Part shown: one piece after another, positions 1-64,000 of the stretch
How the letters are laid out: every line of letters begins with the position of its first letter
Numbering within the stretch: the stretch's first letter is position 1
Assembly (NCBI GenBank): GCA_001769505.1
Contig: MEOF01000052.1
Span: forward strand, 13,557-77,556
Length of the DNA: 64,000 bases
Direction of reading: 5' to 3'
DNA from: Bacteroidetes bacterium GWF2_33_38
GTDB lineage: Bacteria; Bacteroidota; Bacteroidia; Bacteroidales; GWF2-33-38
Made by a program: the position numbers and the translations under genes
Notes under the pieces: generated by a model
What the model saw: only the letters and a program-made list of their open reading frames with translations
The model's database searches: none
Told to the model about the DNA's origin: nothing

Positions 1-458
1 TATTTATTTTAACTATTCCTTTTTTCTTAAAACGATTTGGAATTAAAAACGTAATGTTAATGAGTATGTTTGCTTGGGTTTTACGTTTTGGTTTATTTGC
101 TTATGGCGACCCTATGGGAGGTTTGTGGATGATTATTTTATCGATGATAGTTTACGGAATGGCTTTCGATTTTTTCAATATTTCAGGAGCTTTATTTGTT
201 GAAACACAAACACATCCATCGATGAGAGCAAGTGCTCAAGGTTTATTTATGATGATGACCAACGGTTTAGGAACTATTATTGGAGCATATGGAAGTGGAG
301 TTATAATTGAAAAATTCTTTATGCTTGAAGATGGAAATAGAAATTGGCCAGAAATATGGATTGCATTTGCAGCATATTCATTAGTTGTAGCAATTTTGTT
401 TGCAATTTTATTCCGTCATAAACACGATCCAAAAGTTGTTGCTAATTTTAATCACTAG
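1..458 (+). CDS. nucleoside permease-like MFS transporter (NupG/XapB-like), C-terminal part; 5' end lies outside the window
   Basis: The frame is open from the window edge (..IPFFLKRFGIKNVMLMSMFAWVLRFGLFAYGD..). It has consecutive hydrophobic TM segments and resembles nucleoside:H+ symporters by recall only. Confidence 0.5.
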   Translation, partial: FILTIPFFLKRFGIKNVMLMSMFAWVLRFGLFAYGDPMGGLWMIILSMIVYGMAFDFFNISGALFVETQTHPSMRASAQGLFMMMTNGLGTIIGAYGSGVIIEKFFMLEDGNRNWPEIWIAFAAYSLVVAILFAILFRHKHDPKVVANFNH

Positions 459-545
459 TTTAAAAAGGAAATAAGGATATAGGGAAATAAAGGAATAAGT
501 TAAATTAAAATCTTTGTTTCTCTTTTATTTTTAAAGTAAAAATAT

Positions 546-854
546 ATGATTTCGTCAGAAGAAATAAAACTAATTGCAACTAAAATAAAAGAGAATTTTT
601 TTGTTAAAACAATCATATTGTTTGGCTCTTATGCTTATGGAAAACCTGAAAGCGAAAGCGATATTGACCTTTGTATAATTACTGATGAAAACAAAAGAAA
701 ATTAGAAATTATTAGAGAAATCAGAAAATTATTAATGACAACAATTAAAGAACCTATTGATTTATTGGTTTATAAAGTTGATGAATTTAATGAGCGTTCT
801 ACCATAAAAAGCACACTTGAATATAAAATTAAAAACGACGGAATTTATTTATAA
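546..854 (+). CDS. minimal nucleotidyltransferase (MNT, MntA-like antitoxin)
   Basis: Contains the GS-X(9-10)-DXD nucleotidyltransferase motif (LFGSYAYGKPESESDIDLCIITD). Its stop overlaps the start of the downstream HEPN ORF by 1 nt (TAATG). Confidence 0.8.
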   Translation: MISSEEIKLIATKIKENFFVKTIILFGSYAYGKPESESDIDLCIITDENKRKLEIIREIRKLLMTTIKEPIDLLVYKVDEFNERSTIKSTLEYKIKNDGIYL

Positions 855-1243
855 TGAGCAAAGTTGATGTTGTAAAAGAATGGTTTTATTTAGCTGAAAC
901 TGATTTAAAATCGGCAATATTTCTAAAAGGAATGTCCCCAATTCCTGTAGAAATAATTTGCTATCATTGTCAACAATCTTCAGAAAAATATTTAAAAGGA
1001 TTTCTTGCCTTTCACGACGAAAAAATTGTAAAAACTCACGACTTGATTGTTTTAAATAATTTATGTAAAAAATTCAATTCTGAATTTATAAAAATTGAAG
1101 ATTTCTGTTTAAGACTAACCGATTATTCTACAAATATTAGATACCTAGCAACCTTAGATATAACTCAGAATGATATGGAGTTAGCAATTATTGATGCAAC
1201 AAAAATTCAAGAATTTATTTTGAAATTCGATTTCAATTTTTAA
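854..1243 (+). CDS. HEPN domain protein (HepT-like toxin partner of MNT)
   Basis: 129-aa helical protein translationally coupled to the MNT gene. Has a HEPN(PF05168)-like pattern (..KTHDLIVLNNLC.., ..YSTNIRY..). Confidence 0.7.
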   Translation: MSKVDVVKEWFYLAETDLKSAIFLKGMSPIPVEIICYHCQQSSEKYLKGFLAFHDEKIVKTHDLIVLNNLCKKFNSEFIKIEDFCLRLTDYSTNIRYLATLDITQNDMELAIIDATKIQEFILKFDFNF

Positions 1244-1289
1244 AATTTTATTCAAAAGAACAATTACATTTTAAATTTTCATATCGAAA

Positions 1290-2084
1290 ATGAAACAATA
1301 TTTAGATTTATTAGACCACGTTCTAACTACAGGAAACACTAAATCTGACCGCACAGGCACAGGTACAATTAGTATTTTTGGTTATCAAATGCGATTTAAT
1401 TTGAAAGATGGATTTCCACTTTTGACTACAAAAAAAACGCATTTACGTTCAATTACACACGAACTTTTGTGGTTTTTGCAAGGTGATACAAACATAAAAT
1501 ATTTAACCGATAACAAAGTTTCCATATGGGACGAATGGGCTGATGCCGGAGGAAATCTCGGACCAGTTTATGGTTATCAATGGCGTTCGTGGCCAACAAC
1601 AGATGGAAAACACGTTGACCAAATTTCGCAAGTTGTTGATTCTATAAAAAACAATCCAGATTCTCGCCGTCATATTGTAAGTGCTTGGAATGTTGGCGAA
1701 TTAGACAAAATGGCTTTGCCTCCTTGTCATTTATTAATTCAATTTTATGTAAACGATGGAAAACTTTCGTGTCAATTGTATCAACGCAGTGCTGATATTT
1801 TCTTGGGAGTTCCATTCAATATTGCAAGTTATGCAATGCTAACCATGATGATTGCTCAAGTTTGCGGTTTAGAAGCTCATGAATTTGTTCATACGCTGGG
1901 CGATGCACACATTTATTCAAATCATATTGAACAATGTAAATTGCAATTAACTCGAGAACCTCGAAAACTTCCAACAATGAAATTAAATCCAACTATAAAA
2001 AGCATTTTTGATTTTAAATTTGAAGATTTTTCGTTAGAAAATTACGACCCACATCCACATATTAAAGGAGAAATTTCGGTGTAA
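1290..2084 (+). CDS. thyA: thymidylate synthase
   Basis: 264 aa with classic ThyA motifs (DRTGTGT, PPCH active-site Cys, [18 protein letters not shown]). Confidence 0.97.
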
Positions 2085-2087
2085 GCT

Positions 2088-4481
2088 CTAAAATTGGATT
2101 CGATATAAAAACATTGGAAAAAAACCTGTTTGGTAATCATAATTAACCGTTTGGTTTCTTGGATTGTATGTTTGTCGGTATATGTTTTTATTGTCAGTAA
2201 CATTTTGCAAATCAATAGCCCATTCTTGATTAAATTTTTTCTTGTTCATTTTAAAACCAATTCTTAAATCAGCTCTAAAATAATCTTCAAATCTATTTTC
2301 AAAAGCCGAAGACCAATTATATTGAGCCTGATTAACAGCTGCCGAAGCCTCAATATCTATCGGAATATATCGCTTACCTCCTGCATAAACGCCCTTTACA
2401 TCAATCGTTAACGAATTATTTCCAATTTTAAATTCATATCCTGCAAGAGCATTGTAAACAAAGTTTCCATTAAAGGCAGTATTTCGTTCGACTCCATCAA
2501 ATCCTGAATATTTCGATTCAAATAATGAAGCTGTCATTAAGAAATAATATCCTTTGCTGAAAAATTTTTCAAAGGTAAATTCAATTCCATAATTTTTACC
2601 TGTTCCTTCGTTTACCAAGCTATCGTAAGTCGATGAGTAAAAATCGTCGCCTGAATTCAAAATTGAATAGGCAAAATTCGATTCAACTACCGGAACATCG
2701 AATAAATATTGATAATACAATTCTGATTTGAATCGGACATTTTCAGAAAATAGTTTTTCGTACGCAAGAACAAGCTGATGCGATTTATAGGTTTTTACAT
2801 CTTTATTTGTGTACAAAATATCATCGTTTTCAAGTTTGGTTTGTAAAAAATAAAAATGTCGAGCCAACATTTGACTATGTAGTCCATATCCTAAACTAAT
2901 CGATTGCGTGTTGGTAATATTATATTTTAATCCCAATCGAGGCTCTGCTGTAACTTCGTTGTTAATTTTAATCATTTGAGAATACAAACCCGAGTTGAGC
3001 ATCAAATTGTCAGAAAAATTATGTTGCCATTGCACGTAAGCTCGAATAATTGATAGGCTTCCCTCTACATTAAAACTATTAACATCTGTATTTATTGAAA
3101 AAACCGTATCGTTATTTTTTAAACTATACAAATCGAAGTACGCTCCGATATTCAAATTGTTTTTTGAATCAAATTTGGTTTTTAAATGAGTTGATACAGA
3201 ATATTTTATTTCGTTATAACTCGAACGATAAAATTTGTACCCCGAACCTTCGATGACTGTTCCTGCAGAATCAAAACGTAATGAATCGACTTGTGTTGAA
3301 GAAGAGTTTCCCTGTACAGCAAGAATTGTTTTGATACGAGTTTTGGTATTAAAAAAATACAAATGAGTTAATCCGACAACTCCGGTATTTGAACCAAATT
3401 TAACATCTGTTCCTAGTAAATTGTAACCCGATTCATCGTCGGTATCGGCATCAACATTTTCGCTATCGTTAAGTTCAATGTAACTAATTCCGCCTAATCC
3501 GATTAAGGAAAATTTACCGATTTTTGTTTTAGCAAAATCTAATTTAAAAGTCAAATCCTGATATTGCGGAATTGCAGAACCTGCACCGAAATTTAAGCCC
3601 ATTGCACTCATCACTCCCAACGTTGAATATCTATAATTTGCTAAATACGATGAGTTGTGTTTGTCGGAAAAAGGTCCTTCGGCTCCCAATTCAAAACCGT
3701 TAAACCCTATTTGCCCAACGTATTCGCGTTTGTAAGTATTTCCTGCTCTCATATTCAAATCGAAAACTCCCGATATTGCATTTCCGTATTCGGCAGGAAA
3801 TGCTCCAGTAAAAAAATCAGAGTTTGTAAGCAAATTATTGTTAAGCATGCTTACCGGACCTCCCGTTGTGCCGGCAGCTCCGAAATGGTTTGGGTTGGGA
3901 ATTTCAACTCCATCGAGTCGCCAAAGCAAACCTGATGGAGAGTTTCCTCTAATAATTATATCGTTTCGAGTATCGCTAACCATCGAAACACCTGCATAAT
4001 TTGCAGCCATTCTCGAAGGGTCGCCCAAACTTCCTGCAAATCGTTCGGTTTCTTCAACTGTAAATGTTCGAGCACTTACGGTTGCCATTTTATTGAGAGC
4101 TTCGTGTTTTCTTCCGCTTGCCGAAATTACAACTTCATCAGTCTGAATCACATTTTCAATAAGCTGTACATTTATTACAATTTCTTTCCCCGAACTCACA
4201 TTCAAATTGTTAACCAAAAAGGTTTTAAAACCCATGTACGAAACCTGTATAGCCTGCCTTCCGATTGGGACATTTTGCAATATAAATTCTCCGTTTATAT
4301 CCGAAATTGTTCCATTTACCGGATTCGACTCTAATAAAACTACACTTGCTCCGGGAATCGGTATTTGCGAATATTTATCAATCACCGTTCCTCTAATGTT
4401 TTGCATAATATCTTGAGCAAAAGCTATCGAAAGGCTTGCTGTCAATAATAAAGTTATCGTTAACGTCTTTTTTAAGTTCAT
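2088..4481 (-). CDS. TonB-dependent receptor-like outer-membrane protein with N-terminal CarboxypepD_reg domain
   Basis: Signal peptide, then a carboxypeptidase-regulatory-like domain (IRGTVIDKYSQIPIPGASVVL), then a plug-like region (IIIRGNSPSGLLWRLDGVEIPNPNHF). The long beta-barrel part ends in an aromatic residue (..YRIQF). Confidence 0.75.
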   Translation of the reverse strand: MNLKKTLTITLLLTASLSIAFAQDIMQNIRGTVIDKYSQIPIPGASVVLLESNPVNGTISDINGEFILQNVPIGRQAIQVSYMGFKTFLVNNLNVSSGKEIVINVQLIENVIQTDEVVISASGRKHEALNKMATVSARTFTVEETERFAGSLGDPSRMAANYAGVSMVSDTRNDIIIRGNSPSGLLWRLDGVEIPNPNHFGAAGTTGGPVSMLNNNLLTNSDFFTGAFPAEYGNAISGVFDLNMRAGNTYKREYVGQIGFNGFELGAEGPFSDKHNSSYLANYRYSTLGVMSAMGLNFGAGSAIPQYQDLTFKLDFAKTKIGKFSLIGLGGISYIELNDSENVDADTDDESGYNLLGTDVKFGSNTGVVGLTHLYFFNTKTRIKTILAVQGNSSSTQVDSLRFDSAGTVIEGSGYKFYRSSYNEIKYSVSTHLKTKFDSKNNLNIGAYFDLYSLKNNDTVFSINTDVNSFNVEGSLSIIRAYVQWQHNFSDNLMLNSGLYSQMIKINNEVTAEPRLGLKYNITNTQSISLGYGLHSQMLARHFYFLQTKLENDDILYTNKDVKTYKSHQLVLAYEKLFSENVRFKSELYYQYLFDVPVVESNFAYSILNSGDDFYSSTYDSLVNEGTGKNYGIEFTFEKFFSKGYYFLMTASLFESKYSGFDGVERNTAFNGNFVYNALAGYEFKIGNNSLTIDVKGVYAGGKRYIPIDIEASAAVNQAQYNWSSAFENRFEDYFRADLRIGFKMNKKKFNQEWAIDLQNVTDNKNIYRQTYNPRNQTVNYDYQTGFFPMFLYRIQF

Positions 4482-4689
4482 AAAGTTTATCTAGTTTATA
4501 AAGTCCATAAAGTTTTTAAAGTAGAAAGAAAAGAGATTAGAAGTTGGACGTTAGATGGGCTCGAGTAGCTTGGACATTCTTGTCCGAGAAAATTTATTCG
4601 TGAATGCGATAAGTTATTCAAGTTCATAAAGTCCATAAAATTTGTAAAGTTTTTAAATCTGGGGGATTATATAATTTCAATTTCTAAAA

Positions 4690-5067
4690 TTAAATAGTTT
4701 TTTCGTCTGTGCAAAGTTTAGCCTTTTTATACTTTTTTGCAATAATAAAAATACCTATTGCATAAAGAGCAATGTTAAATATTCCTATCGAGAATACTCC
4801 AATTGAGAATATTCCTGCCGAAAATATTCCTATTGAGAACATTCCTGCCGAAAAAACACCAATACTAAAATCACCGGCTGCGAAAAAGCCCATCGAAAAC
4901 CGACCTGCACTAAAAATTTCATAATGGTTAAAATGTAAAATTCCAGCTACTAAAATTAACACTAAAGCTGTTCCTAAAATCCAAAAATTTGTTTTCATAA
5001 TTCGTTTGTTTTTTTTGATTAATAAAAATTTGTTTCTGCAATGATACGAGCTAAAAAATCGTTGCAA
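4690..5067 (-). CDS. small membrane protein with tandem G-x-F-S-x pentapeptide repeats; likely true start at the internal Met (MKTNFW.., about nt 4998)
   Basis: The sequence FSAGRFSMGFFAAGDFSIGVFSAGMFSIGIFSAGIFSIGVFSIGIF is encoded by 15-nt tandem DNA repeats. No family recognised. Confidence 0.45.
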   Translation of the reverse strand: MQRFFSSYHCRNKFLLIKKNKRIMKTNFWILGTALVLILVAGILHFNHYEIFSAGRFSMGFFAAGDFSIGVFSAGMFSIGIFSAGIFSIGVFSIGIFNIALYAIGIFIIAKKYKKAKLCTDEKTI

Positions 5068-5147
5068 AAATTTATGTGATTACGAACTATAAAATGTGAT
5101 AACAAACTAGCTTGTGTTGCGATTAGCAAGATTTTGTGACGAAATGC

Positions 5148-5200
5148 AAGCCGTTTTATTTAAAATTTGCCACGAAATTTCGAGAAACTGGAACTAAAAT
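5148..5200. repeat. left copy of a 53-nt imperfect direct repeat bracketing the cas12a locus; a pseudo-3' end of a LytTR gene
   Basis: aagccgttttatttaaaatttgccacgaaatttcgagaaactggaactaaaat matches 10348-10400 at 46/53 positions. On the minus strand it reads VPVSRNFVANFK*, versus the genuine LytTR C-terminus VPVSRNYVVNFK*. Confidence 0.85.
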
Positions 5201-5270
5201 ATCTTTAGAAGCAAAGCTTTAGAAAAAGATAAAAAGCAATACTCTACCAATAATGTTAGAAGCAAATATT

Positions 5271-5336
5271 AGAAGCAAAGCTTTTTGAAAAAGCTTTGCT
5301 TCTTTTTGCTTCTTTTCACCAAAAAGCGTTGCTTTT
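5271..5336. repeat. REP-like unit 1: perfect 16-1-16 palindrome agaagcaaagcttttt-g-aaaaagctttgcttct plus a conserved tail
   Basis: Palindrome at 5271-5303. The tail ..tgcttctt..ccaaaaagcgttgctt is shared with the unit at 5748-5828. Degenerate half-copies lie at 5207-5240 and 5257-5267. Confidence 0.8.
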
Positions 5337-5623
5337 TTTACCAATAGTAGAAATTTTAAAAAACGATTTGACAAACAACTATGCTTTGATTCCCAAGGCT
5401 ATCTACAATAGTAGAAATTTTTAAAAACGATTTGACCGTCAATTGTCATTTCTGTATTTTAAATCTACAATAGTAGAAATTTTTAAAAACGATTTGACGT
5501 ATTTTATCTCTATTCTAAGCTCGTATCTACAATAGTAGAAATTTTTAAAAACGATTTGACACAAATATTTCTTGAAAGGCACTACCAATCTACAATAGTA
5601 GAAATTTTAAAAGCCGATTTGAC
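5337..5623 (-). CRISPR. type V-A CRISPR array: 5 repeats of 36 nt and 4 spacers (26-28 nt), transcribed on the minus strand
   Basis: Repeats lie at 5337-5372 (degenerate), 5401-5436, 5463-5498, 5525-5560 and 5588-5623 (3 substitutions). The minus-strand consensus GTCAAATCGTTTTTAAAAATTTCTACTATTGTAGAT ends in the canonical Cas12a handle AATTTCTAC-TATT-GTAGAT. Confidence 0.95.
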
Positions 5624-5650
5624 TCTATGGTCAAAACCAGCACAAGCAAA

Positions 5651-5665
5651 GGTACAAAATATAAG
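5651..5665 (-). promoter_or_regulatory. candidate CRISPR leader promoter (near-consensus Bacteroidota -7 box)
   Basis: The minus strand reads cttaTATATTTTGtacc about 30 nt upstream of the first repeat. It is close to, but not exactly, TAnnTTTG. Confidence 0.25.
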
Positions 5666-5747
5666 GGTTTTTCAAACAAATAATGAAAACTATTTTACCC
5701 CACCTCGTAAAAAAAAAATACAACTATTTCAAATAACTAATTGTTTT

Positions 5748-5828
5748 AGAAGCAAAGCTTTTTAAAAAAGCTTTGCTTCTTTGTGCTTCTTATTGTTTCT
5801 TTTCTCCAAAAAGCGTTGCTTCTTGCTT
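5748..5828. repeat. REP-like unit 2: palindrome agaagcaaagcttttt-a-aaaaagctttgcttct plus a conserved tail
   Basis: Palindrome at 5748-5780. The tail aligns with unit 1 apart from a roughly 13-nt indel. It sits between the RAYT stop and the CRISPR leader. Confidence 0.8.
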
Positions 5829-5839
5829 CAATAAAGCAT

Positions 5840-6430
5840 CTAATCAAAAGAGAATTGTTTAATTAATTCAAACGAAATTTTTTTCTTATGAAAAAATATG
5901 AAATTTTCTTTGTTATCGAACCATTCTATTACCGCTTGTCGTTGCAAATTCGATGGTTTATCGCTCAAAATGCTATTGTAGCTACTCCACTTGTATGCCC
6001 TAAAATCGTTAACATAACCATGGAGTTGTGGATTAGCATGAATATAAAAGACAAGGTTTGTAAAATATTCATTCGTATATATTTCTATTCTTTTGAAAGG
6101 ATTTTCAAATAAACTACCATGCCTACTTTGTTGTTTATTTGTAGCTTTAGAATAACTTGTAAAAAAACGATGAAATGCTTGACTTGGCTTTTCTAAAAGC
6201 TTTGCTTTTTGTAAAAGCAAAGCTTTTTCTTTCACACGTATCAACAAATGAAAATGATTTGGTAATAAACAATATGCAAATGTTTCGACATAATCAGATA
6301 AATATTCGTTATACCGATTGAGAAAAAAGATGTAATTAAGTTCGTTAAAAAATATTTTATCGGAATTATTTCCTCGATTAAAAATATGATAATATTTCCC
6401 TTCTTCGAGTTCTAGTTGATGCTTTTTCAT
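5840..6430 (-). CDS. IS200/RAYT-like Y1 HUH transposase (REP-associated tyrosine transposase-like)
   Basis: HUH motif LLPNHFHLLIRV and C-terminal Tyr motif FYIHANPQLHGYV..WSSY, typical of COG1943/Y1_Tnp proteins. The gene is flanked on both sides by the same REP-like palindrome. Confidence 0.8.
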   Translation of the reverse strand: MKKHQLELEEGKYYHIFNRGNNSDKIFFNELNYIFFLNRYNEYLSDYVETFAYCLLPNHFHLLIRVKEKALLLQKAKLLEKPSQAFHRFFTSYSKATNKQQSRHGSLFENPFKRIEIYTNEYFTNLVFYIHANPQLHGYVNDFRAYKWSSYNSILSDKPSNLQRQAVIEWFDNKENFIFFHKKKISFELIKQFSFD

Positions 6431-6446
6431 GTTTTATTCAGTTTAT

Positions 6447-6479
6447 AGAAGCAAAGCTTTTTGAAAAAGCTTTGCTTCT
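6447..6479. repeat. REP-like palindrome 3 (identical to 5271-5303), in the 63-bp gap between the cas12a stop and the RAYT start
   Basis: agaagcaaagctttttgaaaaagctttgcttct, with perfect 16-bp arms. Confidence 0.85.
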
Positions 6480-6493
6480 TATGTCATTACCTC

Positions 6494-9400
6494 TTATTTT
6501 AGGTTTTGCACAAAACTTAACCATTCTTTGTTGCTAATTGCAAGTTTTATTTTTTTCAAATCATCGGCTTTTTTAATTTGTTGCACACACCACAAACCTT
6601 TCAATGCAATGTGAAAAGCTCCGTTTGCATCGGCATCTTTTGGCAAATTTGGCATTGCATTTCGGCTATCGTAAAAAACTCCGTTTTTTGCTACTGGCGA
6701 AAGTATAAAATCAATATCGGTTCCCGATTTCGATTGCCGCAACATAAGTGTTAAAGCCAAATAATGTAAAAGTTTCGAAAACAATTGTTTATCGTCTTGC
6801 AAAAGCAATTCGGTTTTTAAATTTTTTCCATTTTTATATTCAATTTTAAATTTATCAAAAATCAATTTCAATTCATTTGTTACATTCACTTCGTCGCTTG
6901 CTTTGGTTTGTGGATTGTAGCGGTAGCGAACGTCGCTGTGTGTGCAAACTGTCCATTTTGTTTGGCTTCCTTCAGCTTTTTCGGTAAATTTTTTATAGTC
7001 GAATTCAAATTCAAAATAATTTTTATCGGCATTAAATTTTATACTTTCAAATTTTTCGAAAAACAATTTTGCTTTTTCAACACTTTCGTATTTGGGTTTC
7101 AAAAAATCGACAAAACCTGTTGCTGGGTCAATTTTGCTTGTGTTCCAAGCCGGAACATAAAACAAAAATCCGCTTTGTTTTCCCATTTTCTCGAAACTTT
7201 CAAATTTGTTAGTCAATTGCAAAGCATTTAAAACTCCTGCGGTTTCGTTTACATCATTATTTTTGAAAACCAAATAATTGAGTTTTTCAATCAACATTTT
7301 TTCAAGTTTTTGGTAAACTTGTCGTTCCACTTTTTGTCTGCCACGCATAAAACCTGCGTTTAAATCTTCCATAACCACAATTGCGTTTTCGTCAACCATC
7401 ATTGTTGCAATTTGATGCACAACTTGGCTCAAATATCCTTCTTTGAGTTCTTTTATGGTTTCAATTGTTTTCCAATCTTGACGAGCGTTTGCTCGTTCAT
7501 TTTCTTTGTTTACCAACAAATTTTTATAATCGGTTTCGTGTTCTTGGCTTGTTGCAATTACGTTTAACGATTGTTGTTTCAACAATTCGCCTTTTTGATT
7601 TATAAGTGTGAGATAAATCAAATGTCGTTCGCCACGGTCTAAACCAATAATTTTAACATCCGAATTCGATTTCAAATATTCGTTCACTTTTGTATTCAAA
7701 TATTCGTTTCCTTCGGCTTTAAAATTCAACGTTATTGGAACGTGAAATTGAAATTTATCTAATGTAAAACGCTTATCTTTAATTAAATCGTAATTAAACG
7801 AACTTTGTTTTTTATTGTTTAGTGGATTTTTATTGTCAATTGCTTGATTTGCTTTGTGAATAATTCTATCAGTTTGTTTTATTGACGATTGTCTGAAAAA
7901 AACTTCGGCTTCTCCGTTCAATTTATAAACCACGTTTTGCAAATTTTGCTCGTCAAACAACATTTTCCAATACAAAGTGTGCATATTTGGTTTTCCTTTG
8001 CTGAAAGGCGAAAAATCTTTATTATAGATTTGAAATAAATACAATTTTCCTTCGTCAACTAATTGATTTATATATGTTTCGTCGAGTTTTGTGAAAGTTA
8101 ATTTATAACCTTGTTTTTCAACTTCTTTGTAAAACTCGCTTAAATCGTTGTACGTTTCAGTTTTCGAAAATTGATGATTAAAATGTTTCCAATCGGTATG
8201 TTTTGCTATTGATTGTTTGAAAAAATCAATCAAATTTTCCATATCTTTTCTAACAAAAGCATCGCCTTTTTTGTGCGTTTCTTTTTGATATTTACTTTGT
8301 ATTTCGGCTGATGGTTGAAAACTTTCAATTCCTTTTGCTGATAAAAATACTTTTGGTAACATTTTATTTGCTCCTGGCAATAATTTGTAATTCATTTTTT
8401 CAAAAGCCGTTTCTTCGTTTTTGCAAACAGGAACATTTCTTTCGAAAATTCGATTGTTCGATTTTGACATAATTCCCAAATAAAACAAACCATTTTTTCT
8501 GAAAATTACGCTTGTGTTAACGGGTTCTTTGTTTACATCCCAACCATTTAGCAATGTGCTATTTTCAAAATTTAGTTTTATTTTTTCGGTGCTGTAAGCT
8601 TTTTGAGTTAAGTAATTTCTTACTTTATTATAAATTGAAATTGTTTGGCTCAAATGTTCAAATAAAGCAGTAAATAAACTGTAAAAAAGTTCGTCTTTTT
8701 CTTTGTCTTTATCTTTTAAACTCAAAGGTTTGAGAAAATGAATTAAATTTAAAATGCTATCCAAAAAATCTTTTATTTGCGAAACTTGTTCTTTTTGATT
8801 TCCCAATTTTATATTTTCGGGATATGGTTCGTTCAATAAATCTTTAATTACTACATAATTATGATGAATTTTTTGAAGCAAATCAATTTTGTTGTCTTTG
8901 TCCAAACCAAGTTTTGCAAAATATTCACTAACAATATTTTTGTTGTTTTTTTCTTTAATTATTTCACTATCACATTCATTTAATGCGGTTTGTATAGTTT
9001 CAATATTGAAATCTTGTTTTAACCATTTTGCTTTACGTTCGTCGTATTTTTCTTGTTTTTCTTTTGATGAAATTGGATTTTGTTTTTCATAATAATCGTT
9101 CAAAGCTGATGAAATTATGCTCCAATCACCAAATAATTTTTGTGAAATATCGGTCAACGAAGTATCATTTCTTAAATAAATTTTAGATAAATCGAATGTT
9201 TTTAAACCAATAATTAAATTTTTGATTGCTTCAAAAATGTTTGTAGTGTGTCCATCGTCTTCGTAGTTACACAAAACGCTACTATAAAATTGTTCAATAT
9301 TTTCGAGTAATTGAGCATCGGTTTCAAAAGTTTCAGCAACAAAAGAAACGCTATGTCTGTCGCTTAAAATTTGCTTGTAAAGTTGTTTGAATTTTGCTTG

Positions 9401-10240
9401 TTTTTTCTTTTTGTCGGTTTGTTTTTGGTTATAATCGGTATTTATATATTCGTTTAAACCTTTAATTTTTGTTTTTCCTTCATCGGCAGTTCTTCCACCA
9501 ATAACAATGTTGTAAAGTTCAATTCCTGTTTGTGTAAGTGTTTGGTTAAAAAAACTTAATGAGAAAATTTCGTCTAAAGTTTTTCCTTGCACAATTTCTT
9601 CCATTTCAACAAGTGTTTTGTTCAAATCTGAAATTAATTCGGGAGCATCTTTTTTAATTTTTTCATAAATTTTCAAATTATCTATAAACTTTGGCAAGTT
9701 TTCGTTAACCAAACGATATGCAATTGCGGTCGCTTTTTCATCGGCAACATACATATTTCGTCTATTTTGGTGAAAACCCGTGAAATAGGTTGTGAAATCT
9801 TTGAATTCGTTTACTAATTCTTTTTGTTCGTCGTCAACAAAATTTAATAAATCTTGTTTTATCAATTCTTTTGCAAAAAGGTTTTTAAAACGTTCTTTAA
9901 TTTCATCATTTGGATTTTTTGCAAAAGCATCAGCAATTTGTTTACGGAGTGAATTGCGAATGTTATCAAATTCTTTTTTATCGGTATCGTCTTTTTCTTT
10001 TTTGTTGAATATCGTTTCGTAAGTTTCTAAACCGTGCAATTTAAAATCGCATAAAACCATTTCAATGAAATATTTATGATATTCATCAATAATTTTCTTT
10101 ACTTTTTTATAACTAACAGCTCTTTCATTGTCTTTTTCAATTAATCCATTTATTTCAATAAATTCTTTAGTTTTTCCTTGTGGAATTAGCTCAAAACGTA
10201 AAGTTTTCGATAATGAAAATTGATTTGTAAATTGTTTCAT
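6494..10240 (-). CDS. cas12a: Cas12a (Cpf1), type V-A CRISPR effector nuclease
   Basis: 1248 aa with the hallmark N-terminus FTNQFSLSKTLRFELIPQGKT. RuvC-I IIGLDRGERHLIY, RuvC-II IVVMEDLNAGFMRGR and RuvC-III KDADANGAFHIALKGLW all retain their acidic catalytic residues. A cognate array lies downstream on the same strand. Confidence 0.97.
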   Translation of the reverse strand: MKQFTNQFSLSKTLRFELIPQGKTKEFIEINGLIEKDNERAVSYKKVKKIIDEYHKYFIEMVLCDFKLHGLETYETIFNKKEKDDTDKKEFDNIRNSLRKQIADAFAKNPNDEIKERFKNLFAKELIKQDLLNFVDDEQKELVNEFKDFTTYFTGFHQNRRNMYVADEKATAIAYRLVNENLPKFIDNLKIYEKIKKDAPELISDLNKTLVEMEEIVQGKTLDEIFSLSFFNQTLTQTGIELYNIVIGGRTADEGKTKIKGLNEYINTDYNQKQTDKKKKQAKFKQLYKQILSDRHSVSFVAETFETDAQLLENIEQFYSSVLCNYEDDGHTTNIFEAIKNLIIGLKTFDLSKIYLRNDTSLTDISQKLFGDWSIISSALNDYYEKQNPISSKEKQEKYDERKAKWLKQDFNIETIQTALNECDSEIIKEKNNKNIVSEYFAKLGLDKDNKIDLLQKIHHNYVVIKDLLNEPYPENIKLGNQKEQVSQIKDFLDSILNLIHFLKPLSLKDKDKEKDELFYSLFTALFEHLSQTISIYNKVRNYLTQKAYSTEKIKLNFENSTLLNGWDVNKEPVNTSVIFRKNGLFYLGIMSKSNNRIFERNVPVCKNEETAFEKMNYKLLPGANKMLPKVFLSAKGIESFQPSAEIQSKYQKETHKKGDAFVRKDMENLIDFFKQSIAKHTDWKHFNHQFSKTETYNDLSEFYKEVEKQGYKLTFTKLDETYINQLVDEGKLYLFQIYNKDFSPFSKGKPNMHTLYWKMLFDEQNLQNVVYKLNGEAEVFFRQSSIKQTDRIIHKANQAIDNKNPLNNKKQSSFNYDLIKDKRFTLDKFQFHVPITLNFKAEGNEYLNTKVNEYLKSNSDVKIIGLDRGERHLIYLTLINQKGELLKQQSLNVIATSQEHETDYKNLLVNKENERANARQDWKTIETIKELKEGYLSQVVHQIATMMVDENAIVVMEDLNAGFMRGRQKVERQVYQKLEKMLIEKLNYLVFKNNDVNETAGVLNALQLTNKFESFEKMGKQSGFLFYVPAWNTSKIDPATGFVDFLKPKYESVEKAKLFFEKFESIKFNADKNYFEFEFDYKKFTEKAEGSQTKWTVCTHSDVRYRYNPQTKASDEVNVTNELKLIFDKFKIEYKNGKNLKTELLLQDDKQLFSKLLHYLALTLMLRQSKSGTDIDFILSPVAKNGVFYDSRNAMPNLPKDADANGAFHIALKGLWCVQQIKKADDLKKIKLAISNKEWLSFVQNLK

Positions 10241-10347
10241 GTGGTTTATGTATTTTTTCTCATAAAGTTAGAAAAATACATACAAGCAAAAAAACTTTTA
10301 AGCAATATTTTATGATTGCGTTAATTGTTGTCCATTTATATTAGGAG

Positions 10348-10400
10348 AAGCCGTTTTATTTGAAATTTACGACGTAATTTCGAGAAACGGGAACTACGAT
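10348..10400. repeat. right copy of the 53-nt direct repeat (the genuine 3' end of the LytTR gene plus 8 nt beyond its stop)
   Basis: aagccgttttatttgaaatttacgacgtaatttcgagaaacgggaactacgat, offset exactly 5,200 bp from the left copy. Confidence 0.85.
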
Positions 10401-11192
10401 TTCGGTATTTTTGAAAAATAATTGAATCCCCTGCGAATTTCCGGTTGATTTTTCGATTAAATCTGTATTTGCGATGAATGAGCGATGAACTTTTACAAAG
10501 TTTTTGTGCTTAGAGAGCAGTGTTTCTATTTCTTTAAGTGTAGCTCTAATTATTTTCTTAGCTGTTTTGCTCTCATTAAAATAATTTATCTCAACATAAT
10601 TTCCCTGCGACATTATACATATAATATTCGACGAAGATATTGATATCATATCATTTCCAACATTCGATGTAAAAGTTATTATTTCTGATGAGTTTTGTTG
10701 AATATGGTTTTGTTGAATAGTGTCAAGAGCTGTTGTATTCTTCTTCAATTCGTTAACATAGCCCACATAAACGAAAAAGATTGTCGGAAAAAGTCCGATT
10801 GTAAATGTTGAAATCAGAAAATACAGAAACGAACCAAGTGTTAATTTAAAGTTTGCAATAAAAATCGAAGAATACAAAACATTCATGCAAGCAATCAAGG
10901 TAATTAAACCCGTAATGGTTAAGATGCTTGATAATAAAGTAACATTTTTAATTTCGACGAATTTATACTTAAAAATAAGTACCCATATAGATTGATAAAT
11001 TATGTATGTAACAAAAGTAACAAAACCAAATCCAAGTGATTGAAAAAAAAGATTTTCGAGTTCATTTATTCCAAAAGGTTTAAAAATAAATAAGAACATA
11101 AAAATAAATATTCCCAACAAAAATGCAGGAATAATTTTTACACGTTCAAACGCGACAGGTGCAGGTTGCTTTAATAATTTGATAATATTCAT
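10356..11192 (-). CDS. membrane-anchored LytTR DNA-binding domain protein
   Basis: N-terminal half has 4-5 TM helices. The C-terminal LytTR domain reads ..NYVEINYFNE..FVKVHRSFIANTDLI.. Confidence 0.75.
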   Translation of the reverse strand: MNIIKLLKQPAPVAFERVKIIPAFLLGIFIFMFLFIFKPFGINELENLFFQSLGFGFVTFVTYIIYQSIWVLIFKYKFVEIKNVTLLSSILTITGLITLIACMNVLYSSIFIANFKLTLGSFLYFLISTFTIGLFPTIFFVYVGYVNELKKNTTALDTIQQNHIQQNSSEIITFTSNVGNDMISISSSNIICIMSQGNYVEINYFNESKTAKKIIRATLKEIETLLSKHKNFVKVHRSFIANTDLIEKSTGNSQGIQLFFKNTEIVVPVSRNYVVNFK

Positions 11193-11243
11193 TAATACAA
11201 ATATAGGTGTTGGAATATAAAATAATCCAAGCTATTCAATATG

Positions 11244-12092
11244 CTATTTCTTTTTCTTCGAACGTTTTACAAGCTTCAAAATAACATAAAGAGTTATCCC
11301 AAGAATTAACCATAATGGCCACAAATAAAAGATTCCGATTATAAAAATTATCAAGCCACTCCAACCCGACGAAATAGCATCGCCTAATTTTGAAAAGAAA
11401 CTTGGCTCGTTATAATTGTAGTCGTTGTACTGATTTACCGTTAAATTTATAGTACTATATCCAACCTGATTATTCAAAAATTTAAGTCGGCCTTCGGCAG
11501 CGTCAATTTCTTCACGTATTTGTTTGATTTTGTACTCAACTTCAAGTATTTCGCTTATGGTGTTGGCTTTTTTCAAAATCTCGTAATATCGTGTTTCTAT
11601 TTCCTTTTTAGCTTTTAATCGTGCTTCAATATCAACAAACTCTTCGGTAACGTCGGTTAGTGATACACTTTTTTGTATTACTTTTTTCACATCAACAATA
11701 AGCGTATCGAGCAAATTGTCAAATTTTTCGCTGGCAACTCGTATCGTTAAGCTATTTGAAATCAAATACGATGTATTATTTTCAACTTCGCTCGAAACAT
11801 ATGCGTTGTAGATTCTCAATCGTTTCTTAATTTCCGAAATCGAAGCATCGTAGTCCGCCACTTCAACAGATACGTTTGCTGTCTTGATTATTTTTTCAGC
11901 TATTTTATCTTTTGCCAAATCGTCGATTGATTTTGGAGTTTCCGCCTCTGTATATTCCTCAACATTAGCAGATTTTGCTGTCTGCTCAAATTCCACAGCA
12001 CCGTCAGCCATCATCTGAACATTGTCGCTCATTTGACTGCACGACATTAGCGTAAGCACCAAAAATACGAGTAAATATAAGTTTTGTCTCAT
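11244..12092 (-). CDS. DUF4349-like lipoprotein with coiled-coil region and C-terminal TM helices
   Basis: Lipoprotein signal (..LMSCSQ), coiled-coil segment and two C-terminal TM helices. The family assignment is by recall. Confidence 0.45.
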   Translation of the reverse strand: MRQNLYLLVFLVLTLMSCSQMSDNVQMMADGAVEFEQTAKSANVEEYTEAETPKSIDDLAKDKIAEKIIKTANVSVEVADYDASISEIKKRLRIYNAYVSSEVENNTSYLISNSLTIRVASEKFDNLLDTLIVDVKKVIQKSVSLTDVTEEFVDIEARLKAKKEIETRYYEILKKANTISEILEVEYKIKQIREEIDAAEGRLKFLNNQVGYSTINLTVNQYNDYNYNEPSFFSKLGDAISSGWSGLIIFIIGIFYLWPLWLILGITLYVILKLVKRSKKKK

Positions 12093-12203
12093 CTTCGTAA
12101 TGTTTTAATTAATTTTCATCAAGACATAAAGTTATGCTTATAATCTCATATTTCAAAAATCTGCATTATAATTTATTATATTTGTATCTAAATTAATTTT
12201 TAA

Positions 12204-12755
12204 ATGAAAACCTTTACATTTCTACTTACTATTATTGTTGCAAGCATTTTGTTTTCTTGCAACTCAACAAAATATCCTGAATACATTAAAAAAACGGATA
12301 GCCTGTTAGCAAGTCTTGATAGCATTAGTGTCAAATATCACGAAATAAATTACGGCAGCGTGAAAATTATGTTTGATTTGGTTTCGAAAAATCATGAATT
12401 AATCAAAGAAAACGAAAGCCTTGATTTAGCAAATAATCAAGAGTTAAAACAAGATTTGTTTCAATACGGAAGAATTCACAAAGCTTTTAAAAAATATTTG
12501 AAAGAGTATGATAAAACAAATTCGGATATTGAATTTAATAAAAATCAGTTGAATACTTTTAAAGATGATATTTCGAATAACTTGATAAGCGAAGAAAATA
12601 TCATTAAGTTTTATGACGATGAGCTAAAAGCTCATTCAAATTTAGTTGAGACTATTAATTTTTATAATCACGACGTATCAACTTCCATCAAATTGTATAA
12701 AGAAATTCATACTCGTATGTCTGAATTTTTAACTCCTTCGACAAAAAATGAATAG
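12204..12755 (+). CDS. hypothetical lipoprotein
   Basis: Signal peptide with Cys (ILFSCNS). Overlaps the downstream TPR gene by 8 nt. Confidence 0.45.
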   Translation: MKTFTFLLTIIVASILFSCNSTKYPEYIKKTDSLLASLDSISVKYHEINYGSVKIMFDLVSKNHELIKENESLDLANNQELKQDLFQYGRIHKAFKKYLKEYDKTNSDIEFNKNQLNTFKDDISNNLISEENIIKFYDDELKAHSNLVETINFYNHDVSTSIKLYKEIHTRMSEFLTPSTKNE

Positions 12756-14604
12756 TTCATTTCTTAAAAAGATAAGTGGGTTCATTATTTTTATTCTCGT
12801 TGCTTTAATTTCATTTTCTCAAGTAAACGAGAGCCAATTGGCATTAAAATACTATCAAAACAAAGAATTCGACAAGGCTGCCGACGTGTATCTAAAATTG
12901 TACGAAAAACAAAAATCAGCATATTTTTACAGCTACTACATCAATTGTCTTCTTGAATTAAAAGATTACGAAACCGCCGAAAAATCACTAAAAAAAGAGA
13001 TAAAAAAAGACCCAGCAAATTTATCTCTCTATGTAGATTACGGATTTGTTTTTAAAGTTCAAAACTATTTTGCTAAAGCCGATGAACAGTTCGAAACTGC
13101 AATAAAAAATATTTACCCCGACCGCCAACAAATTATGAATCTTGCAAATGCATTTATCGGAAAACGCGAATTCGATTACGCCGAAATGACATATAGAAAA
13201 GGTCAAAAACTAGAAAAAGACTACGATTACAATATGGAACTTGCAAACCTTTATTATATCGAACGCAACTACGAGGCAATGATTGATGAATACTTGAACT
13301 TACTCGAAACCGACGAAAATTATATTCAGACAGTTCAAAATCGTCTTCAGAATGTTATTTATACCAGTAATGACGACTCGATGCTCGAAATTCTAAAAAG
13401 CAGTTTGATAAAACGAATTCAAAAAAGTCCCGACATAAGTATATTTTCGGAATTATTAATTTGGATTTATATTCAGGACAACGATTTTGAAAATGCATTG
13501 ACTTATACAATAGCTATTGATAAAAGGAAAAAAGAAAATGGCGAACGGCTTATCCTCTTAGCCCGTTCAGCAAATACAAATGAACGATTCGAAATTGCTA
13601 TCGAAGCATATAAATATGTGATTAGCAAAGGTATTGATTCAGAATATTATACCGATGCAAAAAACGAATACCTAAACTCAATATACAATAAAATTACAAA
13701 TTCGGGAATCTTCACAAAGATAGAAATCGAAGACCTTGAAAAAAGTTACCTTGAAACACTAGATGAACTTGGGAAAAAATCCACTACAATATCATTAATT
13801 AAAGAGTTAGCTCATTTACAAGGGTTTTATTTACATAAAGTTGATTCTGCGATAAGTTTGCTCGAAAAATCGCTCGAGATACCGGGAGTTAAACCATCAA
13901 ATATTTCTGAATGTAAGATTGCTTTAGGAGATTTATATTTATTGAATAATGACGTTTGGGCTGCTACTATATTTTACGGACAAGTCGAAAAAAACGATCC
14001 AAATAGCTTGTTGGGACATGAGGCTAAATTTAAAAAAGCTAAACTTGCATACTATGTTGGAGATTTTCAATGGGCAGAAGCTCAACTAGATGTTCTGAAA
14101 GCCAGCACATCAAAATTAATTTCTAATGATGCCTTTTACTTAGCGTCGATTATTTCCGACAATTTAGCTCTTGACACAAGCGAACAAGCCTTAAAAATGT
14201 ATGCTCGAGCCGATTTACTGAGTTTCCAACGAAAAGATTCACTCGCAATGATTACCTTAGATTCCCTTAGCGAAAATTTTAAAACACATTCGCTCGCCGA
14301 CGATGTGCTATATTTAAAAGCCAATATTTACACAATATCTAATAATTATTTGAAAGCTTCAGAGTTATATGAAAAAATTTATAGCGATTATTCATACGAT
14401 ATTTTAGCCGATGATGCTCTTTATCATCTTGCAATTATTACCGAAGAAAAGATAAATGATAAAGAAAAAGCGAAGCAATTCTACAACGATCTTTTACTCA
14501 AATATCCGGGAAGTATTTTTGTTTCAGATTCTCGACAGAGATATCGAAAATTGCGTGGAGATGTACTAAAAAAGACCGAAGAAAAATTTTTTTATGATTT
14601 GTAG
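12748..14604 (+). CDS. tetratricopeptide (TPR) repeat protein
   Basis: 618 aa with repeated TPR-like A/Y/L helical pairs (ALKYYQNKEFDKAADVYLKLY..) and a signal/anchor at the N-terminus. Confidence 0.65.
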   Translation: MNSSFLKKISGFIIFILVALISFSQVNESQLALKYYQNKEFDKAADVYLKLYEKQKSAYFYSYYINCLLELKDYETAEKSLKKEIKKDPANLSLYVDYGFVFKVQNYFAKADEQFETAIKNIYPDRQQIMNLANAFIGKREFDYAEMTYRKGQKLEKDYDYNMELANLYYIERNYEAMIDEYLNLLETDENYIQTVQNRLQNVIYTSNDDSMLEILKSSLIKRIQKSPDISIFSELLIWIYIQDNDFENALTYTIAIDKRKKENGERLILLARSANTNERFEIAIEAYKYVISKGIDSEYYTDAKNEYLNSIYNKITNSGIFTKIEIEDLEKSYLETLDELGKKSTTISLIKELAHLQGFYLHKVDSAISLLEKSLEIPGVKPSNISECKIALGDLYLLNNDVWAATIFYGQVEKNDPNSLLGHEAKFKKAKLAYYVGDFQWAEAQLDVLKASTSKLISNDAFYLASIISDNLALDTSEQALKMYARADLLSFQRKDSLAMITLDSLSENFKTHSLADDVLYLKANIYTISNNYLKASELYEKIYSDYSYDILADDALYHLAIITEEKINDKEKAKQFYNDLLLKYPGSIFVSDSRQRYRKLRGDVLKKTEEKFFYDL

Positions 14605-15491
14605 TGAATAATAAAAAATCATTCATACTTGGGATTTCTGCAATTCTTTTCTGGTCAACAGTTGCAACAGCATTTAAGTTTGCATTAAACAACTTAAATT
14701 ATATTCAAACCATCTTTTATTCGGTTTTATTCTCAACCCTTATTATATTCGTGTATTTAGTCATCGAAAAAAAACAATCTCAACTATTCCAGTTTACGTT
14801 AAAACAATATTTTTTCTCGGCATTTCTTGGATTTTTAAATCCGTTTTTATACTATCTGATTTTACTCAAAGCATATTCTTTACTTCCAGCTCAACTAGCT
14901 CAACCACTTAATTATACTTGGCCAATAATGCTGGTTTTACTTTCGGTTCCTTTGCTTAAAAAGAAACTTAAGAAAATTGACTTGATTGGTATTATGGTTA
15001 GCTTTTCGGGTGTAATTTTCATATCGCTAAAAGATAATTTTTCGTTTAATAATATCGAAGAACCTTTTGGAATAATGCTGGCAACGGGAAGTTCTATTAT
15101 TTGGGCTTTATTTTGGATATATAACTTAAAAGATGACAGAGACGTGGTTGTAAAATTATTTTTAAATTTTCTATTTGGACTCATCTTTATTACCATTACT
15201 ATTTTTGTAACCGATAATTTTATTATTCCAACAAAAGAAGGTCTTAATTCAACGCTTTATATCAGTTTTTTTGAGATGGGAATCACATTTATTTTGTGGT
15301 TAACGGCTTTGAAACTGTCAACTTCTCAAGAGAAATTAAGCAACTTAGTTTACATTTCTCCTTTTCTATCACTTATTTTTATTACGATATTTCTACACGA
15401 AAATATTTATTCAACAACTTATATCGGACTCAGTTTAATTGTTTTAGGTATCTTTGTTCAAAATATTTTCAGCAAGAAAAACCAATTTTAA
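14604..15491 (+). CDS. EamA/DMT family transporter
   Basis: 295 aa with about 10 TM helices and a two-fold EamA-like repeat architecture. Confidence 0.65.
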   Translation: MNNKKSFILGISAILFWSTVATAFKFALNNLNYIQTIFYSVLFSTLIIFVYLVIEKKQSQLFQFTLKQYFFSAFLGFLNPFLYYLILLKAYSLLPAQLAQPLNYTWPIMLVLLSVPLLKKKLKKIDLIGIMVSFSGVIFISLKDNFSFNNIEEPFGIMLATGSSIIWALFWIYNLKDDRDVVVKLFLNFLFGLIFITITIFVTDNFIIPTKEGLNSTLYISFFEMGITFILWLTALKLSTSQEKLSNLVYISPFLSLIFITIFLHENIYSTTYIGLSLIVLGIFVQNIFSKKNQF

Positions 15492-15512
15492 TATTTCAAC
15501 TTAATCTGAAAC

Positions 15513-16067
15513 ATGGTTTTAGACAGAATTATATTAGGAATCGACCCCGGAACCTGCATAATGGGATATGGAATTATTCATGTGATAAACAATAAGCCTA
15601 AACTTTTATCAATGGGGCATATTGAAATTAATAAGTTTAGCGATCCATATTTGAAACTAAAATATATTTACGACCGTACTCTTTCGTTGATTATACAATA
15701 CACTCCTGATGAACTTGCAATTGAAGCTCCATTTTATGGAAAAAATGTACAATCGATGTTAAAATTGGGAAGAGCCCAAGGAGCTGCTATTTCAGCTGCT
15801 TTATCGAGAAACTTACCTATTTTCGAATATGCTCCAAAAAAAATAAAAATGGCAATTACGGGAAACGGAAATGCATCAAAAGAACAAGTTGCCATGATTT
15901 TAAAAAATCTTCTAAAACTCGATGCTCTACCTACAAAACTCGATGCTACCGACGGACTCGCTGCAGCATTTTGTCATTTTTATCAAAATAATGCTCTTTC
16001 AAGTACAGGAAAATCATATTCAGGCTGGGCTGATTTTGCAAAGAAGAATAACGATAGAATTAAATAA
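15513..16067 (+). CDS. ruvC: crossover junction endodeoxyribonuclease RuvC
   Basis: ILGIDPGT catalytic Asp motif; 184 aa; ..ELAIEAPFYGKNVQSMLKLGRAQG.. is typical of RuvC. Confidence 0.9.
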   Translation: MVLDRIILGIDPGTCIMGYGIIHVINNKPKLLSMGHIEINKFSDPYLKLKYIYDRTLSLIIQYTPDELAIEAPFYGKNVQSMLKLGRAQGAAISAALSRNLPIFEYAPKKIKMAITGNGNASKEQVAMILKNLLKLDALPTKLDATDGLAAAFCHFYQNNALSSTGKSYSGWADFAKKNNDRIK

Positions 16068-16068
16068 A

Positions 16069-16461
16069 CTAAAGATTTTTGCTGATTGCTTGAGCAATTT
16101 CTTCAAATCTTTCTTTCGAAATCTTTAATTTTGGTCTTTCAAAATTAATATCTCCAACATTATTAATTGGAATAAGATGAATATGAGCATGAGGAACTTC
16201 CAAACCAATTACAGCGGTTCCGATTCTCTTACATGGAATTGCTTTTTCAATTGCAATTGCAATTTTTTTTGAAAATATATTCATTGCCGCTAATTTTTCA
16301 TCGGATAAATCAAAAATATAATCAATCTCGATTTTAGGAACGACCAATGTATGTCCTTCGGCTAATGGAAAAACATCTAAAAATGCGTAAAAATCAGCTG
16401 TTTCCGCAATTTTATATGATGGGATTTCTCCTTTAATTATTTTAGTAAAAATTGATGACAT
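16069..16461 (-). CDS. HIT family hydrolase
   Basis: Histidine triad HAHIHLIP; 130 aa. Confidence 0.9.
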   Translation of the reverse strand: MSSIFTKIIKGEIPSYKIAETADFYAFLDVFPLAEGHTLVVPKIEIDYIFDLSDEKLAAMNIFSKKIAIAIEKAIPCKRIGTAVIGLEVPHAHIHLIPINNVGDINFERPKLKISKERFEEIAQAISKNL

Positions 16462-16934
16462 TATCTCGAAATTTCAACTATTTCAAAACTCATTGTTCCT
16501 GATGGTACGCTGATTTCAACAGAGTCTCCAACAGTTTTCCCAACTAATCCTTTGGCAATTGGAGTATTAATTGAAATTTTTCCAGCTTTTAAATCTGCTT
16601 CACTTTCTGAAACAATCATATATTGCATTTTAGTTCCATTTTTAATATTTTTAATGGTAACTTTTGAAAGTATTTGAACTTTTGAAATATCAACTCTTGA
16701 TTCGTCTAAAATTCTAGAATTCCTGACAACTTCTTCTAGTTTTGAAATTTTAAGTTCCAACATTCCTTGGGCATCTTTCGCAGCATCATACTCAGCATTC
16801 TCTGATAAATCTCCTTTATCGCGTGCTTCTGCAATCATTTTTGAAATATTCGGACGTTCAATATTAATTAATTGATCTAGTTCATCCTTCAATTTCTTCA
16901 TCCCTTCGGGTGTTAAATACGATACATTTGACAT
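16461..16934 (-). CDS. greA: transcription elongation factor GreA
   Basis: 157 aa. N-terminal coiled-coil with DLSENAEYDAAK and a C-terminal FKBP-like domain. Confidence 0.92.
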   Translation of the reverse strand: MSNVSYLTPEGMKKLKDELDQLINIERPNISKMIAEARDKGDLSENAEYDAAKDAQGMLELKISKLEEVVRNSRILDESRVDISKVQILSKVTIKNIKNGTKMQYMIVSESEADLKAGKISINTPIAKGLVGKTVGDSVEISVPSGTMSFEIVEISR

Positions 16935-17061
16935 ACATTAGTAGATTTAAATTAAAACAAAAAAGAATCCCGATTGCTCGAAACTCTTTCTAGGACAAAG
17001 ATAATCGTTTTTTCCTTATTAAAAAAAACTATTTATAAAATTGATGTTCGACTAAAATATT

Positions 17062-17094
17062 GAGACTAAACCTCATTTATTAAGGTTTAATCTC
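17062..17094 (-). terminator. hairpin downstream of the PorV-like gene (putative terminator)
   Basis: gagactaaacc / ggtttaatctc form an 11-bp stem with one mismatch and an 11-nt loop, just after the stop at 17108. The T-run is weak. Confidence 0.35.
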
Positions 17095-17107
17095 ATATTA
17101 ATATGAT

Positions 17108-18217
17108 TTACAAACTAATTCTTGCTCCAATTGAATGGCATCCAGCGAAATTTTCGGTAGCTCTGTAAGAATAATCTAAGGAAAATACTGAACCATTATC
17201 ATTCAACGGAATTTGAACTGAAGCACCTACAGAAGGTCCTGTAAAAGCAACAATTCGAGTTTCTAGTTTATCAACTCCTGTCTCGTAAGAATAACCACCA
17301 CGAATCAATAAAATATTCTTGATATTATATTCTAATCCGAAATGAAATCGATCTTTAGTAAATGAATTCGATGTAAAGGTAGTCGATAATCTTAGCAACT
17401 GATCTGCTTTAACATCTTTTGATGTTGAATCGGCTTTAACAACTGTAGGAATATCATAAGACACTCCCATCTCAAGTGTTGATGGCAACTCACAATCTGC
17501 AGAACGTTGTTCAACAGTCATTCCAACTCCTGATGATTCGGGAGTTCCCCTGAATGAAAGTCCATCTCCTTTATACTTCATGGTTGGACCAACATTCTTC
17601 AACGTAATTCCAAATCTAAAATTATCGGTTTTCTTCTCATCATTTTTATACTTTCCTATGCCAGTAACATATATAATTCCTGCATCTAAAGCTATTCCTG
17701 AAGCTGACAAATCGGAAATCGCCTCATTAACAATTTTCACTGACATTCCTCCGTAAATACTATTTGAGAAAGCATTTGCATAACTCAAGGCAATGGTTGT
17801 ATTTTGAGGGTGAAAATTACCAATACCTCCTTCAGGAAGATCTACGGTTGTAATTTGATTATTACCAAAATCAAGCGATACAACAGACAATGAAAAAGCA
17901 CCTGTTTCGCTAATTTTTTGTGTCAAACCAAAAGCGTTTACATTAATATCCGATCCTTTAAACCAATTTGTTCGAACAAACATTAGTTCTGTTTTATTGG
18001 TAAAAGCCGTACCTGCAACATTTATTTGAACTGCTTCAAGACCTGAAACCGAAGCAACATTTGAACTTCCTAATCCCGAACTTCTAGCCCAAGGATTTAG
18101 AAGAAGTTGTGATGCTCCAGCTTGTCCTGCTCTTTGCTCATTACCAGCATAAATATTTGTAGTAATCAAACAAACAAGAAAACTTACTATGCCTAGACTG
18201 ATTGCTAACTTTTTCAT
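17108..18217 (-). CDS. PorV/PorQ-family-like outer-membrane beta-barrel protein (T9SS-associated)
   Basis: Signal peptide. The N-terminal pattern AGQAGASQLLLNPWARSSGLGSSNVASVSGLEAVQINVAG resembles the PorV/PorQ motif (..F L.i..darsaGmG.a.vA....NPA). The remainder has beta-strand periodicity. Confidence 0.55.
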   Translation of the reverse strand: MKKLAISLGIVSFLVCLITTNIYAGNEQRAGQAGASQLLLNPWARSSGLGSSNVASVSGLEAVQINVAGTAFTNKTELMFVRTNWFKGSDINVNAFGLTQKISETGAFSLSVVSLDFGNNQITTVDLPEGGIGNFHPQNTTIALSYANAFSNSIYGGMSVKIVNEAISDLSASGIALDAGIIYVTGIGKYKNDEKKTDNFRFGITLKNVGPTMKYKGDGLSFRGTPESSGVGMTVEQRSADCELPSTLEMGVSYDIPTVVKADSTSKDVKADQLLRLSTTFTSNSFTKDRFHFGLEYNIKNILLIRGGYSYETGVDKLETRIVAFTGPSVGASVQIPLNDNGSVFSLDYSYRATENFAGCHSIGARISL

Positions 18218-18263
18218 TCGTATATATTTTTATTTTTCTTAATAATTAATAGTGTTAAAAAAA

Positions 18264-21200
18264 TTAGAACGCATTTAAGTCAACTGGACGTAACGCTCCA
18301 AACCATTTTAATACTTTCTCTCCTACACCATCAACTTCGATATGAATAATGTAAACACCTCCAGCAATTGTGATATTGTAAGAGTTTTTCAAATCCCATT
18401 GAATAAATGTATCCGGACTATCTTTATCGTACCTTCGAATTAATGTTCCATTTACAGAATAAATCGAAACTTTACATTTTTGTGGTAAATTGGTAATTCT
18501 TACGAAATTATCAATCTGTGTAAGTTCATATTCATTATAGCCATAGTATGGGTTTGGTACAACATTTATCATTTCCAATGCTTCTTCTAAAATTGACGAA
18601 ACATTTTTTGAAGTTGCAAAAGTTCCTCCGTTTCCATCATCAGTTGTGGAAAAAGAATAATAAGGTATATTTTTATTAACCGCTAAACTGTCGCTATAAT
18701 ATGCTTGAGAACCCATTTTCTTCCTATAAGGCGAACTATTTCGTAATTTAATAGTTACATCTGATGCAAGAAAATCGTATGCAGGATTTGTCATTGGAAC
18801 CGAAACCCACATCGCATTCATAAATACATAATCCGAACTATCGTTTGCAAACATTCTTCTAGCCCATTCGCCTCCATCATACGCAGGCATATCGGTAATT
18901 ATTTTATTCGATTTCGAGCGAGTATTATGTCCTAAGACATAAACAAAATGTTTCCCTCCCATCAATACATCTCCTGCTGAACCACCAGTTGAATAATATA
19001 AATTAGTCGCAGCACGCTCGGTCGGATTCCATTTCATATCTTTACCATTCTCGCTAACTATTTTTGACGATTCTCCAAAAATCATGTTTAATCGCTCTCC
19101 TGTTTCAACATCAATTGCATAACCTGGGAACCAGCCCATTCCTTTTGCAGCAATATAATGAGCATCATTGATATTTGAACTTGAACTATCTGGATAAGTA
19201 TCTCCAAAGGCACAAGCTGTTCCATCCTTGTTAACAGATGGGTCATCTCGTAATTCAAATTTTAACACGTTGCCATCAGAAAAAGTATTTTCATCTGCCG
19301 ACATTTCTACACAAGTAGGGCCAACTGATTGAGTTTCCATTACTGTATCATTGTCGGTTGTTTCAATAACAGGGCATCTCGTCCATAATGATTTATCTGA
19401 TGTTAAAACAATATTCACATTCGATAATTTCTTCTCACGAGATAAAATTTGAGTTAAATTTTTTGCATTTGTAGGTCCGTGGAAATACGTACTCCCTAAT
19501 CTGTATGGAGCCCATGTTCCATCCAAAATTTTCTCATAAACCTCGTTTGGATCCATTGGAGTTAAACCATCTTCAATTGCATACAAAGGAGCATAAATAT
19601 TTCTATCGTTATGTAACCTTGCACAATTATCACTAAAACCAACTTGTCCATCATAATTTTCAACACCAGCTTTAATCCAATCTTGGAAATCGTGCCCATC
19701 GCCATCAGGTAAGAACCATAGCCAAGGTTTGCTTGGGTCTTCGTATTCCATACTTGCATACAAAAATCCTCCGTTATCAGGAATTTCAGCTGAGGCTGCT
19801 GGTTGTTTTGGCCATAATTGCGGTGCAAAAGGATAGGGTACTTGACCTATTTCAATTGACAAACCTAACTCAGATATAATTTGTTCATTTGATAATGATA
19901 TCCATGAGTCCGACGAAATTGTGCCTATAGAAACGTCATTTGTTGCTCCGGCTTTATCAAAAATTTCCCATTTAGCATCGAAAATATAACCATTTACATC
20001 GTAATTTAAACTATCGGTAATCCAATATGAGTTATAGTAATAATGACCATCAACATAATTAATAGAATCAGGAACCATTCTTATTACATATTCTCCAGCA
20101 GGTACATTTAATGGATCAATTACCTTAACTTTAATTGGGCTATATCCTTGTTTATATTTTAACACATCTGCTCTCCAAGGTTCGCCTGACATAATTTCTT
20201 CAATAGATTCGTCATCTAAATCAAGAACATTGTATCCACAACCGTAACCATCGTGCTGTGTAATTGGAAGAAAGTCTCCATATTCCGAGTTTAGTTCACA
20301 TCCTCCAAACATATTATCTGTTTTATGAGGAATTGCTTCAACTGCTGAAATTGACCCACCATCAGCAGTCTTACGACCAGCTTTATAAGGAGTAATTTGA
20401 CCATTTAGGGCATTAGGATCCAACTGGTTATATGTTTTGTAGTTATTATAAGCATAAGCTACCGCAATAAAATAATATTTTTTATTATTTACAATTGCAT
20501 TATCTCCTGTAGCAAAAGCGTCTTCTTTTATTCTAAATGTATGAGAAACTCCTTCATCGCTTCCATTGACCTCTTCAGTGGGTATATTTGCATTTAATTC
20601 TTCCGACCATTCAAAATTAACCAATTGCGTTACACCATCTTTCACATCACATTGAAATACCAATACAGCCTTTGCTGGATCATGAATATCTCCAATTGAA
20701 ACATCTTTGTTAGCTAATTGAAACACTTGATACCCTTGAAATCTAAAATACAAATCACAATCAACTAAAACATAAGTAGTGTCGTAATTGGGTGCAGGAC
20801 CAACAACCATTTCATAATCTAATGGGCATGTAATAAATGGGTCTTTAGCATAATACGATTCTAAATAGTTGTTTGATGTCTTTTTATTCCAAATATGGAA
20901 TATTAATTCTTGATCTAATTCTACCACTGTTAACTCGGGTGCATCTGGTCCATCAAGAACTTTAAAGCAGGCTTCGAATAATTTTTGTGCTTTATTATCG
21001 GCATTTTTTACTTCATTGACTGACGCCCATGCAGTAGTTGTTGCACGTGCCCAAACAACTCCGGTTGTAATATCATTAATCATACCTGGCTCTAAAGTAA
21101 AAGGACCAGCAGATTGAACAAATCGTCTATCCTCAGGTTGATTGTTTTCAGTAAACTCATCCCATGTGGGCATTACAACTCCTCCTTGTCCCCAACCGCA

Positions 21201-22661
21201 AGGATCGGTGTCACTTGGAAACATAAAATCAGTTGTTTGATTGGGACTTGCAAGTCCGGTATTATATCCATTTCCCCCATAATACATTGGGTCGCCCGTT
21301 TTCCATAATCCAATTAATAAATTATAATGTTCAGCTGCTGTATTTGGATCGCCAGTTGTACCACTAATATTACTAAAATAAATATATCGACGCATTCCCC
21401 AACGCTCATTATCAACAATACCGTCTCCAAAGTTTAATCCATTAATATTCCCGTTCATAATGTCTCCGGGACCAGCCAACTCCTTGTCGCCTGTTAATGC
21501 ATTATATCGATATCCATTTTCGCAATCTAAATTATCAGCATCATCCCAACTTGATAAATCATCTTCGCCATCGTTATCTTTGTAGGGACCTTCGAAAAAG
21601 TCAACTCCTATAGCTGGAGGATGAGCTCCATAATGTTGAGTTCCTCCCTCTCCGTCAACTTCATCTCCATTGTATAAAAATCCTAGTCCTCTGTTTACAT
21701 CACAACCAACATAATCATCTGTGGCATCGCCTAAGTCAGCATCCGTCCATACTCCAAAATAGGTATTTTTCAAGGTATAGGTTGACCTATTTATTATCTC
21801 ATAATTATAAAAAGTCATACTATTTAATTCGTCATTGGTTGAAAATGCAAATGCTTGACCATGAAGTTCCATTCCAATAGCATCTCCTCCCGATTCAGTA
21901 TGAATATTTCCTTTATCGTTATAAACCCACCACAACGTTTGGTCTCCGTATAATCTAACTTTTCGTAATTCGCGAGATGTTCCACAAGCTTCAGAACCAT
22001 CTAAATCATAAAAAGGATAATCTCCATCGTAAGGATCGTAATATCCATCTTCATTCACATCAAAGAAAGGAGCTAAATAATAAGGGTAACCATGTGCATA
22101 ATCACCATGAGCTGGCCAATCTAAAATGATTTGAGGAATCGCATAATTTGGAAACAATTCGGCTTTCTCTTCAGCCGTAGCATTCATATAGGCTCTAAAC
22201 TCAGAGACCTGAGCTCTAGAAACTACAAAATGTTTATCGTATTCTCTACAAACCGTATCAGAAACAGAAGCTTGACGTGAACCAGAAGTTACCAATGGAC
22301 CAGGCCAATAGTCAACACCATCTTGTCGGAAACGCATAGCTGCGATTTTCAACTGATTGTTCACATCTAACCCTCCAATCCATATTGAACCAGCAAACAA
22401 GGCTGTCTTACCAGAACCTTTTGGAACCTCGTATTTTGCAGTTCCTTGTAAGTCCCACCACATATCTCCACCTGTATGAATCAACGCTCTTACGTTGTTC
22501 AATTCCAAATAAGTCGAAGCCGTTGCCGGAGTACATCCCGCAGTAACCGATTTTGTTGACTTATTTGTAGTTTCGTATTCTCCCTTGTACTTATCGGCAA
22601 AAGATTTTGCACTGAAAAAACCTAAGGTTGTTGCTAATAAGATTAAGCTAATTATTCTCAT
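18264..22661 (-). CDS. very large secreted protein (1465 aa) with a T9SS-CTD-like C-terminus; function unknown
   Basis: Signal peptide. The C-terminal ~100 aa (VVPNPYYG..VSIYSVNGTLIRRY..GGVYIIHIEV..) resemble a T9SS sorting domain. No catalytic motif was recognised. Confidence 0.5.
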   Translation of the reverse strand: MRIISLILLATTLGFFSAKSFADKYKGEYETTNKSTKSVTAGCTPATASTYLELNNVRALIHTGGDMWWDLQGTAKYEVPKGSGKTALFAGSIWIGGLDVNNQLKIAAMRFRQDGVDYWPGPLVTSGSRQASVSDTVCREYDKHFVVSRAQVSEFRAYMNATAEEKAELFPNYAIPQIILDWPAHGDYAHGYPYYLAPFFDVNEDGYYDPYDGDYPFYDLDGSEACGTSRELRKVRLYGDQTLWWVYNDKGNIHTESGGDAIGMELHGQAFAFSTNDELNSMTFYNYEIINRSTYTLKNTYFGVWTDADLGDATDDYVGCDVNRGLGFLYNGDEVDGEGGTQHYGAHPPAIGVDFFEGPYKDNDGEDDLSSWDDADNLDCENGYRYNALTGDKELAGPGDIMNGNINGLNFGDGIVDNERWGMRRYIYFSNISGTTGDPNTAAEHYNLLIGLWKTGDPMYYGGNGYNTGLASPNQTTDFMFPSDTDPCGWGQGGVVMPTWDEFTENNQPEDRRFVQSAGPFTLEPGMINDITTGVVWARATTTAWASVNEVKNADNKAQKLFEACFKVLDGPDAPELTVVELDQELIFHIWNKKTSNNYLESYYAKDPFITCPLDYEMVVGPAPNYDTTYVLVDCDLYFRFQGYQVFQLANKDVSIGDIHDPAKAVLVFQCDVKDGVTQLVNFEWSEELNANIPTEEVNGSDEGVSHTFRIKEDAFATGDNAIVNNKKYYFIAVAYAYNNYKTYNQLDPNALNGQITPYKAGRKTADGGSISAVEAIPHKTDNMFGGCELNSEYGDFLPITQHDGYGCGYNVLDLDDESIEEIMSGEPWRADVLKYKQGYSPIKVKVIDPLNVPAGEYVIRMVPDSINYVDGHYYYNSYWITDSLNYDVNGYIFDAKWEIFDKAGATNDVSIGTISSDSWISLSNEQIISELGLSIEIGQVPYPFAPQLWPKQPAASAEIPDNGGFLYASMEYEDPSKPWLWFLPDGDGHDFQDWIKAGVENYDGQVGFSDNCARLHNDRNIYAPLYAIEDGLTPMDPNEVYEKILDGTWAPYRLGSTYFHGPTNAKNLTQILSREKKLSNVNIVLTSDKSLWTRCPVIETTDNDTVMETQSVGPTCVEMSADENTFSDGNVLKFELRDDPSVNKDGTACAFGDTYPDSSSSNINDAHYIAAKGMGWFPGYAIDVETGERLNMIFGESSKIVSENGKDMKWNPTERAATNLYYSTGGSAGDVLMGGKHFVYVLGHNTRSKSNKIITDMPAYDGGEWARRMFANDSSDYVFMNAMWVSVPMTNPAYDFLASDVTIKLRNSSPYRKKMGSQAYYSDSLAVNKNIPYYSFSTTDDGNGGTFATSKNVSSILEEALEMINVVPNPYYGYNEYELTQIDNFVRITNLPQKCKVSIYSVNGTLIRRYDKDSPDTFIQWDLKNSYNITIAGGVYIIHIEVDGVGEKVLKWFGALRPVDLNAF

Positions 22662-22696
22662 ATCTTTTTATTTATTTCTTTTATTCAATTAAAAAA

Positions 22697-25600
22697 TTAG
22701 AACGACAATGAAACTCCGAATATAATTCTTCGAGGTAAGGTATAATTATATGGACTATTTACTGCCATAGAATAATAATTTACAAATGCATCAACATCGT
22801 TTTGAGCATTTATTTGATCTTGAAAATCGGCAGAATTCAAATACCCATCATCATCAGGATTACCAGTGGCTCTATATACATTTAGAATGTTTTTGGTATT
22901 TAACAAGTTGGCTACATCTAAATAAACATTTAAATAAATCTCTTTCTTTTCTTCTCCTTCTTTTCCAAATTCTAAGAAAATATCTCGGTCTATTCTCATA
23001 TTAATAGTCGTTCTCCATGGCTTACGTGAACCATTGATTGATCCTTCTAAATAACTATTCGAACCGCTCGACGTTGACCCAACATTATTGAATTGGGTTG
23101 AAGTAATATTTAATTGTCGGCTATATGGAGAGCCGGATCCAACATTAAATACAAAGTTTGCTCCTGTATTTTGAAAAATGTCCATTCCAAACCATTTTGG
23201 TCCGTTATATTCAGCTCCTTCCCCATATCGATAATCAAGGCTTGTAACAATTGCATGTCGTTGGTCATAATCAAACGGAATAGTTGTTCTTAGGTTCGGC
23301 TGATTTGTTTTTGCCAAATTTATACCTGTTTCAGCATTTGAACCAGTTCCATTTGCAAATTGCAAGGTATAACTAGCACGAATGGTAACATTTCCTGTTC
23401 TACGTAAATCATATGAAAGAGTAAACCCTTTAACCGTTCCAAAGTCAATATTTCCGTAAGTCATATAATTAACCGGGTATGCTCCATATATATTAACAAC
23501 TTGTTGCATATCTCTCATTTCACGGTAGAAAGCAGAAAGTTTCAATGCAGATGTATTGTTTAATTTTTGTTGAAAACCTAATTCATAGTCAATTGTTTTC
23601 TCTGGTTTAGCATTTGGGTTATTCAAAACATCTGAGTTCATCGAATTAATGTAGTAATATTGAATTGGATCTAACCTGCCACCATAACTAGGTCGTTTTG
23701 TTAACACGTCGTAATGTGCAGTAAACACAGCCACATCAGAGATTGGAAAAGAAAAACCTACACGAGGTGAAATACTAATTTGTGGTTTATAATCTTCAAA
23801 CGTCTTGTCTGAATCGTAACCAACTTCATTAATTTGAGCATCGTCTTCGTATAGAAGAGGCGTAATTCCAGAAGCTCCCGAAATAACAGTAGGGTCATTA
23901 ATTTCTGTTCCTTCTGCATTGTACCACACAGAACCGTTTCTAAAACCTTTAACTACAGATGGATTATTTGCGTCATCAACATAAACAGCATAGTCTTCAC
24001 CGATATTGCTAGGTAATTCAAAGTCGCTTGCGAAAGCTAATGAATTAAGTTCACCTGCTGTTTGAATTGCACTCAATGAATAAGCATCTTTCAGAACTTT
24101 TTGATTTGCATCATATCTGTCAACGCGAACTCCGACTCTAAAAATTAAATCTTTAAAGGCAAATTTATCTTGAATATAACCAGCCATATAGTTCGGTCTA
24201 AATGCAGGAACTTCTCTTTTAAATCTAGTATTTCCAGCTTTGTCTTCATAAGTTGCATCAAAGAAATCTTGTAATGATGGGTTTCCCGACATTTTATTTC
24301 CGTGATGATCATAACCATAATAAGTTACCAACGAATTTCCACTATTAAATAATTCATCGGCACTAAAATAATCGATTGATAATTCAGAAGGATCGTAAGA
24401 ATCAACATCAATCCACTCTCGACTATCCAAATCAACGCCTAAATAATCTCTAAAATTAATGTCAAATTCAGCTTGACTTTCTTTGTCATACTGTCTGTTG
24501 TAATTAATAGTATCTTTAAATGTACCATCATCAGTGTACATTGCTATTGGGTTTTCAAGATCTAACTGAATAATATGATTATTCATTAACCCACGAGCAA
24601 GAGACCATAATCCAATAGGACTTATACCGTAATAACTGTCTTCTCTTTGTTCAAACTCAAATCCTACTGAGATTTCATGATTTTTAATATCCGCAGCTCC
24701 TTTTGCGGTTACGCGATACTGATTCGCTTCGTACTTAGAATACTCGTTATATTGAACTCCAGGCAAAGTCCATAATGCGTAAACTCTATTATTAGTGAAT
24801 TCTCCGGGTCTTTCTCCATTAAGAATAGCTCCCCCTGCTTGAATTGTATTCAAATTTCGATATTTTTCAATATCATCATACATATCAAAGTACGTTTGAG
24901 TATATTGTCCTGATTCAGGATTTATTTCTGATGGAGTAAAGCGAACAATGGTATCTCTAAAACCGTTCAACACATAACCAGACAAAACCTGACCATTTAC
25001 CGTATCGACGCCAAAACCATACGAGCTAACTCTATCAATTTCGAATGTACCAACATGACCATAATTAAATACATTGTCTTTATGAGTATCGTCTTGAGTA
25101 ACACTTGTTGATCTTGAATAATCGATTTGAATCTGGTAGTACGCATTTTTTAACAAGGATGATTTTGCTTGTTCTTCATCAGGTGTTAAATCAATAAATT
25201 TCTGTGTTAATCGAGCATAAGTTCTCCAGTTCAAATATATATTTTGAGGATTGTTCTGCGAATTGAATAAAGAATTTGAGTAAATAAATTCATGTCTATT
25301 CAAATAATCAACGGTTCCTCCAACAGTTACGTTAAAATTAAGGCTTGGTTGGTACTCAACTTTTGCTGAAAAATTAGCTCTTTTCATACCAATATTTTCT
25401 TTAGCCTTTATATTATAAAAGTCAGCTGTATCTAAATAATCGGCAGATAAAACCGTTCCTTCGCCATAAGCTACCAATGGGTTTTGCGTAATATAATCCA
25501 AGGCATCGTCGTTTGCTTTCCAAACTCCAATTGCAGATGGGTAGTCGTCTTTAACATAACTAAATTCTCCAGCAATCAAAAAACCCATAACTGGATTTTT

Positions 25601-26407
25601 TTTAGTTGAATCTCTTTTGTCTGTAACCGATAATAGAGGTCCAGAAACATTAAATCCAAGTAAGTTATGATCATAAGGATCTAAGAAATGTGAAGATTCT
25701 CCTTCAATAGCACCATAAAATTTCTTCGACGGTCCTTTAGTTACGATACTAATAACACCACCTGTTGCATCTCCATATTCGGCCGGCATACCTCCTGTAA
25801 TTACACTAACTTGTTCAACTGCCGACTTTGGCAAATTTGAAGTACCCCTAACTTTAATTCCATCAATATAAGTAACATTACCTTCGTCACGAGCACCACG
25901 AATACTTCCTACTTCACCATTTTCAGAAAAAACTCCCCCAACAGTTGTTGCAACAGCTTCAGCTGAACGACCAGGCATCTTTGCAATTGCCTCTGATGTT
26001 ACGGTACCTCCTGACTCAGCAGCATCTTTCTTGATAAGTGGCTCAATATAGCCGGTAATTACAACCTCGTCAATTTGTTGAACCGAAGATGTCATTTTAA
26101 AATCTAAGAATGTGATTTTTCCTCCGTTAACCACAACGCCATTTACTTGTTGTGATGAATAACCAACGTATGATACTTTTACATCATATGTTCCAGCAGG
26201 AACGGGTTTAATAACATACTTTCCGTCAAAATCCGTCATCCCTCCCGTTACTGAAGATCCTTTACTTTCAAGCGAAACGTTTGCAAAAGGAACTGACTCC
26301 CCTGTTGCGGGATCTTTAACAATTCCTTGTAGAGTTCCAGACGATTGTGCAAGTATTATTCCTGACGACAATAACGCAAAAACTAATAGAGTTACCTTTC
26401 GTAGCAT
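22697..26407 (-). CDS. TonB-dependent receptor-like outer-membrane protein (1236 aa) with CarboxypepD_reg domain
   Basis: Signal peptide; LQGIVKDPATGESVPFANVSL (CarboxypepD_reg); plug-like GSIRGARDEGNVTYIDGIKVRG..GMPAEYGDATGGVISIVTKG; C-terminal aromatic residue (..SLSF). Confidence 0.75.
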   Translation of the reverse strand: MLRKVTLLVFALLSSGIILAQSSGTLQGIVKDPATGESVPFANVSLESKGSSVTGGMTDFDGKYVIKPVPAGTYDVKVSYVGYSSQQVNGVVVNGGKITFLDFKMTSSVQQIDEVVITGYIEPLIKKDAAESGGTVTSEAIAKMPGRSAEAVATTVGGVFSENGEVGSIRGARDEGNVTYIDGIKVRGTSNLPKSAVEQVSVITGGMPAEYGDATGGVISIVTKGPSKKFYGAIEGESSHFLDPYDHNLLGFNVSGPLLSVTDKRDSTKKNPVMGFLIAGEFSYVKDDYPSAIGVWKANDDALDYITQNPLVAYGEGTVLSADYLDTADFYNIKAKENIGMKRANFSAKVEYQPSLNFNVTVGGTVDYLNRHEFIYSNSLFNSQNNPQNIYLNWRTYARLTQKFIDLTPDEEQAKSSLLKNAYYQIQIDYSRSTSVTQDDTHKDNVFNYGHVGTFEIDRVSSYGFGVDTVNGQVLSGYVLNGFRDTIVRFTPSEINPESGQYTQTYFDMYDDIEKYRNLNTIQAGGAILNGERPGEFTNNRVYALWTLPGVQYNEYSKYEANQYRVTAKGAADIKNHEISVGFEFEQREDSYYGISPIGLWSLARGLMNNHIIQLDLENPIAMYTDDGTFKDTINYNRQYDKESQAEFDINFRDYLGVDLDSREWIDVDSYDPSELSIDYFSADELFNSGNSLVTYYGYDHHGNKMSGNPSLQDFFDATYEDKAGNTRFKREVPAFRPNYMAGYIQDKFAFKDLIFRVGVRVDRYDANQKVLKDAYSLSAIQTAGELNSLAFASDFELPSNIGEDYAVYVDDANNPSVVKGFRNGSVWYNAEGTEINDPTVISGASGITPLLYEDDAQINEVGYDSDKTFEDYKPQISISPRVGFSFPISDVAVFTAHYDVLTKRPSYGGRLDPIQYYYINSMNSDVLNNPNAKPEKTIDYELGFQQKLNNTSALKLSAFYREMRDMQQVVNIYGAYPVNYMTYGNIDFGTVKGFTLSYDLRRTGNVTIRASYTLQFANGTGSNAETGINLAKTNQPNLRTTIPFDYDQRHAIVTSLDYRYGEGAEYNGPKWFGMDIFQNTGANFVFNVGSGSPYSRQLNITSTQFNNVGSTSSGSNSYLEGSINGSRKPWRTTINMRIDRDIFLEFGKEGEEKKEIYLNVYLDVANLLNTKNILNVYRATGNPDDDGYLNSADFQDQINAQNDVDAFVNYYSMAVNSPYNYTLPRRIIFGVSLSF

Positions 26408-26681
26408 AGTTTGTATTTTAATAAATATATTCTTTGGTCAAATTTACAGGTCGTAAATATACGCATTCTTAGAAATAAAAAACAATTTTTTTTGACTAAA
26501 AGCAATTCGTTTTATGCTATTAAGCATTAACTTGTTGAAAGTTTGTAAAGTTTATAAAGTTGAAAGTGAACATGCAATTAGTAATTGTCAATTAACAATT
26601 TTCAAATTACCAAATTAGCAGATTAGTTTATTAGCACATTTTACAAATCTCCAACTTCATTTTCAAATTATCAAATAACTT

Positions 26682-27065
26682 CTATGAATATTTACGATTT
26701 AAAATTTCTGATTTAATGATAGCATCTTTCAAGTCGAAATAGACTTCCTCTTCAGGAGTTTCTTTGACAATTATTTTCGAAATCTTTTTTCGAGGAACAT
26801 AATCATCTGACTCGATTGAAAACGATGCTTCATCAACGATTTGCTCTAGGCTTGCTGTGGAAACTTCTAGGGTATAATCTGCAAATCGTTTTTCTTGTTT
26901 AAATCTTCCTTGTGGCTCAATATTAGGAATTACAGGTTGTTGAACCAAAACTTCTTTTTGATCCTCGATTTTTTGTTTTTTCTTTTTGGCTCCATTAATT
27001 GCACTCACTACAAAAATTATAATGGTAACAATAATGTAAACGATATTATCTGTAAAATTTTCCAT
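26682..27065 (-). CDS. hypothetical membrane-anchored protein
   Basis: Single N-terminal TM helix followed by a K-rich stretch. No family recognised. Confidence 0.35.
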   Translation of the reverse strand: MENFTDNIVYIIVTIIIFVVSAINGAKKKKQKIEDQKEVLVQQPVIPNIEPQGRFKQEKRFADYTLEVSTASLEQIVDEASFSIESDDYVPRKKISKIIVKETPEEEVYFDLKDAIIKSEILNRKYS

Positions 27066-27070
27066 TTTGA

Positions 27071-27430
27071 TTATTCTTTTTTCTTGAATTTATAAATTAT
27101 TCGTTTGAAAAGAGGATCTTTATTCACGCTTTTATTTTTTCTCATAAAACGATTCCTATTTTTCTTATTATTGATTCTTTTTGATGTTTTTTGTGTTTTT
27201 AACATTCGTTTATAAACTGTTTTATCAGAACCAACTTCTTTCTCGCTTCCAACTTTTTTCCAATGCTCTTTTACTGCTTTTTTATGTGCTTTTTCTTCTT
27301 TTTCTCGCTTTCTCCAATATTCTTTTTTTTGGCTCTCGGTCATTTTCGACCAATCTCCTTCTTGTGAAAAAGAAAGAAATGGAATTATTATTAGAAACAA
27401 AAAAAATAATATCCGAATATAAAAATTCAT
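27071..27430 (-). CDS. hypothetical secreted, highly basic (Lys-rich) protein
   Basis: Signal peptide followed by a KE/KK-rich low-complexity sequence. Confidence 0.35.
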   Translation of the reverse strand: MNFYIRILFFLFLIIIPFLSFSQEGDWSKMTESQKKEYWRKREKEEKAHKKAVKEHWKKVGSEKEVGSDKTVYKRMLKTQKTSKRINNKKNRNRFMRKNKSVNKDPLFKRIIYKFKKKE

Positions 27431-27455
27431 TATCTTAGCAAGAAATTTTTGTCAT

Positions 27456-27890
27456 ATGTTGAAATCAAAGTTAAGATTTTTTTTAATATTTCTTATTTTT
27501 AGTGTTATTTTTTCTGGATGTAAAAACGATAATAACTACATTCCATATGTGTATGTCAACACCTATGTATATTTAAGCGACCCCGAGTTTTACGAACTCA
27601 ACGCTGTGGGAAATGCGGTTTTTTACGATTATGAGGGATATAAAGGAATTATCATTTTTAGGAAATCGATGGATGAATTTTTAGTTTTTGACAGATGTTG
27701 TTCGTACGACCCAACTACCGAATGTGAAATTGTTGAAAAAACCGACGATTCGTATCTTGTAAAATGTGATTGTTGTGGTTCAATATATTCGTTATATGAT
27801 GGATATCCGTTAGAAGGTCCTGCGGCTTTACCATTAAAGAGCTATAACCTCACTTTTGATGGAAATAATACCTTACACATTTACAATTAG
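27456..27890 (+). CDS. hypothetical Cys-rich lipoprotein
   Basis: Lipobox FSGCKN. Contains the Cys cluster (DRCCSYD..ECE..KCDCCGSIY). Confidence 0.45.
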   Translation: MLKSKLRFFLIFLIFSVIFSGCKNDNNYIPYVYVNTYVYLSDPEFYELNAVGNAVFYDYEGYKGIIIFRKSMDEFLVFDRCCSYDPTTECEIVEKTDDSYLVKCDCCGSIYSLYDGYPLEGPAALPLKSYNLTFDGNNTLHIYN

Positions 27891-27931
27891 ATAGAATCTA
27901 AATTGTTCATTATAGAACTAAATACAAAAAA

Positions 27932-27960
27932 GAAAAGCGGAGAATCTCCGCTTTTCTTTT
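27932..27960. terminator. bidirectional rho-independent terminator between convergent genes
   Basis: Perfect 12-bp arms gaaaagcggaga / tctccgcttttc, flanked by A-runs and T-runs. Confidence 0.75.
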
Positions 27961-29354
27961 TAATATCTGTAATGATCTGGTTTATATGGACCATGTTCAG
28001 GAACACCAATGTATTTTGCCTGATCAGGAGTCAATTTGGTTAATTTAACTCCAATATGATTGAGATGAAGTCTTGCAACCTCTTCGTCTAAGTGTTTTGG
28101 CAAACGATATACATCAATATCATAATTATTTTTCCATAAATCTAGCTGAGCAAGGGTTTGATTTGTAAATGAATTACTCATAACAAATGAAGGGTGTCCT
28201 GTTGCACAACCAAGATTTACCAATCGACCTTCGGCAAGAAGAATGATTGAGTGTCCATCAGGGAAAAAATACTGATCAACTTGAGGTTTAACATTTACTT
28301 TTTTAACCCCTGTAATTGCCTCCATTTTTTCAACTTGAATTTCGTTGTCGAAGTGTCCAATGTTGCAAACAATGGCTTGATCAATCATTTTCGACATATG
28401 GTCTGCCGTAATAATATCTTTATTTCCAGTAGTGGTAACATATATATTTCCTTCGCAAAGAGCATCTTCAACTGTTGTAACCTGAAAACCTTCCATTGCC
28501 GCTTGCAATGCACAAATTGGGTCGATTTCAGTAACAATTACTCTTGCTCCATAGCTTTTCATCGAGCGAGCACAACCTTTTCCTACATCGCCATATCCGC
28601 AAACAACCACAACTTTTCCAGCAAGCATGATATCTGTTGCTCGTTTAATTCCGTCAGCAAGAGATTCTTGACATCCATAAAGATTATCAAATTTTGATTT
28701 TGTTACTGAATCATTAACATTAATAGCTGGAAACAATAGTTTTCCTTCTTCTTTCATTTGATACAAGCGATGAACTCCAGTAGTTGTTTCTTCCGAAACG
28801 CCTTTTACTTTTTCGGCAACTTTATGCCACTTTTGTGGATTCTTTTTTATACTTTCTTTTAAAATTAAAAGCAATTCTTTTTCATCAGGACCACTTGGAG
28901 TTCTATCAAGGATTGATGCATTTTTCTCGGCATCTCGCCCCACATGAATCATCATAGTTGCATCACCACCATCATCAACGATTAAATCAGGACCTGAGCC
29001 ATCGGGAAAACACAAAGCTTTTTCGGTACACCACCAATACTCTGCTAATGTTTCACCTTTCCACGCATAGACAGGAATTCCTACAGCCGCTATTGCAGCA
29101 GCAGCATGATCTTGAGTTGAAAAAATATTACAACTGCACCAACGAACATTTGCTCCAAGTTCGACTAATGTTTCAATTAATACTGCCGTTTGAATTGTCA
29201 TGTGTAAAGACCCCATGATCTTGGCTCCTTTTAAAGGTTTTTCTGCACCAAACTTTTTTCTTAACGACATCAGCCCTGGCATCTCATTTTCAGCCAAAAC
29301 TATTTCTTTTCTTCCCCATTCTGCGAGGGAAATATCTTTTACTTTATAATCCAT
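27960..29354 (-). CDS. ahcY: adenosylhomocysteinase
   Basis: 464 aa. N-terminus [26 protein letters not shown] and NAD-binding [10 protein letters not shown]. Confidence 0.95.
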
Positions 29355-29405
29355 AGTGTATTTAATTATTTTTCAAAATTAACAATTTCATTAGAAATAA
29401 CAAGG

Positions 29406-30335
29406 TTAAATTTTTATTATTGATTTACATATAGCGATGTCATTTTCGATTTGAGAAATAAGTTCAGCTATCGAATCGAATTTTTTTTCTGTTCGAATAT
29501 ATTTAATAAATTCTACCTGAATTGATTTTTTATATATATTCTCATCAAAATCAAAAATATGAACTTCGATGGTTGTGTTTAATTTATTTTCTGTTATCGT
29601 TGGTTTATGACCAATGTTTAACACTCCATTATAAGACTTATTATTAATGTAAACTTTTACAGCATATACGCCTTGTTTTGGCACTAATTTATTCTTATCA
29701 ACAATTATATTTGCCGTTGGAAAACCTATTTTTCTTCCTATTCTAAGACCATCAGTAACAATTCCTGTCATGAAATAATTATATCCCAACAAAGTATTGG
29801 CATTTTCAAGTTCTCCTTCCGATAACATTCTTCGAATAGTTGTTGAACTTATGTTTGTTAAGCCTTCTCGATATTCCTCTACTTTTTCGATTTCAAAATT
29901 CCATTCCTTTGCATAATTCTGAAGATTATCAAAATTTCCTTCACGGTTTTTTCCAAAATGATGATCATAACCAAAAATAATAGACCTAAGACCAATCATT
30001 TCCACCAAATATTTTTTTACAAAATCCAAGGGCGACAAAACGGAAAACTCCTTTGTAAAAGGACAGACCAAAACTTTATCAATCCCTAAATTATTGAACA
30101 ATTGTGTTTTTTCGTCCAGAGTATTCAATAAAAATATTGGTTTTTCGTTTTGCTGTAAAACGATTCGCGGATGTGGCCAAAAAGTAATGATTAAAGGGGT
30201 TCCATTAATTTCTTTTGCTTTTTGAAGAAGTCTATTAATTATTTGCTTATGTCCAAGATGTACACCATCGAAAGTACCAATTGTAACAACGGGATTCTTT
30301 ACTTTAAAATCTTCAATATTTCGACAAAAATTCAC
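29406..30335 (-). CDS. ribF: bifunctional riboflavin kinase / FAD synthetase
   Basis: VVTIGTFDGVHLGHKQII; C-terminal riboflavin kinase domain (GFPTANI..); 309 aa. Confidence 0.93.
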   Translation of the reverse strand: MNFCRNIEDFKVKNPVVTIGTFDGVHLGHKQIINRLLQKAKEINGTPLIITFWPHPRIVLQQNEKPIFLLNTLDEKTQLFNNLGIDKVLVCPFTKEFSVLSPLDFVKKYLVEMIGLRSIIFGYDHHFGKNREGNFDNLQNYAKEWNFEIEKVEEYREGLTNISSTTIRRMLSEGELENANTLLGYNYFMTGIVTDGLRIGRKIGFPTANIIVDKNKLVPKQGVYAVKVYINNKSYNGVLNIGHKPTITENKLNTTIEVHIFDFDENIYKKSIQVEFIKYIRTEKKFDSIAELISQIENDIAICKSIIKI

Positions 30336-30427
30336 AAACTATATTTAAAGGGCTACAAAAGTACAAAAATGTTTTAAGACTTTCTTTTTATTTGTAATTT
30401 TGCGTACTAATTTTTAAACTAATACAA

Positions 30428-31594
30428 ATGAAAAATCAATTATTTATCCCTATTTTGTTATTATTGTTTGCGTTGATTAATTCTTGCACCCAATCTTCTG
30501 AAGGTTACATCATAAAAGGAAATCTAGAAAACGGAAACGGAAAAATAATTTTAATGAACGAACTAAACACAACTAGCTTAGACCTTATTGATTCTGTTAA
30601 AATAGAGGATGATGGTTCATTTCTTTTTGAAGGAAAAACCTCAAGCCCTATGTTTCTATTTTTTCAGATGGGAAACAACAATTTTATCACACTTGTTGTT
30701 GACTCTCTTGATAATATTGAGGTTACAGGCGATGCTAATAATTTAGCTGGGACATATAACGTAAAAGGTTCAAAAGACTCTGAGTTAATTCGCGAACTCA
30801 ATATGCGATTGTCAAAAACACTTTTGCAAGTTGACTCAATTGCGGCCATTTTTAATCAAAATAAAGAAAACCCATCTATTGATTCGATAAAAGCGGAGCT
30901 TGATAAAACATACGCTCAAATAATAGCCAAACACAAAGAATTTGTTACTTCATTTCTCGACAAAAATACCGAATCGCTTGCATGTATCATGGCTCTCTAT
31001 CAACAAGTGCGAAGAAATCCAATATTGAATGCTGTTCAAGATATTGAATATTTCGAAAAAGTTGATAATGCTTTATCTAAAAAATATCCACAGTCAAAAC
31101 ACACTAAAGCATTACATGCCAATGTAATCGAAGTGAAAAAAGTTATTGCATCTGAACAATCAAAACCTCAAGATGCGAGTATAGGAGCCATCGCTCCAGA
31201 AATTACATTGCCAACTCCAACAGGAGAAATGATGTCGTTATCTTCTTTAAGAGGCAAATATGTACTTTTAGATTTTTGGGCAGGATGGTGCCGACCTTGC
31301 AGAATGGAAAGCCCAAACTTAGTTGCAAACTATAAAAAGTTTCATTCTAAAGGATTTGAAATTTTTCAAGTTTCTTTGGACAAAACTAAAGATGAATGGA
31401 CGAAAGCAATTGAAAAAGACGGACTAAATTGGAATCACGTGAGCGACTTACAATACTGGAACTCGACAGCAGTCAAAACGTATGGTGTTGGAAGCATTCC
31501 TGCAAGTTTTTTAATTGATAAAGATGGAAAAATCATAGCAAAAGATTTAAGAGGCGATGCACTTGGGCAAAAATTAGCTGAGATTTTTAATTAA
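30428..31594 (+). CDS. TlpA/AhpC-TSA family thiol:disulfide oxidoreductase lipoprotein
   Basis: Lipobox INSCTQ and a C-terminal thioredoxin fold with FWAGWCRPC (CxxC). Confidence 0.85.
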   Translation: MKNQLFIPILLLLFALINSCTQSSEGYIIKGNLENGNGKIILMNELNTTSLDLIDSVKIEDDGSFLFEGKTSSPMFLFFQMGNNNFITLVVDSLDNIEVTGDANNLAGTYNVKGSKDSELIRELNMRLSKTLLQVDSIAAIFNQNKENPSIDSIKAELDKTYAQIIAKHKEFVTSFLDKNTESLACIMALYQQVRRNPILNAVQDIEYFEKVDNALSKKYPQSKHTKALHANVIEVKKVIASEQSKPQDASIGAIAPEITLPTPTGEMMSLSSLRGKYVLLDFWAGWCRPCRMESPNLVANYKKFHSKGFEIFQVSLDKTKDEWTKAIEKDGLNWNHVSDLQYWNSTAVKTYGVGSIPASFLIDKDGKIIAKDLRGDALGQKLAEIFN

Positions 31595-31673
31595 ACCCAT
31601 AAAATCAAATCCTTGACGGACTGTTTACTCAAGAGTTTGACTTAAAAAATGAAGATGTTTTTTCATAATTTTA

Positions 31674-32537
31674 ATGCACGAAAATAAAATAAAAAGCTAC
31701 CTTTCCTTAGTTAAGTTCAGTCATACAATTTTTGCATTGCCATTTGCTTTCATTGGTTTTTTTTTGGCAACTCAAAAATATAATTTTGAATTTAAATGGT
31801 CTTTACTAGGACTGGTTGTGCTATGTATGATTTTCGCTCGCAATGCAGCCATGGGATTCAATCGACTGATTGACAGAGAAATTGATCTTAAAAATACAAG
31901 AACTGCAAATAGAGAAATTCCGTCAGGAAAAATTCAAATAGCTTCGGCTCGCTTATTTATTATTGTAAATGCTATTTTTTTTGTAGCAAGTACATATTTT
32001 ATTAACCCTTTGTGTTTCTATTTGTCGCCTATTGCTCTTCTTATTATTTTAGGCTACAGCTTTACAAAAAAAATTACGGTTCTTTGTCATTTTATACTAG
32101 GTCTAGGGCTTTCCCTTGCTCCTATTGGTGCTTTTATTGCGGTTACTGGAGAATTCAAATTATTGCCAATGCTTTTTTCGATTGTTGTTTTGTTTTGGGT
32201 AAGTGGATTCGATATAATATATGCCTTACAAGATGAAAGTTTTGACAAAGTCGAAAACTTGAAGTCTATCCCTGTTTTATTCGGAAAAAAACGAGCACTT
32301 CTTCTTTCTCGACTACTTCATTTAATTGTTGTTCTTTTTATTGGTTTAATTGGACTTTTTGACTTAGGAAATTTTTACTGGCTTGGGGCGTTTATCTTTT
32401 CAATTTTACTTATGTATCAACACACGATTGTGAAAGTAAATGATTTATCGAAACTAAATTTAGCCTTTTTTACTGCAAACGGAATTGCGAGTGTAATATT
32501 TGGAATATTTGTAATTCTTGGCTTACTTGTACGATAA
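31674..32537 (+). CDS. UbiA family polyprenyltransferase
   Basis: NRLIDREID (NxxxDxxxD) and YALQDESFD motifs; about 8-9 TM helices. Confidence 0.8.
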   Translation: MHENKIKSYLSLVKFSHTIFALPFAFIGFFLATQKYNFEFKWSLLGLVVLCMIFARNAAMGFNRLIDREIDLKNTRTANREIPSGKIQIASARLFIIVNAIFFVASTYFINPLCFYLSPIALLIILGYSFTKKITVLCHFILGLGLSLAPIGAFIAVTGEFKLLPMLFSIVVLFWVSGFDIIYALQDESFDKVENLKSIPVLFGKKRALLLSRLLHLIVVLFIGLIGLFDLGNFYWLGAFIFSILLMYQHTIVKVNDLSKLNLAFFTANGIASVIFGIFVILGLLVR

Positions 32538-32629
32538 ATTTTGTTCAACATATATTTTGTGGCATTTGTAAAAAAAACATTGTAGTTTTGTAAATGTTGT
32601 GAGATGAAAATATTTTCCGACAATTTAAA

Positions 32630-33076
32630 ATGTTATGTGGTTCAATTTTTGTTAATTCTTTTCTCTTTAAAAAAATGAAAACACGAAAACTAATAATAAC
32701 GATAGTTTTATTAAACCTGCTTGTAACAATTGGGTTTACACAAACTCAGACAATCCCACCTGTCATTATCAATGCATTGAAAGTTGGAAATGCAGCCGAG
32801 TTGGCGAAAAATTTTAATACCGAAGTCGAACTTGTAATTTTAGAAACCGAAGAGGTTTATAGCAAAGCCCAGTCGGAAATTATATTGAAAGACTTTTTTG
32901 CTAAAAACAAACCAAACGATTTCAAAATTCTTCATCAAGGAGGAAAAGAAGATTCAAAATATGGAATTGGCAACTTATCTACATCAAATAACGTTTTTAG
33001 AGTTTATTTTTTACTGAAAATGAAAAACGAAAAACTATTGATCCATCAACTTAGAATCGAAGATAACGATGAATAA
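32630..33076 (+). CDS. DUF4783-like secreted protein; likely true start at MKTRK (about nt 32675)
   Basis: Signal peptide after the internal Met. The pattern ..VGNAAELAKNFNTEVELVI..YSKAQSEIILKDFF.. is recalled as DUF4783. Confidence 0.45.
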   Translation: MLCGSIFVNSFLFKKMKTRKLIITIVLLNLLVTIGFTQTQTIPPVIINALKVGNAAELAKNFNTEVELVILETEEVYSKAQSEIILKDFFAKNKPNDFKILHQGGKEDSKYGIGNLSTSNNVFRVYFLLKMKNEKLLIHQLRIEDNDE

Positions 33077-33911
33077 CTCTTTTCTCAACGATTTTATCGA
33101 AAATGCAATTAAAGAAGATATAGGAAGTGGCGACCACACAAGCCTCTCCTGCATTCTAGAACACAAATTAGGGAAAGCCAAATTGATTGTAAAAGATGAT
33201 GGAATAATTGCAGGTATCGAAGTCGCAAAAAATATTTTTTCGAAAATTGACCCAAACCTCAAACTCGATTTTTTTTTAGAAGACGGTGTTGCAATTAAAT
33301 ATGGAGATATTGCTTTTACAGTAAACGGAAGCATTCATTCAATTCTAAAATCCGAACGATTGGTTTTAAACATCATGCAACGCATGAGTGGTATTGCCAC
33401 AGAAACGAATAAATACGTTCAAAAACTTGACGGCTTACATACAAAAATTCTTGACACCCGAAAAACCACACCCGGAATACGATTCTTAGAAAAAGAAGCC
33501 GTGAAAATCGGAGGTGGCACAAACCACCGTTTTGGCTTATTTGACATGATAATGATTAAAGACAATCATATAGATTATGCAGGAGGAATTGAAAAAGCAA
33601 TACTTGCCACTCATAAATATTTAAAAGATAATAAATTGAATTTAAAAGTTGAAATCGAAGCTCGTTCGATTGATGACGTAAAAAAAATTCTTCAAATTGG
33701 CAAAGTGGATAGAATTATGCTTGATAATTTTTCAACTGAAAAAACTCTTGAAGCAGTCAAAATCATCAATCGTAAGATTGAAGTCGAGTCATCAGGAGGT
33801 ATAACTTTTGAAACTATTAGAAAATATGCAGAGTGCGGCGTTGATTTTATTTCCGTAGGAGCATTAACCCACCATATCAAAAGTTTGGATATGAGTTTAA
33901 AAGCATTTTAA
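33069..33911 (+). CDS. nadC: nicotinate-nucleotide diphosphorylase (carboxylating) / quinolinate phosphoribosyltransferase
   Basis: 280 aa with ..EDIGSGDHTS.., ILDTRKTTPGIR and MIKDNH motifs. Confidence 0.92.
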   Translation: MNNSFLNDFIENAIKEDIGSGDHTSLSCILEHKLGKAKLIVKDDGIIAGIEVAKNIFSKIDPNLKLDFFLEDGVAIKYGDIAFTVNGSIHSILKSERLVLNIMQRMSGIATETNKYVQKLDGLHTKILDTRKTTPGIRFLEKEAVKIGGGTNHRFGLFDMIMIKDNHIDYAGGIEKAILATHKYLKDNKLNLKVEIEARSIDDVKKILQIGKVDRIMLDNFSTEKTLEAVKIINRKIEVESSGGITFETIRKYAECGVDFISVGALTHHIKSLDMSLKAF

Positions 33912-34852
33912 GACTCTGAAGAATTCTTTAAAAAATCTATATTTCTTTTCAAATTATCGTAGCCAGTTCTTTCAATGGGCGTATTTTTAAATAAAGCATT
34001 AAACTCTTCGTGCGACAAATTCTCCCAAAAGTCGTTCGTATTTTTGTTTATATGCTTGTTTGTCAAATAACTTTCTTCGTTTGTTAAAACAGGTTTATTA
34101 TTCCACGGACAAACATTTTGACAGATATCGCAGCCAAAAATCCAATTTTGATATTTTCCCTTTAAACTTGTCGAAATCTCTTTTTTATTCTCAATGGTTT
34201 GATACGAAATACACTTGTTAGCATTGATTACATAAGGAAATTCTATTGCTTTAGTGGGACAAGCATCGATGCACTTTGAGCAACTTCCACAAAATTCGGT
34301 TCCCAATTTCTTGTCATATTCGAGTTCTAAATTGATAAAAATTTCGCCAATGAAAAAGAACGAACCTAAATCTTTATTAATTAAACACGAATTTTTACCA
34401 ACCCAACCCAACCCTGCATTTCTAGCCAAAGCCCTTTCCAAAATCGGTGCAGAATCGACAAAACACCTCCCATCAATTGTGGCATCAAGTGCTTTAAGTG
34501 AATTCAACAAAATCGCAAGTTTGTTTTTCATTACACTGTGATAATCAAGACCTAAAGCATATTGCGAAATATTATATTTATCACTATTTTCAACTTTTGC
34601 CGAAAAATAATTATGAAGAACAACAATAGCCGACTTTGAGCCTTCTGTAATCAAGTTCGGATCGATTCTTTTTTCAACATTTCGATTCATATACTGCATT
34701 TCTGCATTCATTCCATTTTCAAGCCATTTTTTAAGATGAATTTCTTCTTCTTCAAACTTCGATAACTTAACAATTCCGATTTTATCGAATCCTAAGTCAA
34801 AAGCTTTAGCTTTTATTAAATCGGTTAAATATTTTTTAGTTAAATTTCGCAA
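33908..34852 (-). CDS. queG: epoxyqueuosine reductase
   Basis: 314 aa. Two 4Fe-4S motifs (CGSCSKCIDACPTKAI and CDICQNVCPWN). Confidence 0.88.
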   Translation of the reverse strand: MRNLTKKYLTDLIKAKAFDLGFDKIGIVKLSKFEEEEIHLKKWLENGMNAEMQYMNRNVEKRIDPNLITEGSKSAIVVLHNYFSAKVENSDKYNISQYALGLDYHSVMKNKLAILLNSLKALDATIDGRCFVDSAPILERALARNAGLGWVGKNSCLINKDLGSFFFIGEIFINLELEYDKKLGTEFCGSCSKCIDACPTKAIEFPYVINANKCISYQTIENKKEISTSLKGKYQNWIFGCDICQNVCPWNNKPVLTNEESYLTNKHINKNTNDFWENLSHEEFNALFKNTPIERTGYDNLKRNIDFLKNSSES

Positions 34853-34915
34853 TATTTAAAATCTTAAAACAGATGAAACATCCACAAGCAATAAATTGAA
34901 AAAAAAAATAAACAC

Positions 34916-36283
34916 ATGAAAATAACATATTTATTCGGATTTATCCTACTCATGAACACAGTTTTTGCTCAAAAAGAGGATTCTATACAAATCGCGAGCA
35001 TATACAAAAACGCACTAAATAGTACAATTGCACATAAAAACTTAAACTACTTGTGCAAAAATTACAGCGAAAGGCTTTGTGGTTCCGAAAATGCTGAAAA
35101 AGCAATTCTTTGGGGAAAAGAAGCTATGCAAAAACTTGGGTTCGATACCGTATATTTACAAAAAACAATGGTTAAACATTGGGTGCGAGAGAAAAACGAA
35201 ATTTGCAACATATCATCTACTAAACTAGGTCAATTCAATGCAAACGTTATTGCTTTAGGCGAGTCGGTTGGAACCTCAGGAAATGGAATTGAGGCAAATG
35301 TTATTGAAATTTCAAGTTTTGAAGAACTTAAAAAATTAGGGAGAGAAAAAATAGCCGGAAAAATAGTTTTCTTCAATTTCAAAATGAACAACGATTACTT
35401 TATGACTTTCCATGCATATGGCGATGCGGCAGGATACCGAGTTCATGGAGCTTCGGAAGCGGCAAAATATGATGCTAAAGCAGTGATTATTCGTTCACTC
35501 AGTTTGATTTCAAGCAAAAATCCACATACAGGAATTATGCGTTACGACGAGGAAATAAATAAAATTCCAGCTGTTGCAATAAGCACAATCGATGCAGACT
35601 CGCTTAGTACTTGGCTTAAAAATGATAATAATCTGCAAATTTATTTGAAAACAAATACCAAATTTCTCCCCGAAACTTTATCTTATAATGTAATTGGAGA
35701 GATACGAGGAGAAAAAACTCCTGAAAAAATTATTACGGTTGGTGGTCATTTAGACTCTTGGGACAATTGCGAGGGAGCTCACGACGACGGTGTAGGTTGT
35801 ATGCACGCAATGGAAGTTGGTCGTATTTTTAAAGACCTAAATATAAAGCCAAGCAACACAATACGAACTGTTCTTTTTATGGATGAAGAAACCAACCAAC
35901 GAGGCGGAAAATCATACGCAGAAGAAACCAAATCAAAAAACGAAACCATAATTGCAGCATTGGAATCAGATGCTGGAGGATTTACGCCACAAGGGTTTTC
36001 CATAGATGGAAACGAATCCCAATTACAAAAACTTCAAACTTGGAAACCTCTTTTTGAACCTTATGGACTTTTTTATTTCAAAAAAGGTTGGGGGGGTGTA
36101 GATATTCATCCGCTGAAAGAACAAGGAGTTCCTTTAATTGGACTAATTATCGACTCGCAGCGATATTTCGACTATCAACACTCTTCTACCGATGTTTTTG
36201 AAGCCGTAAATCGAAGACAAATGCAATTGGGCAGCGGTTCTCTTGCTTCGTTAATTTACTTAATTGATAAATACGGATTATAA
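34916..36283 (+). CDS. M28 family zinc aminopeptidase with PA domain
   Basis: GGHLDSWDNCEGAHDDGVGC and ..FMDEE.. metal-ligand motifs, plus a signal peptide. Confidence 0.8.
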   Translation: MKITYLFGFILLMNTVFAQKEDSIQIASIYKNALNSTIAHKNLNYLCKNYSERLCGSENAEKAILWGKEAMQKLGFDTVYLQKTMVKHWVREKNEICNISSTKLGQFNANVIALGESVGTSGNGIEANVIEISSFEELKKLGREKIAGKIVFFNFKMNNDYFMTFHAYGDAAGYRVHGASEAAKYDAKAVIIRSLSLISSKNPHTGIMRYDEEINKIPAVAISTIDADSLSTWLKNDNNLQIYLKTNTKFLPETLSYNVIGEIRGEKTPEKIITVGGHLDSWDNCEGAHDDGVGCMHAMEVGRIFKDLNIKPSNTIRTVLFMDEETNQRGGKSYAEETKSKNETIIAALESDAGGFTPQGFSIDGNESQLQKLQTWKPLFEPYGLFYFKKGWGGVDIHPLKEQGVPLIGLIIDSQRYFDYQHSSTDVFEAVNRRQMQLGSGSLASLIYLIDKYGL

Positions 36284-36297
36284 AACACATTTAAAAA

Positions 36298-37272
36298 TTG
36301 AAGTTAATGTCAAAAAAAACTAAGCTATTTTTATTCGGTTTTATATCTGCTTGCATGTTATTATCTTGCTATGTAAATAATGACATCGAATTAAAAATCA
36401 CTGAACGAAAAGTATTAAAAGGAGTCCCTTCTGCTTCGGGAATTAGTATTTATAACGATAGCATTTTTGTAATTGGCGACAATTCTCCATGGATTTTTCA
36501 ACTGAATCAACATATGGAATTATCTAAAAAAATCCCATTAGAAAAAAGGAACTATTCAACCGACACCCTATACTCAAAATCAGAAAAGCCGGATTACGAG
36601 GCATTTGAAGCAATCAAAACCGAAATGGGAAATAAATTTTATTTACTGGGGTCTGGGTCGAAATCTCCACATCGCGATGTTTTATTAATATTCGATTACA
36701 ATAGTAAAAATTCAATCAAAACATATTCGCTGGAAAAGTTTTATTCCAACATAAAATCGTCGAGAGAAATTGATGGACATTTTCTTAATATTGAAGCCCT
36801 TGCAATCGAAGGAGACAAGATGTTTTTGTTTAACAGAGGAAAAAATTTGATGCTTCAATATTCATTAAAAGAATTTACCGAATATGCGGTTTTAGGCAAA
36901 GGATTTCCTAAAGCAAAAATTTACGAAATCGAACTCCCGAAAATTAATGGAATCGAAGCTGGCTTTTCAGGAGCAACGGCAATACCCAATCAACATAAAA
37001 TTATTTTTACGGCCTCAATTGAAAATACCACAAACCCTATTGACGATGGCGACATTCTTGGTAGTTTTGTTGGAATTATCGATTTAAATGAAGTCAAAAA
37101 TCAATATTTTCCTTTAAGTTCGCCTATTTCAGAAAACAATGAAATTCTCAAAATAAAAGTTGAATCAGTAACTATTTCGAAGCAAATTACTGAAAACTGT
37201 CTTGAAATTATACTTGTTACCGATAGCGACGGAGGAGATTCTGAAATATTAAAAACACATTTAACGTATTAA
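36298..37272 (+). CDS. hypothetical lipoprotein
   Basis: Lipobox LLSCYV. No family recognised. Confidence 0.4.
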   Translation: MKLMSKKTKLFLFGFISACMLLSCYVNNDIELKITERKVLKGVPSASGISIYNDSIFVIGDNSPWIFQLNQHMELSKKIPLEKRNYSTDTLYSKSEKPDYEAFEAIKTEMGNKFYLLGSGSKSPHRDVLLIFDYNSKNSIKTYSLEKFYSNIKSSREIDGHFLNIEALAIEGDKMFLFNRGKNLMLQYSLKEFTEYAVLGKGFPKAKIYEIELPKINGIEAGFSGATAIPNQHKIIFTASIENTTNPIDDGDILGSFVGIIDLNEVKNQYFPLSSPISENNEILKIKVESVTISKQITENCLEIILVTDSDGGDSEILKTHLTY

Positions 37273-37291
37273 ATAAAACTAATTAAAAACC

Positions 37292-38281
37292 ATGAGAAAC
37301 GTAATTATTATTTTAACCCTAATTTTGGCATTTTCATCATGTAAATCGAACCGAGAATTTTTTACCAAAGATGGTTTCACACAGGGAACAACTTATCACA
37401 TTGTATACAAAGCAAGCGAAAACCAAAACTCAGAAATCGATTCATTGCTCAATCTAGTAAATAAAACATTTTCGCTTTACGACAAAGAATCTATGCTTTC
37501 GAAAGTCAATGAAAGAGAATCTTACGAAGTAAATGAAATGTTTGTTGAATTGATTAATTTATCGACCCGAATAAGCAATGAAACTAGTGGCGGGTTTGAT
37601 ATAAGCGTTGGTCAATTGGTAAATGCCTTTGGATTTGGAAATACCGATACCATGGCTATTGATAGTGCATTAATTGATAGTTTGCGACAATATGTTGGTT
37701 TTGAAAAAATCAATATTAATGGTACAAAAATTACAAAAATCAAAAATCTTAAAATCGACTTAAATGCAATTGCTCAAGGGTATACCTGTGATGTAATTGC
37801 CGATTATTTCGACAAAATCGACCTCAATAATTATTTAGTTGAAATTGGAGGAGAAGTTAGAGCAAAAGGAGTAAATGATAAAAAAATGATTTGGAAAGTC
37901 GGAATAGATAAACCGGTTGACAATAGTGGATTAGAAAACCGTGAGTTGCAAGAAATTATTCTTCTCGAAAATAAATCACTCGCTACAAGTGGCAATTATC
38001 GTAAATTTTATGTAAAAAATGGAGTTCGATATTCCCACACCATAAATCCCAAAACAGGTTATCCGGTTAAACATAATTTATTAAGCGTAACTGTTTTGGC
38101 AAATACAGGAGCTGAAGCCGATGCATATGCAACTTCTTTTATGGTTCTCGGGCTTGAAAAAGCTATGGAAATGGTTAATAAAAATCCCGATTTAAAAGCC
38201 TATTTTATATCTGCAAATGCTGATGGAACTTTTAAAATTGATATGTCAAACGGAATGGAAGACCTAATTTTTAAAGAGTAA
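37292..38281 (+). CDS. apbE: FAD:protein FMN transferase (ApbE family)
   Basis: Lipobox FSSCKS. ApbE-like segments GGFDISVGQLVNAFGF, AIAQGY and LATSGNYRKF..YSHTINPKTG. Confidence 0.85.
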   Translation: MRNVIIILTLILAFSSCKSNREFFTKDGFTQGTTYHIVYKASENQNSEIDSLLNLVNKTFSLYDKESMLSKVNERESYEVNEMFVELINLSTRISNETSGGFDISVGQLVNAFGFGNTDTMAIDSALIDSLRQYVGFEKININGTKITKIKNLKIDLNAIAQGYTCDVIADYFDKIDLNNYLVEIGGEVRAKGVNDKKMIWKVGIDKPVDNSGLENRELQEIILLENKSLATSGNYRKFYVKNGVRYSHTINPKTGYPVKHNLLSVTVLANTGAEADAYATSFMVLGLEKAMEMVNKNPDLKAYFISANADGTFKIDMSNGMEDLIFKE

Positions 38282-38340
38282 AGTCAATCTTTTTTCTAAT
38301 GTCTAAATCCGAGAAGTAGTCTTTTCTGATTATTGTATAT

Positions 38341-38964
38341 CTACAAATTCTTTAATAAAACTGATTCCTTTTGGGCAAGTTTGTGCTCAATAAGCATTGC
38401 TTTTTTTGAAATCTCAGATTGAATAATGCTTTTATGACTAGAAGTTAAACTTAAATAAAATACAGAGACGTCAAAACCATCGCTAAAATGAATACAAGCG
38501 TTATCCTCTTTTCGAAGAAAAAAATCTTTTGAATCAATATCTCGTTCACTTTCATACTTTTTAAATAACATTCGTTTTAGGAATTGAACATCATCATTAG
38601 CGAGCTCCGAAAACTTATGTTCACCAGCAACTAACAAACCATCAATGAAATAAAAAATAGATTTTTTCTTAATGTTATTTACTTTGTCCTTGAAAATTAA
38701 AACCGTAAGAGTAAATGTTAAATACTTTCGAGTTAGATTATATTTGGGTGTGCCTTTTAATTTGATAACATCTTGGATGGAAGTTCCAAATTCTATTTCT
38801 CCAAACGAAATTTTATTTTTAGCATTAATACAGTCTCCCTCTTTATTAAATACAGAGAAAGCATACTCAACAAAACTTTTCATGATATAGCCATCATAAT
38901 AATTTTGTCGGTAATAACCTTTTTGCTTGACTCCTGTTAAAGATGGAATTCTAATGTTTAACAC
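38341..38964 (-). CDS. hypothetical protein
   Basis: ORF only; start uncertain (internal Met MKSFVEY..). No family recognised. Confidence 0.3.
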   Translation of the reverse strand: MLNIRIPSLTGVKQKGYYRQNYYDGYIMKSFVEYAFSVFNKEGDCINAKNKISFGEIEFGTSIQDVIKLKGTPKYNLTRKYLTFTLTVLIFKDKVNNIKKKSIFYFIDGLLVAGEHKFSELANDDVQFLKRMLFKKYESERDIDSKDFFLRKEDNACIHFSDGFDVSVFYLSLTSSHKSIIQSEISKKAMLIEHKLAQKESVLLKNL

Positions 38965-39103
38965 GTAGTAAAAATTTAAGCAATTATACCTATTTACAGT
39001 TTAAAAAGTTTCATTAATAACATAAAAAATATCAACAAAAGACGAATATTTTATGATAACTTTGTTCAAAAACTAATTAAAAAAGAATTAAAATTGATTT
39101 TCT

Positions 39104-41176
39104 ATGATTAACGAGCAATTATTGAATCCCAAAAGTATAGTTGTAGTCGGAGGTTCTGACAATATTCAATCACCCGGAGGTAAGGTCTTAAAAAATTTAA
39201 TTGATGGAAAATATCAAGGAAATTTATATGTTATAAATTTAAAACAAGATAGCGTTCAAGGTGTAAAAGCATACAAAAATGCAAGTGATTTACCTCAGGT
39301 TGATTTAGCTATTATTGCCATAGCTGCTAAGTTCTGTCCCGAAACGGTTGATATTCTTGCCAAACAAAAAAATACAAGAGCGTTTATTATTCTTTCCGCT
39401 GGATTTAGCGAGGAAAATGAAGAGGGAGCCAAACTCGAAAAACAAATTGTTGACACAATAAACAGTGTAAAAGGGAGCTTAATAGGTCCTAATTGTGTGG
39501 GATTTTTAAATTCAAATTACAATGGAATATTTACAACCCCTATTCCAAAACTTGACCCAATGGGCGTTGATTTTGCATCAGGGTCGGGAGCAACGGCGGT
39601 ATTCATTATGGAAGCAAGTATGCCCAAAGGGTTGCAGTTTTCAAGCGTATATTCAGTTGGAAATAGTGCTCAAATAGGAGTTGAGGAAGTTGTGAAATTT
39701 TGGGACGAAAGTTACGATTCTTCAACAAGTTCAAACGTAAAATTATTATATATCGAAAGCATAAATAAACCTCAAATGCTTTTAAAACATGCAGCTTCTT
39801 TGATTCGAAAAGGCTGTAAGATTGCCGCCATAAAATCAGGAAGTTCTGAAGCTGGAAGTCGTGCTGCATCATCTCACACAGGGGCCTTGGCTAGTTCCGA
39901 TGTTGCTGTAAATGCCTTGTTTCGAAAAGCGGGGATTGTGCGTTGTTACGGTCGCGAAGAATTAGCTTCGGTAGCATCAATTTTTATGCACAAAGAATTA
40001 AAAGGGAAAAATATTGCTATAATAACTCATGCTGGAGGACCGGCTGTGATGTTAACCGATTCTTTGTCAAATGGTAAATTAAATATTCCACACATTTCAG
40101 GAAAAAAATCAGAAGAATTACTCTGCAAACTTTTTCCGGGTTCATCGGTTGCAAATCCAATCGATTTTTTGGCAACAGGAACAGCAGAGCAATTGGGACA
40201 TATAATTGATGCCTGCGAAAACGATTTTGATAATGTTGATGCAATGGCCGTAATTTTCGGAAGCCCCGGCTTATTCGCTGTTTACGATGTTTACGATTTA
40301 TTAGATGAAAAAATGAAATCGTGTAAAAAGCCAATTTATCCAATTCTCCCATCTATTATAAATGTAAAAGACGAAATCGAACATTTCTTAAATAAAGGGC
40401 GGATTAATTTCCCCGATGAGGTCGTTTTTGGAAATGCCCTTAGTAAAGTTTATCACACTCCAAAGCCTCAAAATGAGAAAATTGAATTGCCAATAATTGA
40501 TAAAGCAAAAACCAGAAATATTATTGACAATGCTCCAAACGGATACTTGTCGCCAAAAGATATTCAAGGATTGCTTGATGGTGCAGGAATTCCTCGTGCA
40601 GGCGAAGCGGTAGTAACAACAAAGGAACAAGCCATTGAATCGGCTCAAAAACTCGGATTACCGGTTGTGATGAAAGTGGTGGGACCCGTTCACAAATCAG
40701 ATGTTGGCGGAGTGGTGCTTAATGTAAAAGATACGGAAATTGTTGCAAAAGAATTTGACCGAATGATTAAAATAAAAGACACAACAGCCATTTTAATTCA
40801 GCCTATGCTATCGGGAGTTGAACTTTTTGTTGGAGCAAAACGCGAAGAAAAATTCGGGCATATGGTTCTATGCGGTTTAGGTGGAATATTTATCGAAGTA
40901 TTGAAAGATGTAAATGCAGGACTTGCTCCACTATCTCAAGATGAAGCCAATGATATGATTAAAAATTTAAAAGGCTATGGAATTATCAAAGGAACTCGTG
41001 GACAAGAACCTATAAATGAAGAAATCTTAAGAGATATTGTTGTACGAATTTCAGCATTGGTAACAGTTGCTCCTGAAATCTTTGAAATGGACTTGAATCC
41101 ACTCTTAGGAAAGTCTGATAAAGTAGTTGCTGTTGATGCTAGGATTAGGATTGAAAAAGACAATGTCAAATTTTAA
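39104..41176 (+). CDS. ADP-forming acetyl-CoA synthetase / acetate--CoA ligase family protein (CoA-binding + ATP-grasp)
   Basis: 690 aa. N-terminal CoA-binding segment (PKSIVVVGGSDN..), succinyl-CoA-ligase-like domains with SHTGALA, and a C-terminal ATP-grasp domain. Confidence 0.85.
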   Translation: MINEQLLNPKSIVVVGGSDNIQSPGGKVLKNLIDGKYQGNLYVINLKQDSVQGVKAYKNASDLPQVDLAIIAIAAKFCPETVDILAKQKNTRAFIILSAGFSEENEEGAKLEKQIVDTINSVKGSLIGPNCVGFLNSNYNGIFTTPIPKLDPMGVDFASGSGATAVFIMEASMPKGLQFSSVYSVGNSAQIGVEEVVKFWDESYDSSTSSNVKLLYIESINKPQMLLKHAASLIRKGCKIAAIKSGSSEAGSRAASSHTGALASSDVAVNALFRKAGIVRCYGREELASVASIFMHKELKGKNIAIITHAGGPAVMLTDSLSNGKLNIPHISGKKSEELLCKLFPGSSVANPIDFLATGTAEQLGHIIDACENDFDNVDAMAVIFGSPGLFAVYDVYDLLDEKMKSCKKPIYPILPSIINVKDEIEHFLNKGRINFPDEVVFGNALSKVYHTPKPQNEKIELPIIDKAKTRNIIDNAPNGYLSPKDIQGLLDGAGIPRAGEAVVTTKEQAIESAQKLGLPVVMKVVGPVHKSDVGGVVLNVKDTEIVAKEFDRMIKIKDTTAILIQPMLSGVELFVGAKREEKFGHMVLCGLGGIFIEVLKDVNAGLAPLSQDEANDMIKNLKGYGIIKGTRGQEPINEEILRDIVVRISALVTVAPEIFEMDLNPLLGKSDKVVAVDARIRIEKDNVKF

Positions 41177-41198
41177 ACCCCACTTTAATCTTATTCAG

Positions 41199-41248
41199 AA
41201 TTAATTAAGCGTGTTGTGAAATTATACAACACGCTTAATTAATTTTTG
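41199..41248. terminator. bidirectional rho-independent terminator between convergent genes
   Basis: Perfect 19-bp stem aattaattaagcgtgttgt / acaacacgcttaattaatt with an 8-nt loop, followed by a T-run. Confidence 0.8.
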
Positions 41249-41251
41249 GAT

Positions 41252-43297
41252 TTATTTGATTAATTCAACACTTCGTTTTACGAATTTAGTTAATTCTTCG
41301 CCTTTAAGCATATTATTCGATAATAAAGCTAAATCGATTAGTTGTTTTACCAATTTGTTTTCTTTACCATAATTGTTTAGCAGCTCTTTTTTGTTTGCGT
41401 TAATTTCTGTTGTTTTCTTTTCTATTTCGGCAATACGGTCTTTATCTGCTACTGAAATTTCCTCGTCTTTTTTATCTTTATTTCCAGAATTTATTTTTTC
41501 TTTTTCAGCAATAAGCGGATTTAATTCTTCGATATAAACTTTTAATTTAGAATCTAGTTTATCTTCCTTTTGTTTTAAAATTTTGTTTACAACTGGATGA
41601 TTTGAATTTATAACTAGATTGTATGTATCGGGCAATTGACCATATATATTCATCTGTGGATTTAATGACGACATTTCTTTCATTCGTCGCATATATTCTG
41701 ATTGAGTAATAATTACCGGAGCATCGCTTTCTTTGAGCCCTTCGAATGCAACTAAAAAGTTAGAATCGATTGGCAACTGACCGAAAAACACATGACGAAC
41801 ATCGTCTTCTTGTTCTTTGGTGAACGAAGACTTCAACTCTTCTTCTTTTTCGATAAGTTTTTCTACAATATCGGCATCAACTCTTTTAAAATTAATTTTT
41901 TCTAATTTTTGCTCAATGTGATTGATAAAATGAACATCTAATTGCCCATCAAAAATTAAGACATCGTATCCTTTCGATTTAGCCGCTTCGATAAAACTGT
42001 ATTGTTTATCAAGATTTGTTGTATAAAGACAAACTACGTTTCCATATTTATCGGTCTGGCTATCTTTTACAATATTTTTATATTCTTCGATGGTAAAATA
42101 TTTTTTTTCAGTGCTTTTGAAAAGCGAGAAATCTTTTGCCTTTTCGTAAAATTTTTCATCAGACATCATTCCGTAATGAATGAAAAGTTTTAGATCGTCC
42201 CACTTAGCTTCAAATTGAGTACGCTCGTTTTTAAAAATATCTGACAATCTGTCTGCTACTTTCTTTGTTATGTGCGATGAAATTTTCTTAACATTCGAAT
42301 CGCTTTGCAAATAACTTCTCGAAACATTTAATGGAATATCGGGCGAGTCAAGTACACCGTGTAAAAGAGTCATAAACTCTGGCACAATTCCCTCAACCGA
42401 GTCGGTAACAAACACTTGATTAGAGTATAGTTGAATTTTATTTTTTTGAATTTCGAGATTTGTATTGATTTTAGGAAAATAAAGTATTCCTGTTAAATTA
42501 AACGGATAATCAACATTCAAATGAATATGAAATAAAGGGTCTTCTGAATAAGGATAAAGCTCTTTGTAAAAATTGTTATAATCTTCGTCTTTTAAATCAG
42601 CTGGCTTTTTAGTCCAAGCAGGAGAAGTGTTATTTATAAATTTATCCTTTCCGGTTTCTATCATTTTACCATCTTTGTACTCTTGTTCTTTTCCAAAAGC
42701 AATCGGAATAGGTAAAAATTTGCAATATTTATTCAAAAGGTCTCCTATTCTAGCTTCTTCAGCAAATTCACTTGAGTCGTCGTCGATGAAAAGTATTATG
42801 GAAGTACCTCGTTCCTTTTTCTTTGATTCGGTCATTTGATATTCGGGCGAACCATCGCATTCCCACTTAACCGCTTTCGCCCCTTCTTTGTACGATAAAG
42901 TTTCGATTTCGACCTTTTTAGCAACCATAAACGAGGAATAAAAACCTAGTCCGAAATGGCCAATAATTGCATGTTGATTTTTGTATTTCTCAAGAAATTC
43001 TTCGGCACTCGAAAAAGCTATTTGATTAATATATTTATTTACCTCTTCTGCCGTCATTCCAATTCCATTGTCAGCAATAGTCAAAGTTTTTTTCTTTGCA
43101 TCAACCGATACAGTAACTTTTAATTCTCCTAGTTCTCCTTTAACTTCGCCAACCGAAGCAAGAGTTTTGATTTTTTGAATTGCATCTACCGCATTTGATA
43201 CTAATTCGCGAAGAAAAATTTCGTGATCTGAGTATAAAAATTTCTTAATAATTGGGAAAATGTTTTCGGTTGTAACTCCAATATTACCTTTTTGCAT
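41252..43297 (-). CDS. htpG: molecular chaperone HtpG (Hsp90)
   Basis: 681 aa with a GHKL ATPase N-terminus (FLRELVSNAVDA..DNGIGMT..IGHFGLGFYS). Confidence 0.95.
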   Translation of the reverse strand: MQKGNIGVTTENIFPIIKKFLYSDHEIFLRELVSNAVDAIQKIKTLASVGEVKGELGELKVTVSVDAKKKTLTIADNGIGMTAEEVNKYINQIAFSSAEEFLEKYKNQHAIIGHFGLGFYSSFMVAKKVEIETLSYKEGAKAVKWECDGSPEYQMTESKKKERGTSIILFIDDDSSEFAEEARIGDLLNKYCKFLPIPIAFGKEQEYKDGKMIETGKDKFINNTSPAWTKKPADLKDEDYNNFYKELYPYSEDPLFHIHLNVDYPFNLTGILYFPKINTNLEIQKNKIQLYSNQVFVTDSVEGIVPEFMTLLHGVLDSPDIPLNVSRSYLQSDSNVKKISSHITKKVADRLSDIFKNERTQFEAKWDDLKLFIHYGMMSDEKFYEKAKDFSLFKSTEKKYFTIEEYKNIVKDSQTDKYGNVVCLYTTNLDKQYSFIEAAKSKGYDVLIFDGQLDVHFINHIEQKLEKINFKRVDADIVEKLIEKEEELKSSFTKEQEDDVRHVFFGQLPIDSNFLVAFEGLKESDAPVIITQSEYMRRMKEMSSLNPQMNIYGQLPDTYNLVINSNHPVVNKILKQKEDKLDSKLKVYIEELNPLIAEKEKINSGNKDKKDEEISVADKDRIAEIEKKTTEINANKKELLNNYGKENKLVKQLIDLALLSNNMLKGEELTKFVKRSVELIK

Positions 43298-43394
43298 ATC
43301 TAAACAATTTTTGATTTAACAATAAATATTTGCCTGGCGATTGTCAAAGCAAATGCCAGAGATGAAGAATAAGGAAAAAACGACAAAATGTCGG

Positions 43395-43922
43395 TTAAAA
43401 AATATTTGGAAAGAAAAAGTACACTACAATTCCAGCAACTATAATTACCGAAATCAAAGCAAAAAATACTTTTGTAACGAGTATCGATTCTTTCTTTTTA
43501 CGTTGTACTTTTTTCTCACTAACAAGCCACTTTACGTTATTCAACACACGAGCAAATGAACTTTCAGTTTTTTCGATAAATGTAAATGCTCCGTGATGCA
43601 TCGATGATATTGCAGTATCAACATCTCCATGCCCCGAAAGCATAATTACTTCCATATCCGGATTTATGTCTTTTATGATTCGTAAAATTTCAACGCCGTC
43701 TTTGCTATTATTATCGGTACTCAGTAAAAAATCGAGAACGACTATGTGAAATTGTCGTTTCGATGGTGGATTTTTCAACATAAACTCCAAGAACTCTTCT
43801 CCCGATTTATATGTTTTAACAAAATAATCGGTTGCTGTGTATAGTTTATTTGTAAGAATTTTTAAATGAAGTTCATCATCATCAACAATATACACATTTA
43901 CTATGTCTTTTTTTTGGAGCAT
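43395..43922 (-). CDS. orphan response-regulator receiver domain protein with C-terminal TM helix
   Basis: Receiver fold (VYIVDDDE.., ..VVLDFLL.. phospho-acceptor Asp context) plus a hydrophobic C-terminal helix. No output domain. Confidence 0.6.
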   Translation of the reverse strand: MLQKKDIVNVYIVDDDELHLKILTNKLYTATDYFVKTYKSGEEFLEFMLKNPPSKRQFHIVVLDFLLSTDNNSKDGVEILRIIKDINPDMEVIMLSGHGDVDTAISSMHHGAFTFIEKTESSFARVLNNVKWLVSEKKVQRKKKESILVTKVFFALISVIIVAGIVVYFFFPNIF

Positions 43923-44011
43923 ATTTTATAAGTTAAATTTAAAAAGGCATATGAATAAAAGGGTAAAATTTCAATTTATAACCATATTTCCATTATACCA
44001 CATTTCCATTT

Positions 44012-46081
44012 TTAATTGTAAGTTGGCAATATACTATATTTTTCAGAATACTCTAACATCTGTTTTGCATAATTGTCTGGATATTCGACTTTAACATCAA
44101 CCATTTTATCTCCCTCAAAAACAGGAACCAACTTCGGATTTACAAATCCGCCGTAAGGAGCAACTTTTAGTTTTTCGAAACGAGCAAGAACCTCAGCATG
44201 TAATTCGGCATCCACCTGCACAGCATACGTTTCGATAAGATTTTTACCAGCTTCGTAGTCGCCTTCCGACTTAATTCGTTGAATTTCTTTTAATAATTGC
44301 CCGAACAATTCGCGAAGTTTTACATGGTCGTTAATCACGAAATATGTTTTATTGTCTTTTGTTTCTTTTGTGATTATTTTCTCTGATTGTCCTTTTTCAA
44401 AACACCATTTTGCAATCAACTGACGATTTCTCATATGTGCTTGCTCAATTGTTTTTCCAGGTTTAATTCTAGTTAATTGAGTCATTAATCCGTTTCTGAT
44501 GTATGAATTATATTCTGCTTTCGCAATATCCAACGATTTGAAAAGTCCTGTTTCAACCATTTTATCATCCATCATATAATATAGTGCAAATAAATCGGCA
44601 CGAGCTTCTTCGAGCGGAGATTGATAATTTTTTAATGCTTCGCTGCTAACTCCTGGCAATAATTGTCCCGAGCCATGTCCTAAACATTCGTGCATATCGG
44701 TATGAATATTCCCTGCTTGAGGTCCGAAATTTTTTGCCAACGCTATTTCTTCTTCTGAAAATGCAAATTCTTCTAGGAATCCATTTCCCAAAGAAGCTTT
44801 ATCGTATGCATAGGTAATATTTTCCATTGTAACCGACTTTGAACCATGGTATTTACGAATCCAATCAGCGTTTGGAAGGTTAATTCCTATTGGGGTTGAT
44901 GGATAACAATCTCCACCAAGTGCAGCAACAGTAATAACTTTAGCAGAAACACCTTTCACTTCTTTCTTTTTAAATTTATTGTCGATTGGTGAATGATCTT
45001 CAAACCACTGTGCGTTATCGCTAATTATTTTTGTTCGTTTAGTTGCCTCGATATTTTTAAAGTTTACGACCGATTCCCAAGTAGATTTTCGGCTCATTGG
45101 GTCGCCATAATTTTCGATAAATCCGTTTACATAATCAACGCTTGACTCTAAATCGGAAACCCAAAGTACATTATAGTCGTCCCAAGCTTGCAAATCTCCG
45201 GTTTTATAATATTCGATTAGCTTATTTATGTGTGCTTTTTGATTTTCGTTTTCAGCAACAACTGCGGCTTTCTCCAAATAATAAACTATTTTCTCGATAG
45301 CTTTTCCATACATTCCTGATATTTTCCAAATTTGTTCTTTCAAAACTCCGTTTTCTTTCACAACTTTTGTATTTATTCCTATAGTCCAAGGTTTTTCTTC
45401 GTTTGGACTTTTCTTTGTTGCATAATACGCTTCAACTTCTTTTTGTGTAACTCCTTCGTAAAAATTATTAGCTGAAGTCGTAACTAAATCTTTTTTAGAA
45501 TCTTGCGATACTCGCTTTGATGCAATATTTGTATCGTATAGAATTGGGGTAATTTTAATGATTAAATCATCAATATTTTTGCCCTCATCTAAAGGGAATT
45601 TAGCATTTGGGGAATTTTTAATTAATTCGACTAAATATTCTTTCGAGAAATCGGGAATAATTTTATCAGTCGAGTAATGATGGTGTATTCCATTTGAAAA
45701 CCAAACGATTTTCAAATAATCTTCAAAATGCCTGAAGTTCTCAGAATTTTTATCTCCATTATAATTTTTGTAAATTTCTTCGAGGGTTCTTCGCACAAAC
45801 AAATTGTGTTTATAATTTTGATCAAAAGTAATATCACGTCCCCAATACGCTGCTTCGCTTAAATAGTAAATCAACTCCTTTTGTTTAATTGAAAGTAATT
45901 CGAATTCAGGTATTTGATACCGCATAATTTTAATGTCGGCAAATTGTTCAATCAAATATTTGAAATCATCGGCAACAACAGTTGAGTCTTTAATTTCTAC
46001 ATTTTGGTTGCTTTCAGAATTATTACATGCAATGTATCCCATTGTGGTTAAGATTAAAAAGTAAATGGTTATATTTTTCAT
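44012..46081 (-). CDS. dipeptidyl-peptidase III-like M49 zinc peptidase (lipoprotein)
   Basis: HECLGH (HExxGH) and EEARAD second zinc motif; lipobox-like YIACNN. Confidence 0.75.
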   Translation of the reverse strand: MKNITIYFLILTTMGYIACNNSESNQNVEIKDSTVVADDFKYLIEQFADIKIMRYQIPEFELLSIKQKELIYYLSEAAYWGRDITFDQNYKHNLFVRRTLEEIYKNYNGDKNSENFRHFEDYLKIVWFSNGIHHHYSTDKIIPDFSKEYLVELIKNSPNAKFPLDEGKNIDDLIIKITPILYDTNIASKRVSQDSKKDLVTTSANNFYEGVTQKEVEAYYATKKSPNEEKPWTIGINTKVVKENGVLKEQIWKISGMYGKAIEKIVYYLEKAAVVAENENQKAHINKLIEYYKTGDLQAWDDYNVLWVSDLESSVDYVNGFIENYGDPMSRKSTWESVVNFKNIEATKRTKIISDNAQWFEDHSPIDNKFKKKEVKGVSAKVITVAALGGDCYPSTPIGINLPNADWIRKYHGSKSVTMENITYAYDKASLGNGFLEEFAFSEEEIALAKNFGPQAGNIHTDMHECLGHGSGQLLPGVSSEALKNYQSPLEEARADLFALYYMMDDKMVETGLFKSLDIAKAEYNSYIRNGLMTQLTRIKPGKTIEQAHMRNRQLIAKWCFEKGQSEKIITKETKDNKTYFVINDHVKLRELFGQLLKEIQRIKSEGDYEAGKNLIETYAVQVDAELHAEVLARFEKLKVAPYGGFVNPKLVPVFEGDKMVDVKVEYPDNYAKQMLEYSEKYSILPTYN

Positions 46082-46112
46082 TTTATATGATTTTTAAGTA
46101 AAAGCAAATATA

Positions 46113-46964
46113 TTAATTTTTATTCTTTTCTCTTTTAGTTTTTTTATCAGGACTTCGCAAATCAATTTCTGTATATTCAATCCATTTTCCTTTTTCGTAT
46201 TTTAGTCCATCGTATGAAAAATCGGGACCGTAATATTGGAATTGATCTTTGTAAATGGGTTTTGATGGCGAAAGGTGATCGTAAACAATCATTTTATAGT
46301 TTTCGTCATAACGCAACATCATCGAAACGCGAGATGAAAATTCAAAAACAACCCGCTTTTTTCGTTCCTTATTGATTTTAAAAACCGAAGCTCCAAATTT
46401 AACTCCTTTTTTGCTTAACTTGATAACATCAAGTACTTTCTGGCTTGTAAATTCGTTTTTACCACGCCACCCCATTAAAATATAATACTTCGCTCCTCCT
46501 GCTTTACAAGCAATTGCCTTATAATACAATGCTCCATACCAATTTGCAGAAGTTAAAATTTCTTTTTCGGGTGTCGAAATATTTTTAAAATTATCGTTAA
46601 AAAATTCGTAGAAATATTCTTTCTCATAATAATATTGTATACCTCCAAAACAAACATTTGTAAAATCTGCCATCGGAATATTCCAATTAAAAATCTTAAA
46701 CAAATTGTCTGTTGAATAGGTTATTCCGAGATTTTTAAGATTTGTAAATGTGTAGTTATACGACTCTTGATTATTAAAAAAATGGACTAATACCCTTTTT
46801 ATAGAATCATTATACAAAAGTTTTTCGGTATCACTTTCCGACCATTTTATTTTTTCAAAATATTTTTGAAGCGAATCTTCCTGAAGAATAAATAATTTAT
46901 TTTCCTGAGAAAATATTTCAGATGTATTAAGCAAAATTAGGATTAAAAAAAATAATCTATACAT
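46113..46964 (-). CDS. hypothetical secreted protein
   Basis: Signal peptide. Overlaps the upstream aminotransferase gene by 8 nt, so it is probably operonic. Confidence 0.4.
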   Translation of the reverse strand: MYRLFFLILILLNTSEIFSQENKLFILQEDSLQKYFEKIKWSESDTEKLLYNDSIKRVLVHFFNNQESYNYTFTNLKNLGITYSTDNLFKIFNWNIPMADFTNVCFGGIQYYYEKEYFYEFFNDNFKNISTPEKEILTSANWYGALYYKAIACKAGGAKYYILMGWRGKNEFTSQKVLDVIKLSKKGVKFGASVFKINKERKKRVVFEFSSRVSMMLRYDENYKMIVYDHLSPSKPIYKDQFQYYGPDFSYDGLKYEKGKWIEYTEIDLRSPDKKTKREKNKN

Positions 46965-48156
46965 TTTGATTTAATGCGATATCGATCGCTTTACTAATAA
47001 TATTGCAGGCTTTAAAAATCTCATCGTCGGAAATAATCAATGGTGGTGCAATTCGTAACGAAGCATCGGAAAACAGAAACCAATCAACGATAACTCCCAT
47101 TTTAATACATTCGTGTACAATCTTCTGAACCGTTTCAAAGCTATCTAATTGAACCGCAATCATCAAACCCGAACGACGAATTTCTTTAATGCCAGAATGT
47201 GATAAATAATTGCAAAACAACTCGCTTTTACGCTCAACATCTTCAATTATCTTCTCGTCTAATAAGACGTTTAATGTTTCTAATGCAGCAGCACAAGAAA
47301 CAGGATGACCGCCAAAAGTGGTTATATGTCCGAGAATAGGATTTGATTTAAAAACACTCATTATGTCTTTCGACGAAACAAAAGCTCCAAGAGGCATTCC
47401 TCCTCCCATTCCCTTTGCCAAAACTAACACATCTGGAATAACTCCGTATTTTTCAAATGCAAACATTTTTCCAGTTCTTCCAAGCCCAGTTTGGACTTCG
47501 TCAAAAATTAACAAGGTTTGAGTTTGATTACATTTTTCTCGCAATGCATTAAGAAATCCTCTGCGAGGTTCAATAATTCCCGCTTCTGCCTGAACAGGTT
47601 CAATAATAACACAAGCTGTTTTATCGTCAATTAATTCGATATCATCAAACGAATTAAAATTCAAGTGATATACTTCCGGCAACAATGGGCGAAAAGATTG
47701 TTTCATTTTTTCATCTCCCATAATACTTAAAGCTCCATGCGTGCTTCCGTGATATGCATTTTTGAACGAAAATATTTTCGATTTTCCAGTGTAGCGTTTT
47801 GCCAATTTCATTGCTCCTTCAATGGCTTCGCTTCCCGAATTAACAAAATAAATATTATTTAAATTGTCGGGTAATACAGAAGTAAGTTTTGCAGCGTATT
47901 GAACTTGAGGCGACTGTACATACTCACCATAAACCATAAGGTGCATATATTTATCGACTTGTGTTTTGATAGCATTGATTACTCGTTTATTATTGTGCCC
48001 CAAATTGCTAACCGAAATACCTGAAATTAAATCCATATACGACTTACCCGATTTATCATATAGATAAATACCGTTAGCTTTTTCAATTTCTAGTAATAAA
48101 GGAAATTCGGAAGTTTGAGCAAGAAAATTTAGAAATAATTGTCGTTGAGAGAACAT
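46957..48156 (-). CDS. class-III (acetylornithine/ornithine-type) PLP aminotransferase
   Basis: 399 aa with FVNSGSEAIEGAMKLA, DEVQTGLGRTG and a PLP Lys context (VLAKGMGGGMPLGA). Confidence 0.85.
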   Translation of the reverse strand: MFSQRQLFLNFLAQTSEFPLLLEIEKANGIYLYDKSGKSYMDLISGISVSNLGHNNKRVINAIKTQVDKYMHLMVYGEYVQSPQVQYAAKLTSVLPDNLNNIYFVNSGSEAIEGAMKLAKRYTGKSKIFSFKNAYHGSTHGALSIMGDEKMKQSFRPLLPEVYHLNFNSFDDIELIDDKTACVIIEPVQAEAGIIEPRRGFLNALREKCNQTQTLLIFDEVQTGLGRTGKMFAFEKYGVIPDVLVLAKGMGGGMPLGAFVSSKDIMSVFKSNPILGHITTFGGHPVSCAAALETLNVLLDEKIIEDVERKSELFCNYLSHSGIKEIRRSGLMIAVQLDSFETVQKIVHECIKMGVIVDWFLFSDASLRIAPPLIISDDEIFKACNIISKAIDIALNQNV

Positions 48157-48169
48157 CTTGAAAAGTGTA

Positions 48170-48895
48170 CTATTTTACCATCAAGTTCAAGTCTTTCATC
48201 AATTTTTCTTTATACGACTTACCAATTGGGATAACTTTAGAGCCATCATTTACTTCGACAATAACCGAATTATCTTCAATTGATGTAATTCTGTTAACAT
48301 TTACGATGTACGAACGATGAACTCTTTTAAATTTCGACAAAGGAAGTTTATTTTCGATTGACTTCATTGTAAAATGTATGGTAAACTTTTCGTCATACGA
48401 ATTCACAATTACATAATTTTCTAAAGCCTCAACCCAAATAATATCGTCATATTTTAATCGAACCAATGAAGAATTTTTCTTAATAAATATTTCGTCTTTG
48501 TTTTCAGTTTCGTCCAAATTTTTGGCTTTACGACGAAGTTTATCGTTATAACGGCTTATTGCTTTGTCCACAGCTTTAAAATATCGAGCATACGACACCG
48601 GTTTCAAAATATAATCGGTTACATCGTATTCGAAAGCCTCCAAGGCATATTTTTCTTTAGAAGAAATGATAATAACCTGAGGTTGATAATTTAAACTTTT
48701 CAAAAATTCCATTCCTGACATCTCTGGCATCTCAATGTCAAGAAAAATTAAATGGACTTCTTCTTTACGTAATGCATTGATTGCATCGACTGCACTAGGA
48801 AATGAATCAATTAAGTTTAATTCTTCTGTTCTATGAACAAATTCTTCAATTAACTTTCTTGATAATTTATCATCATCTATTATTATACAATTCAT
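48170..48895 (-). CDS. LytR/AlgR-family response regulator (receiver + LytTR)
   Basis: Receiver domain (MNCIIIDDD..LIFLDIEMP) plus a LytTR domain (..FKRVHRSYIVNVNRI..). Confidence 0.88.
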   Translation of the reverse strand: MNCIIIDDDKLSRKLIEEFVHRTEELNLIDSFPSAVDAINALRKEEVHLIFLDIEMPEMSGMEFLKSLNYQPQVIIISSKEKYALEAFEYDVTDYILKPVSYARYFKAVDKAISRYNDKLRRKAKNLDETENKDEIFIKKNSSLVRLKYDDIIWVEALENYVIVNSYDEKFTIHFTMKSIENKLPLSKFKRVHRSYIVNVNRITSIEDNSVIVEVNDGSKVIPIGKSYKEKLMKDLNLMVK

Positions 48896-48996
48896 CGAAA
48901 AATTCCTTTTATTTACAATTTTAAGTCGTTTGTCAATTTTTTAACAAATGTAACCAAATTTTTTTATAAATTGAACAACAATATTTTAAAAATTTT

Positions 48997-51783
48997 ATGA
49001 TGCGTTTTTTTACATTATTTTCATCAATATTTTTATTCTCGTTTCTTTTGACATTCGCACAAAATTCGGGACAAGAAATATTTTTGAAAAATAAAATAAT
49101 ACTAAAAATTAAACCTTCATTTAAAGATGTTTGCAACAATAAAAGTATTACGAACTCCGAATTAAATCATTTTTTTTCAGAAATTGGAGTAATCAGACTC
49201 GAAAAAAAATTTCCGAACATCGAAAGTCCAAAAAGCACGTTTAATAAATATGGCGAAAAAAATGTTGATATTTCTACTATTTACGAAATTCAGTTTAAAA
49301 ACAATATCTCATTATACAAAATAATTAGTTTTTTAAATTCGCTTGATATAGTTGAGTATGCCCAGCCAATTTACATTGATAAGGTTTTATCTTATGTCCC
49401 AAATGACCCGCAAAACGTAAATCAATATTATTTAAACAATATTCGTGCTTATGATGCGTGGGGGCTTTCTGGAGGTAAAGGAGACAGTTCAATTGTAATT
49501 GGAATTGTAGATACTGGGGTTGATATTGTTCACGAAGATTTAGTTGGAAATATATTTTATAATGCAAACGATACACTTGATGGAATCGACAACGATAATG
49601 ACGGATATATAGACAATTACAGAGGATGGGACATTGCAAACAATGACAACAACCCAATGACTGAACAAAACACAGCTATTGGAATTGATACTCGGCAACA
49701 CGGAACATATGTCGCAGGTTGTGCAGCCGCTCGAACGGATAATGGCAAAGGCATTTCAGGTCCTGGATTCTACACAAAATTTTTACCGATAAAGGTGTTG
49801 AACAGCGATGGTTATATTACAACCGGATATGAGGGTTTGCTTTACGCAGCCGAACATGGTTGTAAAATTATTAACTGTTCGTGGGGTGGATCTTTTGGTC
49901 ATCCATATGGGCAAGACATTATCAACTATGCAACATATAACAAAAATGCATTGGTAATTGCAGCAGCAGGAAATGGAAACGATGAACATGTTTTATATCC
50001 AGCAGCATACGAAAATGTAATTGCTGTAGCCGGAACGAATTCTGCAGATAATAAATGGAATAATTCAACTTATGGAGTCGAAGTTGATGTTTCAACTCCT
50101 GGACAAAATATTTTATTTACCAAAGACGATAATGGTTATAAATACGGCTGGGGAACCTCATTTGCTTCGCCAATTACTGCTGGTGCAGCTGCCATAATTT
50201 CATCTATTTTCCCCCAATATTCGGCATTGCAAATTGCCGAACGATTAAGGATTACTTGTGATAATATTGATACTGTTTCGGGAAATGAAGTATATATTGG
50301 AAAGTTAGGAAAAGGTCGAATTAACCTTTTTACAGCGATTTCAACTAACGAATCGTTTTTTTCGATTCGATTTTCAGAAATTAACTATCAAAGCGTATCG
50401 GGAACTCTCACTGCAGGAGATACTGTATATATGTCTGGAATATTTAAAAATTATTTGGATTCTGCCCAAAATGTTTTGGTTACGTTAACCACCGAAAATG
50501 AAAACATTCAGATTTTACAATCGACTTTTTCAATTGGTTCATTAGGAAATCTTGATACTATTTCGAACATTGAAGAACCCTTTGTATTTGTAATAAATTC
50601 TGAAACTGATTTTGAATCGATTGCAGTATTTAAGCTTATGTTCGAATCCGATAATCAAAACGACTATCAATATTTAAAAGTAAACATAAGCCCATCGTAC
50701 TTAGATATATATCCCAACAAAATTAGCACTACCGTTTGTTCCAACGGACGCATTGGGTACAATTCTTATATCCCTCTCACGGGAGTTGGACTTCAATATA
50801 AAAATGAAGTAGCTTTGTTTGAGGGAGGATTAATGGTTGGCAATAGCAATTCAAAAGTTGCTTGCTCTGTGCGTGATTCAAACGACTATGTTCCTATTAT
50901 TATAGCCGATACTATTTACGAAGAAAACATTGATAATGGATATGCAACAACATTTGAATCGCTTTCAAGCGATCACTCTGACCATTTCGATTTCAAACAA
51001 AAAATTTATACTTGGAACGACTCAATAAGAGATAATTTTATTATTTCGGAATACTTAATCACAAATAATAATTTGGAGAATATTGAAAATTTATATGTCT
51101 CTTTTTTTACCGATTGGGATGTTGTGGTTTCGTACACAAACAAAACAAATTACAACGACGATTTGAACTTAGGCTACACATACAATACGGGGAACGATAG
51201 TCTTTATGCGGGCATTAAGATACTTACTCACACATCTGTGAATCATTATGGAATTGATAATGTTGATGGAGGAAATGGAGGAATTGATATTTCAGACGGA
51301 TTTTCAATCGAAGAGCAATTTTTTTCGATGACTAATAATAGGCACAATGCAGGAAGTAATTCATCTACAGGAACCGATGTTGTTGAAATTATAAGCATTG
51401 GTCCAATTTCATTAAATGCAGGAGACTCTGTAACAATTGGGTTTGCTTTTATTGTAGCCGAAAACTTGTATAAATTAGTAAATTCAGCCAACGAAGCTCA
51501 GTATGCTTATGATTATTTGCATACAAATATCCATAATATAACTCACAATCAGAAAACTACTGCAATTCCAAATCCAACAAACGCCTCCTTGACAATTACT
51601 TCTGACGAAATTATAGAAACTTATGAAATTTTTGATTTAAGCGGAACTCTTGTAAAAAAAGGTTTAAATATTAGGTTAAATGCCAAAATAATAGATGTTT
51701 CTAATTTAAAATCGGGCATGTATTTTATTAAAATTTATACGAAAAATAAAATTGAAACGATTAAGTTTTCAAAAATTGAGTAG
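48997..51783 (+). CDS. S8 subtilisin-family serine peptidase with T9SS C-terminal sorting domain
   Basis: D/H/S triad contexts GIVDTGVD, HGTYVAG and GTSFASP. C-terminal CTD reads IPNPTNASLTI..IFDLSGTLV..SGMYFIKIY. Confidence 0.88.
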   Translation: MMRFFTLFSSIFLFSFLLTFAQNSGQEIFLKNKIILKIKPSFKDVCNNKSITNSELNHFFSEIGVIRLEKKFPNIESPKSTFNKYGEKNVDISTIYEIQFKNNISLYKIISFLNSLDIVEYAQPIYIDKVLSYVPNDPQNVNQYYLNNIRAYDAWGLSGGKGDSSIVIGIVDTGVDIVHEDLVGNIFYNANDTLDGIDNDNDGYIDNYRGWDIANNDNNPMTEQNTAIGIDTRQHGTYVAGCAAARTDNGKGISGPGFYTKFLPIKVLNSDGYITTGYEGLLYAAEHGCKIINCSWGGSFGHPYGQDIINYATYNKNALVIAAAGNGNDEHVLYPAAYENVIAVAGTNSADNKWNNSTYGVEVDVSTPGQNILFTKDDNGYKYGWGTSFASPITAGAAAIISSIFPQYSALQIAERLRITCDNIDTVSGNEVYIGKLGKGRINLFTAISTNESFFSIRFSEINYQSVSGTLTAGDTVYMSGIFKNYLDSAQNVLVTLTTENENIQILQSTFSIGSLGNLDTISNIEEPFVFVINSETDFESIAVFKLMFESDNQNDYQYLKVNISPSYLDIYPNKISTTVCSNGRIGYNSYIPLTGVGLQYKNEVALFEGGLMVGNSNSKVACSVRDSNDYVPIIIADTIYEENIDNGYATTFESLSSDHSDHFDFKQKIYTWNDSIRDNFIISEYLITNNNLENIENLYVSFFTDWDVVVSYTNKTNYNDDLNLGYTYNTGNDSLYAGIKILTHTSVNHYGIDNVDGGNGGIDISDGFSIEEQFFSMTNNRHNAGSNSSTGTDVVEIISIGPISLNAGDSVTIGFAFIVAENLYKLVNSANEAQYAYDYLHTNIHNITHNQKTTAIPNPTNASLTITSDEIIETYEIFDLSGTLVKKGLNIRLNAKIIDVSNLKSGMYFIKIYTKNKIETIKFSKIE

Positions 51784-51787
51784 AGTT

Positions 51788-52513
51788 TTATATTTGGTTC
51801 TTCTTGAAAAATTCTTTTTCTATCATTTCTGATTTTTTCAAACTACGCCTTACCCAAGCCAATTTAATGTTTATGTTTTCATCTTCAGAAAGTTGCCAAT
51901 TTATATTCGATTGTCGTAACTTACCTGATAATTGATGTAAAATAATACCAGCCGAAACCGAAATATTAAAACTTTCAGTAAATCCGAACATATTAATTTT
52001 TAAAAATTCATCGGCATTATTTATCATTACCTCTGACAAGCCTTCGAGTTCAGTTCCAAAAAACAATGCAACTTTTCCTTTTGCCAAGTCAAACTCTTCG
52101 AGACTTACCGCTTTATGATTAGGAACTGTTGCAACAATTCTATAACCTTCATTTTTTAGTTTAGTAATTACGTCAAGTGTATTATTTTCTGAACTGTTAT
52201 ACTTGAATAAGTCAATCCAATTTGCAGCACCCAATGCTACATCGGGATTAATTTTATATTGATTTTTATTTTCGACAACGTGAACAGTCTGAATGCCAAA
52301 ACAATCGGAGGTTCTAAGCACGGCACTTGCGTTTTGCGATTGATAAATATCTTCTAATACTACCGTTAAGTAATTAGTGCGATCTAAAATTTTGGTTTCG
52401 ATTAATTCTTTTCGATTTTCGGTAATAAAAGACGATAAATAATTATATAACTTCTGTTTCATTTCTTGATTACTTATACAAAACAAAAATGATTCAATAA
52501 AAAAAGGGAGCAC
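51788..52513 (-). CDS. TrmH/SpoU-family RNA 2'-O-methyltransferase; likely true start at MKQKLY (about nt 52462)
   Basis: SpoU motifs (..VVLEDIYQSQNASAVLRTSDCFG.., ..ALFFGTELEGLS.., ..SFNISVSAGIIL..). Confidence 0.8.
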   Translation of the reverse strand: MLPFFIESFLFCISNQEMKQKLYNYLSSFITENRKELIETKILDRTNYLTVVLEDIYQSQNASAVLRTSDCFGIQTVHVVENKNQYKINPDVALGAANWIDLFKYNSSENNTLDVITKLKNEGYRIVATVPNHKAVSLEEFDLAKGKVALFFGTELEGLSEVMINNADEFLKINMFGFTESFNISVSAGIILHQLSGKLRQSNINWQLSEDENINIKLAWVRRSLKKSEMIEKEFFKKNQI

Positions 52514-52543
52514 AAAGTACTCCCTTTTTAAAGTTTACAATGA

Positions 52544-52816
52544 CTACTTAACTGCTCCAGTTAATTCGCTTCCAGCTTTAAATTTTACAACTTTTTTTGC
52601 AGGAATTTTAATTTCTTTACCTGTTTGAGGATTACGTCCAACTCTTGAATTTCTTTTTGCAACAGAGAAAGAACCAAATCCAACTAATGCTACTCTGTCT
52701 CCTTTTTTAAGAGCAACTGTTGTAGATTTTACAAAAGAATCTAATGCTTTTTTTGCTTGAACTTTTGTTAAGCTGGCATCTTTTGCCATTGCGTCGATTA
52801 ATTGTGCTTTGTTCAT
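52544..52816 (-). CDS. HU family DNA-binding protein
   Basis: 90 aa: MNKAQLIDAMA.. ..GFGSFSVAKRNSRVGRNPQTGKEIKIPAKKVVKFKAG. Confidence 0.93.
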   Translation of the reverse strand: MNKAQLIDAMAKDASLTKVQAKKALDSFVKSTTVALKKGDRVALVGFGSFSVAKRNSRVGRNPQTGKEIKIPAKKVVKFKAGSELTGAVK

Positions 52817-53094
52817 AAAAAATAATTTTAGGGGTTAATTTATATTTTACTTATACAAATATAGATTATTTCAGCGTTTCAGCAAATTCATGATTTCTTT
52901 TTTTGTTGTTTTGTTAATAAACACGAACTAATGTTAATAAATATCGTAATCAACTATCACAAAACCAAATAATTACATTGATTTTACTTTTTATTTAAAC
53001 TAAATACAAATTATTTAATAGTGCTAACAATCAGATAATTGTGATTTTTTTAGATTTTTTTTAATGATTTTTTAGATTTTAGAAAAAAAAATGA

Positions 53095-53102
53095 TACTTT
53101 TG
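53095..53102 (+). promoter_or_regulatory. Bacteroidota-type -7 promoter box (TAnnTTTG) for tRNA-Ser
   Basis: TACTTTTG ends 6 nt upstream of the mature tRNA 5' end, preceded by an A/T-rich tract. Confidence 0.55.
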
Positions 53103-53107
53103 CAGCT

Positions 53108-53192
53108 GGAAAGATGGCAGAGTGGTCGAATGCGGCGGTCTTGAAAACCGTTGATCTTCACGGGTCCGGGGGTTCGAATCCCTCTCTTTCCG
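53108..53192 (+). tRNA. tRNA-Ser (anticodon UGA), class II with long variable arm; CCA not encoded
   Basis: Acceptor GGAAAGA/TCTTTCC plus discriminator G. Anticodon stem-loop GCGGT-CTTGAAA-ACCGT. Variable arm TGATCTTCACGGGTC. T-arm GGGGG-TTCGAAT-CCCTC. Confidence 0.9.
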
Positions 53193-54771
53193 CTGAAAGG
53201 GACTTCCCCAATAAAAAAGGGGAAGTCCCTTTTTTATTGGGGCTGCTTTCCCCGATGGTGTGGGCGATTGAGGCAAACACAGAATTTAGTTTTAATGTTC
53301 GAACTGCCCCAATTTTTCTATCATACACGATTCCTTCAGGAAACACCAATCTTTGTAATCTCTCTTTCAATACAACATTGCCGGAAGCCCACATTTCTTG
53401 CAGGTTGTCGCAAATATAAATTGCACGATTCAGTATGTTTTTATTGTTCGAAATGGGATTTTGACAATTGTTCAATTCTTTTATAATTTCAATTTGCTCG
53501 GCTTTATACTTTGAATAGAATCTCTCAAAAGTTTCTTTGCTCATTTCTCCCATAACGTAGAATTTTTCTTCAATCAAATCTAATTTCTTTGTAACTTCTG
53601 TTAGATTCGTTTTTATGGCTTTTTCTTTCTCCGTGTTGCTTTTAGTTAATTCATTGAAGGTGTTTTCCAATTGGAATAAAACAGCCTTTTTAAGGCTTTC
53701 TTTTAGCCGAAAATTAGCAAGCATTGAAATGAAAAGCTGATGCATATCCTTTGCGTTTTTATTACATTGACAACCTATTGTTCTACATTTATAATAATAG
53801 ATGTTTCTTGCTTTCATAAGGTAACCTGTAAATGGTTGTCCACATTCGGAACATTTCAGAAAAACCTTTAATGGAATATTATCATTTTCTGCTTTATGAG
53901 GAACTCCATACAGAGGAGATTCCGATATAATATTGTTAACTTTCAAAAAAGTTTCCTTGCTTACCATTGCTTCATGTGTTCCATCTACAACCTGTCCGTT
54001 TAGCAAGCCATGAGAAACTACTCCACAATAAAACGGATTGCAGAATATTTTGTGGAGCTTCTGTTTGTAAATGTTGGCTCCCATTGCACGTAGCTTCAGA
54101 ATAATATCGTCATTCTTCAATCCATTAAGTTTCCATTCAAAGGCATTTTTTAGCTTTTTACCCTCTTCGTTCAACACAATTTTTCTTGTGCCATTTATTT
54201 TAATTACATCGTATCCTTGTGGAGGTTGGGTTACCCATATTCCTTTTTTTAGTTTCTCAACCATTCCTGCTACAGCTTTTTGTTTGCGAAGCTGATTATC
54301 GTATTCCGAAAAAAGAAATTGAATATTCTGATGAAGTACTCCGCTTGGATTGCTTGTATCGGTTGGTTGAGTTACAGCAAAAACCGAAATTCCCTGCTTC
54401 TCCCTTAAATCAGTAACTATTTTAATGGCTGCTCCTCCGGTACGACTAAACCTGTCTAATGTATAAACCAATACTTGACTTATTTTTCCGTTTGATTTTT
54501 TTATAAACTCAAGCATTCGGTTAAATTCTTTTCTTCCATCGGTTTTAGCACTTTCATAAGTCCCCCCGAAATAAGCTACAATATTAAGATTATGCTTTTT
54601 TGAATATTCTTCAATCGCTTTTTTCTGGGTTTCAAGACTTAGGTTTTTGTCTGCCTGTTCTTTACTTGACACACGAGTATAAACGACTACATTGCCTGTA
54701 GTTACTCGTTTAACAATGGTAGGACTCTTTTTGCCGAACCTTTTGGCAAATGTTGCATCTGTTGTCATCAT
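53158..54771 (-). CDS. large serine recombinase (resolvase/invertase N-domain + recombinase domain + zinc ribbon)
   Basis: Catalytic Ser context VVVYTRVSSKEQ, ..YTLDRFSRTG.., and zinc ribbon CSECGQPF..YYKCRTIGCQC followed by a coiled-coil. The last ~30 codons read through the tRNA terminator and 35 nt of the tRNA gene. Confidence 0.9.
   Translation of the reverse strand: MMTTDATFAKRFGKKSPTIVKRVTTGNVVVYTRVSSKEQADKNLSLETQKKAIEEYSKKHNLNIVAYFGGTYESAKTDGRKEFNRMLEFIKKSNGKISQVLVYTLDRFSRTGGAAIKIVTDLREKQGISVFAVTQPTDTSNPSGVLHQNIQFLFSEYDNQLRKQKAVAGMVEKLKKGIWVTQPPQGYDVIKINGTRKIVLNEEGKKLKNAFEWKLNGLKNDDIILKLRAMGANIYKQKLHKIFCNPFYCGVVSHGLLNGQVVDGTHEAMVSKETFLKVNNIISESPLYGVPHKAENDNIPLKVFLKCSECGQPFTGYLMKARNIYYYKCRTIGCQCNKNAKDMHQLFISMLANFRLKESLKKAVLFQLENTFNELTKSNTEKEKAIKTNLTEVTKKLDLIEEKFYVMGEMSKETFERFYSKYKAEQIEIIKELNNCQNPISNNKNILNRAIYICDNLQEMWASGNVVLKERLQRLVFPEGIVYDRKIGAVRTLKLNSVFASIAHTIGESSPNKKGTSPFLLGKSLSAEREGFEPPDP
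53199..53235 (+). terminator. rho-independent terminator of tRNA-Ser
   Basis: gggacttcccc-aataaaaaa-ggggaagtccc (11-bp perfect stem) followed by TTTTTT. Confidence 0.8.
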
Positions 54772-55064
54772 GCTGCTATTTTTAAGTTGTTATTATATAT
54801 TATTGAATCATCGTCATTTTCCGGTTGAGTCAAGAAATCATAAATGATTGCACAAAAATTCTGAATAGAAAGAACAATTTCTTCTGCTTCAGAATCGGCA
54901 ATATCCTCTAAGCCTTCGAAAGTTTTTAATTTTTCGACAGTAAGGGATTCTTTTTCCGGATTGACACTTTTTCCACAAAAACTGTTTTCTGATTTTTCTA
55001 TGTTAGCTGTTAAGTTCATACTTCTGATTAGGTTAACAGTAATGCAATAATCGCTCCGTTCCAA
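54768..55064 (-). CDS. hypothetical acidic protein translationally coupled to the serine recombinase
   Basis: 98 aa. Its TGA stop overlaps the recombinase ATG (ATGA). No family recognised. Confidence 0.4.
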   Translation of the reverse strand: MERSDYCITVNLIRSMNLTANIEKSENSFCGKSVNPEKESLTVEKLKTFEGLEDIADSEAEEIVLSIQNFCAIIYDFLTQPENDDDSIIYNNNLKIAA

Positions 55065-55367
55065 TATTTTCGGTATGTTCGGGAATTTATTTCAAAGTAC
55101 CTCCTATTTCAAAGATTTATTGCATTTAACTGTATTGATTAATAATTAAATTTATTTAATGGCAGATTTTAACCGGAAAAATTTGAAATTTTCATAAAAA
55201 GAAACCATTGGGGACGATGGCTTTTTCATAAAAGGGACTGAATCCAAATTAGTCCAGTAAAATAAGCTCCATTTCAAATCAAAAGTAGAAAAGGCAAGAA
55301 TGATGATTTTCGGTTTATGCTCGATTATGTAGGGTTTTACCAAACAATTCCAAATTAGGGAGCGTTG

Positions 55368-55420
55368 TGTAGTTTTATGTAGCAAAATGTAGTTTTATGT
55401 AGAATTGTGTAGTTTTAAGT
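55368..55420. repeat. three direct repeats TGTAGTTTTA(T/A)GT at 20-bp spacing
   Basis: Copies start at 55368, 55388 and 55408. Confidence 0.8.
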
Positions 55421-55467
55421 TCCATTCTTTTATCTCCGGACAAATGGGTTTTATTCGTTAATAACAA

Positions 55468-55566
55468 GGAGACAATATGGTAATATTGGTGAGCATGTGG
55501 AGACAATGTGGTGTTTATATGGTGATGATGTGGGGGCAATGTGGTGTTGATGTGGTGATGATATGG
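55468..55566. repeat. three tandem ~31-34-bp units (GGAGACAATRTGGTG...), strongly G+T skewed, containing about 7 copies of ATGTGGTG-like octamers
   Basis: Units start at about 55468, 55499 and 55533. There are only 4 C in about 100 nt. Confidence 0.75.
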
Positions 55567-55962
55567 AATTACTCGGGTTTTTCTACCTTATTTCTAAAAT
55601 AACACCAATTTATTATAGGTTAAACTTGATAAATGATAATTTTTAAAAAAGAATTACAGTATTTGACATTTCAATTGATTTTCTAATTAATCACTAATAG
55701 AAATCTAATCATTGATTTTTATTGTTCTAATGTATTTCTAATAAAAGCCTAATATTATTCTTATATATCTCTAACTTATTTCTATTACTTTATTAGCGTG
55801 TATGTTTGTAATTCGCCTTAATGTAATGGCATATTAATCTGATAATTACACCAAAATATGTTTTTCAACTTGCAATGAATTGTAACGTACTAATTACCAA
55901 TAATAAATATAATAATATTGAATATAACAGTAAATTTATTTGCTCATATTGCAAGTTCAAAT

Positions 55963-55970
55963 TATCTTTG
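55963..55970 (+). promoter_or_regulatory. -7 promoter box (TATCTTTG = TAnnTTTG) for the XRE-ImmA gene, next to an operator-like inverted-repeat half-site
   Basis: The box lies 19 nt upstream of the ATG at 55989. The 10-bp inverted repeat is aacttgcaat (55867-55876) / attgcaagtt (55948-55957). Confidence 0.45.
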
Positions 55971-55988
55971 TGAAGAATAAAAATTGTT

Positions 55989-57044
55989 ATGAAAACTACT
56001 GAAAAAATAAATCCACAAATGGTAATTCTGGCGAGGGAATCAAGAGGAATCAGTCAGAAGGAGCTTGCCGATTTACTTGATATTTCAGCAGGTAAAGTTT
56101 GCCATGTTGAGCAGGATGCACAGACATTTAGCGACGTTGATTTTAATCGCCTTTGTCAGGTATTAAAATACCCAAAAAGTTTTTTTTATCAGCAAACCGA
56201 TGCTTTCTTGCCCACAATGGTTAATTTCAGAAAAAGATTGGTGGTTTCTCAACGGTTTATCATGCCAATTGAAGCACAAACCAATATTTTCAGGTTAAAT
56301 GTTGAGGCTCTTGCAAATGAAATAATATTACCAACGTTAAATATTCCTGAAATTAAAGAAACGAGCCCAATAGAAGTAGCTGACAAATTAAGAAAGCTAT
56401 GGAATATTCCCGATGGACCAATCGATAATTTAACAGAAATAGTTGAAAGTAACGGTATATTAATAGCGACTTTTGATTTTGGAACAGAAAGGGTGGACAG
56501 CAGAACAATTTTAACTTCCGGCAGGCATCCAATAATATTATTGAATAAAAAATCTCTTGGCGACAGAAGGCGTTTCAGTCTTGCATACGAGTTAGGGCAT
56601 ATATTAATGCATCTGTTTTATCCTGTTGAAATGGAAAGAGAAATAGGACACGAAGCCAATGTGTTTGCAGCAGCTTTACTAATGCAGGAATCTGAAATAA
56701 GAAAGGATTTTAATCAAGCGGACATAAATATACCTCGTTTATCAGTATTAAAACCCAAGTGGAAAGTTTCGATGCAGGCATTATTGTACAGATCTGATGA
56801 TTTGGGATATATTACTTATAATCACAAGCGATATTTGCTTTCAATGTTTAATCAAATGAAAATTCGCCGGAGAGAGCCAATTGAGCTGGATGTTCCAATT
56901 GAAAATCCAAATCTCCTTTCAAATTTAATGGAAGGATACAGAAACGAGAAAAATTTGTCGGTTAAGCAGATGGCTGACAAACTGTATCTTTTAAAGGATG
57001 ATTATATTGATAAATATGTAGCTGAAACAGAAAAACAATCCTAA
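55989..57044 (+). CDS. XRE-family HTH fused to an ImmA/IrrE (M78, COG2856) metallopeptidase-like domain
   Basis: N-terminal HTH (LARESRGISQKELADLLDISAGKVCHVEQD). The central motif FSLAYELGHILMH...EANVFAAALLM resembles ImmA/IrrE HExxH...E.eAN.FA..lLmP. Confidence 0.8.
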   Translation: MKTTEKINPQMVILARESRGISQKELADLLDISAGKVCHVEQDAQTFSDVDFNRLCQVLKYPKSFFYQQTDAFLPTMVNFRKRLVVSQRFIMPIEAQTNIFRLNVEALANEIILPTLNIPEIKETSPIEVADKLRKLWNIPDGPIDNLTEIVESNGILIATFDFGTERVDSRTILTSGRHPIILLNKKSLGDRRRFSLAYELGHILMHLFYPVEMEREIGHEANVFAAALLMQESEIRKDFNQADINIPRLSVLKPKWKVSMQALLYRSDDLGYITYNHKRYLLSMFNQMKIRRREPIELDVPIENPNLLSNLMEGYRNEKNLSVKQMADKLYLLKDDYIDKYVAETEKQS

Positions 57045-57054
57045 ACCCCATTAT

Positions 57055-57258
57055 ATGACCACAGAAATAAATAATACCATCCACCTTAAAGCATATTCAA
57101 TTGGCGAATTAGCCAAGATGTATGACATTAACTGGCGAACATTAAAAAAATGGATTGAACCTTTTGAATCTGAAGTTGGAAAGAGAAGGGGCAGGTTTTA
57201 CACAATTATTCAGGTTAAAGTTATTTTTGAAAAGTTGGGGATGCCTTCAATTGATTGA
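57055..57258 (+). CDS. small DUF4248-like helix-turn-helix protein
   Basis: 67 aa: YSIGELAKMY..TLKKWIEPF......FYTIIQVKVIFEKLGMP. This matches the recalled DUF4248 pattern (..ELA..Y....L..WI....tp.qV..If..LG.P). Confidence 0.5.
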   Translation: MTTEINNTIHLKAYSIGELAKMYDINWRTLKKWIEPFESEVGKRRGRFYTIIQVKVIFEKLGMPSID

Positions 57259-57279
57259 AATAATATTTTATAAACAATT

Positions 57280-57960
57280 ATGGATACGTCTGATAAAAAA
57301 CTTGGTGCTGAATATGCTTTAGAAAATGCAAAAAAACAATTCGAAGCAGCAGAATTAATTGCAGAAAAGAAGAATTATGGGCTTGCCTGTTCATTAATGG
57401 TACTATCCGCTGAAGAAGCACTTAAAGCTTTTGCTTTATTCGGAGATGATTTTTTGCCTGATTATAGCGGTATTGATTTTACAGAATTATTTAGCAGCCA
57501 TAATTATAAATTGAACCTTATAAGAAGTGCTATTGGTTTGAGAACCATAGTACAGACATTAAATAAAAATATCAATGAACCTGTGATAGAGAACATCGAA
57601 AAGCCGATAGATGAAATCATTGAAATTCGTAGCAAGGGTATTGATAATTTTGTCAATTGGGTTGAGAACGAGATTTCTTCAAAAAAAACAGAATTATCTT
57701 CACAACTTGGATGGTGGAAACAAGCAGAGGCTTTAAAAGAAGATGGTTTTTATATTAAGTACAATAACCAAGGATGGCATTCTCCCCTGAAAATCAAAAG
57801 AGCACGTTATGATAAAACCAAGAAGTATGTTAAAGATTTTATTGATATGATTGTTTTGATTACAACAGTTGATTTTGAGATAGAACCTGTTGCATCCATT
57901 TTTAATGATATAAAACAGAGATTTAACAATTTAAAGAAAAAATATGATAATAAAGGCTGA
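57280..57960 (+). CDS. AbiV-like (HEPN_AbiV) abortive-infection family protein
   Basis: N-terminal pattern ALENAKKQFEAAELIAEKKNYGLACSLMVLSAEEALKAFAL resembles the AbiV family signature (..Na..l..dA..L...g.y..A..la.la.EE.gKa). Confidence 0.55.
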   Translation: MDTSDKKLGAEYALENAKKQFEAAELIAEKKNYGLACSLMVLSAEEALKAFALFGDDFLPDYSGIDFTELFSSHNYKLNLIRSAIGLRTIVQTLNKNINEPVIENIEKPIDEIIEIRSKGIDNFVNWVENEISSKKTELSSQLGWWKQAEALKEDGFYIKYNNQGWHSPLKIKRARYDKTKKYVKDFIDMIVLITTVDFEIEPVASIFNDIKQRFNNLKKKYDNKG

Positions 57961-58654
57961 TTCTTACTTCAGGTACCCTCCATTGAATCTGAATCCTAAA
58001 CAGGTAATTGTTTTCAATGGAATTAGGTACAGCATTGATATTGTAGAAATAGCATATGAGCGTCTCTGCAAAAACTTATATGATTTTGTATATTCTGAAA
58101 ACAAGCCTTCATTTCCTGTGATATTTTCAGAATGTTGGACTATTATTAACAGTGCTACTATTTTTATCAATCTTTCAATCAGACATTTTAAAATAGATAA
58201 AGAAAATTCTATTTGGGATGGTATTCGTGAAATAAAGGAACTGAGAAATACTAATCAACATCTTGATGAAAGAATTAATGAGGTTTTACTTGAGAATAAC
58301 CTTCCTATTTACGGGGCATTATCTTGGTATTCACAGGAACATTTAGATGCAAAAGAAGGTGTAATTACGACTATCATTTCTGGGTCGTTCACTGGTGACA
58401 CAAACCATATTGTGCTAAATCCCGCTGGAAAAAAGCTTAAAAATACAATATCGGGTATTGAGTTTTCTACAACTGCAAGAACTAAGAATGGATTTGAGAT
58501 AATAAAGGTTGATTTGGAAAAAATAATCAATCAAATCAAGCATGTGGTTAATTATTTTGATAATCAATTGGTACCTCAATTAATTGATGTTGACATCACC
58601 GATAGATACAAAGGGGATTTAGTTATAAGCATGTATGTCAATAAATTAATATAA
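57944..58654 (+). CDS. hypothetical protein with a HEPN-like Rx4H motif
   Basis: 236 aa. Overlaps the upstream gene by 17 nt. Contains ..IKELRNTNQHLDERI.. (R-N-x3-H) in a helical context. Confidence 0.4.
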   Translation: MIIKADSYFRYPPLNLNPKQVIVFNGIRYSIDIVEIAYERLCKNLYDFVYSENKPSFPVIFSECWTIINSATIFINLSIRHFKIDKENSIWDGIREIKELRNTNQHLDERINEVLLENNLPIYGALSWYSQEHLDAKEGVITTIISGSFTGDTNHIVLNPAGKKLKNTISGIEFSTTARTKNGFEIIKVDLEKIINQIKHVVNYFDNQLVPQLIDVDITDRYKGDLVISMYVNKLI

Positions 58655-58672
58655 AAATAAAAATTCAATTAT

Positions 58673-59083
58673 ATGTCAAATTTTATTACAAGCATTTTAT
58701 TCGCTAAATCAATAAAAAAGCACAAAAATCAGTTGCAAAAATTAAATTCTCAAGTAGCTACTTTAAAAGATGATAGCAAAAAACTTTATGATAAAACTCA
58801 AGAAGTATTATTAGATATTGAATGTCCTAAGAATCTTTTGGCAGAGAATTCGACAACACATACTCTACTTGGAATTGAAAAAGATAAAAATGAGAACAAT
58901 GTCTTTGTTTTCATTAATGATAAATCTCTTTTTAAGAAATACTATAGTTCTGGAATTAATCACTTTGACATAGAATGCTACATTTCAGATAAAAGAGAAT
59001 ATCTTAATCGTCGCAGAGTACTTCATCTCATGGGAAAGTATAAAACTGAAAAGGAGATATTTGATTTACCTCACAATCACTAA
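58673..59083 (+). CDS. hypothetical protein (last gene of the island)
   Basis: 136 aa. Its last 6 codons and stop overlap the 3' end of the convergent T9SS gene. No family recognised. Confidence 0.35.
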   Translation: MSNFITSILFAKSIKKHKNQLQKLNSQVATLKDDSKKLYDKTQEVLLDIECPKNLLAENSTTHTLLGIEKDKNENNVFVFINDKSLFKKYYSSGINHFDIECYISDKREYLNRRRVLHLMGKYKTEKEIFDLPHNH

Positions 59084-60862
59084 CTTACCACCATCGGTCA
59101 ACTCTCCATTATTAACTATTTTATAATAATAAATTCCTTGCTTTAAAGCTGAAATGTCTATTAACTGTTTTTCTGTTTTTAGCTCTGTGGTTAATACTTC
59201 TTTGCCAAACAAATCATACACTTCGACTACGCTCAGTGTCCGATTATCGTTTGCCGGATACTGATTACTGATTATCGTTAACTGCTCACTTGCAGGATTC
59301 GGATAAATCGTAAATCGCAAATCGTAATTCGTAATTTCTTTAGTGCTTACATCCAAAAATACCGTAATCGTATAATACGCCGTATCGCTGCAATAATCAT
59401 TATTTGTAATTAGCTGTACTGTTTTAATTCCGGTGTGTGTGTAGCTGTGCTGTGGAAACTGCTCTGTACTTGTGATTGTATCGCCAAAATCCCATTGCCA
59501 GTTTGTGCCGAAGTTACTTATTATGCCAAATTGTACTGTTGCCCCTTCGGTTAAATAAACTGTATCGGAATCTGCTGTTATTTCTGAATTTACTGTATAG
59601 CAGCTATACGACCAGCAACCTTCATAAGTTGTAGTATCAATAGTGCAGGTATTACCCATACTATCGGTTTTTAGCAACCATAAATCGTTTTTGGCAGGAA
59701 GTGAATTATTTATTATGTAGCCTGTGGCGATAAACCCACCATCGTTGGTAAGATTTAAATCTTCTACATAGGTCTGTTTTGTACCACCATAGTAATTGAA
59801 ACTTTTTGACCAAAGAGTATCCCCTTGCATGTTAAATTTTAAAAGCCATACACGGCGACCATTTGGTGTGCCTGATAAATCTGCTTTACCTCCTGCTACA
59901 ATATAAGAACCGTCTGATAACTGACGCACTATTTTAAAATATTCATTTAATCCTGTTGCTCCAAATGTTTTACTCCATTGCTGATTACCAGAACTGTCGG
60001 TTTTTACAATATATCCGTTGTAATAATTATCTGTCATTTTTTTGTCCCCTACAATTATATATCCTTTATCAGATGTAGCAATTGTAAAACCACGATATTC
60101 TTCTGCTGTTGTACCAAATGATTTTTTCCATTCCTGATTTCCCAAACTATCGGTTTTTAACAGGAACATATCATTTGAACTTGTTGAAGGGTTATAATAA
60201 TCGCCCCCAATTATAAATCCTCCATCGGCGGTTAAATCTATTGATTTCAGATTATCATTGTAATTGGCTGCTCCGTATTCTCTTTGCCATTGTATATTGC
60301 CGAGACTGTCAGTTTTTATTAGAAAAACATTTGAATAAGTTTGAGTTGCATCTAAATTAATTCCACCAATAATAAAACCCCCATCGGAGGTTTGTTTGTG
60401 CATAAATCCGTGGTCGCTAACTCCACCTTCTATTGTTTTAAAAGTTACTGAATCGCCATTTTCATTTAATGTAAATAAAAAAGTATCTGTATCTATATTT
60501 ACAGTATCAGGAATATCCCCACAAACAGAATAATAATTATTTGGTAATTGAATTATACTATATCCATCTTCACCATAACCTTGATACCAATCATACATTT
60601 TTGTCCATGTTGTATCTCCTTTTAAATCAATTTTGACAAAAAGTATTGCATAATAGTCGCCATAAATAATTCCAGACGATATATAACCACTATCTGAAGT
60701 TTGAATTATTGACCAGCCTCCATTAACTTGATTATTATAATCAACAAGCCGATGAAAGGCATATTGTGATTTACTTATATTTACTATTGTAAAAAACAAT
60801 ATTAAAATTACTAAAGATTTTTTCATAAAATATTGAATTAAGAAAGGTAGCTTTATTTTCAT
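59066..60862 (-). CDS. T9SS cargo protein, paralog 1: beta-propeller-like repeats + PKD-like domain + CTD
   Basis: ~50-aa repeats (..DGGFIIGG.....LLKTDSLGNxxW..), a PKD-like segment (WQWDFGDTITSTEQFPQHSYTHTG) and a CTD (IYPNPASEQLTI..VYDLFGKEV..GIYYYKI). Confidence 0.75.
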   Translation of the reverse strand: MKIKLPFLIQYFMKKSLVILILFFTIVNISKSQYAFHRLVDYNNQVNGGWSIIQTSDSGYISSGIIYGDYYAILFVKIDLKGDTTWTKMYDWYQGYGEDGYSIIQLPNNYYSVCGDIPDTVNIDTDTFLFTLNENGDSVTFKTIEGGVSDHGFMHKQTSDGGFIIGGINLDATQTYSNVFLIKTDSLGNIQWQREYGAANYNDNLKSIDLTADGGFIIGGDYYNPSTSSNDMFLLKTDSLGNQEWKKSFGTTAEEYRGFTIATSDKGYIIVGDKKMTDNYYNGYIVKTDSSGNQQWSKTFGATGLNEYFKIVRQLSDGSYIVAGGKADLSGTPNGRRVWLLKFNMQGDTLWSKSFNYYGGTKQTYVEDLNLTNDGGFIATGYIINNSLPAKNDLWLLKTDSMGNTCTIDTTTYEGCWSYSCYTVNSEITADSDTVYLTEGATVQFGIISNFGTNWQWDFGDTITSTEQFPQHSYTHTGIKTVQLITNNDYCSDTAYYTITVFLDVSTKEITNYDLRFTIYPNPASEQLTIISNQYPANDNRTLSVVEVYDLFGKEVLTTELKTEKQLIDISALKQGIYYYKIVNNGELTDGGKLVIVR

Positions 60863-60878
60863 AAAGCTACCTTAAAAT

Positions 60879-61760
60879 TTATTTAATAATTACAAACTGA
60901 TTCTGATACACTATAACATTATTATCTTTCACAACATAATGATAAACTCCATTTTCTAACTCCTTAGTTTTGATTACAATTTTATTATCATTACCTGTCA
61001 GAGTATGCTCAAATACTTTTCTACTAATATTATCATATATTTCAATAATACTTCCTGCATAATTACTCGCATTATATTCAAATACAATATTGTCTGAGGC
61101 AGGATTAGGGTAAAGATTAAATTCATTACTATTGTAATAAACATTGTTTGTTGACAGAGTATTGTTATTTACTTTTAAGCTGCGTACTGTTGCTGTATTA
61201 AATTTCAAAACAGGGTATTCAAATTGCTCGTCAAACACCGTTTCCAAAACAGCCAAAGCACTAAACGCAGTTGCAGTATTTCCAGATGCAATTGTTCTGA
61301 TAGCTTGTTCCTGTTCCTGTGTCAATTCAAATATTGTTTTGTTCTGTTCTGCCAAATTAATCAATATTGTCATATATTCATAATATGCAACAGCATCTTC
61401 TACCTTTTCGCTTTCTGCTGTATTCAATACTTCTACCAAAGCATCGGCACAGGCTGCATAATCATTATTCGACAGGTAAATTTCTGACAATAGTTTTTTA
61501 TCTTCGTAATTATCCGAAGTAATTAAAATACTCATTGCCTGTGCCGAATCACCATTAGTAAAGTAATAATCTACAGCAAAGTTATTCAATTGATTTATCT
61601 GTGCTTCATTATAAGCTATTTCTTTTTCGAGTGTTTCTCGTGCAGAGACTCCAATTGTCTGAACCACTGATTTACAAAGTTGATTTGTCTGATTTGCATG
61701 ATTTATACCATACAACCATACCATTATACACAAAATGATCATAGTTTTCATAAAAATCAT
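60879..61760 (-). CDS. T9SS-CTD protein, paralog 1 of the partner gene
   Basis: Helical N-terminal half. CTD reads LYPNPASDNIVFEY..IEIYDNISRKV..NGVYHYVV. Confidence 0.65.
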   Translation of the reverse strand: MIFMKTMIILCIMVWLYGINHANQTNQLCKSVVQTIGVSARETLEKEIAYNEAQINQLNNFAVDYYFTNGDSAQAMSILITSDNYEDKKLLSEIYLSNNDYAACADALVEVLNTAESEKVEDAVAYYEYMTILINLAEQNKTIFELTQEQEQAIRTIASGNTATAFSALAVLETVFDEQFEYPVLKFNTATVRSLKVNNNTLSTNNVYYNSNEFNLYPNPASDNIVFEYNASNYAGSIIEIYDNISRKVFEHTLTGNDNKIVIKTKELENGVYHYVVKDNNVIVYQNQFVIIK

Positions 61761-61780
61761 TCAAAAATCAGCGGTAAAGA

Positions 61781-63541
61781 CTACCTCACAATCACTAACT
61801 TACCACCATCGGTCAACTCTCCATTATTAACTATTTTATAATAATAAATTCCTTGCTTTAAAGCTGAAATGTCTATTAACTGTTTTTCTGTTATTAGTTC
61901 GGTTGTTAATACTTCTTTTCCAAACAAATTGTAAATTATTAGATTGCTTCGTGCCTCGCAATGACGTGCTGATGGGCTGCATGTTACCGTTAACTGCTCA
62001 CTTGCAGGATTCGGAAAAATTGTAAAATGGGCGTTTCGGCTACGCTCAACGACCATTTGAGAGCTTACATCCAAAAATACCGTAATTGTATAATACGCCG
62101 TATCACTGCAATAATCATTATTGGTGATTAGCTGCACGGTTTTAGTCCCGGTGTGTGTGTAGCTGTGCTGTGGAAACTGCTCTGTACTTGTGATTGTATC
62201 GCCAAAATCCCATTGCCAGCTTGTGCCAAAGTTACTAATTGTACCAAATTGTACTGTTGCTCCTTGTGTTAAGTAAACTGTATCGGAATCGGCTGTTATT
62301 TCTGAATTTACTGTATAGCAGCTATACGACCAGCAACCTTCATAAGTTGTAGTATCAATAGTGCAGGTATTACCCATACTATCGGTTTTTAAAAGCCACA
62401 AATCGTTTTTGGCAGGTAATGAGTTATTTATAATATAGCCTGTGGCTATAAATCCGCCATCGTTGGTGAGGTTTAAGTCTTCCATATAGGTATGTTTTGA
62501 ACCTCCATAGTAGTTATAAGTTTTTGACCATACTGTATCTCCTTGCTGATTGAGCTTTAATAACCATGCTTTCACTCCATTAGGTGTACCTGACAAATCA
62601 GGTTTCGTACCGCCTATAATATATGAACCATCAGGTAATTGACGCACCTGGTGAAAATAATCATTAACTCCTGGAGTATTTATTATTTTACTCCATTGTG
62701 TATTTCCTAAACTGTCTGTTTTTATAATATAGCCGTTAAATGTATTATCTGTTGTTTTTCTGCCTCCTACAATAATAAAACCTTTATCTAATGTTGATAT
62801 TGCAAATCCATCTCCTTCATCTACTGTAGTGCCGTAAGATTTTTCCCATTCCTGATTACCAAGACTATCAGTCTTTAACAAGAACATATCATACGAATTT
62901 GTTGACGGGTTTTCAAAATCACCACCAATTATATAGCCTCCATCGGGTGTTAAATCAATAGATTTTAGATAATCGTTATAGTTTGCTGCTCCGTATTCTT
63001 GTTGCCATTGTATATTTCCTAAACTATCAGCTTTTATTAAAAAAACCTGTGTATAGGTTGCTGTTGTATCATAATTGTAGCCACCAATTATAAAACCACC
63101 ATCTGTGGTTTGTTTGTGCATAATATGTCTGTCGTTAAAGCCCTCGTCAATTGGTTTTAACCATTCAACACTACCATTATTATCTAATTTTAATAAAAAC
63201 CCACTGGACGCTCCTTCTGTTGAATCAGCGGCAAATCCACTTATAATAAAGCTACCATCGCTTTTCTGAATAACTGATTTAGGTATATCTCCACCAACAG
63301 TGTAGAAATCGTGCATTATTGACCATGTTGTATCTCCATATTCATTTAATTTCAATATGTACATACCATCATAGTTTTCTAATGAACTACCTACAACAAT
63401 AAAAGTATTGTCTGATGCTTGAATAACTGAACGACCAGCATCATAAAAATAATTCTCAAACCCATACAATTTATGAAATGTAAATTGGGCACTACTAACC
63501 TTAAAAAAAGAAAGCAATAATATACAAAAAATAATTCTCAT
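61781..63541 (-). CDS. T9SS cargo protein, paralog 2 (beta-propeller-like repeats + PKD-like + CTD)
   Basis: Same architecture as 59066-60862. The C-terminal ~200 aa are nearly identical and the N-terminal half is diverged. Confidence 0.75.
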   Translation of the reverse strand: MRIIFCILLLSFFKVSSAQFTFHKLYGFENYFYDAGRSVIQASDNTFIVVGSSLENYDGMYILKLNEYGDTTWSIMHDFYTVGGDIPKSVIQKSDGSFIISGFAADSTEGASSGFLLKLDNNGSVEWLKPIDEGFNDRHIMHKQTTDGGFIIGGYNYDTTATYTQVFLIKADSLGNIQWQQEYGAANYNDYLKSIDLTPDGGYIIGGDFENPSTNSYDMFLLKTDSLGNQEWEKSYGTTVDEGDGFAISTLDKGFIIVGGRKTTDNTFNGYIIKTDSLGNTQWSKIINTPGVNDYFHQVRQLPDGSYIIGGTKPDLSGTPNGVKAWLLKLNQQGDTVWSKTYNYYGGSKHTYMEDLNLTNDGGFIATGYIINNSLPAKNDLWLLKTDSMGNTCTIDTTTYEGCWSYSCYTVNSEITADSDTVYLTQGATVQFGTISNFGTSWQWDFGDTITSTEQFPQHSYTHTGTKTVQLITNNDYCSDTAYYTITVFLDVSSQMVVERSRNAHFTIFPNPASEQLTVTCSPSARHCEARSNLIIYNLFGKEVLTTELITEKQLIDISALKQGIYYYKIVNNGELTDGGKLVIVR

Positions 63542-63589
63542 AATCTTATTAAATTAAAAAAGTAGCCTTTTGGAAAGGCTACTTTTAAG

Positions 63590-64000
63590 TTATTTTATAA
63601 TTACAAATTGATTTTGATACACTATAACATTATTATCTTTCACAACATAATGATAAACTCCATTCTCTAATTTTTTTGTATTAAATTCAATTTTGTTATC
63701 ATTGCCTGAAAGATTATATTCAATTACTTTTCTACTTAAATTATCATAAATTTCAATAATGCTTCCTGCATAATTACTCGCATTATATTCAAATACAATA
63801 TTGTCTGAGGCAGGATTAGGATAAAGTTTAAATTCATTATTATTGTAATAAACATTATTTGTTGGCAGAGTATTGTTATTTACTTTTAAGCTACGTGCTG
63901 TTGCTGTATTAAATTTCAAAACAGGATAATCAAATTGCTCGTCAAATACCGTTTCCAAAACCGCCAAAGCACTAAACGCAGTAGCCGTATTCCCTGATGC
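63590..64000 (-). CDS. T9SS-CTD protein, paralog 2 of the partner gene; 5' end beyond the window
   Basis: The frame stays open to the window edge. It aligns with the C-terminal part of 60879-61760 (AVLETVFDEQF.YPVLKFNTA..). Confidence 0.65.
   Translation of the reverse strand, partial: ASGNTATAFSALAVLETVFDEQFDYPVLKFNTATARSLKVNNNTLPTNNVYYNNNEFKLYPNPASDNIVFEYNASNYAGSIIEIYDNLSRKVIEYNLSGNDNKIEFNTKKLENGVYHYVVKDNNVIVYQNQFVIIK

Follow-up and report, generated by a model that had tools for sequence, protein, structure and literature searches.

The CRISPR-Cas12a locus described here lies in a 5.1-kb insertion at the 3′ end of a LytTR gene, and comparison with uninterrupted relatives supports the conclusion that the short repeat copy on the far side of the insert is the displaced former 3′ end of that gene. 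The type V-A module probably entered by a process that leaves the footprint termed 'insertion with long target duplication', which was described for restriction-modification gene units (Nobusato et al. 2000; Furuta, Abe & Kobayashi 2010, PMC2853133). By analogy with those units, the scar would belong to a class already known from restriction-modification genes, here with CRISPR-Cas12a as the cargo. The case provides a whole CRISPR-Cas12a locus with an insertion scar resolved to the base pair and with empty sites for comparison.

All positions refer to the window, which is the whole stretch of 64,000 nt that was analyzed. The features that define the insertion site are as follows.

4999-5147, minus strand: native intergenic region from the old LytTR stop to the pentapeptide-repeat gene (ATG at 4998), colinear with the related contigs L010, L011 and L137
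5148-5203, minus strand: left repeat copy, the orphaned LytTR 3′ end (DILVPVSRNFVANFK and stop) plus 8 nt past the stop, with the gene body absent
10348-10403, minus strand: right repeat copy, the working LytTR 3′ end (EIVVPVSRNYVVNFK and stop) plus 8 nt
10356-11192, minus strand: gene for a LytTR-domain membrane protein of 278 aa (Pfam LytTR, E=1.8e-12)

The original prediction paired two 53-nt segments starting at 5148 and 10348, which match in direct orientation at 46/53 positions. This pair (repeat family D10) was recovered, and ungapped extension in a formal comparison lengthened it to 56 nt with 48 identities (86%), the two copies being 5,200 nt apart from start to start. Identical blocks of 14 and 13 nt lie inside the repeat. 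Its significance against the AT-rich background, on which the original prediction depended, was upheld: elsewhere in the window the left 53-mer finds no better match than 30/53 (plus strand) or 32/53 (minus strand), and the best matches in 200 Markov-1 random sequences of 64 kb average 30.2 with a maximum of 34. A degenerate 41-nt pattern of the repeat occurs at two sites only in the window, against 0 expected. When all 53-nt windows were compared with one another at ≥44/53, we retrieved only the repeat pair, REP-related duplications inside the insert and one tandem gene pair; the last of these, at 59-64 kb, is an unrelated source of such similarity. Six independent contigs span both insert junctions at ≥99.986% identity, which rules out an assembly artefact.

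The assignment of the two copies to LytTR gene ends also held. The right copy comprises the final 15 codons and the stop of the LytTR gene (48 nt) plus 8 nt; it restores the reading frame, so that the protein has the same length, 278 aa, as in the three relatives with an empty site. The left copy can be read on the minus strand through the same gene end, but its upstream side consists of a stop codon and unrelated sequence.

An empty site, expected by the original prediction as a LytTR stop codon followed directly by the sequence beyond the left copy, was found in three related metagenome contigs (L010, L011 and L137), while the genome contigs searched with the LytTR protein gave no match. The order at the empty sites is a single LytTR gene, 157-158 nt, a pentapeptide-repeat gene and a TonB receptor gene. 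In L010 and L011 the TonB receptor gene follows LytTR, the pentapeptide gene between them being called in L011, and the order in L137, EamA-TPR-182aa-DUF4349-LytTR-pentapeptide-TonB, is that of the window on both flanks. The LytTR stop and the ATG of the pentapeptide gene are 157 nt apart in L137 and likewise in the window, where the distance is taken from the left copy; in L011 they are 158 nt apart. These relatives share about 77% protein identity with the window in conserved neighbors and 51-54% in LytTR. The intergenic region has the conserved blocks GGCTTGCATTTCGTC.CA, CACAA.CTAGT, AATCACATAAATTT and CATTGCAGAAACAAATTT. The left copy and about 150 nt downstream of it are colinear with the empty sites, whereas the right copy diverges from them 8 nt past the stop.

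The insert spans 5204-10347 (5,144 nt). In agreement with the claim that everything between the repeats is the CRISPR-Cas locus, it holds cas12a, a gene for a Y1-type REP-associated tyrosine transposase (RAYT), a four-spacer array and REP palindromes, and nothing else. From the LytTR side, its parts are as follows.

10241-10347, minus strand: proximal insert end upstream of cas12a, 107 nt without a counterpart at the empty sites
6494-10240, minus strand: cas12a, 1,248 aa, with REC1, REC2, PI, RuvC and NUC Pfam domains (E-values down to 4.6e-106)
6447-6479, unstranded: REP palindrome separating cas12a from the RAYT gene, found in the repeat and palindrome scans
5840-6430, minus strand: RAYT gene, 196 aa, with the HUH motif N58-H-F-H61 and Tyr129 in YIHANP
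6195-6227, unstranded: REP-like palindrome inside the RAYT ORF, found in the palindrome scan
5746-5833, unstranded: REP-containing unit flanked by the RAYT gene and the array leader, with a palindrome at 5748-5780 (families D3 and D13)
5337-5623, minus strand: CRISPR array of 5 repeats (GTCAAATCGTTTTTAAAAATTTCTACTATTGTAGAT) and 4 spacers of 26-28 nt
5269-5346, unstranded: REP-containing unit after the array, with a full palindrome at 5271-5303, a duplicate of 5746-5833 (D3 and D13)
5204-5227, unstranded: truncated REP palindrome (one arm) at the distal insert end, abutting the left copy (family D5, pair I25)

The Cas12a residues D868, E958 and D1204, which we take to be those of the three RuvC motifs, are invariant in the alignment. 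The CRISPR repeat has a 3′ stem-loop of the Cas12a type with the handle TCTACT-N-GTAGAT; the last repeat (5372-5337) is degenerate, and the array is identical in all strain-level contigs. No tblastn match to cas4, cas1 or cas2 was obtained anywhere in the 64 kb. Further Cas12a loci were gathered from metagenomes with a Cas12a alignment; a query with the single Cas12a protein gave no match there. The closest Cas12a relatives are only 61-66% identical, lie in unrelated contexts and carry cas4-cas1-cas2, as in L012, L014 and L016. Taken together, these features fit a horizontal origin followed by reduction. In GC content and GC3 the insert resembles the host. The same cassette, for which the original prediction proposed a search in other contexts, did not turn up elsewhere: the best Cas12a match has 66% identity, and plasmids and phages yielded no close copies. 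None of the spacers matches the empty-site loci, the insertion site or other sequence in the window, and homing of the cassette guided by its own crRNAs was dismissed for this reason. Exact spacer matches were likewise absent from the viral contigs searched.

The RAYT matches the Pfam profile Y1_Tnp (E=0.0035) and the NCBIfam profile REP_Tyr_transpos (E=1.9e-14), the latter with a score of 53.7, below the curated cutoff of 80. Palindromes flanking and inside the gene are an architecture common to many RAYT relatives. Beyond the insert, no copy of the REP was found in the rest of the 64 kb or in any fetched locus, and the REP hairpins were the sole features flagged by a promoter and terminator scan of the region. 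The protein resembles the TnpA-REP subclass 2.4, which occurs in Bacteroidetes and whose members have about 194 aa, the motifs NH[IFV]H and YIxxNP, flanking REPs and an internal REP (Quentin et al. 2018, PMC6006769); the window RAYT agrees in size, in its motifs NHFH and YIHANP and in its flanking and in-gene REPs, but differs in lying inside a CRISPR-Cas locus and in having REPs, within the 64 kb, only in the insert. The RAYT is most probably a passenger in the cas12a insert. A role as a conserved Cas12a accessory was considered and rejected on the basis of its distribution and relationships, which are given below.

The two repeat copies resemble the single copy of the relatives about equally well (42/56 and 43/56 identities with L011, 34/56 and 39/56 with L137), and they are closer to each other. 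The eight differences between them comprise four synonymous changes and four conservative replacements, and leave the frame and the stop intact. When these sites were polarized with two outgroups, the left copy matched both at 4/8 and the right copy at 0/8, the remainder being ambiguous. This pattern leans towards a foreign working end but is no more than suggestive, given how few sites there are and the likelihood of AT-biased homoplasy.

Several other origins of this arrangement have to be weighed. The original prediction offered an alternative, in which a second LytTR gene (a tandem paralog) was largely deleted and the left copy is what remains of it; a large internal deletion would indeed leave a short orphan gene end. 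All three related lineages, however, have one LytTR gene here, the left copy lies exactly at the end of that gene with the same 157-nt spacing, and a tblastn search of the window detected no further piece of LytTR. Since the left copy occupies the position of the relatives' LytTR stop and is continued by the same intergenic sequence, it is best read as an orphaned gene end and not as the remnant of a second paralog, an origin that we consider extremely improbable. Scarcely more probable is that the HUH/Y1 transposase moved the whole cas12a-array unit as a single-strand transposon of the IS200/IS605 type. It is the sole recombinase-like gene in the insert, as the original prediction remarked, it retains intact HUH and Tyr motifs, and a RAYT gene also lies downstream of cas12a in L012 and L013; moreover, Cas12 effectors descend from TnpB genes of IS200/IS605-like elements. 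This transposase family, however, is not known to make target duplications. The strong argument against such a transposition is the position of the palindromes, which are confined to 5204-6479: there are no cognate hairpins near the cas12a-proximal end at 10241-10347. Nor is the linkage recurrent, as none of the 35 loci of related RAYTs has cas genes in the DNA fetched (up to 10 kb on each side) and none of 80 other Cas12a loci has a RAYT. The RAYTs of the window and L012 are not sisters in the tree and have different REP sequences, and the protein fits subclass 2.4, a domesticated TnpA-REP group (PMC6006769). The transposase is therefore not credible as the mobilizer of the cassette.

Integration of the att type, by a tyrosine or serine integrase that was later lost or acted in trans and with an attP mimicking the LytTR 3′ end, as e14 and phage 21 mimic that of icd, is less improbable than these two but still improbable. 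Diverged direct repeats that restore a gene 3′ end are its classic signature, as in e14, which leaves a 163-bp pseudo-icd′ (PMC6379469); the identical 14- and 13-nt blocks could host the crossover, and the pattern of left/right differences mildly favors a foreign working end. Against it, the insert is fully filled by the genes and repeats listed above and contains no integrase, nor do the called and Pfam-annotated genes around it include one, over a range that reaches about 9 kb past the left copy on one side and about 10 kb past LytTR on the other. No tRNA or tmRNA was found near the insert and no Rfam element at its junctions, and 0/85 related Cas12a loci are linked to LytTR. Excision, which the original prediction envisaged as a circle or a precise deletion joining the repeats, was not seen either: all 16 contigs with the exact LytTR protein carry the cassette, and among these and the 11 contigs with the exact TonB receptor, which are ≥99.986% identical where they carry the insert, every contig that reaches the region contains it, so that neither an empty site nor a circle was found at the strain level. 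The insertion at the LytTR 3′ end and the displaced gene end that the original prediction proposed are borne out by the empty sites, while its att-like reading lacks the expected integrase and target RNA gene. A somewhat better candidate, though still less probable than the reading we favor, is one-sided homologous recombination (homology-facilitated illegitimate recombination, or '3′-end displacement'). Here a related donor would have had the cassette directly behind its LytTR gene; recombination would have been anchored in the donor LytTR sequence, with an illegitimate join of the other end 48 nt ahead of the recipient stop that stranded the recipient's own gene end. This is a sub-mechanism compatible with an insertion with long target duplication, and we treat it apart because it predicts a foreign right copy. 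Orphaned 3′ regions are a known outcome in T6SS effector and Rhs loci (PMC5361080). The four right-copy states absent from the left copy and both outgroups would agree with it, as would the synonymous or conservative nature of the differences; the host-like composition of the insert is expected from a related donor, and the left junction, which falls in the truncated REP, is a plausible illegitimate join. On the other hand, the search yielded no donor, closer relative or excised form of the cassette, and the nearest Cas12a, at 66% identity, does not adjoin LytTR. The three lineages are equally far apart in LytTR (47-54%), which gives no sign of a replaced tract, a comparison that is uninformative about the donor. 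Moreover, such a scheme merely moves the original insertion back to the donor.

On our preferred reading, insertion with long target duplication, a minimal type V-A module, made up of cas12a, an array with four spacers and a REP/RAYT hitch-hiker and lacking cas4, cas1 and cas2, would have been acquired horizontally by a Bacteroidales lineage, that of a groundwater bacterium, with the final 48 nt of LytTR as the entry point. The event would leave 56 bp of target on each side of the 5,144-nt insert. The copy beside the gene body would complete the LytTR frame at its original length, and the other would stay as an orphan with the native downstream regulatory region and the pentapeptide-TonB genes. 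We infer that the insertion was independent of a recombinase; possible routes would be fill-in repair of a staggered break, or recombination with incoming DNA in which a related LytTR end was already present, either through a single crossover or as a one-sided homologous event. The RAYT passenger may have caused internal rearrangements, including the loss of the adaptation genes.

The footprint agrees with that of the restriction-modification units. In the published class, a defence cargo of <20 kb is flanked by direct repeats of >30 bp, both of which align to a single copy at the empty site, and no integrase or transposase explains the insertion (PMC2853133). Similarly, the Cas12a insert is a nuclease-based defence cargo of 5,144 nt, its 56-nt repeats both align to a single copy in the distant relatives L010, L011 and L137, and it has no integrase; it also carries a RAYT, whose hairpins do not delimit the insert. 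The repeat also overlaps a gene 3′ end, as does a 46-bp repeat in H. influenzae, 15 bp of which overlap the 3′ end of HI0105 (PMC2853133). The present case differs in its cargo, a Cas12a effector and array with a RAYT/REP unit, and in its empty sites, which come from distant relatives and not from the same species. At 86%, the identity of its copies is below the usual ≥94%; the published repeats are mostly 94-100% identical, but in within-species comparisons (PMC2853133), and the lower value suggests either an old event or copies that were never identical. In the searched literature, three papers contain the terms for both this class of insertion and CRISPR-Cas, none of them in its title or abstract, and on this basis we found no link between the two. 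Such a footprint, shared with that reported by the Kobayashi group, would link the mobility of two nuclease-based defence systems, and suggests that entry of a class 2 CRISPR module into a housekeeping region is possible with neither an integrase nor a transposase of its own.

Other known systems are similar in part. The e14 and phage 21 insertions in icd of E. coli (PMC6379469) likewise have direct repeats of a gene 3′ end, one completing the gene and one forming a pseudo-end, with mostly conservative differences between the copies; in contrast, the Cas12a insert has no integrase, excisionase or phage genes and is only 5.1 kb long. C-terminal displacement at T6SS effector-immunity and Rhs loci (PMC5361080) also places new DNA after a conserved gene and orphans the old 3′ region downstream. 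There, however, a functional toxin/immunity module is displaced and orphan arrays accumulate, whereas the window has one 56-nt stub and a new end nearly the same as the old. With minimal type V-A loci, the window locus shares a full-length Cas12a, conserved RuvC residues, a canonical repeat and the absence of adaptation genes, which were also missing from about 16 of the 80 surveyed Cas12a loci within the DNA fetched, the downstream flank being possibly short in some; it is distinguished from them by defined insertion junctions and the internal RAYT/REP unit. With regard to that unit, the HUH transposase beside cas12a should be read as a REP-associated passenger and not as an IS605-like partner of a TnpB descendant.

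The original prediction called a bracketed Cas12a locus unusual. This was overstated, as the same scar has been described for restriction-modification genes (PMC2853133) and the survey contains a second bracketed Cas12a locus. Repeats bracketing Cas12a in L081, L101 and L116, and probably in L115 and L117, look multi-copy or like hairpin-type REPs and were not taken as target duplications. Besides the window, the only clean case is L107, in which repeats of 75 nt, 96% identical, enclose a complete cas12a-cas4-cas1-cas2-array locus. It would be an improbable extension that compact Cas12a modules are recurrent integrase-free mobile cassettes with target duplications of 50-80 bp, as proposed for restriction-modification units. 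If so, L107, with its 75-nt repeats, and the window, with repeats of 56 nt, would be two instances of such a cassette, and the double-strand-break activity of the cargo itself or the flanking repeats might drive its looping out and re-insertion.

The cas12a-RAYT-CRISPR insert is bracketed by direct repeats, which were originally predicted as two 53-mers agreeing at 46/53 positions, a match that we confirmed. Ungapped extension gave a 56 nt repeat (left copy, 5148-5203; right copy, 10348-10403), 48/56 identical and exactly 5,200 bp apart. The second-best match of the left copy within the window was 32/53, 200 random 64-kb Markov-1 sequences gave no match better than 34/53, and a degenerate pattern search of the window returned only the left and right copies. 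Because both junctions are covered by six independent assemblies at an identity of at least 99.986%, the structure does not result from chimeric assembly.

The source of the window is a Bacteroidales population of low GC content (32%) that is represented in metagenomes from groundwater and elsewhere. An identical LytTR protein is encoded on 16 contigs, among them GCA_001769695.1 and GCA_036849775.1, and one of its sources is labelled "Bacteroidales bacterium". On the minus strand, the order is as follows:

11244-12092, minus strand, DUF4349 gene
10356-11192, minus strand, LytTR gene
6494-10240, minus strand, cas12a
5840-6430, minus strand, gene for the Y1/HUH protein (RAYT), 196 aa
5623-5337, minus-strand reading, CRISPR array
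4690-4998, minus strand, pentapeptide-repeat gene, ATG at 4998
2088-4481, minus strand, TonB-dependent receptor gene

Beyond the TonB-dependent receptor gene lies thyA on the opposite (plus) strand, and beside it, ~4 kb from the insert, a nucleotidyltransferase/HEPN gene pair (546-1243), which is a toxin-antitoxin-like defence module. At 59066-63541, a ~2.7 kb unit is duplicated in tandem (blocks 73-97% identical), giving two paralogous ~590 aa genes on the minus strand (59066-60862 and 61781-63541).

The right copy consists of the final 15 codons, the stop codon and 8 nt, and is the real 3′ end of the LytTR gene as predicted. The left copy translates to DILVPVSRNFVANFK followed by a stop, and nothing LytTR-like is found upstream of it. 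This arrangement had been explained by insertion into the LytTR end or, alternatively, by the relic of a second LytTR paralog, and empty sites in three related metagenome contigs (L010, L011 and L137) bear out the insertion. In the two closest LytTR relatives, L010 and L011 (56% and 54% identical), the TonB receptor gene directly follows LytTR, with an intervening pentapeptide gene called in L011. L137, found via its TonB receptor (78% identical), has the order EamA, TPR, 182 aa protein, DUF4349, LytTR, pentapeptide gene and TonB with no insert, which equals the gene order of the window on both flanks of the insert. The sequence past the LytTR stop in the three contigs contains conserved blocks (GGCTTGCATTTCGTC.CA, CACAA.CTAGT, AATCACATAAATTT and CATTGCAGAAACAAATTT) and aligns colinearly with what follows the left copy in the window; the window and L137 both have 157 nt between stop and ATG, and L011 has 158 nt. 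These empty sites support the left copy as a displaced, orphaned LytTR gene end. The paralog relic found no such support, as the relatives have a single LytTR gene here, and no further LytTR fragment was detected elsewhere in the 64 kb window. The LytTR protein is 278 aa in the window and all three relatives, so restoration of the gene was exact to the last residue. The right copy tracks the LytTR genes of the relatives up to GGCTT, 8 nt beyond the stop, with no counterpart thereafter. Since the left copy is colinear with the empty sites and the right copy diverges 8 nt past the stop, the insert proper spans 5204-10347 (5,144 nt).

The repeats had also been regarded as an att-like duplication, a framing that found no support: integrase genes are absent from the insert and from the called, Pfam-annotated genes between ~9 kb past the left copy and ~10 kb past the LytTR gene, no tRNA or tmRNA was found, and no Rfam element is located at the junctions. 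The published class termed insertion with long target duplication is defined for restriction-modification units by defence genes, an insert of <20 kb, no other mobile element, and repeats of >30 bp, each aligning with the same single copy at the empty site (PMC2853133). The window insert shows the defence genes, the size and the repeats of this class, with CRISPR-Cas12a as cargo instead of restriction-modification units; it has no integrase, and it carries a RAYT whose palindromes do not delimit the unit. A Haemophilus case has a 46 bp repeat overlapping a gene 3′ end (PMC2853133). We classify the insert as a probable CRISPR-Cas12a member of this known class, located at a gene 3′ end; judged by titles and abstracts, no paper in the literature searched links the class to CRISPR-Cas, and the three that contain both terms do so outside title and abstract.

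Self-comparison of 85 Cas12a loci for bracketing repeats revealed one further clean case, L107. Its direct repeats are 75 nt long, 96% identical and 6,652 bp apart (L107:5247-5321 and L107:11899-11973), one preceding cas12a by 55 nt and the other following the array by 170 nt, and bracket a complete type V-A locus (cas12a-cas4-cas1-cas2 and a 10-repeat array). L107 is possibly another instance of insertion with long target duplication, and interest in the window insert would grow if such scars recur around CRISPR-Cas loci. The repeats at L081, L101 and L116, and probably those at L115 and L117, resembled multi-copy or hairpin-type REP-like elements more than target duplications.

The working gene end could be a local duplicate or foreign. 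The two copies resemble each other (48/56) more than the single copy of the relatives (34-43/56), and their eight differences are four synonymous and four conservative (D/E, L/V, F/Y and A/V), with the frame and stop intact. At four sites both outgroups share the state of the left copy, and at no site that of the right copy, which tips slightly towards a right copy that is foreign or has evolved faster. The tendency is not decisive: at two of the four sites the difference is a third-position C/T in a genome rich in AT, and LytTR is fast-evolving in every lineage (47-54% identity versus 76-78% for conserved neighbours, among them EamA, TPR, the pentapeptide protein and TonB). A foreign working end is predicted by two related precedents: e14, which replaces the end of icd by means of an integrase (PMC6379469), and homology-facilitated illegitimate recombination, through which old 3′ regions become stranded (PMC5361080).

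The window Cas12a has all five diagnostic domains and invariant D868, E958 and D1204, which we assign to its three RuvC motifs. The array contains four spacers and five repeats ending in the canonical ...AATTTCTACTATTGTAGAT handle, the last repeat being degenerate. None of the spacers matched viral contigs exactly, and no spacer match was found at the insertion site, in the window or in the empty-site loci. In composition, the insert resembles its host. No cas4, cas1 or cas2 is found anywhere in the 64 kb, whereas the nearest Cas12a relatives (61-66% identical) carry these genes and occupy unrelated contexts. Among 80 additional metagenomic Cas12a loci (47-63% identical), adaptation genes were absent from ~16 within the DNA fetched, in which the downstream flank is perhaps too short in some, and none of the 80 has a LytTR gene beside Cas12a.

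The HUH protein carries NHFH and YIHANP motifs and matches NCBIfam REP_Tyr_transpos (E=1.9e-14) below the curated cutoff. Its gene is flanked by a perfect 33 nt palindrome, and further copies lie within 5204-6479:

6447-6479, REP palindrome AGAAGCAAAGCTTTTTNAAAAAGCTTTGCTTCT, flanking RAYT
5748-5780, REP palindrome AGAAGCAAAGCTTTTTNAAAAAGCTTTGCTTCT, flanking RAYT
5271-5303, third copy of the REP palindrome
5204-5227, truncated copy of the REP palindrome
6195-6227, related REP-like palindrome within the RAYT ORF

This architecture is that of TnpA-REP subclass 2.4, which is characterized by ~194 aa, an NH[IFV]H motif and a REP inside the gene, and is found in Bacteroidetes and Cyanobacteria (PMC6006769). 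Many of 35 related RAYT genes in Bacteroidota genomes likewise have lineage-specific flanking and internal palindromes. Perfect internal ones at a similar ORF position (L017:270-308, L022:5248-5280, L027:10228-10318, L035:10212-10244 and L042:10258-10286) fit the published peculiarity of this subclass (PMC6006769).

The original prediction hinted at a role of the HUH transposase in mobilization, which our results do not support: the cas12a-proximal end of the insert has no palindrome, and cas12a, cas1, cas2 and cas4 are absent around all 35 related RAYT genes in the DNA fetched (≤10 kb per side). IS200/IS605-type enzymes are not known to duplicate their targets. The HUH protein is most likely a passenger of the insert. 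RAYT was found in 0/80 other Cas12a loci, the only other Cas12a-linked RAYT being that of L012 and L013, which has cas12a on one side and cas4 on the other, carries a different REP sequence and falls elsewhere in a neighbour-joining tree, grouped with other genes. In both the window (5840-6479) and L012 (L012:11773-12427), a RAYT with its own REP palindrome upstream sits directly downstream of cas12a; the two are not sisters, and RAYT seems to have reached this position twice independently, beyond expectation from chance adjacency.

REP units are present at every module boundary of the insert, and a REP-containing unit of 80-90 nt is directly duplicated on either side of the array and leader (5269-5346 and 5746-5833; 84-96% identical). 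The array, or the missing cas4-cas1-cas2 genes, could be lost or exchanged by way of this duplication, and REP-mediated recombination is a reasonable candidate cause of the loss of these adaptation genes.

The insertion parted the conserved intergenic region from LytTR and left it intact. This region (window 4999-5147; L011:3442-3599; L137:5508-5664) contains several nearly invariant blocks across lineages in which LytTR is only ~50% identical, which suggests that the pentapeptide-TonB genes have a conserved promoter or operator here. The 100-102 aa protein always encoded between LytTR and the TonB receptor (window 4690-4998; L011:3600-3902; L137:5665-5973) has a hydrophobic N-terminus and FS(A/I)G(I/M)-type five-residue repeats, and is 72-77% identical across lineages. 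Between the pentapeptide and TonB receptor genes, 9-nt-periodic repeats (...ATAAAGTTT/ATAAAGTCC...) form two clusters at 4464-4529 and 4601-4666. LytTR-domain regulators usually bind short direct repeats of about this size, and the neighbouring LytTR protein may use these clusters as operators.

Follow-up and report, generated by a model that had tools for sequence, protein, structure and literature searches.

What is the gene for a RAYT-like HUH enzyme, with copies of a single palindrome on either side of it, doing between a cas12a gene and its CRISPR array? The locus lies in a stretch of DNA from Bacteroidetes bacterium GWF2_33_38 that was analyzed over its whole length of 64 kb (the window). 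The order of features is cas12a, palindrome P3, the HUH gene, a tail with palindrome P2, the leader and array, a second tail with palindrome P1, and decayed copies of the palindrome. Ever since RAYTs and REP sequences were described, it has been asked what role they have in the cell.

The effector gene, cas12a (6494-10240, minus strand; 1248 aa), scores 1436 bits against TIGR04330, and the Pfam REC1, REC2, PI, RuvC, and NUC domains all match. This effector and an array of five repeats ending in ..AATTTCTACTNNTGTAGAT place the locus in type V-A. The array (5342-5623, minus strand) is made up of five 36-nt repeats and four spacers of 26-28 nt. The repeats are of the Cas12a type and end in AATTTCTACTATTGTAGAT, and the last, leader-distal repeat is truncated after ...CTACTATTG. 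Direct comparison of the leader (5624-5747, minus strand) with that of a sister locus, L031, revealed two common motifs, AGGTGGGGTAAA (5694-5705) and TTTTGTACC (5651-5659), which may belong to a promoter. Genes for LytTR and DUF4349 proteins are found upstream of cas12a, and a TonB-dependent receptor gene beyond the array. A tblastn search for a cas4-cas1-cas2 adaptation module found no match in the 64-kb window. An earlier note on this DNA had proposed that the HUH element displaced that module, which is at odds with the sister locus. L031 has the same order of cas12a, HUH gene, leader, and array, with a Cas12a that is 55% identical and with different neighboring genes, and it has no adaptation genes either. 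Since the loss is shared, it is apparently older than the split between the window and L031. In type I-C and II-C loci, furthermore, the HUH gene coexists with cas4, cas1, and cas2.

The 33-nt perfect palindrome, AGAAGCAAAGCTTTTT-N-AAAAAGCTTTGCTTCT, occurs exactly three times in the window. P3 (6447-6479; 16+1+16) lies 14 nt past the cas12a stop codon and 16 nt ahead of the HUH start codon. P2 (5748-5780) is located between the HUH gene and the leader, and P1 (5271-5303) follows the array. None of the palindromes is assigned to a strand. There were no matches in any of 100 shuffled sequences, even with three mismatches allowed. The 14-nt half-site is found 10 times against 0.11 expected, and all occurrences fall inside 5207-6479. 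The decayed copies (5207-5267) consist of a degenerate palindrome at 5207-5240, which holds an exact half-site (5207-5220), and a partial half-site at 5257-5267. The three perfect copies are predicted to fold into hairpins of 15-16 bp (−15 to −17 kcal/mol, z = −4.6 to −6.1; for P3, −15.6 kcal/mol and z = −6.1). A related palindrome (15+3+15), AAAAGCTTTGCTTTT-TGT-AAAAGCAAAGCTTTT, lies inside the HUH ORF at 6195-6227. It is translated as ..EKALLLQKAKLLEK.. in a disordered loop right after the HUH strand; the earlier note had overlooked it. Four full and two decayed copies are thus packed into 1.3 kb around a single HUH gene. No further copy was found in the remaining 62 kb of the window, where four other palindromes have unrelated sequences. 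The three full copies, the two half-copies, and their absence elsewhere in the window were all as the earlier note had described them. Because the palindrome is missing from those 62 kb, it seems unlikely that the source genome has it as a high-copy REP family. A single hairpin lies downstream of every transcription unit (cas12a, the HUH gene, and the array), and a consensus scan labels P2 terminator-like and P1 terminator-like on both strands. The suggestion that the hairpins terminate or insulate transcription is therefore plausible. An Rfam search of 4500-7000 returned one match, to an Enterococcus sRNA, which was below threshold and attributable to chance.

The array and its leader are bracketed by two repeated units of ~85 nt, each containing a palindrome and a tail in the same orientation, as had been noticed earlier. 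Between the HUH stop codon and P2, the tail of unit A (5781-5833, minus strand) is made up of half-sites in degenerate form (GAAGCAA.., AAGCAACGCTTTTTGG). The tail of unit B (5304-5341, minus strand) adjoins the truncated terminal repeat, with ATTG common to both. Identity between the tails of copies 1 and 2 is 84% over 50 nt (5297-5346 vs. 5784-5833), and the palindrome-plus-tail stretches (5269-5314 vs. 5746-5791) are 96% identical. The preferred reading of the two units is a local duplication of one composite unit, in which the second copy became joined to the truncated terminal repeat. We also considered the array as a mobile unit with the REP units as its ends, as the earlier note had proposed, and rejected it. 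We found no other locus with an array bracketed in this way, and the locus is unchanged across eight contigs. The contigs represent different samples, match one another at 100% over 2.2 kb, and encode an identical HUH protein; such identity is uninformative on array turnover or an empty site. A comparison by eye found no convincing similarity between palindromes and CRISPR repeats within the same loci.

The HUH gene (5840-6430, minus strand) lies between P2 and P3 and encodes a protein of 196 aa with the motifs HFHLLI and FYIHANP, as first noted. The HUH motif H59-F-H61 and the presumed catalytic Y129 are invariant in 28 homologs, and the ORFs and catalytic residues stay intact at 50-80% divergence. 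Among NCBIfam models, REP_Tyr_transpos (NF047646) matches best with 53.7 bits, under the cut-off of 80, and PF01797 (Y1_Tnp) gives 17.9 bits, under the cut-off of 23. Most family members have no recorded Pfam domain. Judged by these scores, the protein is a distant relative and not an equivalog. The AF2 model has a pLDDT of 85.7, falling below 50 at residues 71-78. E. coli TnpA-REP (4ER8) is the only sequence match in the PDB and also the top Foldseek match (E = 1.4e−7, TMt 0.71, 158 aligned columns). The fold matches to the IS608 and ISDra2 TnpA proteins are weaker (E about 3e−4, TM normalized to the query 0.35-0.42). Sequence and predicted fold thus support a RAYT-kind HUH/Y1 enzyme, as the earlier note had it, closer to E. 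coli TnpA-REP than to IS200/IS608 TnpA. PADLOC has no model that matches the three HUH proteins tested, and a PHROGs search returned nothing beyond one chance-level match (E = 0.0068).

The palindromes are not peculiar to the window. About 90 HUH relatives have a common anatomy of a hairpin, a gene with an in-frame hairpin, and a second hairpin, with a modal palindrome length of 33 nt. Perfect palindromes lie within 150 nt of the gene on the upstream side in 43 of 83 loci and on the downstream side in 45 of 83, against a background of 0.075 per kb. A palindrome is found inside the HUH ORF in 32 of 90 relatives, and the loop position homologous to the in-ORF palindrome of the window holds from zero to four palindrome-encoded repeats. 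The palindrome sequence varies by protein lineage, and internal and flanking palindromes change together (e.g., L028, L047, and L121). Its frame is kept: of 96 unique palindromes, 94% have A at −16 and 98% have T at −2. Where copies are paired (L032, L003, and P1 with the decayed copies of the window), the pairs are direct or irregular. The copies are single perfect hairpins, not inverted REPIN doublets. Since hairpin-gene-hairpin recurs across the family and palindrome sequence tracks protein lineage, we read the palindromes as probable cognate hairpins of the HUH protein, a reading that these comparisons support. The earlier note had held that the same gene order in orthologous loci without palindromes would make the adjacency ancestral and unrelated to REP activity. 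The first half of this stands, because L031 keeps the order with flanking palindromes that are of the same family and decayed; the HUH-cas12a adjacency is ancestral. The second half does not, as the palindromes are a property of the whole family.

Copies are also found away from the HUH gene. In L115 an extra palindrome lies between cas3 and cas5, and in L121 extra copies are found ahead of cas9 and in the cas1-cas2 interval. In L036 and L028 they are located between cas2 and the array and in-frame inside cas1, where they are translated as a loop insertion in Cas1. The 24-base core of the window palindrome occurs at 19 sites in other Bacteroidota MAGs, nine of them in one MAG; the source organism is absent from the scanned collection. 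These sites lie 2-20 nt past stop codons or between convergent genes. The dispersed copies are REP-like in placement, because they directly follow stop codons in other Bacteroidota genomes, in line with the earlier description of the palindromes as REP-like. A tblastn of the HUH protein against these 19 loci found no HUH gene nearby.

Ten of the 11 distinct HUH homologs that were looked up are CRISPR-linked, and L036-L043 and L050 were added from a metagenome scan. The layouts are cas7-HUH-cas4-cas1-cas2 in type I-C, cas9-HUH-cas1-cas2 in type II-C, and cas12a-HUH-array in type V-A. At the effector/adaptation boundary and on the same strand, the gene is present in six I-C loci (L037, L115, L119, L120, L122, and one contig without DNA) and in three II-C loci (L040, L041, and L121). 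Elsewhere it is found divergently upstream of cas9 (L116) or beyond the array (L117 and L032), and in the window and L031 it is present without any adaptation genes. There are at least five different placements, all within CRISPR loci. The CRISPR-linked proteins form one clade, which includes the protein of the window, in a neighbor-joining tree (196 columns, no support values); around genes of the other clades, no cas genes were found over distances of up to 8 kb. Two cas1-linked members (L039 and L100) fall outside the clade in this tree, and a close homolog that is 69% identical (L118) has no adjoining cas genes on its 5.6-kb contig. A k-mer detector also flagged L100 and L092 as carrying CRISPR arrays. 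The former is made up of plain tandem repeats with repeated "spacers" and the latter, with a 14-nt repeat, looks like the same kind of artifact, and neither was counted.

Within a CRISPR type, HUH identity is 61-68% and Cas1 identity 63-65%, and in II-C the divergence of the two proteins is correlated (rho = 0.47, p = 0.004). Between types, the HUH proteins are about 58% identical (53-72% for clade members in I-C and cas9 loci), compared with about 31% for Cas1. The clade thus recurs in CRISPR-Cas loci of types I-C, II-C, and V-A in unrelated neighborhoods. The clade has long been resident in these loci and has moved between the three types. We found no earlier description of a linkage between RAYT, HUH, or COG1943 proteins and CRISPR in the literature searchable without a subscription.

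The explanation we consider best, and on balance probable, is a self-maintaining RAYT-REP module that resides in CRISPR loci, has 33-nt cognate hairpins, and seeds them locally at tolerated sites. The 196-aa protein would be a RAYT-like HUH/Y1 single-strand DNA endonuclease, and the 33-nt palindromes its REP-like hairpins. By homology with E. coli TnpA-REP, the enzyme would bind the hairpins in single-stranded DNA and nick and rejoin the strand beside them. Over time this could seed hairpin copies near the enzyme's own gene. Copies would persist where they are harmless, directly after transcription units such as cas12a, the HUH gene, and the array, as possible terminator or insulator hairpins. 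They would also persist in-frame in disordered protein loops, the enzyme's own loop included.

A module of this kind with side effects on transcription is more likely than a direct CRISPR function, the rival that deserves most attention. Here the HUH protein would be a genuine accessory protein, a new Cas-like family kept by selection and working with the hairpins. Its role might be the handling of single-stranded prespacers beside Cas4 and Cas1, or the maintenance or regulation of the array or locus. We regard this as possible but rather unlikely. It would account for the same-strand position at the effector/adaptation boundary in six I-C and three II-C loci, for the intact ORFs and catalytic residues, for the co-divergence with Cas1 within a type, and for the fact that each of the five or more placements is inside a CRISPR locus. 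To our knowledge, II-C systems otherwise have no fourth adaptation gene. Yet the position is variable (L116, L117, and L032), adaptation genes are missing from the window and L031, one close homolog (L118) is outside a cas locus, and elsewhere in the family the same architecture is found away from CRISPR. The sequence and hairpin specificity of HUH enzymes would also be a poor fit to the processing of arbitrary prespacers, and neither a PADLOC model nor a report of CRISPR linkage was found for the protein. Hitch-hiking alone does not readily account for the strict confinement of a clade to CRISPR loci of three types, and a direct function may be involved. In its broader form, in which the clade and its hairpins were recruited independently by I-C, II-C, and V-A as a functional component, the idea is a tentative one with the balance somewhat against it; examples would be single-stranded DNA handling in spacer acquisition, or locus control or rearrangement via hairpins at module boundaries.

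The remaining alternatives explain less. P3-HUH-P2 is about 730 bp long with a hairpin at each end, shares its HUH/Y1 chemistry with IS200/IS605, and sits in a locus without adaptation genes. It could be taken for an autonomous insertion sequence of the IS200 kind, one whose recent arrival between cas12a and the array cost the locus its cas4-cas1-cas2 genes, and the earlier note leaned this way. Such an origin is improbable, given that the unit is single copy in the 64-kb window, that L031 keeps the arrangement at 55% Cas12a identity with decayed palindromes, and that the locus shows no variation among the eight contigs, which were drawn from different samples. Both ends also carry the same perfect palindrome, not imperfect hairpins that differ between left end and right end, the protein is nearer to RAYT than to IS200/IS608 TnpA, and relatives coexist with cas1-cas2. 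We give little credence to the palindromes being ordinary intrinsic terminators of the lineage that cluster around the HUH gene by coincidence. Their placement right after stop codons, in the window and in other MAGs, and their terminator-like labels in the consensus scan would fit, but the other terminator-like palindromes of the window have unrelated sequences, four full and two decayed copies crowd 1.3 kb around one HUH gene, and flanking and in-ORF copies are family-wide and change with the protein lineage. Cas12 effectors descend from TnpB, and the HUH gene adjoins cas12a in two loci; the earlier note had pointed to the TnpA partner of TnpB in this context. That the gene is a relic of the TnpA that accompanied the TnpB ancestral to Cas12a is scarcely credible. 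Members of the same clade with 53-72% identity occur in type I-C and cas9 loci, the fold and sequence are nearer to RAYT, and at about 58% identity the proteins of different CRISPR types are much too similar to have parted before Cas12a arose.

For CRISPR biology, the result is a recurrent gene that lacks annotation, located beside Cas12a and, in I-C and II-C loci of Bacteroidota, at the effector/adaptation boundary, together with short hairpins that punctuate cas operons, even in-frame in cas1. A RAYT-like clade confined to three CRISPR types is also a testable setting for the role of RAYTs and REPs. Operons with and without the gene can be compared, and the read-outs (spacer acquisition, cas expression, and interference) are already known. 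If the pair is a functional CRISPR component, this would be the first concrete cellular role for RAYT-REP. If the self-maintaining module is a passenger, it would be a clear case of a selfish element specialized for defense loci.

Among known systems, the closest are the RAYT/TnpA-REP proteins with their REPs and REPINs (E. coli YafM, PDB 4ER8, and the Pseudomonas RAYTs). As in these, the protein of the window has an HUH motif and a single catalytic Tyr, and its gene is flanked by its own palindromes, extragenic at the 3′ ends of genes. The gene is present once in the 64-kb window, and its divergence within a CRISPR type is comparable to that of Cas1; it may, like RAYT genes, be single copy and vertically retained. 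It differs in falling below the NCBIfam and Pfam cut-offs, in having perfect 33-nt hairpins (16+1+16) where RAYT REPs are imperfect and paired into REPIN doublets, in carrying a palindrome in-frame in the enzyme's own ORF, and in the low palindrome copy number of the 64-kb window. The clade is confined to CRISPR-Cas loci, and we found no report of such confinement for RAYTs; Bertels et al. (2017; PMC5581495) go no further than speculation that RAYTs might have a "CRISPR-like" activity. With the TnpA proteins of the IS200/IS605 family (IS608, ISDra2, and IS200) the protein shares the HUH/Y1 fold and, presumably, recognition of hairpins in single-stranded DNA, and the unit of about 0.7 kb is the size of IS200. 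These TnpA proteins are weaker structural matches, and the window protein has a further helical region, about 50 aa long, at its C terminus. Its unit has the same perfect palindrome at both ends, no tnpB, and no second copy in the 64-kb window, and HUH homologs differ by 30-50%, unlike the near-identical multiple copies of IS200/IS605. In I-C and II-C loci the gene resembles the adaptation-side accessory genes (cas4 in I-C and V-A, csn2 in II-A) in lying directly upstream of cas4 or cas1 on the same strand, but it is not homologous to them and is also found away from adaptation genes (the window, L031, L116, and L117). The palindromes in the HUH loop and in the Cas1 loop of L036 and L028 recall the Rickettsia palindromic elements, which are inserted in-frame in genes and translated as loop insertions. 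Those elements are about 100-150 nt long, whereas the palindromes described here are 33 nt and are tied to a neighboring HUH gene.

All features of the CRISPR locus lie on the minus strand of the window. The cas12a gene (10240 to 6494; 1248 aa; TIGR04330, 1436 bits) is followed by a perfect 33-nt palindrome, P3 (6479 to 6447), and by the RAYT-like HUH ORF (6430 to 5840; 196 aa). A 53-nt tail of degenerate half-sites leads to a second palindrome, P2 (5780 to 5748), a 124-nt leader and an array of five Cas12a-type repeats and four spacers (5623 to 5342), whose final repeat is truncated after ...CTACTATTG. Beyond the array lie a second tail, the palindrome P1 (5303 to 5271) and decayed palindrome copies (5267-5207). 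The positions that the earlier note gave for palindromes, gene and array were all correct on re-check; it overlooked a fourth palindrome, in frame within the HUH ORF (6195-6227). The AGAAGCAAAGCTTTTT-N-AAAAAGCTTTGCTTCT palindrome occurs exactly three times in the window and 0 times in 100 shuffles. For its 14-nt half-site the chance expectation is 0.11 copies, yet there are 10, all inside 5207-6479. The two units of tail and palindrome that bracket the array are direct repeats (84-96% identical), and the best reading is that one composite unit was duplicated. The hairpins are stable when folded, P1 and P2 have terminator-like scores, and a hairpin follows each transcription unit (14 nt past the cas12a stop, 59 nt past the HUH stop and 38 nt past the last repeat). 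They would insulate cas12a, the HUH gene and the array from one another as separate transcription units. Elsewhere in the window, four further strong palindromes (27927-27961, 53206-53242, 60844-60873 and 63558-63586) are unrelated in sequence to P1-P3 and are presumably ordinary terminators. No cas1, cas2, cas4, cas9, cas3, second array or second HUH gene was found in the 64-kb window. A toxin-antitoxin-like pair of nucleotidyltransferase (102 aa) and HEPN (129 aa) genes (546-1243; Pfam assignments from an identical contig) adjoins thymidylate synthase, some 4 kb away from the CRISPR locus.

The HUH motif (H59, H61) and the conserved tyrosine (Y129) are invariant across 28 homologues. The window protein scores 53.7 bits against REP_Tyr_transpos and 17.9 bits against Y1_Tnp, both under the curated cut-offs, and by these thresholds it is only a distant RAYT relative. 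Its sole sequence match in the PDB is E. coli TnpA-REP (4ER8), which is also the top structural match (E = 1.4e-7, TMt 0.71) of its AlphaFold model (pLDDT 85.7); the TnpA proteins of IS608, ISDra2 and IS200 are clearly weaker matches (E about 3e-4 to 1e-3). Both matches place the protein nearer to RAYTs than to IS200 TnpA, and the clear lead of 4ER8 suggests that it works like a RAYT. By analogy with TnpA-REP, the enzyme would bind the hairpins in ssDNA and nick and rejoin beside them, keeping the hairpins and now and then copying them nearby.

A database search returned 713 relatives, and a metagenome scan at least 568 loci encoding relatives, 80 of which were fetched. We surveyed these and other fetched loci for perfect palindromes with arms of at least 12 nt. 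Of 83 loci, 43 have a palindrome no more than 150 nt upstream of the HUH gene and 45 have one downstream, while 32 of 90 have one within the ORF (median position +217 nt); background density more than 1 kb from HUH genes is 0.075 per kb. Exact 33-nt length is seen in 70/132 gene-proximal palindromes. The sequences are lineage-specific (AGACCTGACAGGTTT.., AACCCTTCCAGAGTTT.., GGTTTCACCCGCGGGTGAAACC.., GATGCCACCTTTT.., among others) and share a conserved frame: among 96 unique palindromes, A stands at -16 in 94% and T at -2 in 98%, with a pyrimidine at -11 and -3 and a purine at -7. Within a locus, the in-ORF and flanking palindromes share one type. This co-variation of palindrome with protein lineage, the pattern expected at sequence level of a protein and its cognate hairpin, all but rules out that the palindromes are unrelated terminators.

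Immediately past the HUH strand comes a variable segment, and it is here that the in-ORF palindrome lies. In this segment relatives have a peptide such as KALHLEDAKLL in 0-4 copies, encoded by the 33-nt palindrome AAAAGCTTTGCATCTT-G-AAGATGCAAAGCTTTT; copy number varies among close relatives. Disorder in the model coincides exactly with this segment (residues 71-78, pLDDT below 50). Together with the repeat peptides, this suggests that the hairpin occupies a tolerant protein loop. Possibly it controls expression of its own gene.

Genomic context, drawn throughout from metagenome contigs, was looked up for 12 listed homologues picked by similarity and contig size, the window's own included; 10 of the other 11 lie in CRISPR-Cas loci, the exception being on a 5.6-kb contig (L118). 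One is a sister V-A locus (L031; cas12a-HUH-leader-array) with neighbours unlike the window's. Type I-C loci (L115 plus one further contig, L119, L120, L122) read cas3-cas5-cas8c-cas7-HUH-cas4-cas1-cas2-array, and a II-C locus (L121) cas9-HUH-cas1-cas2. In three II-C variants the gene precedes cas1-cas2 (L028), is divergent from cas9 and adjoins a WYL gene (L116), or lies past a 40-repeat array (L117); in L032, two palindromes stand between HUH and an array. Further loci came from the metagenome scan: L037 (I-C), L040 and L041 (II-C), and the HUH-cas1... loci L036, L038, L039, L043 and L050, all confirmed by Pfam and tblastn. There are at least five distinct placements of the HUH gene, each inside a CRISPR-Cas locus.

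In a neighbour-joining tree of 83 proteins, built without support values, the CRISPR-linked loci form one clade, L039 and L100 excepted, and every clade member with sufficient flanking sequence is CRISPR-linked. No cas gene or array was found in the other clades, where the flanks of at least 20 loci extend over several kb, to a maximum of 8 kb. Divergence of HUH and Cas1 is alike within type II-C (61% vs 63% identity; rho = 0.47, p = 0.004) and type I-C (68% vs 64.5%), whereas across the I-C and II-C loci HUH identity is 53-72% (mean 58%) and Cas1 identity 26-40% (mean 31%). This points to long co-inheritance of the HUH gene with cas operons plus movement among CRISPR types. We lean towards reading the HUH-palindrome module as a passenger specialised for CRISPR loci; that the protein is a CRISPR accessory protein seems to us less likely.

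Several of these loci have features of their own. In L116, a WYL/WCX-domain gene on the opposite strand (8702-9730), beside the II-C locus, has its 3′ end facing that of the HUH gene; WYL proteins are CRISPR-linked regulators. The cas9 adjoining the HUH gene in L040 (3658-7796) is split into two overlapping ORFs of 807 and 579 aa, either a frameshift/pseudogene or an assembly error. L028 (1-3734) opens with a cas9 C-terminal fragment, followed by an ATPase_2 gene, ORFs of 156 and 250 aa of unassigned function and HUH-cas1-cas2; it carries two palindrome types, AACCCTGCCAGAG.. and GATGCCACC...

Hairpin copies are also spread through the cas operons. In L115 they lie between cas3 and cas5; in L121 upstream of cas9, in the HUH-cas1 gap and twice in the cas1-cas2 gap; and in L036 and L028 in the gap that separates cas2 from the array. 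Within cas1 of L036 (1363-1395) and L028 (5142-5199), the locus palindrome lies in frame and adds 10-15 residues (TLPEFETLAG..) absent from the other II-C Cas1 proteins compared. A palindrome identical to the window's adjoins the truncated first repeat of the II-C-type array of L032, and in the window a REP tail adjoins the truncated last repeat. The window's cluster of P3, in-ORF copy, P2, P1 and decayed copies fits such a pattern of local seeding. In L100, about nine REP palindromes 3′ of the HUH gene form a regular 79-80-nt tandem array (1500-2170) immediately 5′ of a cas1 gene (Pfam 287 bits), and a second tandem repeat of 63 nt lies upstream of the HUH gene (424-680). These repeats are array-like, but we reject them as a CRISPR array since the interspaces are repeated, not unique.

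A search for the 24-base palindrome core gave 19 sites, spread over six groups of Bacteroidota MAGs; a single Flavobacteriales MAG accounts for nine, and none of the 8-kb loci around the sites contains an HUH gene. The sites lie 2-20 nt past stop codons or between convergent genes, a placement classic for REPs and terminators. Identical cores at apparently the same site between the same convergent genes of different MAGs (L012, 6990-7016; L016, 1692-1718) have diverged flanks, which suggests that the hairpin sequence itself is under selection. One of the sites is in Flavobacteriales MAG H5_BAC5 (L003, 6569-6850), where two REP palindromes and a duplicated 70-nt spacer separate a type IX secretion gene from a solitary sequence that resembles a II-C repeat, TTGTGAATAGCTTCAAAATTGTAAGAC. 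This sequence stands about 90 nt before cas9 and is possibly a tracrRNA anti-repeat. No further palindrome copy is present in the remaining 62 kb of the window, so a family of hundreds in the source genome is unlikely; ten to thirty copies would be compatible.

The earlier note, which pointed to the TnpA/TnpB ancestry of Cas12, had suggested that the IS200/RAYT-like element may have displaced the adaptation module and that the REP-bounded array could be a mobilisable or rearrangeable unit. An IS200/IS605 element is contradicted by the same perfect hairpin at both ends, the single copy in the window and the RAYT-like protein. Nor is the gene a TnpA relic of Cas12's origin, as its clade is also present in I-C and cas9 loci. 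The array gives no sign of movement: the locus does not vary among eight contigs drawn from different samples, and no bracketed array was found in the other loci compared. As for displacement, relatives coexist with cas1-cas2, so the HUH gene alone does not displace these genes. L031 (Cas12a 55% and HUH 56-70% identical to the window's) has the same gene order, also without cas4-1-2, and the same-family palindromes at its flanks (AGAAGCAA...AAAAAGCTTTGCTT) survive only in decayed form; the arrangement is thus old. Both loci, which lack cas1-cas2, share the leader motifs AGGTGGGGTAAA and TTTTGTACC (window 5651-5705; L031 6940-7010), candidates for a promoter or leader-recognition element. Recombination between hairpins flanking cas1-cas2, arranged as in L036 and L028, could have deleted the module and left the exact layout of the window.

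No PADLOC or PHROG model covers the HUH protein, and we found no report of RAYT-CRISPR linkage in the literature searched; the closest approach is PMC5581495, which speculates that RAYTs and REPINs may function 'in a CRISPR-like way'. RAYTs with their REPs and REPINs are the closest known system. The family described here differs from it in its sub-threshold scores, in perfect single 33-nt hairpins rather than REPIN doublets, in a copy number that is not high in the 64-kb window, in a hairpin within the ORF, and in its residence in CRISPR loci.

Follow-up and report, generated by a model that had tools for sequence, protein, structure and literature searches.

The 64-kb stretch of DNA analysed here (the window) carries a type V-A CRISPR-Cas locus, apparently chromosomal, of an uncultured groundwater Bacteroidales bacterium, in which a Cas12a gene and a short CRISPR array are accompanied by a transposase-like gene. 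We consider it probable that the adaptation module has been secondarily lost, that what has been kept is an effector that appears functional and a short array in a frozen state, and that the intervening gene, a RAYT (REP-associated tyrosine transposase), is a passenger. The features of the locus are shown in Table 1.

Table 1. Features of the Cas12a locus, in window coordinates.
Feature	Position	Strand	Basis or remark
CRISPR array, 5 x 36-nt repeats and 4 spacers	5337..5623	(-)	sequence, repeat search, fold
R1, variant repeat GTCAAATCGGCTTTTAAAATTTCTACTATTGTAGAT	5623-5588	(-)	3 positions unlike R2-4
S1, 27 nt	5587-5561	(-)	
R2	5560-5525	(-)	
S2, 26 nt	5524-5499	(-)	
R3	5498-5463	(-)	
S3, 26 nt	5462-5437	(-)	
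R4	5436-5401	(-)	
S4, 28 nt	5400-5373	(-)	
R5, degenerate, 3' end ...CTATTGGTAAA	5372-5337	(-)	
CRISPR leader, ~120 nt	5624..5745	(-)	read from sequence
RAYT (Y1-HUH), 196 aa	5840..6430	(-)	NCBIfam, Pfam, homologues, motifs
cas12a, 1248 aa, full-length type V-A effector	6494..10240	(-)	Pfam domains, PDB relatives, residue alignment
REP copy 1, 33-nt perfect palindrome AGAAGCAAAGCTTTTTGAAAAAGCTTTGCTTCT	6447..6479	(.)	between cas12a stop and RAYT start
REP unit 2, palindrome 5748-5780 and ~50-nt flank	5746..5833	(.)	between RAYT and CRISPR leader
REP unit 3, palindrome 5271-5303 and flank	5269..5346	(.)	right after terminal repeat

The Cas12a effector

The cas12a product matches all five Pfam Cas12a domains (RuvC_1, E = 4.6e-106; REC1, 4.3e-85; cas_Cpf1_2nd (REC2), 7.4e-62; NUC, 5.5e-49; Cpf1_PI-like, 4.6e-35), and the motifs that a preliminary description had quoted are present in its translation. 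Its best relatives in the PDB are ReChb, FnCas12a and Lb2Cas12a; with ReChb, a reconstructed enzyme, it shares ∼60% identity, and matches to the FnCas12a, LbCas12a and AsCas12a structures span the full length.

Alignment to FnCas12a shows that the nuclease, RNase and PAM-contact residues are all retained. The RuvC residues D868, E958 and D1204 and the Nuc residue R1168 correspond to D917, E1006, D1255 and R1218 of FnCas12a, the pre-crRNA RNase residues H795, K804 and K821 to H843, K852 and K869, and the PAM-contact lysines K571 and K630 are kept. The RuvC triad is invariant among the 30 relatives compared, as are most of the catalytic, RNase and PAM-contact columns. The 3.7-kb ORF is uninterrupted and is identical in at least five assemblies. 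From these conserved residues we infer that the enzyme is interference-competent and, K571 and K630 included, that it would carry out PAM-dependent, RNA-guided cleavage of dsDNA.

The CRISPR array and its leader

Array and effector lie on the same strand, and domains, residues and array anatomy agree with the assignment to type V-A. The repeats are of the GTCAAATCG...GTAGAT type and end in a UCUAC-N4-GUAGAU hairpin of the pseudoknot-forming kind. The canonical Cas12a crRNA handle noted earlier at the repeat end is borne out by folding of the repeat RNA, which forms a 5-bp UCUAC/GUAGA hairpin, although R5 does not; the 19-nt handle AATTTCTACTATTGTAGAT occurs four times (0.12 expected by chance) and recurs unchanged in most related V-A arrays of the comparison. 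There are indeed five repeats of 36 nt, although the repeat sequence originally quoted is exact in R2-R4 only. The four crRNA-sense spacers were read correctly (27, 26, 26 and 28 nt), and the suggested search of phage, plasmid and metagenome data matched no targets: no protospacers were found in the window, the fetched loci, GenBank phages, PLSDB plasmids or IMG/VR. An Rfam search gave no match in the locus. The sole anti-repeat-like match, of R1 to the 3' end of the cas12a coding sequence, is complementary at 15 of 17 positions, which is at chance level.

Bacteroides promoters have a consensus of -33 and -7 boxes, and by its likeness to these we regard a pair of motifs in the leader (TTTG at 5676-5673, N18, TAccTTTG at 5654-5647) as a candidate Bacteroidetes-type promoter. 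The leader lacks the motif TTTGCAAACCTnnGTCTTAATGCA, which canonical relatives conserve, and its ATAGA|GTC junction with the first repeat resembles those of stand-alone loci. R1 differs from R2-4, whereas the first repeat of the canonical relative L008 is the same as its others. The whole array is identical in three assemblies (L001, L002 and L004), but these may share site or reads, which makes their agreement weak evidence of stasis. With its divergent R1 and the same content in three assemblies, the array looks frozen.

In the scheme that we favour, the leader promoter would give a minus-strand array transcript, and the RNase site of Cas12a would cut it upstream of every UCUAC-UAUU-GUAGA hairpin, yielding four crRNAs that each carry the handle AAUUUCUACUAUUGUAGAU. 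The ribonucleoprotein would read a T-rich 5' PAM through the conserved lysine contacts and cut matching DNA with its RuvC and Nuc residues; no spacers would be added locally. The RAYT, together with its cognate palindromes, would have inserted at the 3' end of cas12a.

Absence of the adaptation module from the window

No cas4, cas1 or cas2 had been recognised in the window, and both searches of its 64 kb agree: when V-A Cas4, Cas1 and Cas2 from four relatives were compared with all six frames by tblastn, the lowest E was 0.05, and Pfam annotation of every called gene was empty for the three families. The description of the locus as adaptation-less therefore holds as far as the 64-kb window. 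The nearest Cas12a relatives (60–66% identity; L006, L008, L010, L011, L094 and L113) all have cas4, cas1 and cas2 directly downstream, so that the absence in the window is best read as a secondary loss. Since the Cas12a proteins of stand-alone loci are only 49–56% identical to that of the window and its closest kin are canonical, this loss appears to have occurred independently in the window lineage.

The RAYT gene and its palindromes

The gene between effector and array had been called HUH transposase-like, and with its Y1-HUH motifs intact it can be specified as a RAYT. It matches the NCBIfam profile REP_Tyr_transpos (NF047646) over 137 of 146 positions (E = 1.9e-14), albeit at 53.7 bits, below the equivalog cut-off of 80 bits, and Pfam Y1_Tnp over positions 6-119 of 121 (E = 0.0035). 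There are 695 homologues, many bearing the JGI name RayT, and the HUH motif H59-F-H61 and the tyrosine motif Y129-I-H-A-N-P (Y129-IHxNP) are invariant in 15 family members.

Cognate 33-nt perfect palindromes lie on either side of the gene (6447-6479 and 5748-5780), the former folding at -18.7 kcal/mol (z = -4.8). In most of 85 family loci inspected, similarly built palindromes with lineage-specific stems are found up- and downstream of the RAYT. Units 2 and 3 are repeated in the same orientation (unit 2 has 84–96% identity to 5269-5346), such that direct REP repeats of ∼80 nt bracket the leader and array. All three full copies lie within 1.2 kb of the RAYT, and none occurs in the other ∼62 kb of the window. 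A partial further copy is present at 5204-5227, and a REP-like palindrome lies in frame within the RAYT coding sequence (6189-6226). Unit 3 was flagged as terminator-like on both strands.

The preliminary description had the transposase-like gene occupying the place of the adaptation module. This does not hold as a replacement, in that L008 has the order cas12a-RAYT-cas4-cas1-cas2-array. Compared with L006, L008 has its RAYT as a cleanly inserted segment of ∼685 nt, the two Cas12a proteins being 91% identical. Among the best 80 RAYT-family loci in reference genomes none has a cas gene within 8 kb, and the nearest kin of the window RAYT (67%) and of the L008 RAYT (85%) lie in housekeeping contexts. 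Ranked against each other, the two CRISPR-adjacent RAYTs come only about 97th-100th of 120. For these reasons we take the RAYT to be a passenger and no CRISPR component, and by the same comparisons the two RAYTs arrived independently. Y1-HUH genes are present at the cas12a/cas4 junction in five loci, representing at least three independent events: one RAYT in the window, a different one in L008, and an IS200-type gene in L011, L095 and L098. No Y1 gene is present in 75 of the ∼85 Cas12a loci examined.

Alternative explanations

The effector and array could instead be a relic in decay, in which defence use ended after adaptation was lost and deletion is under way, eased by the direct REP units. 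Spacers number just four and have no known targets, the first repeat is variant and the last degenerate, and the ∼80-nt direct repeats surround leader and array; furthermore, adaptation genes are visibly decayed in five of 80 related loci, so erosion is common among them. A 1248-codon ORF without selection would soon be disrupted, however, and the intact cas12a, identical across assemblies and with every catalytic, RNase and PAM residue kept, makes this reading rather unlikely. A split locus is also unlikely; here another part of the genome would encode a compatible cas4-cas1-cas2 module, perhaps along with a second array, and adaptation would be supplied in trans. There is good precedent for arrays and cas clusters that lie far apart and function in trans (PMC7145637), and the region inspected comprises 64 kb and a few kb of flank. 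Nevertheless, a first repeat diverged at three positions and a leader without the canonical motif would not be expected under ongoing leader-proximal integration, and the occurrence of the same array in three assemblies likewise argues against it.

Two further readings give the RAYT a larger part. The RAYT and REP hairpins might belong to the system, for example by mobilising or regulating the REP-bracketed leader and array, or by processing ssDNA in place of Cas4, Cas1 and Cas2. The repeated junction insertions are in keeping with this, as are REP copies that bracket the array and within 64 kb are found at this locus only; but the 80 best family loci free of CRISPR linkage, the housekeeping settings in which the nearest kin of the two RAYTs lie, the full adaptation module beside the L008 RAYT, and the many Cas12a loci with no Y1 gene make such coupling highly improbable. 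Alternatively, hairpin-recognising Y1-HUH transposases may land preferentially between the cas12a stop codon and cas4; in the window lineage, insertion of the RAYT and REP would have driven the loss of cas4-cas1-cas2 and left an excisable or mobilisable REP-bracketed leader-array cassette. Two unrelated RAYT-REP units and one IS200-type element have arrived there, in at least three independent events. We regard this reading as quite unlikely. If true, transposon hairpin biology, rather than simple decay, would be one origin of stand-alone Cas12a loci.

Secondary loss with a retained effector and a passenger RAYT thus remains our preferred reading, under which the locus would be a clean natural case of loss of the adaptation genes. 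Its practical value is small: to the Cas12a orthologues it adds a further compact one, of 1248 aa, whose handle is standard. The sole mildly novel point is that Y1-HUH transposase genes have repeatedly inserted at the cas12a/cas4 junction, which, with RAYT genes containing an in-frame REP hairpin, could interest researchers of REP/RAYT systems and of CRISPR-locus turnover.

Comparison with known systems

Adjacent cas4-cas1-cas2 genes are typical of type V-A, although membership is possible without them. Among 80 related metagenomic Cas12a loci, ten (∼12%; L099, L102, L111, L116, L118, L119, L121, L124, L142 and L157) are stand-alone, defined as having up to 8 kb of flank on each side free of adaptation genes, and another five (∼6%) have decayed adaptation genes. 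This argues that an effector with a frozen array is a recurrent evolutionary state and no curiosity. Because about one in eight related loci look alike, the window locus is an ordinary V-A variant and no new kind of system. Like it, the stand-alone loci have the array after the effector and no adaptation gene nearby; L111 and L124 share its leader-repeat junction, and several (L111, L142 and L157) its TAnnTTTG box near the first repeat. They differ in their more distant Cas12a proteins, and none has a RAYT.

The canonical V-A system of Francisella novicida U112 (FnCas12a; PDB 5MGA, 5NG6) shares with the window the effector domain set, the RuvC D/E/D residues, the Nuc arginine, the WED RNase H/K/K residues and the PAM-contact lysines; canonical V-A repeats are also 36 nt long with the same terminal hairpin. 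The window locus departs from the canonical plan in having a RAYT and REP palindromes where cas4-cas1-cas2 sits, and only four spacers. L008 (ENA ERZ19047249 scaffold_1396; cas12a-REP-RAYT-cas4-cas1-cas2-array) has a RAYT from this family, 52% identical to that of the window, behind a 33-nt perfect palindrome right after the cas12a stop, but retains all its adaptation genes and an array of 22 repeats, the first of which matches the rest. In L008 both RAYT and REP come from a different subclade, whose palindrome is AGACCTGTCAGGTTTTAAAAACCTGACAGGTCT, and their insertion was an independent event. REP/RAYT (REPIN-RAYT) systems are known from Proteobacteria, for example TnpA-REP of E. coli and those of Pseudomonas, and these likewise have a single Y1-HUH gene with cognate extragenic palindromes on both sides. 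The window RAYT differs from them in its Bacteroidota host, its perfect 33-mer palindromes, the related palindrome in frame inside the gene, and a REP complement of three to four copies, all at the locus within 64 kb.

Cas12a and its CRISPR array

The cas12a ORF encodes a 1248-aa protein that matches all five of the Pfam Cas12a domain models (RuvC_1, E = 4.6e-106; REC1, E = 4.3e-85; REC2, E = 7.4e-62; NUC, E = 5.5e-49; PI, E = 4.6e-35), and solved Cas12a structures align with it over its full length, reconstructed ReChb ranking first, followed by FnCas12a, Lb2Cas12a, LbCas12a and AsCas12a. The Cas12a motifs quoted in the preliminary description are present in the translation. That description allowed that nuclease or crRNA-processing residues might prove to be lost, but alignment to FnCas12a (native numbering of chain 5mga) shows that all functional residues checked are kept: the RuvC triad (D917/E1006/D1255 in FnCas12a, D868/E958/D1204 here), the Nuc arginine (R1218, R1168), the pre-crRNA RNase residues (H843/K852/K869, H795/K804/K821) and the PAM contacts (K613/K671, K571/K630). 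When 30 relatives are aligned, the RuvC triad, H795 and K821 never vary, and K804, R1168 and K571 hardly do. Because the catalytic, RNase and PAM residues are conserved and several groundwater assemblies together contain at least nine contigs encoding an identical protein, competence of this Cas12a for interference is a reasonable inference.

Downstream of cas12a and on the same strand are five 36-nt repeats with a period of 62-64 nt, separated by four spacers (27, 26, 26 and 28 nt) whose sequences are exactly those first listed. The repeat is characterized by the sequence GTCAAATCGNNTTTNAAAATTTCTACTATTG; four copies of its 19-nt handle are present where chance would give 0.12, and the repeat RNA is predicted to fold into a UCUAC-UAUU-GUAGA hairpin that R5 lacks. 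Processed crRNAs of 40-44 nt with a 5' start at AAUUUCUACUAUUGUAGAU would be expected from the minus strand of the array. An inverted match of 15/17 nt is seen between the variant 5' part of R1 and the 3' end of the cas12a coding sequence, which by a rough estimate is at chance level for AT-rich sequence. No spacer match was found in the window and 173 fetched loci with up to five mismatches allowed, a search in which no self-targeting was seen, nor among GenBank phages, PLSDB plasmids, or IMG/VR using exact 22-mers from each spacer; the repeat is likewise absent from IMG/VR.

The array is small and shows signs of being frozen. The leader-proximal repeat is the one copied at each spacer acquisition. 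In the canonical relative L008 (ENA ERZ19047249 scaffold_1396) the first repeat is identical to all the others, whereas R1 of the window deviates from R2-R4, and it would follow that no spacer has been acquired since R1 diverged. A leader motif, TTTGCAAACCTnnGTCTTAATGCA, is conserved in canonical relatives about 110-130 nt upstream of the first repeat, directly after cas2 (in L008 and at equivalent sites in L006, L011, L101, L103, L104, L109, L129, L161 and L173), and contains a TAnnTTTG-like box; it is missing from the window leader, as from the other stand-alone loci compared. Three assemblies, possibly not independent samples, agree at every position (100% identity) of region 4401-6600. The window leader carries TTTG-N18-TAccTTTG ending 23 nt before R1, which we infer to be a candidate Bacteroidetes-type -33/-7 promoter, and its ATAGA/GTC leader-repeat junction resembles those of the stand-alone loci L111 and L124.

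Coordinates of features in the window and in related loci
Locus	Feature	Position	Strand	Remarks
Window	cas12a	6494-10240	-	
Window	RAYT gene	5840-6430	-	196 aa
Window	REP-like perfect palindrome within RAYT gene	6189-6226		in frame, just past HUH motif
Window	AGAAGCAAAGCTTTTTNAAAAAGCTTTGCTTCT copy 1	6447-6479		perfect, 33 nt; flanks RAYT
Window	AGAAGCAAAGCTTTTTNAAAAAGCTTTGCTTCT copy 2	5748-5780		perfect, 33 nt; flanks RAYT
Window	AGAAGCAAAGCTTTTTNAAAAAGCTTTGCTTCT copy 3	5271-5303		directly beyond array
Window	~80-nt direct repeats	5746-5833, 5269-5346		bracket leader and array
Window	Leader	5624-5745	-	
Window	R1	5623-5588	-	three positions unlike R2-R4, all upstream of mature handle
Window	R2	5560-5525	-	same as R3, R4
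Window	R3	5498-5463	-	same as R2, R4
Window	R4	5436-5401	-	same as R2, R3
Window	R5	5372-5337	-	3' end degenerate
Window	R1/cas12a inverted match	5602-5618, 6563-6579		15/17 nt
Window	Small ORF	4690-5067	-	just past array
Window	Five 15-nt tandem repeats	4777-4860		within small ORF
Window	Nucleotidyltransferase gene (NTP_transf_2/Polbeta)	546-854		4 kb from array
Window	HEPN gene	854-1243		adjoins the preceding gene
Window	tRNA-Ser(TGA)	53108-53193		
Window	Large serine recombinase gene	53158-54771	-	overlaps 3' end of tRNA
Window	RAYT+REP after cas12a stop	5840-6479		cas12a/cas4 junction
L008	RAYT+REP	11740-12424		cas12a/cas4 junction
L011	IS200-type gene	12466-12927		cas12a/cas4 junction
L095	IS200-type gene	6724-7182		cas12a/cas4 junction
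L098	IS200-type gene	4123-4575		cas12a/cas4 junction
L008	TTTGCAAACCTnnGTCTTAATGCA motif	~14262-14285		
L174	In-frame palindrome in RAYT gene	6358-6390		
L080	In-frame palindrome in RAYT gene	8231-8263		
L077	In-frame palindrome in RAYT gene	8221-8253		

Absence of the adaptation module

The first reading of the window recognised no adaptation gene, and this holds for the locus and the surrounding 64 kb. With the Cas4, Cas1 and Cas2 of four related V-A loci as tblastn queries, the best E-value in any of the six frames was 0.05, which rules out pseudogene remnants of these genes within the window as well, and the precomputed Pfam annotation assigns no Cas1, Cas2 or Cas4 to any called gene. The same sequence is present on DNSL01000057.1, a 194-kb contig of the NCBI MAG GCA_003499665.1.

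The nearest Cas12a relatives do carry the module. Downstream of cas12a are a truncated cas4, cas1 and cas2 in L006 (66% Cas12a identity to the window); a REP, a RAYT gene, cas4, cas1, cas2 and a 22-repeat array in L008 (65%); cas4, cas1 and cas2 in L010 (61%); and an IS200-type Y1 gene, cas4, cas1, cas2 and an array in L011 (60%). The module is thus ancestral and would have been lost in the window's lineage. The window holds a genuine V-A locus whose effector seems functional and whose adaptation genes appear to have been lost secondarily.

The RAYT gene and its REP palindromes

The protein encoded between cas12a and the leader matches NCBIfam REP_Tyr_transpos with an E-value of 1.9e-14 but, at 53.7 bits, does not reach the equivalog cut-off of 80 bits; its match to Pfam Y1_Tnp is weak. 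A threshold of E <= 1e-10 gives 695 homologues, many of them labelled 'REP element-mobilizing transposase RayT' by JGI, and within the family both the HUH motif and the YIHxNP tyrosine motif are fully conserved. The palindrome AGAAGCAAAGCTTTTTNAAAAAGCTTTGCTTCT occurs nowhere in the 64-kb window other than at its three sites around RAYT and the array. Palindromes built as AGA-N10-TTTT-N-AAAA-N10-TCT, with lineage-specific stems, lie up- and downstream of the RAYT gene across 85 loci of the family. The window ORF is a RAYT gene with what appear to be its cognate REPs. A role for the REPs as intrinsic terminators of the minus-strand genes is not convincing as their main one: only the copy past the array is flagged as a minus-strand terminator, its tail has no clean T-run, and the other two copies are followed by no T-run on that strand.

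A REP-like palindrome also lies in frame inside the window RAYT gene, and similar ones occur in L174, L080, L077, L041, L027, L053, L062, L087, L091 and L092; they translate as KALHLxDAKLL-type peptides, at times with tandem expansion. An internal stem of at least 10 bp is present in 25 of the 85 RAYT loci and in many of these has the sequence of the REPs flanking that gene, so that the internal hairpin co-varies with the external ones.

Two contigs carrying this cas12a, from independent assemblies, break off within the element, L003 (Logan SRR6488110_33) 43 nt past the cas12a stop, inside REP copy 1, and L005 (JGI Ga0208953_1005435) 114 nt past it, just inside RAYT. The near identity of the three palindromes may break up assemblies at this locus and could conceal structural variation between strains.

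Origin of the RAYT element at the cas12a 3' end

The preliminary description placed an HUH transposase-like gene in the adaptation slot. Its HUH identity stands, as a RAYT, but replacement of the module does not, since L008 has both and a RAYT can therefore coexist with cas4-cas1-cas2. That L008 has a RAYT in the same place, 52% identical to the window's, first suggested that RAYT is a conserved CRISPR accessory. This we reject. Among reference genomes (Bacteroidota, Chloroflexota and others), the 80 best loci of the RAYT family all lack a cas gene within 8 kb of RAYT. A list of 120 matches to either RAYT has the other only in about the 97th-100th place, and the two belong to different subclades. 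The L008 RAYT has its closest kin (85% identity) between genes for a methyltransferase and an ABC-ATPase, and the window RAYT has its own (67% identity) in a non-CRISPR, housekeeping context. L006, whose Cas12a is 91% identical to that of L008, has no RAYT, and aligning the two reveals a clean ~685-nt REP+RAYT insertion in L008 exactly at the cas12a-stop/cas4-start junction. The two RAYTs arrived independently, and the RAYT/REP unit of the window looks like an insertion at the 3' end of cas12a. That the REPs mediated a deletion of the adaptation module is plausible; no diagnostic junction for such a loss of cas4-cas1-cas2 was found.

Y1-HUH genes occupy the cas12a/cas4 junction in five loci. 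With the IS200-type genes of L011, L095 and L098 (63-78% identical to each other) added to the two unrelated RAYT+REP units, at least three independent arrivals are indicated, which hints that the cas12a 3' end may be an insertion hot spot for Y1-HUH elements.

Other features of the window

The small ORF past the array contains tandem repeats encoding pentapeptide-like repeats; its Pentapeptide_2 match is weak, below the Pfam cut-off, and gene calls vary between assemblies. The nucleotidyltransferase and HEPN genes at 546-1243 look like a HEPN/MNT-type toxin-antitoxin module. The serine recombinase (Resolvase and Recombinase domains) at the tRNA lies beside an HTH/Peptidase_M78 (ImmA-like) gene and a HEPN_AbiV gene, and region 53108-59083 probably represents a mobile element integrated at the tRNA, or a defence islet.

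Stand-alone type V-A loci

We scored 80 metagenomic loci among the matches listed, with Cas12a 47-63% identical to that of the window, for Cas4, Cas1, Cas2, RAYT, IS200 and arrays. Ten of the 80 (L099, L102, L111, L116, L118, L119, L121, L124, L142 and L157) are stand-alone, in that an array lies no more than 1 kb from the cas12a stop and the flanks, up to 8 kb each, hold no adaptation gene, and five more (L110, L112, L156, L158 and L170) have adaptation-gene fragments or partial sets. The Cas12a proteins of the stand-alone loci are farther from that of the window than are those of its canonical relatives. To judge from these comparisons, stand-alone loci are clearly common and have evolved repeatedly; no statement of the frequency of adaptation-less V-A loci was found in openly (CC) licensed papers, and a literature search for RAYTs with CRISPR gave mostly irrelevant matches. 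The window locus belongs to a known, common kind; only the repeated insertion of Y1-HUH genes between cas12a and cas4 is mildly novel, together with a possible role of REPs in reshaping the locus.
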